From Clostridia bacterium (lineage in GTDB: Bacteria > Bacillota > Clostridia > Oscillospirales > Acutalibacteraceae), in assembly GCA_017416485.1 (NCBI GenBank), contig JAFQCH010000046.1, positions 1 to 32,000 of the forward strand: a stretch of 32,000 nucleotides of DNA. Reading direction: 5' to 3'. The notes under the pieces are model-generated. The model was given only the letters and a program-made list of their open reading frames with translations, had not been told where the DNA came from and made no database searches. The translations under genes were made by a program, and so were the position numbers. Shown here in pieces: positions 1 through 32,000 of this stretch. Numbering within the stretch: position 1 is the stretch's first letter; each line of letters opens with the position of its first letter.

Positions 1-1
1 A

Positions 2-2857
2 GATCTTGCGTTCGCTCATTGCTATAGCCTGACGAGTATAGAGATTCCGGCAAGTTTAAAAGATGCCGATGATTATATTTACAACTATGAAGGTCCTTTT
101 TATAAATGCAGCAGTTTGAAAAATGTAACAATTGAAAACGGCACAACCAAGATAGTAGATCATTTGTTTGCAGGATGCACCGGATTAGAAAGCATTGAGA
201 TTCCGGATACCGTAACCGAAATCGATGAGCATGCCTTTAATGGTTGCAGTAATTTATCATCAGTAAAACTTTCAGAATCATTAGTGTTTTTAGGAGCCAT
301 GTCTTTTGCAGAGTGCACTTCTTTGACCAGTATAGAAATACCGGTAAGTTTAAAAAAAGCCGATTATTATATTTACAACTATGAAGGACCTTTCTATAAT
401 TGCAGCAGTTTGAAAACCGCAACAATTGAAGACGGTACTACCAAGATATTAGATCATTTGTTTGCAGGATGTACCGGGCTTAAGAATATTGAAATGCCCG
501 GTACTATAAAAGAAATTGGAAATTGGGCTTTTTATTATACCGGATTTGACAATATCATAATACCTGATAATATAACAAGAATAGGTGAGCAGGCATTTGC
601 ACATTGCAGCAATCTTACGAATGTCACATTTTCGGATACTCTGCTTGAAATATTACGAGGTGCCTTTGCCTATACAGGCTTGGAATCGGTTGTTCTGCCA
701 AACAGTATAACAAGTATGGGCACAAGCGTATTTGAAGGATGTTCCTCTTTAAAAACTGCGGTCCTTAACAACACCAGACAGAATGTAATGGAATACACAT
801 TCAGCGGCTGTACTGCTCTTGAAAGCATAGAGCTGCCGGCAACGGTAACCACCATTCAGAATTACGCTTTTAACAATTGTACATCCCTGAAAGAAGTGAA
901 ACTCAATGACGGTTTGACAACAATTCAAAGCAACGCGTTTAAAAATTGCGATGCACTGACAACGATCGCCATCCCCGACAGTGTAACTTCTGTCGGAGCA
1001 TCCGCATTTTATGATTGCGATGCCCTGACAACGATTGCTATCCCCGATAGCGTAAGTTCTTTCGGCTCATCCGTCTTCTATGATTGCGATACGCTTACTT
1101 CTGTCACGCTCGGAACAGGCATGACTTCACTGCCTTCGAGCACCTTTGAGCATTGCGATCTTCTTGCGGAAATTGTGTTGCCTTACAGAGTGGCATCTAT
1201 CGGTGGAAATGCGTTTAAAGATTGTGTTAAGTTCACTACAATCACAATCCCCCGTGCAACAACCAAAATTGATTCAACTGCGTTCAGCTATCCTACAAGA
1301 CTTACCATCAATGGTGTTGCCGGTACGTATGCCGAAACCTTTGCCAATGAAGTCGGTGCAACCTTTGTAAACAAAGAAGTGAATGCAACAGCTGTTACGC
1401 TCAACAAAACAGAAGTAACGCTTAATAAAGGTCAGTCTGACAAACTTGTTATGACCGTGACTCCGTCTGACTTTACCGACGAAGTATCTTGGAAATCAAG
1501 CGACACAAATGTTGCAACCATTGCGGAAGACGGAACTCTTGTTGCAAAGAATGTGGGCACCGCCACAATCAAAGTAACAGTAGGGAATGTTAGTGCATCC
1601 TGCAAAGTAACGGTTGTGCAGCCTGTGACAAGTGTAAATATTGATAAGAGCAGTGTAACTTTGCAGGCCCTTGAAACTTATGCACTGAAACTTACTGTAA
1701 ATCCTTCCAACGCTGCAAATAAAACTGTACAGTGGACTTCTTCAGCAAGCGATATTGCATCTATTGATGAAAACGGTCTGGTGACTGCACATAAGAAAGG
1801 CGAGGCAACAATCACGGCAGAAGCACAAGACGGAAGCGGAAAGTATGATACTTGTAAAATTGTTGTTACAAATAACGGTGTTATTGCAGACAGCGTTTCA
1901 GAACTTGAAAGCCCTCATAATTATCCTGTAAATTGTTCAGATTTCTGGCAGTATACATTGGAAGGTGCAGATGGTATTTCTGTTACATTCGACACAAAAA
2001 CGACCATAGAGGATGGCTTTGATTACCTTTATATTTATGACGGTAAGGGTAATGAGGTCGGAAAGTACACAGGCACAGAACTTGCAGGTAAAACAATTGT
2101 AATCAATGATAATACGGTCAGAATTCAGCTTGCTTCTGATGATTCCGGAACTGAATGGGGATTTAAAGTAACTGAAGTAAAAACTCTTTCCGAGCATACG
2201 CATGATTACGTATCAGTTATCACAAAGCAGGCAACCTGTACTGAATCCGGGGTAAAAACGTTTACTTGCAGTTGCTCTGATTTGTATACTGAAGAAATTC
2301 CCGTTCTCGGTCACAATTTCAGTACAGAATTTACTGTTGATAAAGAAGCCACTGCAACAGAAGATGGCTCCAAGTCAAAACATTGTCTGAGAGACGGATG
2401 TGCCGAAAGAAGTGAAGTTACTGTAATACCAAAACTTGAAAGTTCTTTTGTAGACAGTGAAAATGCTAAACTTGATAATGACGTAGTTGTAATGACTGCG
2501 GGGATTACCGTAGAAAATCTTCTTTCTCAGGCAGATAGTGGTGCCGTTATAAAGGACAGTAAGGGAAATACGATTACATCTGACAAACTTCCCGGTACAG
2601 GTATGGTTCTTGTTCTTCCTGACGGCAACGAACATACAATTGTTGTTTTTGGTGATGTTGAAGGCGACGGTATTGTTTCCGCATCAGACGCAAGACTTGC
2701 CCTTCGTGCTTCTGTTGGTCTGGAAGATTATGCAGAAGACTCAGCACAGTATAAAGCTGCAAAAGTAAGCACCGGTGATACACTTTCAGCAGCGGATGCA
2801 AGATTGATTCTCAGAGCTTCTGTCGGACTTGATGACCCGAAAGACTGGATGAAGTAA
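2..2857 (+). CDS. Secreted BspA-type leucine-rich-repeat surface protein with Big_2 Ig-like domains, a CUB-like domain, a Cys-rich module and a C-terminal dockerin. It is 5'-partial: the frame is open to the window edge.
   Basis: The frame of ORF 116..2857 stays open back to nt 2 (DLAFAHCYSLTSIEIPASLKDADDYIYNYEGPFYKC...). There are repeated ~23-aa LRR units (xxAFxxCxxLxxIxIP). Two Big_2-like segments are present (VTLNKTEVTLNKGQSDKL..., VNIDKSSVTLQALETYAL...). ESPHNYPVNC...YLYIYDG is CUB-like. The C-terminal dockerin duplicate is GDVEGDGIVSASDARLALRASVGL / DTLSAADARLILRASVGL. The stop is TAA. Confidence 0.85.
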   Translation, partial: DLAFAHCYSLTSIEIPASLKDADDYIYNYEGPFYKCSSLKNVTIENGTTKIVDHLFAGCTGLESIEIPDTVTEIDEHAFNGCSNLSSVKLSESLVFLGAMSFAECTSLTSIEIPVSLKKADYYIYNYEGPFYNCSSLKTATIEDGTTKILDHLFAGCTGLKNIEMPGTIKEIGNWAFYYTGFDNIIIPDNITRIGEQAFAHCSNLTNVTFSDTLLEILRGAFAYTGLESVVLPNSITSMGTSVFEGCSSLKTAVLNNTRQNVMEYTFSGCTALESIELPATVTTIQNYAFNNCTSLKEVKLNDGLTTIQSNAFKNCDALTTIAIPDSVTSVGASAFYDCDALTTIAIPDSVSSFGSSVFYDCDTLTSVTLGTGMTSLPSSTFEHCDLLAEIVLPYRVASIGGNAFKDCVKFTTITIPRATTKIDSTAFSYPTRLTINGVAGTYAETFANEVGATFVNKEVNATAVTLNKTEVTLNKGQSDKLVMTVTPSDFTDEVSWKSSDTNVATIAEDGTLVAKNVGTATIKVTVGNVSASCKVTVVQPVTSVNIDKSSVTLQALETYALKLTVNPSNAANKTVQWTSSASDIASIDENGLVTAHKKGEATITAEAQDGSGKYDTCKIVVTNNGVIADSVSELESPHNYPVNCSDFWQYTLEGADGISVTFDTKTTIEDGFDYLYIYDGKGNEVGKYTGTELAGKTIVINDNTVRIQLASDDSGTEWGFKVTEVKTLSEHTHDYVSVITKQATCTESGVKTFTCSCSDLYTEEIPVLGHNFSTEFTVDKEATATEDGSKSKHCLRDGCAERSEVTVIPKLESSFVDSENAKLDNDVVVMTAGITVENLLSQADSGAVIKDSKGNTITSDKLPGTGMVLVLPDGNEHTIVVFGDVEGDGIVSASDARLALRASVGLEDYAEDSAQYKAAKVSTGDTLSAADARLILRASVGLDDPKDWMK
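32..490 (+). repeat. Intragenic duplication of a ~294-bp (98-aa) LRR module
   Basis: ccggcaagtttaaaagatgccgatgattatatttacaactatgaaggtcc... at 47 recurs at 341 as ccggtaagtttaaaaaaagccgattattatatttacaactatgaaggacc.... The protein segments IPASLKDADDYIYNYEGPFYKCSSLKNVTIENGTTKIVDHLFAGCTGL and IPVSLKKADYYIYNYEGPFYNCSSLKTATIEDGTTKILDHLFAGCTGL match closely. Confidence 0.7.
947..1084 (+). repeat. Tandem 69-bp (one 23-aa LRR unit) duplication inside the LRR gene
   Basis: Units 947-1015 and 1016-1084 both start tgcgatgc(a/c)ctgacaacgat(c/t)gc(c/t)atccccga. They encode CDALTTIAIPDSVTSVGASAFYD and CDALTTIAIPDSVSSFGSSVFYD. Confidence 0.8.
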
Positions 2858-2876
2858 AAACAACACAAATCAATTT

Positions 2877-2905
2877 AAGGGAACGGCTCAAAAGTCGTTC
2901 CCTTT
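2877..2905 (+). terminator. Rho-independent terminator of the LRR/dockerin gene
   Basis: Hairpin aagggaacg / cgttccctt followed by T residues, 20 nt after the TAA stop. Confidence 0.7.
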
Positions 2906-3025
2906 GCCATTTCTCCAAGAGAACAAGCAAAATCATCAGCCAAAAGCAAGCCACCGTATCTTTCGACACGGTGGCTCACTTGTTTCGCGACAATCGAAGC
3001 CTGCGCTTCTTTTTGGGAATACTTA

Positions 3026-3613
3026 TTATTTTTCCAGCAGCTCAAGATACTTGTATATCGTTGTTCTGCTCATATCACACACTCTGGCAAACTCTGACAC
3101 GTTTAAGTTGCCGTTTTTGTATGAGGGGTAGTGTCTCATGAATATTGCCGGGATATTGTCTGCGGTTGTTTGCGGTCGCCCGATTTTCGCCCCCTTTGCT
3201 CTGGCATTTGCCATCCCAGACCGCACACGTTCTCTGATGATTCTCAACTCCAATTCTGCAAACACACCCGACAGCTGAATGAATGCATTTGTCATCGGGT
3301 CAATCTGACCTCCTGAACAGTCAACCGTTATGCTGCCGACAATCACCAGCCGCAAGCACTTTGCTTTTACTGTTTCTATGATTTCGCAGAGCTGCTTTGT
3401 GCTTCTGGCAAGTCTGGACACTTCGAGAGTGTATATGCTGTCTCCCGGTTGCGCTTGTTCCAGAAGCAGGGAGAGCTGCTCTTTGATTGCGGAATCGCCG
3501 TGTTCGTATTCAAGAAAAACTTCTTCGGCTCCGGCTGTTTTTAATTCACGGACTTGTCTCTCAATATCCTGCTTGCTCTCATTTGTCGAGCATCGGGCAT
3601 AACCGTAATTCAT
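3026..3613 (-). CDS. Small serine recombinase (resolvase/invertase family) with a C-terminal HTH
   Basis: The N-terminus MNYGYARCSTNESKQDIERQ matches the resolvase catalytic motif (Y-x-R-x-S-T..Q). The length is 195 aa. The C-terminal HTH is NVSEFARVCDMSRTTIYKYL. The RBS aaaggagaag lies upstream of ATG 3613. The stop is TAA. Confidence 0.85.
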   Translation of the reverse strand: MNYGYARCSTNESKQDIERQVRELKTAGAEEVFLEYEHGDSAIKEQLSLLLEQAQPGDSIYTLEVSRLARSTKQLCEIIETVKAKCLRLVIVGSITVDCSGGQIDPMTNAFIQLSGVFAELELRIIRERVRSGMANARAKGAKIGRPQTTADNIPAIFMRHYPSYKNGNLNVSEFARVCDMSRTTIYKYLELLEK

Positions 3614-3680
3614 GTTTTCTTCTCCTTTTGGTGGGTTTGCGGAGAGGGCAAGGGCTGTTTCCTTGCCCTCTCTGTTGGTT

Positions 3681-3956
3681 TTAAGCGATTGTGAAGCGAC
3701 GGCTGGCGATCTGCTTGGTGTATTCTTTGTAGAGTTCGGGCATCACCTTTTTGAAGCTCGTGGTGTCGAATCTCTGCGTGAGAACCGATGTCCAGCGGAC
3801 GATGTAAGTGCCGGCTTCCATTTCTTCGGTGTCTCTGCTGAGCATTTCAGCTTTGATTTCGTCTCTGAGTGCTTCGGCTTCAGCCTTTGCTTCTTCGATG
3901 AGGTTTTCAAGTTCCTTGAGAGCTTCGATTTTTGTTGTGATTTCGATTGTTGACAT
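3681..3956 (-). CDS. Hypothetical 91-aa protein with an N-terminal coiled coil
   Basis: The ORF has RBS aaaggaga 7 nt before ATG 3956. It is co-oriented with the recombinase and directly upstream of it. The N-terminus is heptad-rich (KIEALKELENLIEEAKAEAEALRDEIKAE). No family was recognised. Confidence 0.6.
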   Translation of the reverse strand: MSTIEITTKIEALKELENLIEEAKAEAEALRDEIKAEMLSRDTEEMEAGTYIVRWTSVLTQRFDTTSFKKVMPELYKEYTKQIASRRFTIA

Positions 3957-4004
3957 TGTTGTTATCTCCTTTGATTGTGTGTTTGTTGTTTACCAACTGT
4001 CTTT

Positions 4005-4033
4005 ATTATACTACGAAAATCGTAGTTTGTCAA
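4005..4033 (-). promoter_or_regulatory. Consensus sigma-A promoter with a palindromic operator in the spacer, driving the 91-aa/recombinase operon
   Basis: Minus strand: TTGACA (4033-4028), a 17-nt spacer, then TATAAT (4010-4005). The spacer contains the palindrome ctacgaaaatcgtag (4011-4025). Related TACG-N5-CGTA-like copies occur at about 4035-4047 and about 4053-4066. Confidence 0.7.
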
Positions 4034-4086
4034 TACGTTTTTCGTAAAAACTTTACGATTTTCGAAAAAAATTTTCGATTTCCGTA

Positions 4087-4115
4087 TTGATTTATTACGG
4101 AATGCGTGATACAAT
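4087..4115 (+). promoter_or_regulatory. Sigma-A promoter of the XRE-family gene, divergent from the recombinase operon promoter
   Basis: TTGATT (4087-4092), a 17-nt spacer, then TACAAT (4110-4115). The RBS aaggaaggtga precedes ATG 4142. Confidence 0.6.
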
Positions 4116-4141
4116 CATCCAAAAGGAAGGTGATATAAGTA

Positions 4142-4363
4142 ATGATAAAATTCAAAGTCAAAGTTATGCTTGCGTTGCGTGGGATGACACAAAAAGAATT
4201 AGCAGAAAAAACAGGCATCAGACCGCCGACTGTGTCCGCAATCTGCACAGGTGCGGTTAAGCATTTTCCGATTGATGCACTTGACAAGATTTGCACGGTT
4301 CTTGATTGTCAACCTGCGGACATTATGGAATACGTTCCTGACGATGCTAAGGGTGTTCAATAA
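4142..4363 (+). CDS. XRE/Cro-CI family helix-turn-helix transcriptional regulator (73 aa)
   Basis: MLALRGMTQKELAEKTGIRPPTVSAICTG is a typical HTH_3 motif. The protein is small, has a good RBS and ends in TAA. Confidence 0.85.
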   Translation: MIKFKVKVMLALRGMTQKELAEKTGIRPPTVSAICTGAVKHFPIDALDKICTVLDCQPADIMEYVPDDAKGVQ

Positions 4364-4632
4364 AACATTTGATATTCTGAACGGTTTTTTGGGGCTTCCA
4401 GAAGCACAAAATCTGACGAAAAATGCGGTGTTTTTGTTCAGGAAATGTGAATCATCTTTTTGCGGACACCGGGGGACGTATTCAGGGATGAAAAAAATAT
4501 TTTTCATTTTTTCTCCTTGGTGGTGGCTCTTGCTCTTTTGAAATGTTCGTTTCATTCAGACTGACGGTTTTTCCGACCGTGCACAGAAGATGAAATCTCT
4601 GTCCAACAGACGACAGAGAAGGAATACAAACG

Positions 4633-4689
4633 AAAAAAAACGGCGATTGCGGCTCGAATTTTATCGAAAGCCGCAACCGCCGTTTTTTT
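4633..4689. terminator. Bidirectional rho-independent terminator
   Basis: A long hairpin acggcgattgcggct...agccgcaaccgccgt (one mismatch) is flanked by an A-run on its 5' side and a T-run on its 3' side. Confidence 0.6.
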
Positions 4690-4818
4690 ATTTGAATGAT
4701 CCTAATATGTCATCCAATGCCTAATCAATCAGTGTTTTCATGCTTTTATGTATTATGTTGAATAACTCTGTTTCAAGAACAGACTTTTTCTTTTTTTTAT
4801 TTTTCTTGTTTTTCTGGC

Positions 4819-5001
4819 TCATTTTTTCTGCTCCTTTACAATGATGTGAATGCTGTCTTCTTCATCAACATCAAGAATATCTTCCGATATTTTTTTTCTT
4901 TGTTCAATCCAGTTTGTCTGCGCAGTTGCATTATTGATCTGATACCAGAATTTGTCAGGTAATGTGCCGTTATTTCTGGATTGTATTGTTGTTTTATCCA
5001 A
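4819..5001 (-). CDS. Hypothetical 60-aa protein with a TTG start
   Basis: A strong RBS AAGGAGG lies 7 nt upstream of TTG 5001. It is the last gene of the minus-strand operon. The stop is TGA. No family was recognised. Confidence 0.4.
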   Translation of the reverse strand: MDKTTIQSRNNGTLPDKFWYQINNATAQTNWIEQRKKISEDILDVDEEDSIHIIVKEQKK

Positions 5002-5089
5002 AGTAGAATCCTCCTTTTTCTTTCAGAATGTCATCAAGTGTTATTGTCAGAGCTGTTTTGTTTACATCGAATTTTCGCCAATTACTTTC

Positions 5090-5440
5090 CTATGGAATCT
5101 GATAATTCAAAGGAGGTTTGTGTTTTCTTATATAATAGCCTTCTCTTTCTCCGATTTCTTCATCAATTTCAGTTTGCTTTTTGGATTTGGCTCTGTAAAG
5201 CACATCAAATTTGATTTTCATATTTCTGCTTTTGGCTTCGGCAAGAACGGAATACTTATTATTTTCGGGCGTTGATGTGCTTACCCAGTGTTCTGCCATA
5301 CGATAGAGAATGTCTCTGCTTTTGCCTACATAAACAATGATATCATTGATGGATATTGAATATATCCCGGCGCACTAAAACTTTGTGCTCCATTTCTATG
5401 TTAAATACTTTCTATATAAGTTGTCAACGTATTTGCTCAT
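5090..5440 (-). CDS. GIY-YIG domain nuclease-like gene with two internal in-frame TAG codons. It is either recoded/suppressor-dependent or a pseudogene.
   Basis: ATG 5440 is preceded by AAGGAG (5448-5453, 7-nt spacing). The translation is MSKYVDNLYRKYLT*KWSTKF*CAGIYSISINDIIVYVGKSRDILYRMAEHW.... The GIY..YVGKS..R motifs lie downstream of TAGs at 5396-5398 and 5375-5377. There is no ATG/GTG/TTG between the second TAG and the motifs, and the ORF track only reports 5090..5299. The nominal stop is also TAG (5090-5092). If that TAG is read through, the frame continues 31 codons to TAA 4994-4996. Confidence 0.55.
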
Positions 5441-5451
5441 ATCTTTTCTCC

Positions 5452-6003
5452 TTAAAATACAAATCCATCTTGTGTTTCACAAAAATCTATTACCTTTTTT
5501 GTCTCTTGGATTTTTATAATATCAGAATTATCTTTTTTTATGTTTTCTATTATATTATTATGCGTATTTTCAATATCTCCCGATGGGGGATATTCAGAAT
5601 GCATAGGGGAATCTTCAATTTTCGAAGATGGGGTATCTTCAAGCTGCCCCTGCGCACTTTTGTAAATCGCATCATAATCAACAATAATTTCGCCGGCTCG
5701 CTCTTTTGTGCCGGGATTGTGAATTAACCAACCTTTTTCAACCAGAGCTTTACGCGCCTTTTTGTATGTTTCTTCTGACATACCGCATCTGTCCATTACT
5801 GTTTTTTCGGCGACAGCAAAACTGCCGTTGGTTGCATTTCCGGTGAAAAATAATATCAATTTGAGCTATGCTCCGCATTTTCCCGGAATGCCATTGAAAA
5901 TGATTGATTCCAGCTCATGTGTGCGGATTGCTTTTCCCCATTTTTCATTTCTGTTTTTTTCTCCATGTGATTTCAGCAAAGGTGCTTGATTAAAATCGGA
6001 CAT
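5452..6003 (-). CDS. Winged-helix/HTH protein (Rep/DnaD-like replication or regulatory protein) with one in-frame TAG
   Basis: ATG 6003 has RBS GGAGA 6 nt upstream. The translation is MSDFNQAPLLKSHGEKNRNEKWGKAIRTHELESIIFNGIPGKCGA*LKLILFFTGNATNGSFAVAEKTVMDRCGMSEETYKKARKALVEKGWLI.... The TAG at 5866-5868 is in frame and sits inside the wHTH-like segment. The stop TAA 5452-5454 lies 11 nt before the next gene's ATG. The ORF track reports only the part from TTG 5859. Confidence 0.55.
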
Positions 6004-6068
6004 ATCATGTCTCCATTCTATTATAAAATTCAGGATTATAATATTTATTATTTTTGTCCTGTAATTAT

Positions 6069-6097
6069 ATTATAACAAAAATTTTTATATAAATCAA
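6069..6097 (-). promoter_or_regulatory. Sigma-A promoter of the TAG-containing operon
   Basis: Minus strand: TTGATT (6097-6092), a 17-nt spacer ending in TGT, then TATAAT (6074-6069). Confidence 0.6.
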
Positions 6098-6118
6098 AGC
6101 AGATCGATGAGCGCAAAC

Positions 6119-6149
6119 GAAAAACCGATATTCTGGACGAATATCGGTT
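6119..6149 (-). terminator. Terminator after the 157-aa gene
   Basis: The hairpin aaccgatattc/gaatatcggtt (6123-6149) is followed on the minus strand by TTTTCGTTTG. Confidence 0.5.
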
Positions 6150-6184
6150 TGACTTGTGTTGGTATATTTCATTGTCTTTTCCTT

Positions 6185-6658
6185 TTATGCTGTTTCGAGC
6201 AGTTTTGCAGTGGTTTCTTCTTCTAATACAGAAGTTGCAGATATGACAACCGGCTGTATGTTGAGATAGAAAAGGGGATTCTTTCTGAAATCGGGGAACT
6301 GTTTCAAAAACCATTTACTGACAACTGCATACCGGCTGTGTTGCGGAAGTGAGCCGTTCTCTTTTAAAAACTTAAATTCAGCAAGATAGTTTTCGTGATT
6401 TGGCAATCCAACAATGAAGCCTTCCATGCGTTCATATGTCAGGTTCTTGAACTGATTGCAGTTGAACGTTTCGCCACTCTTGGTTGTGTATTTCTTGGGT
6501 GATCGGTGGGTCTTTTTTGCAATGGTCAGAGAAGGAAAGTCAGTGGTTAATTTCAATACAAGTTCATATTCTGCACTGTTAGGGTCGTTCATATTTTCAG
6601 CAAAGTCAGCGGTGATTGTGAGAGTTTTGCTAATAATGTCAAAATTATACTTTTCCAT
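6185..6658 (-). CDS. Hypothetical 157-aa protein, a paralogue of the upstream 159-aa protein
   Basis: The ORF has ATG 6658 and a TAA stop. It shares ...Y/F-x-x-ME-x-Y/F-I..L.N... and KWFL-x-x-F motifs with ORF 6717..7196. Confidence 0.6.
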   Translation of the reverse strand: MEKYNFDIISKTLTITADFAENMNDPNSAEYELVLKLTTDFPSLTIAKKTHRSPKKYTTKSGETFNCNQFKNLTYERMEGFIVGLPNHENYLAEFKFLKENGSLPQHSRYAVVSKWFLKQFPDFRKNPLFYLNIQPVVISATSVLEEETTAKLLETA

Positions 6659-6716
6659 TTCTTTTTCATCCTTTCAGAATTTCAGAGTAAATCATTTGAT
6701 GTTTTTTATCCGTTTC

Positions 6717-7196
6717 TTAAGATGCAGATTTCAGCACAGGCGGATTGGTGTCAGCATTCTTTTTAGCCTGGCTCATGAGATGCATTGAAATGCGTTCTTT
6801 CGCATCGTCCATGTTGAATCCGTTTTCCTCAGATCCAAACTTTTCAAGGAACCACTTTTTTGTAAACGGGAATTCTTTGATTTCAGCATTTACTGCTACC
6901 TTTCTGACTTCTTTATATTCACCATACACGATGTCAGCATTATCGAGAGTTTTGATGTAATCTTCCATAAACTTGAAATCAAGACCGCTATAAGTTCTCT
7001 TGGCTTGTTTACTCTTGATTTTCTGTTCTTTGACAACAAGTTCAAATGTGGGATGTGCTGACATTTTGCTTGTAAGTTCTTCATAAGCATCACCGAATCC
7101 CTTGTTTGCTTTGTTGAAACTTGCCTTGGTGCCTGAGATTGTTTTTGCGAAGAAGTCGAGGGTGAAGTAGTTCTTGTTGTTTGTTGTGTTTTTCAT
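6717..7196 (-). CDS. Hypothetical 159-aa protein, a paralogue of ORF 6185..6658
   Basis: ATG 7196 (MKNTTNNKNYF...) with an upstream aaaggaaa RBS is preferred over the track's TTG at 7226. The stop is TAA. No family was recognised. Confidence 0.6.
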   Translation of the reverse strand: MKNTTNNKNYFTLDFFAKTISGTKASFNKANKGFGDAYEELTSKMSAHPTFELVVKEQKIKSKQAKRTYSGLDFKFMEDYIKTLDNADIVYGEYKEVRKVAVNAEIKEFPFTKKWFLEKFGSEENGFNMDDAKERISMHLMSQAKKNADTNPPVLKSAS

Positions 7197-7371
7197 AAGT
7201 AATTTCCTTTCTGCGGTAGGTCGCAACCCATTATTTTTTTTCGAGGAGGTTCAGTGCTGTGTTCCTCTCTCGTTGTGTCTATAGTATACAAAACAACCTA
7301 TCCAATATCAGTGGATAGGTTTTGGATTTGATTGTAATTTTTTTAAGTTTTTTTGTGAACAGAAATGATTC

Positions 7372-7450
7372 AAAGATGATGATATTTGTGTAAAGATGAT
7401 TGATGATATCAAAAGATGATCTGAATTGAAAAAAGTTTCATAAAGATGTG
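7372..7450 (+). repeat. Iteron-like direct repeats AAAGATGAT with 20-bp phasing, adjacent to an AT-rich tract
   Basis: aaagatgat occurs at 7372, 7392 and 7412 (exactly 20 bp apart), with a variant aaagatgtg at 7442. GATGATAT motifs are embedded at 7378 and 7402. A T/A-rich stretch lies at 7331-7360. Confidence 0.6.
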
Positions 7451-7632
7451 TATAATAAAAGGTAAAGAACTTGTATCCTGAACAAACGATATGATAAAAT
7501 CATATCAGCAAGCAGGCAAGAGGTCTTGAAAAGTAAATAAAAAACAGCCTGCAAATACAGGCTGTCGGAAAAGAGCATAAATCCGGGCATTGTGGCAGAT
7601 GATTGCATCTTTAAGCCGTGGGGCACCACGGC

Positions 7633-7682
7633 TGTGCTTCACACGCAGGAGGTCTGCAGTTCGAGTCTGCACGTCCCCACCA
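7633..7682 (+). tRNA. Orphan tRNA 3' half: part of the anticodon arm, variable loop, T-arm, acceptor 3' strand and encoded CCA. It is a pseudo-tRNA or an att-site remnant.
   Basis: The T-arm is tgcag-ttcgagt-ctgca (7655-7671). The acceptor 3' strand is cgtcccc (7672-7678), followed by discriminator A and CCA (7680-7682). The variable loop is aggtc. The required 5' acceptor strand ggggacg and a canonical D-arm are absent upstream. Confidence 0.6.
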
Positions 7683-7687
7683 AAAAA

Positions 7688-7717
7688 ACAGACAAGCCCT
7701 TGCTTGTCTGTTTTTTT
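7688..7717 (+). terminator. Rho-independent terminator directly after the tRNA-like 3' end
   Basis: The hairpin acagacaagc-cctt-gcttgtctgt is followed by T7. Confidence 0.75.
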
Positions 7718-7719
7718 AT

Positions 7720-7933
7720 CCATTGCGAAAGCAATGGCATATCATCAACGATAGCGCAGCTATCGTTGTATCTCATCAGTCCGTCAGGACTGTATATCAC
7801 CACGCTTTAGCGTGTATCAAAAGAGCTTTCGCAATGATGATATGCAAAACGAAAGTTTTGATGATATGCAACTTCTGCGAAGTTGATGATATGCAATTCC
7901 TGCAGAATTGACGATATACAATGCTTACGCATT
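7720..7933 (+). repeat. Array of 8 copies of a 10-nt motif (4x GCATATCATC-like, then 4x GATGATATGC-like in the opposite orientation) alternating with 8 sequence-unrelated perfect hairpins
   Basis: The left-half (L) motif copies are at 7737 gcatatcatc, 7768 gtatctcatc, 7792 gtatatcacc and 7814 gtatcaaaag. The right-half (R) motif copies, in the opposite orientation, are at 7836, 7860 and 7885 (gatgatatgc) and 7910 (gacgatatac), with 24-25-bp spacing. The hairpins are ccattgc-gaaa-gcaatgg, aacgatagc-gca-gctatcgtt, cagtcc-gtca-ggactg, cacgc-ttta-gcgtg, aaaac-gaaa-gtttt, aacttc-tgc-gaagtt, aattc-ctgca-gaatt and aatgc-ttac-gcatt. Confidence 0.8.
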
Positions 7934-7944
7934 GATTTTTTTTG

Positions 7945-7972
7945 CAGAACCTAAAATGGTTCTGTTTTTTTT
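7945..7972 (+). terminator. Rho-independent terminator closing the repeat array
   Basis: The hairpin cagaacc-taaaat-ggttctg is followed by T8. Confidence 0.7.
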
Positions 7973-7995
7973 GATGAAGAATTTTTTCAATTTAC

Positions 7996-8024
7996 TTGAA
8001 GTTGCGGTTTCTGTGTGCTATAGT
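7996..8024 (+). promoter_or_regulatory. Sigma-A promoter of the second LRR gene
   Basis: TTGAAG (7996-8001), a 17-nt spacer, then TATAGT (8019-8024). Confidence 0.55.
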
Positions 8025-8026
8025 GT

Positions 8027-8212
8027 AATTACCACACTATAATCTAATATTGTTTTTTTCACAAGACAAAACCGTGTTTTTACCTTTTGGTAAAAGCACT
8101 AACTTTGTTATTTCGGTTTTCGTTTTGTGAGACAAGAAATTATAGTGTGGTAGCTAATCGAAGTTAGTGTTTTTCAGTGTGTGCACAACTTCGGTTTGCA
8201 CACACTTTTTTT
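8027..8212 (+). promoter_or_regulatory. Structured ~190-nt 5' leader: a long nested imperfect hairpin followed by an intrinsic terminator with a possible antiterminator
   Basis: The nested pairings are accacactataat (8031-8043) with attatagtgtggt (8140-8152), cacaagacaaaaccg with cggttttcgttttgtg, and gtgtttttacc-tttt-ggtaaaagcac. The terminator agtgtgtgca...tgcacacact plus T6 spans 8176-8212, just before RBS ggagga. The segment cgaagtt (8159-8165) is complementary to aacttcg in the terminator loop. Confidence 0.55.
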
Positions 8213-8230
8213 ATTTTGGAGGACAAAACT

Positions 8231-10339
8231 ATGAAAAAACGAAGCTGCAAAATCTTGTCTGTCATTTTATGTTTGTTGTTATGCCTGTCGGTTGTGTCGC
8301 TGTCGGAAAGTGCTGTCGTAAAGGCAGAGATTATTTATCCTGATCATTATATTCCTTACCATAGCGAATATGGTACTATTTATTATGTAGTTGAGAACAA
8401 CGAGGCTTGCATCGTTGCTTGTAATGAACATGTAACCGACCTTGTTATTCCGTCGGAAATAGACGGTTATCCTGTAACAGGGATTGCTGAATATGCATTC
8501 ATGAATAACTCTATTAAAACTGTTATTATTCCGGATAGTATTACTTATATAGGAGCTGGAGCATTCTATGACTGTAACCTTGAAAGTTTAAATATCCCCG
8601 ATAGTGTTGCTTTCATAGGTGAAGGCGCATTTGCCGATTGTAAAAACCTTGCAAGTGTAAACATTCCGGCTTCAATAGAGACTATCGCAGGAGGATTATT
8701 TGGTGGCTGTGATAATCTTAAAACTGTAAACATCTCTGAAGGTATTCTTTCAATAGAAATGGGTGTTTTTGAAGGATGCAAAAGTCTTACAAGTATTACA
8801 CTGCCGGAATCGTTGCAATATATTGGTGAGGGTGCATTTTGTCTTACAGGCTTAACCTGTCTGGAAATTCCTGCAAATGTAACTTATGTCGGTAACATGT
8901 TTATGGATGTATTTCTAGAAGAATTTATTGTTTCAGAGGAAAACGAGTATTATTGTACTGATGAAAACGGAGTACTGTTTAATAAAGACAAAACAATGTT
9001 GATTGCATGTCCCGGAAGTTTGGATGTTACCTCATATACAATACCGGATGGGGTTATAACAATTGCACCCTATGCTTTTGCTTGCAATTTCAGATTGAAA
9101 GAAATTACAGTTTCTGAAGGTGTAAAAGAAATTGGTGAATGTGCTTTTGCGAATATGGTTTTTCTTGAAAAAATCAATCTTGCATCTACTGTTGAGCGTA
9201 TAGACTTCTGGGCATTTTATTATGACGTTGCGCTCAAAGAGATTGTAATTCCCGAATCAGTCAAATATGTTAATGAATCTTTTGCGCCGCTTTTATCGCT
9301 TGAGAAAGCAGTCATATACAGCAGAGATCTTGATTTGACCGGCAGTTATTTTGGTTGCACTTTAAACCCCGGGAACACGGCAGAGGAGAAAGCAGCTTTT
9401 TGTGCTGCATACCAAAAAAGAATCGTAGCTCAATATACATTCGACGATGAAAAATGGCAGGAAGCGGACAAAGAACTGGAATTATTGAACGAAAAATTCG
9501 GAGATAGAGAAGACCCCTTTGCCTATACCTGCCCCATTTATTGTTATCAGAACTCTTCCGCAGAAGCCTATGCAAAAGAAAACAATATAGAATACAGATA
9601 TATCCGCTGTGAAATTCATACAGAGGAGCTTGTTCCCGGAACTGCTGCCACCTGCACGCAAACAGGTCTGACGGAAGGTAAAAAATGCTCTGTATGCAGT
9701 CTGGTTCTTCTTGAACAGACCGAAATTCCCGTTGAAGACCACGAAATGCAGTCTTGGGTGAATGACTACGACGCAGGCACGGCAACAAGAAACTGCAAAA
9801 ACTGTGCATATACGGAAACGGTTGCACTTGATGTGCAGGATAACAACGATGTTGAGATCATCGCCCCCGAAAATCCCGACCTTGATTTTGACATTGCCGG
9901 CATAGATAAAAACAGTGACTCCTTTGTGCTTGTGCAGAATACTGTCAAAGAAAACACGGAAGATAAATATGAGGTTCTTAAAATGTTTGACATCACACTC
10001 AAAAACAAAGACGGTGTGCATGTGCAACCCGACGGAACCGTAAAAGTCAAACTTCCGCTTGATTTTGCAAGTGAGGGCAATTATAAGGTCTATCGTGTGA
10101 ATGATGACGGAAGTCTTACCGATATGCAAGCTGTCAGAGAAGGAAGCCACATGGTTTTTGAAACGGATCACTTCAGCATTTATGTGATTGTCGGTGATGA
10201 TGTTGCCGTCCAAGAACCGCCTGTTGAAGAAAAACCGCCGCAGGACAGTGAAGAAAACATCTTTGAAACTTTTGCAAATTTCATTCTTACGCTTTTGAAA
10301 TGGATTGCAAGACTTATTGGTATTTTTGAGAAACTATAA
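8231..10339 (+). CDS. Secreted BspA-type leucine-rich-repeat surface protein with a Cys-rich module and a C-terminal amphipathic hydrophobic tail
   Basis: ATG 8231 with RBS GGAGGA and the signal peptide MKKRSCKILSVILCLLLCLSVVSLSESAVVKA is preferred over the track's GTG 8177, which lies inside the leader terminator. LRR units of the form AFxxCxxLxxIxIP are present. CTQTGLTEGKKCSVCS is a Cys module like that in the first LRR protein. The tail is IFETFANFILTLLKWIARLIGIFEKL. The stop is TAA. Confidence 0.85.
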   Translation: MKKRSCKILSVILCLLLCLSVVSLSESAVVKAEIIYPDHYIPYHSEYGTIYYVVENNEACIVACNEHVTDLVIPSEIDGYPVTGIAEYAFMNNSIKTVIIPDSITYIGAGAFYDCNLESLNIPDSVAFIGEGAFADCKNLASVNIPASIETIAGGLFGGCDNLKTVNISEGILSIEMGVFEGCKSLTSITLPESLQYIGEGAFCLTGLTCLEIPANVTYVGNMFMDVFLEEFIVSEENEYYCTDENGVLFNKDKTMLIACPGSLDVTSYTIPDGVITIAPYAFACNFRLKEITVSEGVKEIGECAFANMVFLEKINLASTVERIDFWAFYYDVALKEIVIPESVKYVNESFAPLLSLEKAVIYSRDLDLTGSYFGCTLNPGNTAEEKAAFCAAYQKRIVAQYTFDDEKWQEADKELELLNEKFGDREDPFAYTCPIYCYQNSSAEAYAKENNIEYRYIRCEIHTEELVPGTAATCTQTGLTEGKKCSVCSLVLLEQTEIPVEDHEMQSWVNDYDAGTATRNCKNCAYTETVALDVQDNNDVEIIAPENPDLDFDIAGIDKNSDSFVLVQNTVKENTEDKYEVLKMFDITLKNKDGVHVQPDGTVKVKLPLDFASEGNYKVYRVNDDGSLTDMQAVREGSHMVFETDHFSIYVIVGDDVAVQEPPVEEKPPQDSEENIFETFANFILTLLKWIARLIGIFEKL

Positions 10340-10346
10340 ATAATTT

Positions 10347-10378
10347 AAAAGGGAACGGCACAAACCGTTCCCTTTTTC
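10347..10378. terminator. Bidirectional terminator between convergent genes
   Basis: The hairpin aagggaacgg-cacaaa-ccgttccctt is flanked by A and T runs. The stem sequence is nearly identical to the terminator at 2877-2905. Confidence 0.7.
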
Positions 10379-10392
10379 GTTTGGACTGTTTG

Positions 10393-12636
10393 TCAGCTGA
10401 ACAATGCCTTGAACCAGCTGATGATCGTCATGAAGAAAGCCTTGATTTTTGCAAAGAAGTTGCTTTCATTTTTCAGATTCAACTGCACGTTGACATCTTC
10501 TCTTTCTTCGCCGTCGGCGGTGAAACGGAAGTCATCCACGCTGATGTCTGCACCTGCCGCGCCGAGGTCTGCGAATGTGAATGTCACATTCTTAACATCA
10601 TTGAGCACATTGTGCGAATAGGTGGAGGTTGCCTTGTTGCCCTGCGGATACAGGGTGTTCAGGTCAAGGGTAACGGTGTGCCATTCGCCGTCGGCGGGGA
10701 TGGTTGCATCATCCATGTTTTTTGCAGTGTACCAATCGCAGCTGCTGTTGCCCGTTTCAATGCGCAGTTCGTCAAAACGGACCGCTTCGCTGGATTCCAC
10801 ACGGACTTTGAACGAAAGGGTACCGTAACGGCTCCAGTCGGTGTCAATGTCGTGGAATTTCTGCTGTTTGCCGTTTTCATTATAAGTGAAGTTGGGGCTG
10901 ATGCTGAATGTGTCTGCCGTGCCGTCTGCGCAAACGAGAAGTCCTTTTTCACCGCTGTAAGCACTGGTTGCCTTGAACTTAAGAGTGGCTTTGCTTGCAT
11001 TCCAGGTGTTGTAAAAGCCGCTGAATTCGTTAGCATGGCAATGCCAGAATTCGGAATAATCGCAATTGGTCCACGCGTCATTGTGCCAGAATTTTGTATT
11101 TTTGGTTCTGTTGGTGATAAACGGTGAAACGGCAAGTGTTTTTTCGCCGTTCAGAGTAGCAAACAGATTTGCATTGCAGTTTGTCTGCGAAAATGCGTAG
11201 GTGGCACTGACGGGATTTTTGACGGATTCACTGTAAACTCTGACTGTGTTCGCGTTCACGATTTGTGCATCCGCCGCCACATAAATGCCGTCTTCTCCGC
11301 AAACCGCAAAGCCGTAAATCGTGTCGCCGTCAACCACAAGACCGTCACCCACATTGGCAAGGGTCACATAAATACTGCCGTCCTTGATTGAAATCTTTTC
11401 TTTGTAGGGAGCTGTGTAGCTGTCGTATGCATCATACACAAGGCCGTAAGCCGCAAAAGCCATCTTTTCACCGACTTCCTGCTTGCAGATCGGATGAATG
11501 GCATGGGTGGTGTCGAGGTAAGTTAAGGGCACATCATAAATAGATGTCACGGCACGGCTGTCGGGTTGCAGGGTCTGCATGAATGCAAATTCATCGTTTT
11601 TGTCCTGCAACAGGTTCAGATCTCCGTAGGAGTAAGAAGCCAGCTGCGTGTAAACAATGGGCAGAAGACCGTCATTGTAATTGAAATATTCCGTATAAGA
11701 TTTTTGCAGCAAGTCGAAAGCACGGTTGTATCTGCCGTTGGGCCATGAAATGTCGGTTTCACCCTGATACCAGATCATACCCGACAGACGGAAATTTTTC
11801 AGCGGTGCAATCTTGTCGTTGAAATTGCAGGTCATGTCAGAACCGAAATTGACCTTGTCTTCTTTCCAATCGGAAAGTGCGATATATCTGCCGTCTTCTG
11901 CGATCTCATTGCGGAAGAGGTAGGTATTTTCAATGGTTTCTCTTGAAAGCCATGTCAGAATGGATGTGCCGCCTAAGTTTGCATTGAGAATGCCGACGGG
12001 CATATCCAGTTTTTTAATCATTTCTTCTGCAAAGAAGTAGCCGACCGCACTCAAGCCGTAAACATTTTCATCCGTACCCTTGTACCAATTGGCACCGTTT
12101 GCGTAATCCGTGATCGGTTCTGCAGGATAGTGTTCGATATTGCCGTCATAGCCGCCCTGTGCCGGTACGGCAAGAAAACGCAGTGCAGCACTGCCGACAA
12201 TGCCGTTTTGTTGCATGAGCATACCCGTTTCGGACTGCCCAAGCGGCATCTGCATGTTGGATTGACCGCCTGCCAGCCACAGTTCACCGAACACAACACC
12301 CGTCAATGCGGCAAACTGCTTGTTATTGACGGAAAGGGTGATGGTGTATTCCTCGTAACCGCCTGCGGGAGCAGGAAAACTGACTTTGAATGTACCGTCA
12401 GCGGCAACGACCGCGTTTGCCGTCTGTATGCTTGTGCCTGTTGCGTTTTTAAGGGTCAATGCAATGTTTGCACCGGGCGTGCCCGTGCCGGCAAGCACGG
12501 CTTCATCAAGTTGTTTGAACAGCATATTGTTGCCGTAATAACTGTATAATTTTGCTTCTGCCTGTGCGGCGAAAGTAAAAGCAGCCGTGCTCAGCAAAAG
12601 CGTAGCAGTCATAAGAATGCAGAGTATCTTTTTCAT
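10393..12636 (-). CDS. Secreted SASA-family carbohydrate O-acetylesterase (sialate O-acetylesterase-like) with C-terminal accessory domains
   Basis: The signal peptide is MKKILCILMTATLLLSTAAFTFA. GELWLAGGQSNMQMPL contains the GQSNM catalytic motif, and MIWYQGETD is also present. The protein is 747 aa and ends in TGA. Its C-terminal tail is NFFAKIKAFFMTIISWFKALFS. Confidence 0.8.
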   Translation of the reverse strand: MKKILCILMTATLLLSTAAFTFAAQAEAKLYSYYGNNMLFKQLDEAVLAGTGTPGANIALTLKNATGTSIQTANAVVAADGTFKVSFPAPAGGYEEYTITLSVNNKQFAALTGVVFGELWLAGGQSNMQMPLGQSETGMLMQQNGIVGSAALRFLAVPAQGGYDGNIEHYPAEPITDYANGANWYKGTDENVYGLSAVGYFFAEEMIKKLDMPVGILNANLGGTSILTWLSRETIENTYLFRNEIAEDGRYIALSDWKEDKVNFGSDMTCNFNDKIAPLKNFRLSGMIWYQGETDISWPNGRYNRAFDLLQKSYTEYFNYNDGLLPIVYTQLASYSYGDLNLLQDKNDEFAFMQTLQPDSRAVTSIYDVPLTYLDTTHAIHPICKQEVGEKMAFAAYGLVYDAYDSYTAPYKEKISIKDGSIYVTLANVGDGLVVDGDTIYGFAVCGEDGIYVAADAQIVNANTVRVYSESVKNPVSATYAFSQTNCNANLFATLNGEKTLAVSPFITNRTKNTKFWHNDAWTNCDYSEFWHCHANEFSGFYNTWNASKATLKFKATSAYSGEKGLLVCADGTADTFSISPNFTYNENGKQQKFHDIDTDWSRYGTLSFKVRVESSEAVRFDELRIETGNSSCDWYTAKNMDDATIPADGEWHTVTLDLNTLYPQGNKATSTYSHNVLNDVKNVTFTFADLGAAGADISVDDFRFTADGEEREDVNVQLNLKNESNFFAKIKAFFMTIISWFKALFS

Positions 12637-12787
12637 AAATATTGCCTCCGTAATATATTTGTTTTATTGTAGCAAAATAGATAAAATTTGTAAATAGGAA
12701 ATTTATTTTTTATATCAATAAAACAATGCTTGCTTTTTTTGCTTTAAAAAACTATAATAAAACCAAAATATGACTCGAGGTGAGCAG

Positions 12788-14395
12788 ATGAAAATACTTA
12801 TCAAAGTTGCATCCCGCATCATTACGGCACTTCTGTCTGTCGCAATTTCGTTTTTGGGAGTGATCGGTGTGCAGGTCAACAGAGAGTGGCCGACGAGTGA
12901 ATCGGTTGAAAACAACATAAACACCGGCAAAACCGTTGTGGATGAAGATGCCCGCTATCAGACCATGACAGGCTTCGGTGCTTCCGCTTGCTGGTGGGGC
13001 AAAGATGTCGGTGCATGGGACAATGCAGAAGATGTGATTGCCCTTTTATATGATGACGAAAAGGGAATAGGGCTGAATATTTACCGCTATAACCTCGGTG
13101 CAGGCAGTGAAGGGGACGAAAATATGTATGTTGCCTACAACCGCACCGAAACATTTTTGAATCCCGACGGCACGCTTGATTTTACCAAAGATGCTGCCGC
13201 ACAGAACGCTCTCGCCGTTGCAAAGAAAGTGGCAGGGGATGATCTGCGTGTGGTTCTGTTTGCAAACAGCCCGCCCGTCAGCCTTACCAAAAACGGCAAA
13301 GCCTACGGTGCTCCCGCAGAAGACGGTGTACCGTTTGAAAGCAATATTGCACCTGAAAATTATGAAGCCTATGCAGATTACCTGTATGCCTGTGCGGAAT
13401 ATTTCCTGAACGATGGCTACCGCGTGGTTGATGTGTCCGCTGTCAACGAACCGCAGTACGCATGGCGTGCATGGTACAATGCAGACGGTTCTTTCTCCTG
13501 CAATCAGGAAGGTTGCCACTATGAACCGCAGGAAGTGCTTGACCTGCTGAAAGTGCTTGTTGAAAAGTTCAAGTGCAGTGATGTGGATAAGCAGGGATGC
13601 AAAGTATCTATGTTTGAATCGGGTGAAATACAGGGAAAATGGACGGTTCCTTCCGGGTATATTGATCTGCTTTTAGGTGTCAATAAGGATGATTATTTCT
13701 ATAACCGTTCTTTACGTAAATACTTTGACACCATCACCACCCATGCTTACTGGTCTTCCACCGAAACCAAACAACAGGCTGCAGAATATTTGAATGCAGA
13801 ATACCCCAATTACAACATTGCCTGCACCGAATACTGCCAGATGCTCAATGATTGGAACACGGGTGTGCATGATTATTTTGAACAAAACGGTGCCACCAAC
13901 GGACTGACCATCGACTTCGGTATTGCCATGGCAAATATCATCATGGACGATCTGACCATTCTCAATGCCGTGGAATGGAACTGGTGGACGGGTTGTTCTT
14001 ACGGTGTTTACACCGACGGCCTTGTGTATCTTGATCATAATGACAAAACCAATCTCACCACCGCAAAAAGACTTTGGTGCCTCGGTAACTTCTCGAAATT
14101 CATTGAAGAAGGTGCGGTGCGGATTGCTTGTTCATCCGGCAATGATAATCTTCGCAGTGTTGCATTCCGCAACCCCGACGGTACAACGGCAATCGTTTAT
14201 ATCAACGATACCGCGTCTGCAATTTCCACCGCATTGCCCGAAATGGCTGAAAACGGTTACAGTGTCTATGTAACGGATGTTGCCCGCGATCTTGCAAAAA
14301 TCGAACACAGTGATGCAGTGCTTGATGTTCCTGTCATGTCTGTTGTGACGGTCGTGATCGAAGTTGCAGAAGAAAAGAACAACGGCATTTGCTGA
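12788..14395 (+). CDS. Glycoside hydrolase family 30-like enzyme
   Basis: ATG 12788 with RBS gaggtgag is preferred over ATG 12770, which has no RBS. There is an N-terminal TM/signal segment. Motifs include MTGFGASACWWG, YRYNLGAGS, SPPVSLTKNG and VSAVNEPQY (acid/base Glu in NEP). The stop is TGA. Confidence 0.7.
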   Translation: MKILIKVASRIITALLSVAISFLGVIGVQVNREWPTSESVENNINTGKTVVDEDARYQTMTGFGASACWWGKDVGAWDNAEDVIALLYDDEKGIGLNIYRYNLGAGSEGDENMYVAYNRTETFLNPDGTLDFTKDAAAQNALAVAKKVAGDDLRVVLFANSPPVSLTKNGKAYGAPAEDGVPFESNIAPENYEAYADYLYACAEYFLNDGYRVVDVSAVNEPQYAWRAWYNADGSFSCNQEGCHYEPQEVLDLLKVLVEKFKCSDVDKQGCKVSMFESGEIQGKWTVPSGYIDLLLGVNKDDYFYNRSLRKYFDTITTHAYWSSTETKQQAAEYLNAEYPNYNIACTEYCQMLNDWNTGVHDYFEQNGATNGLTIDFGIAMANIIMDDLTILNAVEWNWWTGCSYGVYTDGLVYLDHNDKTNLTTAKRLWCLGNFSKFIEEGAVRIACSSGNDNLRSVAFRNPDGTTAIVYINDTASAISTALPEMAENGYSVYVTDVARDLAKIEHSDAVLDVPVMSVVTVVIEVAEEKNNGIC

Positions 14396-14413
14396 TAAAC
14401 GGGGGAGAGAAAG

Positions 14414-15322
14414 ATGCGTAGTTTTATGGCGGCTTTTTCAAGCGGTGTTATTCGTGCGGTCGGCATGAAAAGAGTATACAATCATGAAAAGACCTGCTCG
14501 TTGTATATGTCCTATTGTGCACGTATGTCTGCTAAACCTTATAAAATCCCGTCCGGTGTGCGAATGCATGCACAGACGGATTATTACCGCTTTTGCGATA
14601 CGGACATCATTTATTTGCAGGCAAAGGACCGCAAGCCGAAACAATACATTCTCTATTTGCACGGCGGGGCATATATGGAGCAACCCGTTGTGTTTCAGTG
14701 GAATTTTATTAAAAAAGTTATTCACGAAACAAATGCGGCTGTGATTGCACCCATTTACAACAAAACTCCGCGACACACTTACGAACAGGCTTACACAATG
14801 CTCTATGCACTTTACAGAGAACTGTTAAAGCATACAGCACCCGAAAATATCATTTTTCTCGGTGATTCTGCAGGCGGCGGTCTTGCCCTTGCGTTTGCGC
14901 AGGATTTGCTCAAAGCAGATTTGCCGCAACCGCAACAGCTGATTCTGCTGTCGCCGTGGCTGGACATATCCATGTCAAATGATGATATGGATGCTTTGGA
15001 TAAAGTCGATCCGAATCTTGGAAAAAAAGGACTGATTACTGTTGCAAAAGCATGGGCAGGTAATACCGATCTGCACGACCCGAAACTGAGCCCCTTGTTC
15101 GGCTCCAATGTCGGGCTTGCAAAAACAGCGCTGTTTGTCGGCACAAGAGAAATGCTTCTGCCCGATTGCAGAATCTACCGCGAAAAGGCACTTGCCGACG
15201 GCGTGGATTTCACCTATGTTGAACAAGAGGGTGGCAACCATTGCTATCCCTTCTATCCGACTCCCGAAGCCAAAAAGGCAAAAAAACAGATTGTGAATCT
15301 TATCAATACAGGAAGGATTTGA
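14414..15322 (+). CDS. Alpha/beta-hydrolase fold-3 esterase (Aes/HSL-like acetyl esterase)
   Basis: The oxyanion motif is LHGGAY and the nucleophile elbow is GDSAGG. The protein is 302 aa, with RBS gggggagag before the ATG and a TGA stop. Confidence 0.8.
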   Translation: MRSFMAAFSSGVIRAVGMKRVYNHEKTCSLYMSYCARMSAKPYKIPSGVRMHAQTDYYRFCDTDIIYLQAKDRKPKQYILYLHGGAYMEQPVVFQWNFIKKVIHETNAAVIAPIYNKTPRHTYEQAYTMLYALYRELLKHTAPENIIFLGDSAGGGLALAFAQDLLKADLPQPQQLILLSPWLDISMSNDDMDALDKVDPNLGKKGLITVAKAWAGNTDLHDPKLSPLFGSNVGLAKTALFVGTREMLLPDCRIYREKALADGVDFTYVEQEGGNHCYPFYPTPEAKKAKKQIVNLINTGRI

Positions 15323-15325
15323 AAA

Positions 15326-18280
15326 ATGGCATTGCAATTTCACCGTCAATTGGAAAATATTCATGTGAACACCATGGCACCGCGTGCATATTTCATTCCC
15401 TTTAAAACGCACGAATGCAAAAACGCAGACCGTGAAAAATCAGAGCTCTTTTATTTGCTTAACGGTGAGTGGGATTTCTGCTTTATTCCCGATGTGGAAA
15501 GAGTCGGCGTTGAAAAAGAAGGTTTTGCCGAATATGTAGTCTGCCCCGATACCGTCACCGTGCCCAAATGCTGGCAGATGTACACCGACCGCAACTATGA
15601 TCCCCCGCAGTATATCAATCAGGACTATCCGTTCCCCGTGGATCCGCCGCATCTGCCCGATGCCATTCCCGGCGGTTTTTACAGAAGAAAATTCACCTTT
15701 ACCAAAAAAGAAAACAAACTGTATTGGCTGAATTTTGAAGGCGTTGCACCTTGTTTTTATCTGTGGATCAATGACAAATTTGTCGGCTTCAGCAGTGTCA
15801 GCCACTCAACAAGCGAATTTGATGTAACCGAGTATCTTGTTGACGGCGCAAACAAGATTGAGCTGCTTGTTGTCAAATATTGTGTCGGTACTTATCTTGA
15901 AGACCAGGACTTTTTCCGTCTTTCGGGCATTTTCAGGGATGTCTATGTGCTTGAACGCGACGAAAAATGTATTCGTGATATTTTTGTGAAACCCGTTGTC
16001 AGCGAAGATCTGAAGACGGCAGAAATTTTTGTGGATGTTGATTTTACGGCAGATACCACGCTTGCATGGAGTCTGCGCGATCCCGACGGCGCCCCCGTCG
16101 GACAGCACGGTATTGAAACGGGCAATTTCAAAGTCACTCTCGAAAATCCCGTTCTCTGGAATCCCGAACAACCGAAGCTGTATGAATTTTTCATCACCTG
16201 CGGCAATGAGTGCATTTCTGTGCCCATTGCAGTGCGCCGTTTTGAAATCAAGAATAAAACCGTGCTTCTCAACGGTGTCAAGGTCAAGGCAAAGGGTGTC
16301 AACCGTCACGATAACCACCCCGAAACGGGGTATGCCGTTACGGTGGATGAAATGCTTCGTGATCTGTATCTGATGAAACGTGCCAATGTCAACACCATCC
16401 GCACCTCGCATTATCCGAATGATCCCCGTTTTATGGAAATGTGCGACCGTCTGGGCTTTATGATTGTGGATGAAGCCGACCTTGAAACCCACGGCATGGG
16501 CTATAATTACGGCGACTGGTATTGGGATTACTGGGCATTCCTTTGTGATGATCCCGCATGGAAAGATATCTGTGTTGACCGTGCCGTTCGTCTGTTTGAG
16601 CGTGACAAAAACCGCGGCTGTGTTGTGCTGTGGTCACTCGGTAATGAATCGGGTTGCGGTGAAAACCACCGCCACATGGCTTCTTACATCCGTTCCCGTG
16701 ATGACCGTGCACTGATTCACTATGAAAACGCACATCTTGAATATCAGGACAGACTGAATAAAGACTTTACCGACATTTCCGATGTCGAAAGCCGTATGTA
16801 TGCCACGATTGAATATCTCGAAGAATATCTCAACAACCCCGAAAACACAAAACCTTTCTTCTATTGCGAATATGTCGATTCCATGAGCACGGGTGATGTT
16901 TACAAACACTGGGATGGTTTTGAAGACAAAGATAATTACTTCGGCGCCTGCATCTGGGAATTTTCCGATCATGCCGTCAACATCGGCACAAAGGAAAATC
17001 CGAAATACCGCTATGGCGGAGACTGGGGTGAAGAACCCAATGATTTCGTCTGCTGTCTTGACGGTCTTGTGTATCCCGACCGTTCTTTGCGCCCCGGTTA
17101 TTATGACATGAAAAAGGTTTATGAACCTTTTGCTGTTTCCTATGAGAACGGAAATGTCAGCATCAAAAATAAGAAATTTTATACTTCGAGTGCTGATTTC
17201 TATGCAGTGTGGAATATTCAGCAGGACGGCAAACAGATTCTTGACGGCAGAATCGATGACCTTTGCATCGATGCACAGCAGACCAAAGAATATGTTTTGT
17301 TTGCAGATACCACTTTCACGGGCAATACCACGCTCAATCTCTCTTTCCGTCAGAAAAATGCCAACGAATGGGCAGAAGCCGATTACGAAGTTGCTTTTTC
17401 GCAGTTCGTTTTGGCCGAAACTGTTATGCAGGCAGAAAATACGGTTGAAAATGAAATCAAAGTCGAAGAAAAGGCTTTGGAATATGTTGTTTGTGTTGGG
17501 GAAGTGCAGTACACTGTTGACCGTCTGACAGGATTACTTACCGATCTTTACAAAAACGGCAACAAACTTTTGACCGAACCCTTGGCAATTGCTGTATACC
17601 GTCCATGGCGTTATAACACACGCGGTGAGGACGAAACCTGGAATCGTGCCCGTTACGACAGACTGCGCCATAAGTGCTATAACACAATCTTAAGAACGGA
17701 CGAAAACGGCAATGTGGTTATTGAATCCGACGTGTCGCTTGCCGCTGCCGCCATGCCGCCTGCCATGCATATCAAGCTGACTTATACCGTCAAAAAAGAC
17801 GGTTCGCTGACCGTTTGCAGTGATGTCAAAGTTACCCACAATGCCCCCGCTTTGCCGCAGTTCGGTTTTGTATGGAAACTGCCCGCAGGCTTTGAAAATG
17901 CCGAATACTACGGCTATGGACCGCACGAATCTTATGCAGAGCGTTGGCAGAGCACACAATTGGGATTGTATGAAACCACCGTCACCGATCTGTATGAGCC
18001 TTATATTGCACCGCAGGAATCCTCGGCACGTCTCGGCACAAAATATGCTTGTCTTGCAGATGAAAACGGCAACCGTGTCCGATTCTATGCAGAAGCACAG
18101 ACCGGATTCTCCTTTAAAGCCCTGCACTATACAAACGAAATGCTTCGCAATACAAAGCATCACGATGAACTCGTGCCGCTTGACGAAACGGTCGTTTCTA
18201 CACTGTACCGCATCGGCTATCCGTCCGTAAAGGTCGATGAAAAGGAATTCTCCTTTGGCGTTCAGGTTTTGCCTTACTGA
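15326..18280 (+). CDS. GH2 beta-galactosidase
   Basis: The protein is 984 aa. GH2 signatures include KGVNRHDNHPETG, IRTSHYPNDPRF, VLWSLGNESG and FFYCEYVDSMSTG. The start lies 4 nt after the preceding stop. The stop is TGA. Confidence 0.9.
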   Translation: MALQFHRQLENIHVNTMAPRAYFIPFKTHECKNADREKSELFYLLNGEWDFCFIPDVERVGVEKEGFAEYVVCPDTVTVPKCWQMYTDRNYDPPQYINQDYPFPVDPPHLPDAIPGGFYRRKFTFTKKENKLYWLNFEGVAPCFYLWINDKFVGFSSVSHSTSEFDVTEYLVDGANKIELLVVKYCVGTYLEDQDFFRLSGIFRDVYVLERDEKCIRDIFVKPVVSEDLKTAEIFVDVDFTADTTLAWSLRDPDGAPVGQHGIETGNFKVTLENPVLWNPEQPKLYEFFITCGNECISVPIAVRRFEIKNKTVLLNGVKVKAKGVNRHDNHPETGYAVTVDEMLRDLYLMKRANVNTIRTSHYPNDPRFMEMCDRLGFMIVDEADLETHGMGYNYGDWYWDYWAFLCDDPAWKDICVDRAVRLFERDKNRGCVVLWSLGNESGCGENHRHMASYIRSRDDRALIHYENAHLEYQDRLNKDFTDISDVESRMYATIEYLEEYLNNPENTKPFFYCEYVDSMSTGDVYKHWDGFEDKDNYFGACIWEFSDHAVNIGTKENPKYRYGGDWGEEPNDFVCCLDGLVYPDRSLRPGYYDMKKVYEPFAVSYENGNVSIKNKKFYTSSADFYAVWNIQQDGKQILDGRIDDLCIDAQQTKEYVLFADTTFTGNTTLNLSFRQKNANEWAEADYEVAFSQFVLAETVMQAENTVENEIKVEEKALEYVVCVGEVQYTVDRLTGLLTDLYKNGNKLLTEPLAIAVYRPWRYNTRGEDETWNRARYDRLRHKCYNTILRTDENGNVVIESDVSLAAAAMPPAMHIKLTYTVKKDGSLTVCSDVKVTHNAPALPQFGFVWKLPAGFENAEYYGYGPHESYAERWQSTQLGLYETTVTDLYEPYIAPQESSARLGTKYACLADENGNRVRFYAEAQTGFSFKALHYTNEMLRNTKHHDELVPLDETVVSTLYRIGYPSVKVDEKEFSFGVQVLPY

Positions 18281-18284
18281 TTAG

Positions 18285-18322
18285 CAAAAAAAAACCTCTT
18301 GTCTGTGTGACAAGAGGTCTTT
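18285..18322. terminator. Bidirectional terminator between GH2 and ligase paralogue 1
   Basis: The hairpin acctcttgtc-tgtgt-gacaagaggt has an A9 run upstream, which reads as T9 on the minus strand. Confidence 0.7.
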
Positions 18323-18325
18323 GTG

Positions 18326-20017
18326 TCAGTTTAGCTTTTGTGTCAGGCTGACAAAGTCAATTTTGTCCATGCGTGTTCTCGGCATTGCGTCCAATACACA
18401 AATTTCGCGCGGTACAGAAAAACGATTGAGATGTTCTTCGCAGCTTTCAATAATAATCTTTTTGTATTCTTCGAGTTTTGCAATGTCTGCACCTTCTGCG
18501 AGTGTGATATACAGGCGGACAATGGGTCTGCCTTTTTCGTCATAGCCCTGCACGGCACAATTTTCATGCACAAAGGGAAGTGTTTCAATCAGATTTTCAA
18601 TATCGGCCGGGAACACATTGTAGCCCGAAATGATAATCAGTCTTTTCTTTCTTGCAATGAATGTCAGAAAACGGTCTTTGTCCATCTTTGCAAGGTCTCC
18701 TGTCAGCACCCACTTGGTGCCGTTTTCATCGGTGTAAATGCCTTCGCCAAACTTACCGTCTTCGGTCAGATATCCCTTCATTACGCAGTCACCGGTGATA
18801 GCAACTTCACCTACAGTGTCGAACGGTACTTCCTTTTTGTCTTCATCAAGAATTACGATGCGGGAGGTTTCAAAGTCAGTGCCGACCGTACCGGGCTTTG
18901 TGTTCCAGAGAATGTTCGAGCAGTCGCAGGCGCTGCATTCGGTCAGACCGTAGCCGGGCATCAGAATAGCGGTTGAGCCATTATCCTGCATAAATGTGTT
19001 AAAACGGTTCATGAATTCAAACGGAACATTATCACCGCCGATGTAAGCGTATTTAATGTGCTGCAGATGTTTACCCGGGAAGTTGGGGTGGTCAAGCAGC
19101 TTGCGATACATATTCGGCACACCGACAAGGTCATAGCAGGGATTCTTTTTGAGAATATCAATATAATCATCTGCATTGAAGCTCATCATCAGAATGCACT
19201 TGTTGCCTGCAAAAATAGCACACATCATCGTGCAGCACAGACCGAAACAATGGAAAAAGGGAAGCGCTGCAATGTTGGATTTGCTGCCGGGGGCATCATC
19301 GGTGGGAATCATGAGCGAGAATTTGTTGTTGATTGCGGCATTGATATTGGTGGAAGACAGCATAATTGTCTTACTCTGACCGGTTGTGCCGCCACCATTC
19401 ATGTAGAATCCGACAAGGTCACCGCTGCGGGAAACACCTTGTGTGGTTTTTCCCTGACATGCAGCAAGAATATCGCCGTAAAATGTAAACTCGCAAACAC
19501 CATCGGTTGCAGCAATTTGCTCTGCGTTGGGTTTAATTGACAGTTTTTTGCTGTTTTCAACAGCATACTGAGCAGGGGTGGAAACAATCACATGCACATT
19601 CATTTCGCTGAGCGTTTTTGCATGCTTTACGAACAGAAAATCAGGCAACAGAATGCCCTTGGATTTAGTGAATTTCATAGCCGAGCGCATTGCATCGGTC
19701 GGAAACATCGGGTGCAGCAGGCTTGTAATGCAACCGATTTTATTGAGTGCAAAAAGAATCACTACTTCCTCAATGGTGTTGGGAGTGAAAAGTGTGAATA
19801 CATCACCTATATTGAATTTCAGTTCTTCTTTGAAATAATAAGCCAGGCTGTCAATATCAGCAAGAATTTCCGAACGCATGTGGTCGGTACCCATGAATTG
19901 CAACAGCGGATAGTCTTCTTTTATATGCTCTGTGCAAGCAAGAAAATACTCATAGCAATTCAAATCTGCATAATGAGGAAGAATGTCTTTCATTGTAAAT
20001 TGCGGTTTGGCTATCAT
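18326..20017 (-). CDS. Adenylate-forming (ANL superfamily) acyl-CoA synthetase/AMP-acid ligase, paralogue 1
   Basis: The protein is 563 aa. Motifs are GGGTTGQSKT (A3/P-loop variant), GYGLTE (A5), TGDLAKMD (A7), ARKKRLIIISGYNVFPADIE (A8) and PRTRMDKIDF (A10 Lys). The stop is TGA. Confidence 0.85.
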   Translation of the reverse strand: MIAKPQFTMKDILPHYADLNCYEYFLACTEHIKEDYPLLQFMGTDHMRSEILADIDSLAYYFKEELKFNIGDVFTLFTPNTIEEVVILFALNKIGCITSLLHPMFPTDAMRSAMKFTKSKGILLPDFLFVKHAKTLSEMNVHVIVSTPAQYAVENSKKLSIKPNAEQIAATDGVCEFTFYGDILAACQGKTTQGVSRSGDLVGFYMNGGGTTGQSKTIMLSSTNINAAINNKFSLMIPTDDAPGSKSNIAALPFFHCFGLCCTMMCAIFAGNKCILMMSFNADDYIDILKKNPCYDLVGVPNMYRKLLDHPNFPGKHLQHIKYAYIGGDNVPFEFMNRFNTFMQDNGSTAILMPGYGLTECSACDCSNILWNTKPGTVGTDFETSRIVILDEDKKEVPFDTVGEVAITGDCVMKGYLTEDGKFGEGIYTDENGTKWVLTGDLAKMDKDRFLTFIARKKRLIIISGYNVFPADIENLIETLPFVHENCAVQGYDEKGRPIVRLYITLAEGADIAKLEEYKKIIIESCEEHLNRFSVPREICVLDAMPRTRMDKIDFVSLTQKLN

Positions 20018-20051
20018 GATTTCCTCCGAGACTTGATTTTATGTGCTTATA

Positions 20052-20081
20052 ATTATAGCCTAAAATAGATTAAAATGTCAA
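20052..20081 (-). promoter_or_regulatory. Sigma-A promoter of ligase paralogue 1
   Basis: Minus strand: TTGACA (20081-20076), an 18-nt spacer, then TATAAT (20057-20052). A hairpin terminator of paralogue 2 lies at about 20135-20169. Confidence 0.55.
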
Positions 20082-20178
20082 TAAATGATTAAAAAAATTT
20101 AAGTATGTATATATTTAAATTCTGTTATTTCTCAAAGAAAGACATCGGCAGGCTGCAGATGTCTTTCTTGTTATATTA

Positions 20179-21870
20179 TCAGTCAAGTGTTTCTGTAAGG
20201 CTTACAAAGTCAATTTTTTCCATGCGGGTTCTCGGCATGGCATCCAGCACACGGATATCTCGCGGAACAGAGTAGGAATTGAGTGATTCTGCACACATAT
20301 CGGTGATGATTTTTTTGTATTCATCGAGCTTTGCAATGTCACCATTTTCAGACAAGGTTATATACAGACGGACAATCGGCTTTTGGTTATCGTCATATCC
20401 TTGTACTGCACAGCATTCATGGATAAACGGCAGGGGTTCAAGCAGATTTTCGATGTCTGCGGGGAATACGTTGAAGCCTGCAATGATGATAAGGCGTTTC
20501 TTTCTTGCAATGAATGTGATGAAGCCTTCTTCATCCATACTTGCAAGGTCACCTGTCATGATCCATCTTTTGCCGTCTTTGTCAATGTAAACACCTTCGT
20601 TTTCTCTGCCGTCTGGCATCAGATACCCCTGCATAACAACTTCACCGGTCATGCCGAGTTCACCGACTGTGCCGCGGGGAACAACATTATAGTCATCATC
20701 AAAGATTTCAATGTGTGAATAAACAAGATCCGTGCCGACCGTGCCGGGCTTGTATGCCCAAAGGGAGTTGGTGGTGTCGCATGCGCTGCATTCTGTCAGA
20801 CCGTAGCCTGCCATCAGCAGAGCGATCGAGCCGTTTTCAGCCATAATGGTGTTGAATCTGTTGAGGAAATCAAACGGAACATTGTCACCGCCGATATAGG
20901 CATAGCGGACATGTTTGAGATGTTCTCCGTAAAATTCGGGTGTATCAAGCAGTTTGCGGAACATATTCGGCACACCGACAATTTCAAAAATCTTGTTGTT
21001 TTTGAGAAGTTTGATATATTCATCAGCATCAAACTTGGGCATCAGAATGCTCTTTTGTCCCGAGAACAGAGAGCTGAGCAAAACGGCACAAAGACCAAAC
21101 GCATGGAAGAAAGGCAATGCAGAAATATTTGCATAAGTTCCTGCAGGGCAATCAAATGCAATGAATGCGTCTGTTGCATCATTGATTGCCGCGTTGATAT
21201 TTCTTGAAGACAGACGGATGGTTCTGCTGACCCCCGTTGTGCCGCCGCCGTTCATGTAAAGGGCGGTGGCATTGCCGTTGCGACGGATGCAGTCAACGGT
21301 TTTACCTTGATTTCTTGCAAGAATATCGCCGAAGAATTCATACTTGAAGCCTTCGCCGCATGCAGACAATGCCTGTTCATTCGGGCGGATCGCAAATTTC
21401 TTTTCTGCGGGAACTGCATAAACTGCAGGTGCACATACCACAACTTTAACACCCATTTCCTGCAATGCTTTTGCATGCAGGGGGGCCATTGCGTCCAGAA
21501 TCAGAATACCTTTGGACTTTGTGTATTCCACGGAAGAACGCATGGCTTCGGTCGGAATCAAAGGATGCACCAGCGCGGCAATACATCCTATTTTGTTGAG
21601 CGCAAACAGCATCACAACTTCTTCAATTGTGTTGGGTGTGAACAGGGTGAAAGCATCCCCGGGTTTCAATCCGAGTTCTTCTTTGAAATAGTAAGCAAGG
21701 CTGTCCACATCGGCAAGGAACTCGGAGCGCATGATATCTTTTCCCATGAATTGCAACATGGCATAGTCTTCCTTGTGGTGCCATGTGCTTGCAAGGAAGT
21801 ATTCATAAATGCTCATGTTGTCGAATGCAGGCAACAAGTCATGCACGGTAAATTGCGGTTTTTTGATCAT
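20179..21870 (-). CDS. Adenylate-forming (ANL) acyl-CoA synthetase/AMP-acid ligase, paralogue 2
   Basis: The protein is 563 aa and colinear with paralogues 1 and 3, at roughly two-thirds identity by eye. Motifs are GGGTTGVSRT, GYGLTE, TGDLASMD, ARKKRLIIIAGFNVFPADIE and PRTRMEKIDF. The stop is TGA. Confidence 0.85.
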   Translation of the reverse strand: MIKKPQFTVHDLLPAFDNMSIYEYFLASTWHHKEDYAMLQFMGKDIMRSEFLADVDSLAYYFKEELGLKPGDAFTLFTPNTIEEVVMLFALNKIGCIAALVHPLIPTEAMRSSVEYTKSKGILILDAMAPLHAKALQEMGVKVVVCAPAVYAVPAEKKFAIRPNEQALSACGEGFKYEFFGDILARNQGKTVDCIRRNGNATALYMNGGGTTGVSRTIRLSSRNINAAINDATDAFIAFDCPAGTYANISALPFFHAFGLCAVLLSSLFSGQKSILMPKFDADEYIKLLKNNKIFEIVGVPNMFRKLLDTPEFYGEHLKHVRYAYIGGDNVPFDFLNRFNTIMAENGSIALLMAGYGLTECSACDTTNSLWAYKPGTVGTDLVYSHIEIFDDDYNVVPRGTVGELGMTGEVVMQGYLMPDGRENEGVYIDKDGKRWIMTGDLASMDEEGFITFIARKKRLIIIAGFNVFPADIENLLEPLPFIHECCAVQGYDDNQKPIVRLYITLSENGDIAKLDEYKKIITDMCAESLNSYSVPRDIRVLDAMPRTRMEKIDFVSLTETLD

Positions 21871-21915
21871 TCTGTTTTCTCCTTAATTATTTTCTCGTTC
21901 CATAAAATTCAATTT

Positions 21916-21944
21916 ATTATATTGCAAAAAAGAAATATTGTCAA
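21916..21944 (-). promoter_or_regulatory. Sigma-A promoter of ligase paralogue 2
   Basis: Minus strand: TTGACA (21944-21939), a 17-nt spacer, then TATAAT (21921-21916). The terminator of paralogue 3 lies at about 21975-22009. Confidence 0.6.
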
Positions 21945-22020
21945 CAAAAAACAACAATATTCGATATTTTTTAGAAAAAATTTGCGGGAAAGTTTTTACT
22001 CTCCCGCAACGATGTGTCTG

Positions 22021-23709
22021 TTAAAGAATTTCGGTCAACTTCAGGAAGTCAATTTTTTCCATTCTTGTACGCGGCAGTGCATCGATCACCTGAATGTCAC
22101 GCGGAACGGAGAATCCGTTCAGATTGTCGGCGCATTCTTTTGTGATAATCTGTTTGTATTCATCCAATTTTTCAGCATCCGCATCTTCTGACAAAACAAT
22201 GTAAAGACGCACAATGGGTTTCTTTTCTGCATCATAGCCCTGCACTGCACAGCATTCCTTCAAAAACGGCTGGGGTTCAAGCAGATCTTCAATGTCGGCA
22301 GGGAACACATTGTAGCCGGAAATAATGATGAGTCGTTTCTTTCTTGCAACAAAGGTGATGAAATTGTCTTCATCCATTTTGCCGAGGTCGCCTGTAAGCA
22401 CCCACTTTGTGCCTTCGCTGTCGGTGTAAAGTCCTTCACCGAGTCTGCCGTCGGGCATAAGGTAACCCTTCATCAGGCAATTGCCGCTGAATGCGATTTC
22501 GCCGACTGTTCCGCGCGGAACTTCGTTTTTGTCATCATCCAAAATCTTGACGGTGTTGGTTCTCAGGGGGATGCCTACTGTGCCGGGTTTGGTTGCCCAC
22601 GGCATATTGATGCAGTCAACCGCACCGCATTCGGTCAGGCCGTAGCCGGGCATCAAGGTTGCGATTGAACCGTGAGAAGCCATCATGTTGTTGAATCTGG
22701 TCAGGAAATCAATCGGAACATAGTCACCGCCTGCGAAGGCGTATTTGACATACTTGAGGTGTTCACCGGGGAATTCGGGATGGTCAAGCAGTTTGCGGTA
22801 CATATTCGGCACACCGATGATTTCATAAATCTGATTGTGCTTCATGATATCAATGAATTCATCAGCATCAAAGCGAAGCATCGGAATCGCTTTGCAACCT
22901 GCATAAATGCAGCAGAACAGACCGCCGCAAAGGCCGTAGGCATGGAAGAAGGGAAGGGCCAGCACTTTGCAGTTAAGACCCGCGGGTTCATCTGTGGGAA
23001 TGATGGGGGCAAGCGCATTGCTTGTAACCGCATTCAGAACGGTGGAAGACAGCATGATTGTTCTGCTGACCCCCGTTGTTCCGCCGCCGTTCATGTAAAC
23101 AGCAGTCAGATCGCCGCTTCTGTAAAGACCTTCCACGGTTTTTCCGTTGTTTCTCTTGAGAATATCGCCGTAGAATTCAAATTCAAACTTGCCTTCGGCA
23201 GCCTTAACAGCGGTTTCATCGGGCTGAATGAATGCCTTCATTGCAACAGGTGCGGCATAAACCTTGGGAGAAGTCAGAATGATTTTAACATCCATGTCTT
23301 TGAGTGCGTCAGCATGCAAGGGTGCAACCATGTCAAGCAACAGAACACCCTTGGATTTTGTGTATTCTACAGAGGTGCGCATTGCATCCGAGGGGAACAG
23401 AGGATGAATCAGGTTTGCAATGCAACCGATTTTGTTCAGCGCAAACAGAACAACCACTTCTTCAATGGTGTTGGGGGTGAACACAGAAAATGCGTCACCA
23501 ACCTGCATGCCGAGTTCTTCTTTGAAGTAGTAAGCCATTGCATCCACATCGGCAAAGAATTCCGAACGCATGTGGTCGGTGCCTTTGAACTGGAACATGG
23601 GGTAGTCTTCTTTGATGTGGTGCAGGCAAGCAAGCAGATACTCATAGCAGTTCATGTCATTGTAATGGGGAATAACATCCTGCATGGTGAACAAGGGCTT
23701 TTGAATCAT
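22021..23709 (-). CDS. Adenylate-forming (ANL) acyl-CoA synthetase/AMP-acid ligase, paralogue 3
   Basis: The protein is 562 aa with the same motif set (GGGTTGVSRT, GYGLTE, TGDLGKMD, ARKKRLIIISGYNVFPADIE, PRTRMEKIDF). The stop is TAA. Confidence 0.85.
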   Translation of the reverse strand: MIQKPLFTMQDVIPHYNDMNCYEYLLACLHHIKEDYPMFQFKGTDHMRSEFFADVDAMAYYFKEELGMQVGDAFSVFTPNTIEEVVVLFALNKIGCIANLIHPLFPSDAMRTSVEYTKSKGVLLLDMVAPLHADALKDMDVKIILTSPKVYAAPVAMKAFIQPDETAVKAAEGKFEFEFYGDILKRNNGKTVEGLYRSGDLTAVYMNGGGTTGVSRTIMLSSTVLNAVTSNALAPIIPTDEPAGLNCKVLALPFFHAYGLCGGLFCCIYAGCKAIPMLRFDADEFIDIMKHNQIYEIIGVPNMYRKLLDHPEFPGEHLKYVKYAFAGGDYVPIDFLTRFNNMMASHGSIATLMPGYGLTECGAVDCINMPWATKPGTVGIPLRTNTVKILDDDKNEVPRGTVGEIAFSGNCLMKGYLMPDGRLGEGLYTDSEGTKWVLTGDLGKMDEDNFITFVARKKRLIIISGYNVFPADIEDLLEPQPFLKECCAVQGYDAEKKPIVRLYIVLSEDADAEKLDEYKQIITKECADNLNGFSVPRDIQVIDALPRTRMEKIDFLKLTEIL

Positions 23710-23759
23710 TGGAACCTCCTATGTATATGAAATAAAATTATGACATCGTGTCACAAATT

Positions 23760-23788
23760 ATATTACTTCATTTTCATCCGCTTGTCAA
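23760..23788 (-). promoter_or_regulatory. Sigma-A promoter of ligase paralogue 3
   Basis: Minus strand: TTGACA (23788-23783), a 17-nt spacer, then TAATAT (23765-23760). Confidence 0.5.
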
Positions 23789-23884
23789 TATAAATCTTTA
23801 AAAATTTGACAATATTTTTTGATGTTATACAATATCAGTTCTGTTAAAACCTTAAAAACAATCATATTGTTTATAATTTACAGA

Positions 23885-23913
23885 TTGACACACATCGACA
23901 ATTTTGTTACAAT
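23885..23913 (+). promoter_or_regulatory. Sigma-A promoter of the frameshifted secreted hydrolase-like gene
   Basis: TTGACA (23885-23890), a 17-nt spacer, then TACAAT (23908-23913). The RBS ggagga precedes ATG 23944. Confidence 0.55.
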
Positions 23914-23943
23914 ATATTCAAATAAAAACCGGAGGATTGCATT

Positions 23944-24448
23944 ATGCAAAAGATGAAAAAGCTACTTGCCGTTTTGTTGTCAGTGTGTTTGTTTGCGTCC
24001 TGTTTTTGCATCGGTGTCAGCGCATCGGGCAGAAAAGCCGCACTTCCCACAGCTTCCGGCATTCAGGCATTGCGCAATGAGTTTGAAAGTGATGTTGCTC
24101 CCAAATCGGGTGGCTATGCTTTGGATTATTGCTATTATTCTCCTGTTGGTGAAAACGATAACACAAAATATCCGCTTGTTATTTTCCTGCACGGCATCGG
24201 TCATGCAGATTATGCGGGGGCACAACTGGATGAATGCAACCACCAAGGACGGTAAGGGAAACACGGTTTCCCTTGTCAGTCCCAACGGTATGATTTCCTG
24301 GATGAACACGGTCGCATCCTCTTACGGCGGAGTCGTCGGAGATGATTCGGGGAATATTGAAGTCAATATTCTGACCCATGTATTGAGCATTATACGCAAC
24401 GCTTTTTTAAAGATTGTTAACATTTTTCAACGACTGTTCGGCTTATGA
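23944..24448 (+). pseudogene. Secreted alpha/beta-hydrolase-like protein split over two frames, with a frameshift near the G5 tract at about 24213-24217
   Basis: Frame 1 gives the signal peptide MQKMKKLLAVLLSVCLFASCFCIGVSA and KYPLVIFLHGIGHADYAG (an esterase-like oxyanion region), then stops at 24253-24255. Frame 2 continues ...NWMNATTKDGKGNTVSLVSPNG... to 24448 and ends in the same amphipathic tail type seen in two other secreted proteins. No GxSxG nucleophile is visible, so the gene may also be internally deleted. Confidence 0.4.
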
Positions 24449-25128
24449 GTATCTTTTTCAGAAAACAACCAAAAACGCAGGGCACAACCTCTGCGTTTTA
24501 TGATGAATATAAGGAAATCCGTGATGCGGCCTGGCGTGTTCTTGCCGAAAACGGAATAAAAGAATTGCCTGTTGACCTTTTTCGCATCTGTGAAGCAGAA
24601 GGTATAGATGTCTTTTCGTATGCACAGGCGGAAGTGCTTATAACAAGTCTGCATATTCATAAGCAATGCAAGCCCGGCGGATGTCTGGTGTTGATGCCTG
24701 ACGGGCGCCGTATTATTCTGTATGATGATTCCGTACCTGTTGAAATGCGCCGTTTCCTGATTGTAAGCGGCATGGGTTATTTTGTGCTTGGAATTGCAAA
24801 ACAGGAAAAGCGTGCAGAGAATACCGTTGTGCAAATCACTGCGGAAGACGAATTACAGGTAGGTATTTTTGCAGGCAGACTGCTTGCTCCCTTGAGTGTG
24901 CTGTGGGCAATGGGTGTGCAAAGTGCAGAAGAAATCCGCCGTGTTTGCCTTGTGCCGAAACAGACCGCGGAAAAGCGTTTTGCCCGCATGTGTGAAATGG
25001 ATCAGCGTAATCTTGAAAGAGGAACTAAAAGCGGTGTCGGCACCATGTTTTTGTCGGGCTATGAACGATGTGCTTTTCGTAATTTTTCAAACTTTACCGA
25101 AACCTACAGGCAAAAAGTAAAAAAATAA
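24445..25128 (+). CDS. ImmA/IrrE-like protein lacking the HExxH zinc-binding motif (a likely pseudo-peptidase)
   Basis: The layout ...LPVDLFRICEAEGIDVFSY...RRIILYDDSVPVEMRRFLIVSGMGYFVLG matches the ImmA/IrrE family. However, SGMGY occupies the position where the family has HELGH. ATG 24445 overlaps the upstream frame's TGA (ttATGA). The stop is TAA. Confidence 0.5.
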   Translation: MSIFFRKQPKTQGTTSAFYDEYKEIRDAAWRVLAENGIKELPVDLFRICEAEGIDVFSYAQAEVLITSLHIHKQCKPGGCLVLMPDGRRIILYDDSVPVEMRRFLIVSGMGYFVLGIAKQEKRAENTVVQITAEDELQVGIFAGRLLAPLSVLWAMGVQSAEEIRRVCLVPKQTAEKRFARMCEMDQRNLERGTKSGVGTMFLSGYERCAFRNFSNFTETYRQKVKK

Positions 25129-25211
25129 TTTGTATTCAAACAAATATGGTTGAATTTGTTGCGTGTTTTGTGTATTATAATACCAAATACAAAAAAAGAA
25201 AGGCAATCTGA

Positions 25212-26120
25212 ATGAGACGATTCAGTTTTTTGTTTTTGGTGCTGTTGCAGATTTTGGTTTTTTCTTCGTGCAAACAGCAGAATAATGAAACAACAACCAC
25301 GACTGTGCCGACCACGGTTGTGAATAATATCTATATTACCGATGACGGAGTTTATGCGGATTCTGATGTTGTGCAACAGCAAGCAACTACCGTTGTTGTT
25401 CCAACAGAACCCCCGCAAACAGAACCGACAACGCTTGTTCCGATAACACAACCAACGGAACCGACAAAAATTCCGCTTGCGCAATACACGGCGCAAATGG
25501 TGCTGGACAAAATCATCACTGCCGTCAATTTTGCAAAAGAGCAGCGGGATTTTTCCGCACACCAATTGCAGCAAGTGGAAATCCGTTTAACGGATTGTAC
25601 TTTGTCTTGGGCTGTGGGTGTGATCAATACGGCAATCGGTGTGTTTAACGGACCGCATGATTTTGATTATACTTTTATAAACGGTGTATGTGCTGATCCG
25701 AAAGAGGATTTCAAAATGAATGCAACCCCAATGTCAGCCATACCGCCGTCAAACCGCCTTTTTGAGCTCGAAGTCGGCGGCGTGATCGATTACAAAGCAT
25801 ATGAGGAAAACGGAGAATATGTTTACACCGTAACCTTGCCACAGGAGCACACAAATGCAGAAGTTCTAGTGCCGTATTATCATGCGCAGGCGATGGATTA
25901 TCTTGATTTAGGGGATTTTGATTTCGGCATCGGCGAAATCACGGATGCAAATTGCAATTACCCCGGCGCAACCGTAACGGTTCATGTTAATCAGGAAGGC
26001 AAGTTGCTCAAGTATGAAGAAACCATTCCCATGAACGGATCCGGAACGGGCAAACTCGGCATTGAACTGAGTGCTTCCTTTGAAGGCTCCATGTATGAAT
26101 GCTGGACATTCGATTGGTAA
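25212..26120 (+). CDS. Lipoprotein of unknown function with a Thr/Pro-rich linker
   Basis: The lipobox is LVFSSC in MRRFSFLFLVLLQILVFSSCKQQ. The linker is TTTTTVPTTV...PTEPPQTEPTTLVPITQPTEPT. The protein is 302 aa and ends in TAA. Confidence 0.7.
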   Translation: MRRFSFLFLVLLQILVFSSCKQQNNETTTTTVPTTVVNNIYITDDGVYADSDVVQQQATTVVVPTEPPQTEPTTLVPITQPTEPTKIPLAQYTAQMVLDKIITAVNFAKEQRDFSAHQLQQVEIRLTDCTLSWAVGVINTAIGVFNGPHDFDYTFINGVCADPKEDFKMNATPMSAIPPSNRLFELEVGGVIDYKAYEENGEYVYTVTLPQEHTNAEVLVPYYHAQAMDYLDLGDFDFGIGEITDANCNYPGATVTVHVNQEGKLLKYEETIPMNGSGTGKLGIELSASFEGSMYECWTFDW

Positions 26121-26123
26121 AAA

Positions 26124-26164
26124 AATCGCAAGTATTGTACAGATGTGCAACACTTGCGATTTTT
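26124..26164. terminator. Bidirectional terminator between the lipoprotein gene and pflA
   Basis: The stem atcgcaagt / acttgcgat is flanked by A7 and TTTTGTTTTG. Confidence 0.6.
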
Positions 26165-26170
26165 GTTTTG

Positions 26171-26884
26171 TTATAAAACGGATTTTGCAAAACTTTGTAA
26201 TTCTGCAAGCCGTTCACGGGGGAGTGCCGATTTTTCCTGCAACGGATTGTGAATCTGCAAAGCATCATATTTCACGAAGCCGAGTGTATGAAAACCGAGC
26301 AATTCCCAATCCGTTATTTTGTTTTTGAACGGACGCAGAATGGCGACATATCGGCAAATTGATTCTTCTGTATCATTGTAACCGGGAACAATGACCGTAC
26401 GGATACGGGTCGGAATGTTGTTTTCGGTCAGGAATGTGAGTGTGTCAAGGGTTCTTTGCAAACTTCCCGCCGTGTGTGTGTAGTATTCTTCTTGTGTTGC
26501 AAATTTCAAATCAAGCAGGACCGATTCGCAAACAAGAAAAACTTTTTTTACCGCGTCGCTTAAAGCAACATTACCCGCTGTGTCAATGCAACTGCCGATC
26601 TCATGTTCGCGCAATTGCAAAATAAGGTCAATAAGTTCTTCTGCCTGCAAAAGCGGCTCGCCGCCCGAAAATGTGACACCGCCGTTCCCGGCTTTCATGT
26701 ATGGCTTGCATCGCAGAATCTTTTTCAGAATCTGTTCGTTGGTGTATTCTTTACCTGTTTTTGTTGTCCATGTGTCGGGGTTGTGGCAATAGATGCAGCG
26801 CAACGGGCAGCCGGCAAGAAAGACGGCATAACGCAGTCCGTCACCGTCCCTTGCGGCAAGCGATTCAAAAGAATGTACAAGCAT
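26171..26884 (-). CDS. pflA: Pyruvate formate-lyase activating enzyme (radical SAM glycyl-radical activase)
   Basis: The start MLVHSFESLAARDGDGLRYAVFLAGCPLRCIYCHNPDTW carries the CxxxCxxC radical-SAM cluster motif. ATG 26884, 1 nt after the pflB stop, is preferred over the track's TTG 26914. The stop is TAA. Confidence 0.9.
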   Translation of the reverse strand: MLVHSFESLAARDGDGLRYAVFLAGCPLRCIYCHNPDTWTTKTGKEYTNEQILKKILRCKPYMKAGNGGVTFSGGEPLLQAEELIDLILQLREHEIGSCIDTAGNVALSDAVKKVFLVCESVLLDLKFATQEEYYTHTAGSLQRTLDTLTFLTENNIPTRIRTVIVPGYNDTEESICRYVAILRPFKNKITDWELLGFHTLGFVKYDALQIHNPLQEKSALPRERLAELQSFAKSVL

Positions 26885-26885
26885 A

Positions 26886-29114
26886 TTACATCTTATTGTG
26901 GAAGGTTCTTGCAATCACTTCCAGCTGTTTGTCTTTTGTCAGTTTGTTGAAGTTGACAGCATAGCCCGAAACGCGGATGGTCAGGTTCGGATACAATGTC
27001 GGGTCTTTCATGGCGGCTATCAGCTTTTCACGGTCAAGCACATTGACATTCAGGTGATGTGCACCCTGTGAAAAATAACCGTCCAGCACTGCCACAAGTT
27101 TTTCGCTTCTGTCATCTGCATCAACGCCGAGTGTGTCGGGCGTGATGGAGAATGTATTGGAAATACCGTCCCGGCAGCAGGCATAATCAAGCTTTGCAAC
27201 CGAATTCAGCGAAGCCAGTGCGCCGTCTGCATCTCTTCCGTGCATGGGATTTGCGCCCGGTGCAAAAGGTTCACCTGCTTTTCTGCCGTCGGGGGTGGTG
27301 CCTGTCTTTTTGCCGTAAACCACGTTGGATGTGATGGTCAGAACGGAAAGGGTGTGTTTTGCACCTCTGTAGGTCGGGGTCTTGCAAAGTTCAGAGTAGA
27401 AATATTCGGTGATCCACTGGGCGATCTCGTCCACTCTGTCATCATCATTGCCGTATTTCGGGAAATCACCTTCGGTGATAAAGTCGGTAATCAAACCGTT
27501 TTCACCGTGTGCGGGAGTTACTTTTGCATATTTAATAGCGGAAAGCGAGTCGGTGAGCACCGAAAGACCGCTGACACCGAAAGCCATCAATCGTTCGACA
27601 ACTGTGTCATGGAAGCCCATGATCAAGCGTTCGTAAGCATATTTATCGTGCATGAAATGGATGATGTTCATGGTGTTCACGTACAGCTTTGCCATCCATG
27701 CCATGTATGTTTTTAAGGTTTCAAGCACTTCATCATAATTAAGCACCTCGCCGTCAGGGAAAACCTTTCCTTCGGGAGCGATCTGTGTGCCGTGGATTTC
27801 GTCCTTGCCGCCGTTGAGTGCCATCAGAAGCACTTTCGGCAGATTGCATCTGGCGCCGAAGAACTGCATCTGCTTGCCTTCCTTCATTGCGGAAACGCAA
27901 CAGGCAATGGCATAGTCATCGCCGTAATCAGGACGCATACGGTCGTCGTTTTCATACTGAATGGAATCGGTATCGACCGAAACCTTTGCACAGTATTTTT
28001 TGAATGCTTCGGGCAATTTTTCTGACCAGAGAATTGTAATATTCGGTTCTGCGGAAGGCCCGAGGTTGTAAAGGGTGTGCAGCATACGGTAGCAGTTTTT
28101 TGTGACAAATGTTCTGCCGTCTTCACACATGCCGCCTTCCGAGCAAGTGACCCAAACGGGGTCGCCTGCAAACAGATCATTGTATTCAGGGGTGCGCAGA
28201 TGGCGGATCAAACGCAATTTGATAACAAGGTCGTCCATCAGTTCCTGTGCCTGCGATTCGGTCAGGGTCCCTTCAGCGATGTCACGTTCCATGTAAATAT
28301 CAAGGAATGTGGTGATTCTGCCGATGCTGTTTGCCGCACCGTTCTGTTCCTTCTGGCCGCCGAGGTATGCAAAATACAGCCACTGCACAGCTTCGTAAGC
28401 GTTTTCGGCGGGTCTGCGGATATCACAGCCGTATTGTTCTGCCATCGTCACAAGCTGACGCATAAAGTCGAGCTGCTTTGCAATGTCTTCCAATAAACGG
28501 ATATTTTCTTCCGACATGTCTTCTTTGCCGATTTTTTCCGCGTCGGCAACCTTTTGCTGCAACAGAAAATCCATGCCGTAAAGGGCAAGTCTGCGGTAGT
28601 CGCCGATGAGTCTTCCTCTGCCGTAAGCATCGGGAAGGCCTGTCAGAATACCCGCGTGACGTGCCTTGCGCATGTCGCTCGTGTATGCACGGAAAACCCC
28701 CGTGTTGTGGGTGGTTCTGTATAAAAAGTCTTCACGGATTTTTTCGCCGATCTGATAGCCGTATGCCTTGCATGCCTGTTCTGCATTGCGGAATCCTGCA
28801 AAGGGATTCACCGCACGAACAAGCGGTTTTTCGGTTTGCAGCCCGAGAATAATGTCTTTGCCTTTTTCAATGTAACCGGGGGCATATGTCAGAATAGAGG
28901 ACACTCGCTCTGTGTCAATATCAAGCACACCGCCGTTTTCCTGTTCTTTTCTGAACAATTCCTGCACGGTTGCAAATAAATCTTTGGTTCTTTCGGTTGC
29001 AGGTTCCAGAAATTCGGGACCACCCTCATAAGGAGTGTAATTCAGACGGATAAATTCAGCAACCGCAATATTGTCGCACCAAGTCCCTGTTTTAAATCCT
29101 CTCCAAGCATTCAT
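26886..29114 (-). CDS. pflB: Pyruvate formate-lyase (formate C-acetyltransferase), a glycyl-radical enzyme
   Basis: The protein is 742 aa from ATG 29114, with RBS AGGAGGA at 29121-29127. The C-terminus carries the glycyl-radical motif [11 protein letters not shown], and the active-site region is [10 protein letters not shown]. The stop is TAA. Confidence 0.92.
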
Positions 29115-29127
29115 AAATAATCCTCCT

Positions 29128-29240
29128 GAAAAAACAAAAAAACGTCCGGGCGCAGAAAAATAATCCTGCCCAGGCGTTCGGCATTTCACAAGTTATCCGT
29201 TCCCTCGCAGTGCTCTGCGTTACGCCGGTAGCGGATACAA
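29128..29240 (-). promoter_or_regulatory. ZTP riboswitch (pfl RNA motif) with a terminator expression platform in the pflB leader
   Basis: All elements are on the minus strand. P1 pairs UAUCCG (29237-29232) with CGGAUA (29199-29194). It encloses CUACCGGCG-UAAC-[GCAG-AGCA-CUGC]-GAGGGAA. After a short linker comes the signature GCCGAACGCCUGGGCA (CGCCUGGGCA at 29176-29167). That segment can alternatively pair with CUGCGCCCGGACG (29155-29143), which is followed by U7, forming the terminator. The location upstream of pfl is the classic context for this motif. Confidence 0.75.
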
Positions 29241-29244
29241 TGTA

Positions 29245-29273
29245 AGTATAACAGAAAACAGTAATTATGTCAA
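29245..29273 (-). promoter_or_regulatory. Sigma-A promoter of the pflBA operon
   Basis: Minus strand: TTGACA (29273-29268), a 17-nt spacer, then TATACT (29250-29245). Confidence 0.65.
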
Positions 29274-29274
29274 G

Positions 29275-29300
29275 AAAAAATCCCGTCTTTGCAGACGGGA
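29275..29300 (-). terminator. Terminator of the metallophosphoesterase gene
   Basis: The minus-strand hairpin tcccgtctgcaaagacggga is followed by T6. Confidence 0.75.
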
Positions 29301-29308
29301 TGTGAAAT

Positions 29309-30271
29309 TTATTTGATTTCGATGTGAATGTCATGTTCGGGCACCCAGATGCCTCTTGCAAAATCTCTTGCGCGGAAGATAACTTCTTCTTCATACACTT
29401 CTGCAATAAAGCCGAGGCCGGATCCGTTGTAGTCGCCTGTTTTGTTTTCAATTGAAAAAGAGGGAACATTGACAAGGTGAACCCCGTCCTTGATTTCATA
29501 CAGGAAATCAACAAAACCCGTGTGCAGATGACCGGTAAGAAAGACAACATTTTCATATTTATTCATGATTTCAAACAGCTGATCGTTCTGATCGCCGACA
29601 CTGCCTGCTGTATCGGACGGACTGTTCCATGTGTCGGGAAGACCGTGTGTCAGTTTCAGCGGCTGATGGCAAAGCACAAAGGTCAGCTTTCCGTTTTCAG
29701 CGTGCAGTTCGCTGTCAAGCCAGTCAAGCTGTTCCTGGCTGAGATATGTTTCTTCAAACTTGGTTTTGTCGGAACCGAGTGTGATGAATTTGTAGCCGTT
29801 GATAACTTCGGACTGATGCAATGCGGTCATATTGTTATCGCCGTTGAGAGCATTTGCAAACTCGGTGAATCTATTGGTTGCCTGCGAGTACAGACGAAGG
29901 CGAATGTCATGGTTGCCGGAAACTGCAACATAACGGGTGTTCATGCCTGAAAGTTTGTCAAGAACAAGCTGATATTCTTCTTCGAGTCCGTTTTCTGCAA
30001 CGTCGCCGAGCAGAAGAACAGCATCATAATCATATTCAGCAGCCTTCAGATCCATGCAGGCAGCTTCAAAAGAACGGTATCTTGCAAACATATAGTTGGA
30101 AATCTGCGGGTCGGCAATTGTTGCAAAAGCAAGCTGAACCTGTTCCTCGTTGAGAATCTTGATCGGATCTTCCGTGGACGGAGCCACAACACCGCCGCTG
30201 ACGCTGTAAACCAGACTGAGAATCAGCAGGAACAATTTGTAAAACAGTTTTTGAATAATGTTCAGTGTCAT
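29309..30271 (-). CDS. Membrane-anchored or secreted calcineurin-like metallophosphoesterase
   Basis: Motifs are LLLGDVAENG, VSGNHD, VLCHQP and TGHLH. The N-terminus is hydrophobic (KLFLLILSLVYSVSGG). The protein is 320 aa and ends in TAA. Confidence 0.85.
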   Translation of the reverse strand: MTLNIIQKLFYKLFLLILSLVYSVSGGVVAPSTEDPIKILNEEQVQLAFATIADPQISNYMFARYRSFEAACMDLKAAEYDYDAVLLLGDVAENGLEEEYQLVLDKLSGMNTRYVAVSGNHDIRLRLYSQATNRFTEFANALNGDNNMTALHQSEVINGYKFITLGSDKTKFEETYLSQEQLDWLDSELHAENGKLTFVLCHQPLKLTHGLPDTWNSPSDTAGSVGDQNDQLFEIMNKYENVVFLTGHLHTGFVDFLYEIKDGVHLVNVPSFSIENKTGDYNGSGLGFIAEVYEEEVIFRARDFARGIWVPEHDIHIEIK

Positions 30272-30369
30272 TTTTAATCCCCCATAACAACATTTATAAT
30301 AAAAATAACACAGAAAACAACAAGTGTCAAGGGGTTATTTTGCTGCGGTGTTACTTTGCTTTTTTGCGG

Positions 30370-30398
30370 TTGACAATTCTATTATTAAAGTGTATAAT
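30370..30398 (+). promoter_or_regulatory. Sigma-A promoter of the zinc-ribbon membrane protein operon
   Basis: TTGACA (30370-30375), a 17-nt spacer, then TATAAT (30393-30398). Confidence 0.6.
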
Positions 30399-30474
30399 AA
30401 AAGAATAAAAATCGGGCAAATTTTGGTAAAATCAGCCAAAAGAAATTGTGTTTGTCCGAAAAGGAGGAGTTCTT

Positions 30475-31365
30475 ATGAGTGCTTGTCCTAAATGCGGGAG
30501 AAAATTGCGCATTTTTGACATCAGCCAGTTTTGTCCTGCTTGCGGCGTGAATATGCGTTTCGTCAATTTTGAGGAAAACTTTTTGCGCGAAGCAAAATTG
30601 GCAGAGCTTTCGCAGGCAGGATTAAAAGTAAAACTTCGCAATCTGAAATACTCATTTATGGGCTCAAAGTGGATCACAGCAAAACTTGTTGTTATGTTGT
30701 TGCCTTTGCTGTCGCTTCTGATTCCGTCGGGCAATTTTTCGGTTTTCATGCCGTTTCTGACCAATGAAGCTCATTTCGGAATTCTTGGTTTTGTAAATGC
30801 CTTTACCAATGGTACTGTTATGTATGTATTGGGCATGACCGGTTCTGAACTTGAAGGATTTGCATTTGCCGCACTTCGGAATGCCGTGATCGGCTATGTC
30901 GTTATTGCATTGTGTGCAGTGTTCTGTGTTGTTTTTTCATTGTTTGGTTTTGCAAGCATCAGGAACATGCAGAAGGGTGCCACCATTTTTGCAGGACTCG
31001 GCATTGTCGCATCGATTGCAGATATGGTTCTGATCGCCGTTTTTGCAAATACGGTCAAGGAATCCCTTTTGGTTTCGGGCAGCTTCGGTTTTGGTCTGAT
31101 TGTGACCGTGCTTATGTTCGGTGCTGTGTTCTTTGTTAATCTCATGTTGTGGAAAAATGGTATTCATCCCGTTTATGACGAGGGTGTTGAAGAACGCGTT
31201 GCCATTTATAAAAAGGTAAAAGCAGGCGAAATCAACATCGACGACCTGCCGCAGCCCGTTGTTGAAACGGAAGAAACAAGAAAAATCGATGCAGCCATTG
31301 CCGCGGAAGAAGCGGCATTCAGACAGCAGTTCAGTATGGAAGCAGGGAAGGAGGATGCGCAATGA
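30475..31365 (+). CDS. Multi-pass membrane protein with an N-terminal zinc ribbon
   Basis: ATG 30475 with RBS AAGGAGGAG is preferred over the track's TTG 30448. The zinc ribbon is CPKCGRKLRIFDISQFCPACG. At least 5 hydrophobic helices follow. The stop is TGA. Confidence 0.75.
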   Translation: MSACPKCGRKLRIFDISQFCPACGVNMRFVNFEENFLREAKLAELSQAGLKVKLRNLKYSFMGSKWITAKLVVMLLPLLSLLIPSGNFSVFMPFLTNEAHFGILGFVNAFTNGTVMYVLGMTGSELEGFAFAALRNAVIGYVVIALCAVFCVVFSLFGFASIRNMQKGATIFAGLGIVASIADMVLIAVFANTVKESLLVSGSFGFGLIVTVLMFGAVFFVNLMLWKNGIHPVYDEGVEERVAIYKKVKAGEINIDDLPQPVVETEETRKIDAAIAAEEAAFRQQFSMEAGKEDAQ

Positions 31366-32000
31366 AAGAGAAAAAGTTTGACAAATCAAAACTTTTGACA
31401 GCTGTTGTTGTCTGCATCCTTATCTTCTTCTTTGTCGGCGGCTTCATGCTTGGTCTGGACCGTATCAGTGCCATGGAAGGCACATTCCCTCCCAATGATA
31501 TCACCGAAGGGCTTTCACCTGCCCCCGAAACGGCAGAAGAGGCCGTTGCATATTTGAATGCAATGCTCGACAAAGCGGTTGCTGATGTTCCGTCTGTCAC
31601 TTCCGATGATTATTTTTCGGCAGATTCCGATTCGCTGACCACGGACGGTTCAGAGCATTTCAATCAGACCCTGCAGTTTGCAATGGGCAATTTCATTTCT
31701 CACATTTCTTCCGTTGAAGAAAATGAATCAGATATCACATCCGTCGGCTTCGGTGAAGGCGCAGACAATGTTCTGCAGATGCCCGATATCACCGCAGAAG
31801 ATGTTGAATCTTTCACTTGTTCTTACATTTATTATTCCTGCCCCTCCTGCGGCAAAACAAGCGATGTTCCGCTTGAGCTTTGCGAAGATTGCGGTTCTTT
31901 GAGGGCTTACTTCAAAAAATATCATAATGAATATGATATAACCCTTGTGCTCAATGTCGGCTCACCTGAAGATGAAAACAGTGCTCTTATCCGTAACTTC
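31362..32000 (+). CDS. Membrane-anchored protein with an internal zinc ribbon (3'-partial, runs off the window)
   Basis: It is not in the ORF track because no stop is reached. ATG 31362 overlaps the upstream TGA (ATGA) and has RBS GGAAGGAGGA. All 213 codons are open to nt 32000. The start is MKEKKFDKSKLLTAVVVCILIFFFVGGFML... and the zinc ribbon is ...CPSCGKTSDVPLELCEDCGS. Confidence 0.65.
   Translation, partial: MKEKKFDKSKLLTAVVVCILIFFFVGGFMLGLDRISAMEGTFPPNDITEGLSPAPETAEEAVAYLNAMLDKAVADVPSVTSDDYFSADSDSLTTDGSEHFNQTLQFAMGNFISHISSVEENESDITSVGFGEGADNVLQMPDITAEDVESFTCSYIYYSCPSCGKTSDVPLELCEDCGSLRAYFKKYHNEYDITLVLNVGSPEDENSALIRNF

Follow-up and report, generated by a model that had tools for sequence, protein, structure and literature searches.

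An operon that very probably reads TAG as glutamine in a miniature tRNA-Val element of a standard-code gut clostridium, and its possible gating by recoded phages

In the window, the whole 32,000-nt stretch of Clostridia bacterium DNA analysed here, a four-gene operon is interrupted by TAG codons only, and alignment with sense-coded relatives suggests very strongly that TAG serves in it as a conserved glutamine codon. TAG is confined to this one operon, while the other genes of the element in which it lies are written in the standard code. The related elements form a large family of 4–12 kb, which integrate at tRNA genes and carry neither structural or lysis genes nor a suppressor tRNA. As a whole, our account is of a code-15 operon in a tRNA-Val element that would be translated upon a TAG-to-Gln switch made by a recoded phage, and we rate it slightly above an even chance.

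The coordinates, ribosome-binding sites (RBSs), starts and stops that a first-pass annotation had assigned to this minus-strand operon were all reproduced by reading the minus strand and by the ORF list (Table 1), and the promoter-like site (6097–6069) and the terminator hairpin after 4692 that it had marked are both present. Its two recognised genes stand, but the operon comprises four, namely the wHTH, GIY-YIG, orf60 and orfK genes. The last had been drawn as a tiny ORF at 4745–4692, of which the TAG pattern held and the start did not, because the homologues in the related loci L001 and L002 place it at ATG 4822, giving 43 codons. With orfK included, the in-frame stops of the operon amount to five TAG, no TAA and no TGA, with no frameshift, which bears out the TAG-only pattern and raises its count to five. 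The 434 codons of the operon hold these five TAGs, and the eight other genes of the element, 3,060 codons in all, hold none (Fisher p = 2.9e-5). The GIY-YIG gene ends at a TAA overlapping the TTG start of orf60, and no ATG, GTG or TTG was found in frame between its second TAG and the GIY motif, as had been claimed. Relatives of orf60 carry TAG, once at a codon that is Gln in the window copy.

The wHTH protein matches PHROG 186 (DnaD-like) and replication-initiator families (E = 1e-10), with a weak HTH_36 match. Within its gene, a motif scan located the three iteron-like repeats of the candidate origin at starts 5640, 5616 and 5595, spaced by 24 and 21 nt; L001 and L006 share their number and spacing, and L002 and L007 have two copies. 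Scaffolds L154 and L156 have the 1,451-bp operon at 100% identity, so all five TAGs are present in both. The L157 contig, whose start lies past the wHTH TAG, shares 1,184 bp of it, likewise at 100% identity, and holds the other four. As the same TAGs thus recur in three independent assemblies, obtained from samples other than the window's, they are not an assembly error. The source samples carry the accessions ERZ28018789, ERZ28654157, ERZ28655125 and ERZ27256787.

Table 1. Features of the element within the window, by position.
Feature	Positions	Strand	Remarks
BspA-type leucine-rich-repeat surface protein gene, 3′ part	1..2857	+	cargo; Pfam LRR_5, Big_2, CUB
Small serine recombinase, resolvase/invertase type, 195 aa	3026..3613	-	no TAG
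p91, phage-related protein	3681..3956	-	no TAG; PHROG 6244, E = 2e-16
XRE/Cro-type HTH regulator (HTH_26)	4142..4363	+	no TAG; Pfam E = 5e-22; PHROG repressor families
Operon terminator region	4609..4714	-	GC-rich hairpin, then T run; inverted repeat I1 and sequence
orfK, Lys-rich, final operon gene	4692..4822	-	43 codons; TAG 4721-4723
orf60	4819..5001	-	60 codons; TTG start (5001); AAAGGAGG RBS; without TAG in the window
GIY-YIG nuclease gene	4994..5440	-	148 codons with read-through; ATG 5440; AAGGAG RBS; TAG 5396-5398, 5375-5377, 5090-5092; TAA 4994-4996
Candidate origin, three 11-bp iteron-like direct repeats	5585..5640	-	GAWKATWCCCC; within initiator gene
wHTH replication-initiator-like gene	5452..6003	-	183 codons with read-through; ATG 6003; GGAGA RBS; TAG 5866-5868; TAA 5452-5454
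Sigma-70-like promoter of the TAG operon	6069..6097	-	TTGATT, 17 nt, TG-TATAAT; consensus match only
unkA, 157 aa	6185..6658	-	standard code, no TAG; followed by terminator 6150-6122
unkB, 159 aa	6717..7196	-	standard code, no TAG; ORF and gene call
48-bp att repeat, one element end	7635..7682	+	displaced 3′ half of tRNA-Val(CAC)

The first-pass annotation had described a small island. The TAG operon is real, but it lies within a larger element of 12,434 bp at tRNA-Val(CAC), which fills window positions 1–7682 and extends beyond the window start. A perfect second copy of the 48-bp att repeat sits inside the intact tRNA-Val(CAC) gene, 12,434 bp off, in the sister scaffold L154, which differs from the window by one mismatch in 13.6 kb. 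For a tRNA-like fragment at 7610–7682, a reading as class I tRNA (anticodon UCA) was rejected, since the fragment is the tRNA-Val(CAC) 3′ half, which is the att repeat. Beyond the window, the gene map of L154 shows a WYL regulator and, beside tRNA-Val, a tyrosine integrase. The BspA-type protein, within whose gene the window contig ends, measures 1,738 aa in L154 and has no in-frame TAG. Relatives of the other standard-code genes are equally unbroken: no stops were found in 4,592 codons for the serine recombinase (Pfam Resolvase E = 7e-28; PHROG 125 DNA invertase), in 3,002 for p91 and in 2,851 aligned codons for unkA, nor among relatives of the XRE/Cro-type regulator, which points towards the TAG operon and away from the p91–resolvase pair, or in unkB homologues from 15–16 loci. 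The unkB protein had no Pfam, PHROG or PADLOC match. The full element (L154) contains no gene for terminase, portal, capsid, tail or lysis, no Pfam or PHROG match was obtained to TerS, capsid, scaffold or other packaging or capsid-redirecting genes, and DNA similarity searches against phage and plasmid collections returned no match.

Well over a hundred related small elements use TAG likewise, without means of their own to read it. Among them are 14 att-bounded relatives of 4.4–7.5 kb, flanked by 45–60 bp tRNA repeats and containing no structural genes; no circular (excised) contig was found among 80 metagenome loci. A reading of the genome loci as full recoded prophages was rejected, the long multi-TAG ORFs being low-complexity antisense artefacts. 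The gene with the heaviest TAG load is the GIY-YIG nuclease, which has 108 TAG, one TAA and one TGA in 10,810 codons over 81 genome loci, and 126 TAG with no TAA or TGA in the independent set of 80 metagenome loci. One to five TAGs occur in 76 of the 89 unique GIY genes, whose read-through lengths are 138–151 aa and which all end in TAA or TGA. Of the other recoded genes in the 81 genome loci, Rep accounts for 31 + 9 TAG and cc85 for 12. By comparison, the integrases have no in-frame TAG in 25,027 (genome) and 13,327 (metagenome) codons, the recombinases none in 9,115, and the repressor and cargo genes of family elements never carry one. TAG also serves as the exact stop in 5 of the 11 HTH61 regulators and in some integrases and recombinases.

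These counts bear directly on whether the operon is a set of pseudogenes in a decaying prophage remnant, its TAGs being ordinary CAG-to-TAG nonsense mutations. Public annotation does treat the genes as fragments, and C-to-T at CAG is a likely route to TAG that also predicts Gln in relatives. However, CAA-to-TAA should then be at least as frequent as CAG-to-TAG, yet it is not seen, and approximately 230 GIY TAGs stand against two TAA/TGA and no frameshifts in about 160 loci. Moreover, TAG sites are conserved and ORF lengths preserved across diverged copies, att repeats and integrases are intact, and the neighbouring genes of the same elements lack TAG. We consider decay highly improbable, and the earlier proposal of an amber-recoded module in a standard-code host is strongly supported by the TAG-only stops across these loci and by the glutamine alignment.

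For each TAG site in the family, the residue carried by the nearest sense-coded neighbour was mostly Gln, as the recoding proposal had anticipated: Q was found at 81 of 147 GIY sites, compared with a background of 3.6%, and at 23 of 28 Rep sites. Of 543 Gln-type codons, TAG accounts for 149, and the near-invariant Q of the NYQIP motif (Q114) is TAG in 11 genes. The sites are kept across deep divergence, which answers the question of their conservation in related genomes: TAG at position 50 is retained in 40 genes with pairwise protein identity down to 44%, while flanking codons vary synonymously. For the window itself, the closest sense-coded relative has Q at four of the five TAG sites, including all three in the GIY-YIG gene, and Met at the fifth, in orfK, whose homologues in L001 and L002 are unbroken and read ATG there. 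In the wHTH gene, TAG stands at the same codon in eight relatives (57–68% identity), and L001 has CAG (Gln) there.

Read through, the GIY-YIG protein matches Pfam PF01541 above cut-off, and most of its 85 homologues are full-length at 144–148 aa, with R47, H51, E100 and N112 invariant. Read-through lengths equal those of the full-length sense-coded homologues, which are predicted to fold with high confidence; for the closest one the AF2 pLDDT is 93.6, also across the N-terminal helices and C-terminal extension, both of which would be lost to the TAGs. The best Foldseek matches of the predicted fold are UvrC, EndoII and I-TevI. The protein resembles known GIY-YIG nucleases in its GIY...YxGxS...R...H...E...N motifs, its PF01541 match and a predicted fold matching 1yd5/1ycz, 2wsh and 1mk0, but differs from them as a single-domain protein of 138–151 aa with its own N-terminal helices and C-terminal extension, without a recognisable DNA-binding domain, and in phages encoded between the initiator and the small terminase. 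In the public annotation the gene (P0048, 91 aa) begins at an ATA codon.

The host code was assessed from the host genes beside related elements, in which TAG ends 25 of 322 genes (7.8%) and long ORFs are unbroken. The first-pass annotation had found no other window CDS ending in TAG, which is correct, although its 14 TAA and 8 TGA become 11 TAA and 8 TGA. Its use of this lack as support fails: because host TAG stops amount to only 7.8%, the window's 0 of 16–19 is uninformative. For the same reason, a host that avoids TAG or has reassigned it was rejected. Decoding of TAG as pyrrolysine, or whole-host reassignment, would be in keeping with the rarity of TAG-ending genes in the window, but we give it next to no weight, since TAG aligns with Gln rather than with Lys or Pyl contexts, host genes end in TAG at the above frequency and never hold it in-frame, TAG also ends genes within these very elements, and none of the loci showed pyl genes.

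What reads TAG was sought as a suppressor tRNA. With ARAGORN, at default and relaxed thresholds, neither the window nor any of 238 loci (2.55 Mb) gave a tRNA(CUA); Rfam found no suppressor tRNA on phage loci, one element and the window; and IMG/VR, searched by pattern for a CUA-bearing anticodon arm of the Gln type, gave no credible match. The related recoded phages, covered for up to 86% of their genomes, likewise gave no tRNA(CUA). The scan that the first-pass annotation had proposed was therefore negative for the element, for every relative and for the examined parts of these phages. This leaves room for a reading, which we think unlikely yet worth serious attention, that the operon is recoded but needs no helper phage, the TAG-to-Gln switch coming from the host or the element and the code acting as the internal timer of an autonomous integrative replicon. 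Its candidates are an inducible suppressor tRNA or down-regulation of RF1, encoded somewhere else in the host genome, the standard-coded unkA and unkB proteins, or an unrecognised RNA. As the related recoded phages also lack tRNA(CUA) in their examined parts, a non-phage or non-tRNA route may exist; unkB–unkA make up a transcription unit of their own, free of TAG and immediately upstream of the recoded operon; and about 450 nt of conserved non-coding sequence precede the operon in the 5-kb relatives. Aligned in search of an RNA gene, this stretch shows conserved boxes, a (TA)n tract and a promoter, but no feature resembling a tRNA. Against such a supply, the 5-kb relatives have no unkA/unkB and almost no spare coding capacity, TAG serves as a terminator in host genes, and Rfam and ARAGORN detected nothing in the elements.

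TAG-to-Gln recoding is known in phages and a few complete prophages, and is thought to time late-gene expression. The study of one such group, the Topaz phages, by Borges et al. was reportedly published in Nat Microbiol in 2022. The connection of the window operon to recoded phages, suspected from the start, proved real. Three loci, L085, L087 and L090, represent TAG-recoded phages: TAG abounds in their TerL, portal and tape-measure genes and is missing from their integrase, and a Rep + GIY-YIG module adjoins TerS; the same module is found in Topaz-like TAG-recoded phages of about 22–24 kb. The phage nuclease and initiator are homologous to the element genes and lie in the same order. Topaz prophages have been described as 22 ± 3 kb, from Oscillospiraceae and with a TAG-free integrase (10.1101/2021.08.26.457843), and only 35–40% of recoded phages have code-change machinery of their own, such as a suppressor tRNA (source paper). 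For crAss-like phages, metaproteomics has been applied to peptides spanning TAG with Gln (PMC9523058).

The Topaz clade and the window family are alike in using TAG for Gln within a standard-code Firmicutes host, in restricting it to a subset of genes, in a strictly TAG-free integrase, in integration at tRNA genes and in the homologous Rep + GIY-YIG module. They differ in size (22 ± 3 kb versus 4–12 kb) and in that the window-family elements, without terminase, portal, capsid, tail or lysis genes, form no particles on their own. The recoded genes differ as well, being mainly structural and lysis genes in Topaz-like phages, and the initiator, nuclease and small proteins in the window family.

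A second comparison is with phage satellites, including PICI, cfPICI, PLE, P4-like elements and the ~5–6 kb PICMI of Vibrio. With these the window element shares its small integrative form, an integrase, att sites, a repressor-type regulator, the absence of structural genes and genes in common with phages of the same hosts; its predicted initiator, with a candidate origin, would be a further parallel. It differs in having no recognised small-terminase, capsid-size or packaging-hijack gene. A comparison with the PLE satellite nuclease NixI as a GIY-YIG enzyme was dropped, since its paper does not use that term. No satellite gated by stop-codon reassignment was found in the literature searched. 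We tentatively suggest, at a little under an even chance, that the widespread miniature 4–12 kb elements of gut Oscillospirales are phage satellites or phage-sensing islands, with a replication and nuclease operon locked by the genetic code that would be readable only after a TAG-recoded phage has turned the cell over to code 15; that the switch is indeed supplied by a phage has about equal chances of being right or wrong. Against the phage-helper account count the negative searches for tRNA(CUA), for a circular or excised form and for packaging genes, as well as the Met at the orfK TAG; a host or element factor may supply the decoding instead.

The same gating logic would serve a defence device, not a parasite, in which the TAG-gated GIY-YIG nuclease would be made only once an infecting recoded phage has changed the code, and would cut phage or host DNA as an abortive-infection sensor. 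The nuclease is the most TAG-laden gene, and some relatives carry cargo of the defence-island type (Mrr-type nuclease, WYL regulators). On the other hand, the nuclease and the initiator have phage-carried homologues in the same order, the presence of iterons in the initiator gene speaks for element replication, and a PADLOC scan for known defence proteins matched the WYL regulator only, with no match for GIY, Rep, unkA or unkB. Such a device appears improbable to us.

The satellite-like account, which we prefer, would proceed as follows. In a standard-code Oscillospirales-type Clostridia bacterium, an element integrated at tRNA-Val(CAC) would keep an integrase, WYL and XRE regulators, a serine recombinase, the LRR cargo and two genes of unknown function in the standard code; written in genetic code 15 would be its replication-initiator gene, which contains the iterons, the GIY-YIG nuclease gene and those of two small proteins. 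As long as host RF1 is active, the operon would yield short N-terminal fragments only, so that replication and nuclease functions would be locked at translation. A recoded phage in the same cell would switch TAG decoding to glutamine, upon which the operon would be translated and the element would replicate, and probably spread, at the expense of that phage. The helper's code change would thus be the induction signal, and the outcome a satellite-like element for which the genetic code is the gate. Whereas the TAGs, their behaviour as conserved Gln codons, their restriction to a single operon, the discreteness of the elements and the module shared with recoded phages are observed, the supplier of TAG decoding and the element's gain are what we infer. 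In laboratory genetics, amber phage mutants on suppressor hosts likewise make essential functions depend on UAG suppression in a conditional-lethal manner. The window-operon ambers differ in that they occur naturally and in number, keep their positions and stay within a single operon, and the permissive state, which in the laboratory comes from a host mutation, is proposed to come here from another mobile element.

The novelty of the finding lies in TAG recoding in tiny elements that have neither particle genes nor a suppressor of their own. Because standard annotation splits their genes or labels them truncated, the family has been invisible in genome records. Should a recoded phage supply the decoding, two mobile elements would be linked by a dependency through the genetic code, for which no report was found in the literature searched. 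If it is supplied instead by the host or the element, a hitherto unknown non-tRNA or inducible reading of UAG would exist in standard-code Firmicutes, and this, if true, would bear on how suppressor-less recoded phages work. Both cultured and uncultured gut Oscillospirales commonly carry the elements, and several carriers are cultured strains, among them Oscillibacter valericigenes An860, Pseudoflavonifractor phocaeensis An901 and Pseudoflavonifractor sp. HCP28S3_F10, which makes these possibilities testable at the bench.

Re-reading of the minus strand between 6100 and 4600 bore out the operon layout proposed in the first-pass annotation, and neither in-frame TAA or TGA codons nor frameshifts were found in the unit. 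The GIY-YIG gene starts 11 bases past the wHTH stop. The GIY-YIG domain was recognised by Pfam, the wHTH protein was grouped by PHROGs with DnaD-like and O-like replication initiators, and the initiator gene contains three 11-bp iterons that are kept in relatives. Five in-frame TAGs fall within the operon's 434 codons, versus none in the 3,060 codons of the element's eight other genes (p = 2.9e-5). These TAGs are not errors: a 65.6-kb ENA contig (L155) contains the window with no mismatch, the 1,451-bp operon is 100% identical with all five TAGs in two contigs from other samples (L154 and L156), and a contig from another sample (L157), which begins past the wHTH TAG, is 100% identical across the 1,184 bp covered and retains the remaining four.

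Features of the TAG operon, the element and its surroundings in the window
Feature	Coordinates	Strand	Remarks
Promoter, sigma-70-like	6097-6069	-	Consensus match, 3' of the upstream gene's terminator (6150-6122)
wHTH ORF	ATG 6003 to TAA 5452	-	In-frame TAG 5866-5868
GIY-YIG ORF	ATG 5440 to TAA 4994	-	AAGGAG RBS; in-frame TAGs 5396-5398, 5375-5377, 5090-5092
60-codon ORF	5001-4819	-	Overlaps the GIY-YIG stop
Lys-rich 43-codon ORF	4822-4692	-	Fifth in-frame TAG, 4721-4723
Strong hairpin terminator	End of TAG operon	-	Closes the unit
LRR cargo gene	1-2857 (L154 10757-15973)	+	1,738-residue BspA-type leucine-rich-repeat surface protein
Perfect 16-bp hairpin	7682-7717		Adjoins the tRNA fragment
Repeat cluster	7730-7907		Just beyond the att site; TTGATGATATGCAA in two tandem copies (25-nt period) plus one inverted copy 109-132 nt upstream
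246-nt stretch	7979-8223		5' of the outer LRR gene; 75% identical to L002 13187-13422
Perfect 14-bp inverted repeat	8030-8043 / 8139-8152		Within the 246-nt stretch
Second LRR gene	8177-10339		Just beyond the att repeat
Three tandem paralogous AMP-binding genes	18326-23709	-	Acyl-CoA-synthetase-like, 562-563 residues each
Glycyl-radical enzyme gene	26886-29189		Pyruvate-formate-lyase-like, 767 residues
ZMP/ZTP riboswitch	29161-29242	-	Rfam RF01750, 50.8 bits, above gathering score; directly 5' of the glycyl-radical enzyme gene

By tblastn with the window proteins, 81 non-redundant loci of species-representative genomes were compared, all from Oscillospirales-type Clostridia and including the cultured Oscillibacter valericigenes An860 and Pseudoflavonifractor phocaeensis An901. 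In an independent set of 80 metagenome loci, the GIY-YIG genes held 126 TAG, 0 TAA and 0 TGA, and the integrases no TAG in 13,327 codons. Among 89 unique GIY-YIG genes, 76 have one to five TAGs; with TAG read through, the lengths cluster at 138-151 codons and all 89 terminate at TAA (60) or TGA (29).

In-frame stop codons by gene family in the 81 loci
Gene family	In-frame TAG	Other stops	Codons aligned
GIY-YIG	108	1 TAA, 1 TGA	10,810
Initiator (Rep200 + wHTH)	31 + 9	1 TAA	9,310 + 1,706
cc85, small coiled-coil gene upstream	12	0	1,038
Tyrosine integrases	0	0	25,027
Serine recombinases	0	0	9,115
HTH regulators, SHOCT cargo, unkA, unkB, p91	0	0	

In joint alignments, Gln is the residue of the nearest sense-coded neighbour at 23 of 28 initiator TAG sites and, against a 3.6% Gln background, at 81 of the 147 in GIY-YIG. 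The near-invariant Gln of the NYQIP motif is written as CAA in 39 GIY-YIG genes, CAG in 36 and TAG in 11, and TAG makes up 149 of their 543 Gln-type codons. At position 50, beside the catalytic His, TAG is found in 40 genes with pairwise identities down to 44% (40 TAG vs 19 CAG + CAA), and the surrounding codons for Arg, Ala, His, Val and Gly change freely between synonyms. Within the window's subfamily, the initiator TAG occupies the identical codon in eight relatives (57-68% identity) and is CAG in a ninth. TAG in the operon is thus very probably a conserved sense codon for Gln, and these sequence comparisons indicate that it is kept by selection. Were the genes pseudogenes, simple CAG-to-TAG mutation would likewise predict Gln in relatives; it does not, however, account for the missing TAA codons, the fixed positions of TAG or the intact reading frames, and this reading, contradicted by the data, is very improbable.

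The genuine products of the operon are, as judged from homologues, the read-through proteins. Used as a query, the GIY-YIG read-through protein (148 residues) retrieved 85 clusters, the majority being uninterrupted proteins of 144-148 residues that span the whole query, including the 31 codons past the 'nominal' TAG stop. In the closest homologue (P0001, 68% identity) each of the three TAG positions is Gln, and its AlphaFold model (pLDDT 93.6), whose predicted fold matches UvrC, T4 EndoII and I-TevI, confidently packs the N-terminal helices and C-terminal extension that would be lost if the TAGs terminated. In the public record, the window's gene is entered as a fragment of 91 residues with an ATA start (P0048, 'GIY-YIG nuclease family protein', MAG Clostridia bacterium).

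The whole element is visible in the sister scaffold L154 (1 mismatch vs the window in 13.6 kb), where 12,434 bp lie between perfect 48-bp direct repeats, one being the 3' half of an intact tRNA-Val(CAC) and the other window 7635-7682. The order is att repeat, unkB, unkA, the TAG operon, an XRE regulator on the opposite strand, p91, a small serine recombinase, the LRR cargo, a WYL regulator, a tyrosine integrase and tRNA-Val; the window's contig breaks within the LRR cargo gene, probably owing to its repeats. Fourteen other loci have the GIY-YIG gene inside elements of 4.4-7.5 kb that are delimited by 45-60 bp repeats of tRNA 3' halves (tRNA-Pro, -Val, -Arg, -Ala or -Lys), with leftward cargo and regulator, rightward coiled-coil gene, initiator and GIY-YIG, then integrase and tRNA. 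No structural or lysis genes were found in these 14. Being repeat-bounded, of set layout and devoid of structural genes, they are discrete intact mobile elements rather than random prophage debris. Long multi-TAG ORFs of some loci were rejected as antisense artefacts.

A related 9-kb element in L001 splits a GGGtGRT-family gene (7058-7201 and 16249-17247; fragments of 47 and 332 residues) and is not at a tRNA, so integration in the window's subfamily is not confined to a single kind of target. This element, too, has an AMP-binding gene in its vicinity, which hints at a shared neighbourhood. The 246-nt stretch common to the window and L002 may be a shared regulatory leader; in L002 it lies within a related element, upstream of the WYL gene and thus at the element's other side. 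In the 5-kb relatives, ~450 nt of non-coding sequence 5' of the TAG operon are conserved (L031 8700-9160; also in L024, L028, L061, L067, L070, L076 and L077). This stretch, with TTGTCAAG after a (TA)n tract, a GACGGTGACGG box and a TTGATT-N17-TATAAT promoter, could be an origin or operator region, or conceivably an RNA gene; these relatives also have an additional small leftward gene.

Of 322 host genes flanking the elements, 25 (7.8%) terminate at TAG, and none is interrupted by it in frame; the hosts therefore use the standard code. Given that frequency, the first-pass argument from the lack of TAG-ending genes in the window carries no weight. Within the same elements, TAG truly terminates 9 of 82 integrases, 5 of 44 serine recombinases and 5 of 11 HTH61 regulators, the last exactly at the homologous C-terminus, and it is never the terminator of coiled-coil or initiator genes. 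That TAG encodes pyrrolysine, or that the whole host is recoded, is contradicted by the data and hardly conceivable.

In IMG/VR, just ten contigs have a gene for a relative of the nuclease. Three (L085, L087 and L090; 22-27 kb) are thoroughly TAG-recoded phages, with 4-14 TAGs each in the large terminase, portal and tape-measure genes, none in the integrase, and initiator-like and GIY-YIG genes just 5' of the small terminase. GIY-YIG also precedes the small and large terminase genes in two phage fragments of standard or nearly standard code (L086 and L088), so the packaging-module position is conserved independently of code. Members of the terminase clade, whose genomes measure about 18-24 kb, use code 15 in some cases and the standard code in others. 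Phages and prophages with code 15 were known before (PMC9523058), and the phages sharing the module fit the Topaz clade, TAG-recoded Oscillospiraceae prophages of 22 +/- 3 kb at tRNA-Thr with a TAG-free integrase (Borges et al., 10.1101/2021.08.26.457843). Standard-code clade members carry tRNA-Ile(UAU) (L112 3208-3283, L113 8359-8434, L124 7747-7823); the TAG-recoded members examined have no tRNA except the att-site tRNA-Thr. The small elements look like a Topaz-like phage of which only integrase, switch and early operon are left; their integrase types, att sites and cargo have diversified since.

In genes with as many as five TAGs, leaky read-through in competition with RF1 would yield no useful amounts of protein. 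ARAGORN, also at relaxed thresholds, detected no CUA-anticodon tRNA in the window, the complete elements or 238 loci (2.55 Mb), and Rfam scans detected none either; nor was one found in the related recoded phages, of whose genomes up to 86% was covered. An IMG/VR pattern search for CUA in an anticodon arm of Gln type yielded no useful match. The absence of such a tRNA is no argument against recoding, because suppressor tRNAs are carried by only 35-40% of recoded phages (10.1101/2021.08.26.457843). Candidates for the trans-acting factor are a host factor, an antagonist of RF1 and a phage tRNA encoded elsewhere.

We propose that the operon would be silent under the host's standard code and translatable only after decoding in the cell switches to TAG = Gln; the most probable source of the switch, to which we give about an even chance, is a recoded phage, either infecting or co-resident. 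Supply of the switch by the host or the element itself, which would make the element autonomous, is unlikely. A defence device, in which the gated nuclease senses recoded phages, is improbable, and PADLOC found no match for the nuclease, the initiator, unkA or unkB. Full-text literature searches turned up recoding in no satellite, mini-element or other non-viral mobile element. With a phage-supplied switch, the element would be a satellite whose induction signal is its helper's change of code, and such a code-gated dependency, if it holds, would be of high interest.

Follow-up and report, generated by a model that had tools for sequence, protein, structure and literature searches.

The repeat block at 7720-7937 of the window, the whole 32,000-nucleotide stretch of DNA analysed here, is a member of a large family in gut Clostridia whose arrays alternate hairpins and linkers. 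Comparison among loci indicates that the module carrying the array is an insertion cassette. The fullest versions of this cassette add an outward promoter and a single gene of the PF05635 family, and the window copy is an "orphan" array of four plus four units without such a gene. As the best explanation, though one to which we give slightly less than an even chance, we suggest that its linkers are putative recognition sites for PF05635 proteins, displayed by the hairpins between them.

The array in the window

Direct reading and a repeat finder resolve 7720-7937 into four hairpin-and-linker units, a centre block and four linker-and-hairpin units in mirror orientation. The features of the block and its flanks are the following.

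7617..7683, plus strand: 3' two-thirds of a tRNA-Val(CAC) with CCA end; the repeat-cassette module starts directly after the CCA
7682..7717, no single strand: bidirectional intrinsic terminator, A7, stem CAGACAAGC-CCTT-GCTTGTCTG, T7, with perfect 16-nt arms
7720..7737, plus strand: hairpin 1, CCATTGC-GAAA-GCAATGG, with the invariant TTTATCC just before it
7737-7746, 7768-7777 and 7792-7801, plus strand: left-half linkers in reverse orientation, GCATATCATC, GTATCTCATC and GTATATCACC (sequence and family alignment)
7737..7814, plus strand: left-half hairpins at 7746-7768 (10-bp stem, loop gca), 7777-7792 and 7801-7814 (sequence)
7814..7836, plus strand: centre, with the truncated linker GTAT, a spacer and the block GCTTTCGCAATG at 7825-7836 (repeat finder)
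7836..7934, plus strand: right-half linkers, GATGATATGC exact at 7836, 7860 and 7885, GACGATATAC at 7910, spacing 24/25/25 nt
7845-7860, 7869-7885, 7894-7910 and 7919-7934, plus strand: right-half hairpins, all perfect (sequence)
7932..7937, plus strand: terminal truncated linker TTGATT, the conserved array end; a terminator, not a promoter, comes next in the window copy
7944..7973, plus strand: intrinsic terminator, GCAGAACC-TAAAAT-GGTTCTG plus T8 (stem-loop 7944-7965, then the T run)

All four exact 10-mers of the 32-kb window lie inside 7737-7894, against an arithmetical chance expectation of about 0.06 matches per 64 kb on both strands. The centre block GCTTTCGCAATG is the exact reverse complement of 7721-7732, which comprises the 5' arm and loop of hairpin 1. 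Two of the hairpins carry a GAAA loop. The block folds with z = -6.4 against shuffles on either strand, and the minimum-free-energy folds mix local and long-range pairs in a way that does not separate the models.

An earlier sequence-only reading had placed four motif copies on each side of the centre, with a hairpin in every interval. The right set of four holds, as do the left copies at 7737, 7768 and 7792. The supposed fourth left copy at 7814, GTATCAAAAG, matches at only 4 of 10 positions and is the conserved truncated linker GTAT with its spacer. Hairpins do fill the flanking intervals, but the centre (7814-7836) is no hairpin and holds the complement of the 5' arm and loop of hairpin 1. 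The block was also said to be bracketed by two plus-strand terminators. The downstream one is confirmed and is common to the orthologous tRNA-Val(CAC) loci L066, L077 and L100. The upstream one is bidirectional and belongs to the module as its first conserved part, the same A-run, hairpin and T-run being found after the tRNA CCA in related loci. Copies of gatgatat at 7378 and 7402 and a palindrome at 7488-7506 had been counted as outlying members; they belong to a different repeat, AAAGATGAT in three copies at 20-nt spacing, and the palindrome's second arm shows no conservation in the orthologue L100.

The tRNA-Val(CAC) piece before the array has the hairpin GCCGTGG-GGCA-CCACGGC in place of the D arm and received no ARAGORN call. 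It shares 52 identical nucleotides with the 3' part of the intact tRNA-Val(CAC) of L100, where the orthologous pseudo-tRNA (4270-4347) is called by ARAGORN. By its sequence the piece is a displaced or remnant tRNA, the 5' part having been displaced by the neighbouring island. Searches of Rfam returned no relevant match at the gathering score, and those for 7000-8300 at E<=10 were chance matches far below threshold. The sole Rfam family reaching threshold in the window is a ZTP riboswitch located elsewhere. A blastn search of 7300-8000 matched no plasmids or phages, and an exact-pattern scan of viral contigs was equally negative.

A large family with a canonical order

A search of related genomes for the motif-and-hairpin grammar, proposed along with the sequence-only reading, was carried out as an exact-pattern scan and matched more than 120 loci, which are spread over numerous MAGs of Clostridia from the Acutalibacteraceae, Oscillospiraceae and Christensenellaceae. 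The canonical order begins with the tRNA CCA end, the bidirectional terminator, TTTATCC, hairpin 1 and three GYATATCATC units. It continues with a centre complementary to the 5' arm and loop of hairpin 1, three GATGATATRC units and TTGATT. The canonical member is dyad-symmetric and measures about 175-200 bp from TTTATCC to the terminal GAT, with a unit period of 23-25 bp. The arrangement "---+++" accounts for 64 of 156 clusters, and "+++---" was not seen among arrays with the GATGATATGC linker. Arrays contain from 2 to 19 units, with near-identical neighbours in L090, and units drawn from a shared stem repertoire occur in different orders among loci. Different linkers are found together in one genome or even in one array (L100, L061, L071). 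The arrays are intergenic and multi-copy, and are often located at contig breaks. Other positions include those following a stop codon or a terminator and those preceding a ribosome-binding site, and some arrays are far from tRNAs.

Constraint on pairing

What is retained among the copies is the ability to form hairpins rather than the sequence of the stems, as had been proposed from the window alone. Among the 278 distinct spacers, 193 are perfect palindromes, and 90% of positions are Watson-Crick paired versus 29% after shuffling. Compensatory changes, a suggested check, were frequent, with 14 of 26 stem pairs (helices 1-6) changed on both sides. Hairpin 1 has kept 7/7 stem pairs across 60 loci, three of them with changes on both sides. 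The family includes 76 different stems, and conservation resides in the linker, not in the palindrome. The stems of one copy are indeed unrelated to each other, but across loci they are position-specific and drawn from a shared repertoire. Constant stems can carry freely varying loops, and the loops show a one-strand bias towards GNA/GNNA.

The pairing between hairpin 1 and the centre is also maintained, at 93.8% versus 76.9% in shuffled controls, and in five pairs both partners have changed. Across loci this block exists in at least six covarying versions, and in L100, L138 and L140 new sequences preserve the complementarity. An inversion between the two sites was not observed, with 0 inverted among about 75 assembled copies. 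A metagenome scan for the predicted inversion junction, with uncertain taxon coverage and without a positive control, returned five unrelated coding sequences, which are chance matches. On the CATATCATC strand, each half tolerates G.T more than A.C, with counts of 9:2 and 11:4. The overall count is 19:9 (p = 0.09), or 20:6 by halves, which makes the strand assignment merely suggestive.

Selected pairing of the left with the right linkers into one long helix had also been proposed. Their complementarity equals the shuffled control (95.2% versus 95.1%), and uncompensated A/C changes are common, so this proposal is rejected.

tRNA linkage and insertion

Arrays are closely tied to tRNA genes. A tRNA end lies at most 110 nt away in 56 of 88 convergent copies, always on the hairpin-1 side in the 44 unambiguous cases, and at least 15 tRNA species serve as neighbours. 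Two loci are especially informative about insertion. In L072, the tRNA-Ser 3' end is repeated over 19 bp on both sides of a 635-bp cassette (terminator, array, promoter and PF05635 gene), with a different terminator beyond it. In L064, a 345-bp unit lies between two copies of a 44-nt tRNA-Arg 3' segment, followed by a different terminator and no array. The module is thus an inserted cassette, since direct repeats of the tRNA 3' end bound the unit and a different terminator follows, presumably the original terminator of the tRNA. Direct repeats of tRNA 3' segments at both ends were found, within the flanks examined, in 5 of 63 tRNA-linked copies (L018, L028, L064, L072, L081), three of which are tandem copies (L018, L028, L081). 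Elements 97.8% identical also occur after different tRNAs in different species. Clustering of the open reading frames within 8 kb of 120 loci revealed no recurrent transposase, integrase, RAYT or other recombinase, which is a point against the explanation favoured here.

The outward promoter and the PF05635 gene

In about one third of copies TTGATT, the end of the array, is the -35 box of an outward promoter. A -10 element follows at 16-18 nt in 22 of 65 parsed copies versus 12% in controls, mostly as TGnTATAAT at 17 nt. In the main family this promoter lies between the array and a PF05635 gene, and other cargo is also found downstream of the same promoter. PF05635/TIGR02436 is the only recurrent neighbour gene (20 of 120 loci, about 17%). 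It encodes a 115-aa four-helix-bundle protein of the 23S rRNA IVS protein family (PF05635, E = 1.5e-17; TIGR02436, E = 1.8e-20), near-neutral with a pI of 7.6, with 2RLD as the nearest solved structure and no defence-system match in PADLOC. Among non-orthologous loci, similarity extends from 240-305 nt before the ATG to the stop codon.

Eleven PF05635 homologues were picked by protein similarity alone, and an array lies directly upstream of nine, with L127 and L137 as the two without. The linker changes with the protein subclade:

81-100% identity: linker GATGATATRC
60-65% identity: linker GATTACATAC
49-54% identity: linker ATGATAT
41-48% identity: linker TGAAATA/TATTTCA
44% identity, two separate homologues: linker AGCTAAATT or GTAGAAATC

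The notion that the 10-mer is a recognition site is plausible and gains strength from this change of linker with protein subclade. Subclades differ in how the promoter-proximal units are oriented relative to the gene, and in the L134 subclade the two halves come in the opposite order.

A model for the cassette and its alternatives

We suggest that the conserved linker might be the recognition site of a PF05635 oligomer. In single-stranded DNA or RNA, folding of the variable hairpins could display the linkers and set their phasing. Since the final truncated linker serves as the -35 box, the protein-linker complex might control the promoter of its cassette, and it might take part in a step placing or duplicating cassettes at tRNA 3' ends. 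Flanking host genes would be kept working by the terminator and promoter that the cassette brings. Taken jointly, linker recognition, hairpin display, promoter control and a role in cassette placement form a tentative model, which we consider somewhat more likely to fail in some part than to hold in full. Several observations speak against PF05635 as the linker-binding protein. The protein is near-neutral, unlike the basic Avd protein of diversity-generating retroelements (DGRs), its gene adjoins only about 17% of arrays, and two homologues lack an array. Unit orientation relative to the gene varies by subclade, up to the reversed halves in L134, and different linkers coexist in one genome or array. 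Co-variation of motif and protein could also reflect simple co-descent in host lineages. Selection on the hairpins also has a competitor in template-switch correction of quasi-palindromes, which could keep palindromes perfect instead. A broader form of the proposal is doubtful. PF05635 proteins would be sequence-specific binders of linkers between extruded hairpins, arrays and proteins together would make up a new class of integrase-less cassettes homing to the 3' ends of stable RNAs, and the rRNA IVS would be another manifestation of the system.

The strongest alternative, which we still rate as unlikely, is that the family consists of selfish repeats that are non-autonomous, like REP/BIME elements or MITEs. 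Such repeats would spread and expand via single-stranded DNA hairpins through an enzyme encoded elsewhere, with PF05635 as a passenger on the outward promoter and hairpins kept perfect by the needs of transposition or by quasi-palindrome correction. The multi-copy, intergenic and often contig-breaking arrays agree with this, as do the range of 2 to 19 units with near-identical neighbours (L090), the shuffled order of units from a shared repertoire, and positions that follow stop codons or terminators or precede ribosome-binding sites. Other cargo behind the same promoter would fit a passenger role, and the one-strand GNA/GNNA loop bias would fit stable DNA mini-hairpins. However, across the 120 loci no gene for a Y1/HUH, DDE or integrase enzyme is recurrent, and the pattern of stem conservation is unlike that of REP palindromes. 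The distant PF05635 genes with an array of subclade-specific linkers directly upstream would also be left unexplained.

The array might instead act at the RNA level as a polar, bidirectional transcription insulator that backs up the tRNA terminator and blocks antisense entry, a reading with a low probability. The half transcribed first would present good hairpins and G-poor CAUAUCAUCA linkers, which could load a termination or processing factor, for example at a split Rho-utilisation site. The convergent orientation in the GATGATATGC family suits this function, as do the tolerance of G.U and the GNRA-like loops on the strand read first from each side. The module also lies between a terminator and a promoter, a plus-strand terminator directly follows the window copy, and unidirectional arrays are mostly oriented so that sense transcription reads the other strand (17:9, 12:5). 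BIMEs are reported to attenuate transcription. Yet the gap between the T run and hairpin 1 is too short for a promoter, and a look by eye, which was not systematic, noticed no leftward promoter in the right flanks; the array would therefore be transcribed by read-through only. Related subclades (L133, L134, L138, L139, L144) have the opposite half order or orientation before the gene, the G.T versus A.C bias is modest (19:9, p = 0.09), and the element is without Rfam match.

Arrays could also be leftover arm-type sites (attL/attR arms) of tRNA-targeting tyrosine-integrase islands, as integrase-less CIME-like remnants. They abut tRNA 3' ends, 19-44-nt direct repeats of the tRNA 3' end occur, and the L100 island has its own variant array beside an intact tRNA. 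The two sets of 10-mers in opposite orientation recall lambda attP arms, which also carry two site sets in opposite orientation. Repeats of a tRNA 3' segment at both ends, as in tRNA islands and CIMEs, were found in the 5 of 63 tRNA-linked copies, but no integrase was found in 120 loci, and many different tRNAs (at least 15 species, not one fixed target) are used with variable crossover lengths. Both site sets lie on one side of the core, arm sites need no palindromic spacers, and arrays also occur far from tRNAs, which makes this origin very unlikely. A last option is a centromere, a replication origin or abutted transposon ends that belong to the neighbouring island (2.9-7.6 kb), with its XRE, wHTH or resolvase proteins as binders. 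The nearness of the island and the regular spacing of the motifs stand in its favour, but it is hardly credible, since more than 120 loci have this module after a tRNA gene and lack those island genes, the intact tRNA-Val(CAC) loci L066 and L077 have the same array and no island, and plasmids and phages gave no match.

Relevance for annotation and function

PF05635/TIGR02436 is a very large family whose function is still called uncharacterised in the papers found, three decades after IVS ORFs were first reported. A linker motif that tracks the protein subclade suggests a testable role for this family. If the broader form of the proposal is true, arrays and proteins would constitute a protein-plus-repeat system with co-evolving specificity and a modularity like that of Cas6 and CRISPR repeats or ToxN and ToxI. 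In uncultured Clostridia of gut and rumen the arrays are abundant, interrupt assemblies and lie at tRNA genes, and recognizing them improves the annotation of MAGs, tRNA loci and island boundaries. The compact combination of bidirectional terminator, structured spacer and outward promoter would be a natural insulator part for engineering these bacteria. If the cassette truly inserts at tRNA 3' ends without its own recombinase, it would point to a new mobility route.

Comparison with known systems

The array is neither a CRISPR nor an attC array, as was recognized from the window alone. Its repeat has 10 nt rather than 23-47 nt, its spacers of 9-21 nt are palindromic rather than unique and non-palindromic, its halves are inverted, and no cas-like gene recurs. 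A fragment of a known IS or MITE terminus had been raised as another explanation. The left end consists of the A-run and terminator, the right end is TTGATT or the end of the gene, and the element has no terminal inverted repeats and no short fixed target-site duplication, with flanking repeats of variable length (19-44 nt). Systems such as parC-ParR of plasmid R1 and iterons with Rep share sites of about 10 bp that are repeated in two sets, either flanking or preceding a small gene's promoter, and a motif specific to the protein variant. Their sites are helix-phased without palindromic spacers, one array per replicon, and their proteins are RHH or winged-helix, whereas the arrays here have a 23-25 bp period, dozens of chromosomal copies and a four-helix-bundle protein, without rep or par genes.

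Type III toxin-antitoxin systems (ToxIN, CptIN, TenpIN) also have short structured tandem repeats directly upstream of a small gene, with the repeat specific to the protein subfamily. There, promoter, repeats, terminator and toxin make up a single transcription unit, with an endoribonuclease as the toxin. In the main family of the present arrays the promoter lies between array and gene, most arrays stand alone, and PF05635 has neither a known nuclease motif nor a PADLOC match. BOX elements of Streptococcus pneumoniae (boxA-boxB(n)-boxC) are similarly modular and intergenic, with variable internal units and strong predicted secondary structure. Their modules are sequence-conserved, and we know of no BOX elements with a grammar of conserved linkers and variable hairpins, tRNA targeting or an associated protein gene. 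The DGR protein Avd belongs to the same four-helix-bundle family as PF05635 and is basic. DGR target recognition reportedly depends on a hairpin or cruciform in the DNA, where the pairing of the stem and a strand-specific GRNA loop are important, and the loops here are GNA/GNNA on one strand. In contrast to DGRs, the surroundings of the arrays showed no reverse transcriptase and no template/variable repeat pair, the protein is not basic, and there are many hairpins instead of one.

The closest relatives in kind are REP/BIME elements and the intervening sequences of 23S rRNA. REP/BIME elements of enterobacteria and pseudomonads are likewise dispersed, multi-copy and intergenic, often right after genes or terminators, with palindromic units alternating or in tandem, short linkers, variable copy number and a possible action on transcription or mRNA ends. 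The claim that the block does not resemble REP elements is therefore correct for membership only, as the arrays work like this class. REP palindromes are conserved, at 20-40 nt with imperfect pairing and a GTAG-type motif, and their partner is RAYT. Here, the linker is conserved while the 76 different stems vary and covary, with PF05635 as the partner gene and the tRNA 3' end as the canonical site, and no RAYT recurs within 8 kb of 120 loci. Literature searches for tRNA-linked hairpin arrays or for PF05635 function returned nothing specific. The 23S rRNA IVS is also a small cassette with a PF05635 protein as its sole ORF, lodged in or at a stable-RNA gene. S23p IVSs are regarded as selfish and the function of their protein as undetermined (PMC4990558; bioRxiv 10.1101/2024.02.27.582315), and the Coxiella IVS carries variable-number tandem heptamers just upstream of its ORF (PMC4990558). 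IVSs reside inside rRNA helices, are bounded by a long inverted-repeat stem and are removed by RNase III, whereas the cassette here follows a tRNA CCA and terminator, has direct repeats of the tRNA 3' end as its boundaries, and brings a terminator, a promoter and hairpin-and-linker arrays. The family turned up in neither Rfam nor the searched literature, and we rate it as a new form of two known kinds, REP/BIME-like arrays and IVS-like cassettes.

Layout of the array and its surroundings

The array lies behind a tRNA-Val(CAC) remnant and is laid out as follows, linkers being the conserved motifs of about 10 nt that alternate with hairpins:

7682-7717: perfect A7-stem-T7 hairpin, beginning directly after the CCA of the tRNA-like 3' end and preceding the module
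7720-7937, first part: hairpin 1, CCATTGC-GAAA-GCAATGG
7720-7937, left linkers: GCATATCATC, GTATCTCATC and GTATATCACC, in reverse orientation, a perfect hairpin after each
7720-7937, centre: truncated linker GTAT and spacer, then the block GCTTTCGCAATG
7720-7937, right linkers: GATGATATGC three times and GACGATATAC, forward, a perfect hairpin after each
7720-7937, end: terminal TTGATT
7944-7973, + strand: terminator downstream of the module

The sequence-only reading had described a 10-nt motif array bracketed by terminators. Both points hold, with exact 10-mers found four times in the whole window, all within the array, a folding z of -6.4 against shuffles on both strands, and the outer elements at 7682-7717 and 7944-7973. 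The proposed alternation of motifs and hairpins is correct between the linkers, where perfect hairpins can be read directly, and fails at the centre, which has none. Reverse-complemented, the centre block equals the 5' arm and loop of hairpin 1 exactly. The hairpin feet (CA...TG) are conserved, hence the real unit is a hairpin plus an 8-10-nt linker.

In related genomes (loci L066 and L077), an intact tRNA-Val(CAC) is followed by the same terminator, array and second terminator. The 5' part of the tRNA is replaced in both the window and the related locus L100, where an intact tRNA-Val lies 2 kb off and precedes a variant array and then a cargo gene. The tRNA fragment is thus a 3' part that was displaced when the tRNA gene took an insertion. 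The array is a resident chromosomal module outside the resolvase/XRE/HTH island, as related genomes carry it after the intact tRNA. The island (2860-7600) lies between two BspA-type LRR surface-protein genes and holds, together with several ORFs without a Pfam match:

3026-3613, - strand: serine resolvase/invertase, 195 aa
4142-4363, + strand: XRE-type ORF
5452-5859, - strand: HTH_36 protein

The tRNA-Val(CAC) derivative (window 7617-7683; L100 4270-4347) has a GC-rich hairpin instead of the D arm, is kept in two genomes and has a promoter-like site of its own upstream. A tRNA-like or tRNA-half RNA could be made from it. The region at 7372-7456, with about 83% conservation in L100, contains three copies of AAAGATGAT at exact 20-nt spacing (7372, 7392, 7412) and, just downstream, promoter-like TTGAAA (7426-7431) and TATAAT (7451-7456). 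The predicted transcript from this site would cross the tRNA-Val remnant up to the terminator at 7717. Beyond the array, a perfect 14-nt inverted repeat TACCACACTATAAT (8030-8043 / 8139-8152) encloses a leader segment of about 95 nt belonging to a BspA-like LRR gene (8177-10339). In L100 (5739-6025) this leader stands ahead of another gene, of 320 aa, so that it travels as a promoter/leader module. Elsewhere in the window, a ZMP/ZTP riboswitch (RF01750, 50.8 bits; 29161-29242, - strand) lies upstream of a long minus-strand ORF (26886-29189), and three tandem minus-strand ORFs of about 563 aa (18326-20017, 20179-21870 and 22021-23709; span 18326-23709) look like paralogues.

A dispersed repeat family behind tRNA genes

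The array belongs to a dispersed family of structured repeats with a defined dyad architecture, tied to tRNA 3' ends. The search of related genomes suggested by the sequence-only reading was productive: an exact pattern of two linkers 9-13 nt apart, scanned in one genome per species, matched at least 120 loci from dozens of Clostridia MAGs. Among the matches listed, hosts are mainly Acutalibacteraceae, Oscillospiraceae and Christensenellaceae of ruminant and human gut, with several loci per genome and frequent placement at contig ends. The comparative data are MAG contigs and short metagenome contigs throughout. Searches of viral contigs, plasmids and phages gave no match to the array, and Rfam returned no family of this kind. 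The commonest layout, in 64 of 156 motif clusters, has three linkers in reverse and then three in forward orientation. The opposite order (forward then reverse) was not seen in clusters carrying this linker, and arrays of 3 to 19 units that all point one way occur too. The alignment of 60 copies yields a canonical anatomy:

Part 1: tRNA CCA end
Part 2: A run, terminator hairpin and T run
Part 3: TTTATCC, invariant
Part 4: hairpin 1
Part 5: GYATATCATC plus hairpin, three times
Part 6: GTAT and spacer
Part 7: centre block
Part 8: GATGATATRC plus hairpin, three times
Part 9: TTGAT(T)

A tRNA called by ARAGORN ends at most 110 nt away and is directed into the element in 56 of 88 convergent copies, with at least 15 tRNA species represented next to such copies. 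In every unambiguous copy (44/44), the tRNA flanks the hairpin 1 end.

The module behaves as an insertion cassette. L072 is a 635-bp insertion, starting with the tRNA-Ser(GGA) 3' end ATCTCTCCTTCTCCGCCA, followed by terminator, array, promoter, PF05635 gene and a small GAA-loop hairpin; at its end the same 19 nt are repeated before a different terminator without array. At L064, the unit measures about 345 bp and contains a 44-nt tRNA-Arg(CCT) 3' segment, terminator and array; the second 44-nt copy is next to a different terminator, again without array. Tandem copies with tRNA 3' fragments between them are found at L018, L028 and L081. L111 and L112, which belong to different species, carry elements of 97.8% identity behind different tRNAs. 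At L028 (about 4550-4690, - strand) and L064 (5440-5530), the cassette's right end carries its outward promoter, which faces directly into the displaced tRNA 3' fragment and the terminator of that fragment; such loci may consequently express 3' tRNA fragments.

Variant arrays add to this diversity. The array behind the intact tRNA-Val of L100 (6040-6240, - strand) uses AACGATAT as its linker, appearing as ATATCGTT in the left half, and has a hairpin 1 of its own (TTGTGTCC-GCA-GGACACAA) with a centre to match, which means that two linker classes coexist in one genome. The linker variants GCGATAT, TCGATAT and ATGTAAT are found in L002, L006, L016 and L071. L090 carries two oppositely oriented arrays, of 9 units and 18 units (1670-1869 and 2012-2412), with about 140 bp between them. 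Its 18 units are near-identical and include AATGC/GCATT to AACGC/GCGTT double changes, with both single-change intermediates present, and the locus looks like a recent tandem expansion.

Constraint on hairpins and linkers

The ability to form hairpins is conserved, as had been proposed: both sides have changed in 14 of 26 aligned stem pairs, and aligned hairpins are paired at 96.3% versus 80.5% when shuffled. Perfect palindromes make up 193 of the 278 distinct spacers, whose positions are 90% Watson-Crick (29% shuffled). Stems come in 76 different versions, of which about a dozen are common, and the loop is free to vary on any given stem. Complementarity between hairpin 1 (5' arm and loop) and the centre reaches 93.8% versus 76.9% shuffled, with five pairs changed on both sides and at least six co-varying versions, among them loops GAAA/TTTC, GACA/TGTC, GCAG/CTGC and GATA/TATC. 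Base-pairing of left with right linkers, also suggested earlier, has to be abandoned as a selected feature, since pairing equals that of shuffled sequences (95.2% versus 95.1%) and A-to-C changes, which are frequent in left linkers, go uncompensated. Their complementarity follows solely from the conservation of each. Loops read GNA/GNNA on the CATATCATC strand, and a lone mismatch in an otherwise perfect stem is more often G.T on that strand (9:2 and 11:4 by half; 19:9 over all arrays, p = 0.09). These biases hint that one single strand might matter.

Association with PF05635 genes

The family is linked physically and evolutionarily to one clade of PF05635 genes. When ORFs from 120 loci were clustered (90 aa or longer), a single recurrent family came out (20/120 loci, among the matches listed). 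Its protein, about 115 aa long, matches both PF05635 (23S rRNA intervening-sequence protein) and TIGR02436 (four helix bundle protein), and 2RLD is the nearest solved structure. The gene is always directly downstream of the array, behind a predicted outward promoter, which it would use. A -10 box follows the terminal TTGATT by 16-18 nt in 22 of 65 parsed copies (control rate 12%), mostly at 17 nt as TGnTATAAT. Nucleotide similarity between non-orthologous loci extends from 240-305 nt before the ATG, at the array/terminator, to the stop codon. PF05635 is functionally uncharacterised in the literature searched (PMC4990558; bioRxiv 10.1101/2024.02.27.582315), and that literature makes no mention of such arrays.

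When PF05635 relatives were picked by protein sequence alone and their genomic contexts then read (n=11), a hairpin-and-linker array was directly upstream in nine. The exceptions are L127, with a DUF559 gene in the array's place, and L137, with a tRNA and terminator and no array. The linker changes in step with the protein subclade:

Table. Linkers by protein identity to the PF05635 query.
81-100%: GATGATATRC (L126 and main family)
60-65%: GATTACATAC (L136, L140)
49-54%: ATGATAT / ATATCAT (L133, L134)
41-48%: TGAAATA / TATTTCA (L138, L139)
44%: AGCTAAATT (L141)
44%: GTAGAAATC (L144)

Complementarity of hairpin 1 and centre recurs in entirely different sequences in L138, L140 and the AACGATAT variant of L100. 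In some subclades the halves are ordered or oriented the other way round with respect to the gene, and the arrays of L139 and L144 stop just before the ribosome-binding site. Shared descent could account for the co-variation of linker and protein. The L127 gene (1049-1450) encodes 133 aa with a Vsr-like endonuclease domain (DUF559) and is bracketed by CCTCCCTC...GAGGGAGG hairpins; this unit may be another small insertion. At L138 (1-100), the 3' end in front of the cassette, GGACGAGGGTTCGACTCCCTCCGCCTCCACCA, resembles tmRNA and not tRNA, and the contig begins inside it.

Possible functions and known systems

We tentatively suggest, as the most likely reading, that the linker is the recognition site of a PF05635 oligomer and that the hairpins fold out, displaying the linkers. 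The oligomer would bind the linkers so displayed, and the complex might control the cassette promoter and join in cassette placement or duplication. No integrase or transposase is recurrent nearby among the ORFs of the 120 loci (among the matches listed). A selfish repeat of REP/MITE-like type that is mobilised in trans and carries PF05635 as cargo is possible but rather unlikely. An RNA-level bidirectional insulator or processing signal is more doubtful still. Remnant integrase arm sites are improbable, and the centromere, origin or transposon ends of the island proposed from the sequence alone can be set aside almost entirely.

The array lacks the defining features of CRISPR, of MITEs, of iterons or par sites, and of type III toxin-antitoxin systems. 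The closest in working are REP/BIME arrays, as dispersed palindromic repeats, and rRNA intervening sequences, as small PF05635-only cassettes in a stable-RNA gene, although the family departs in defining features from both.
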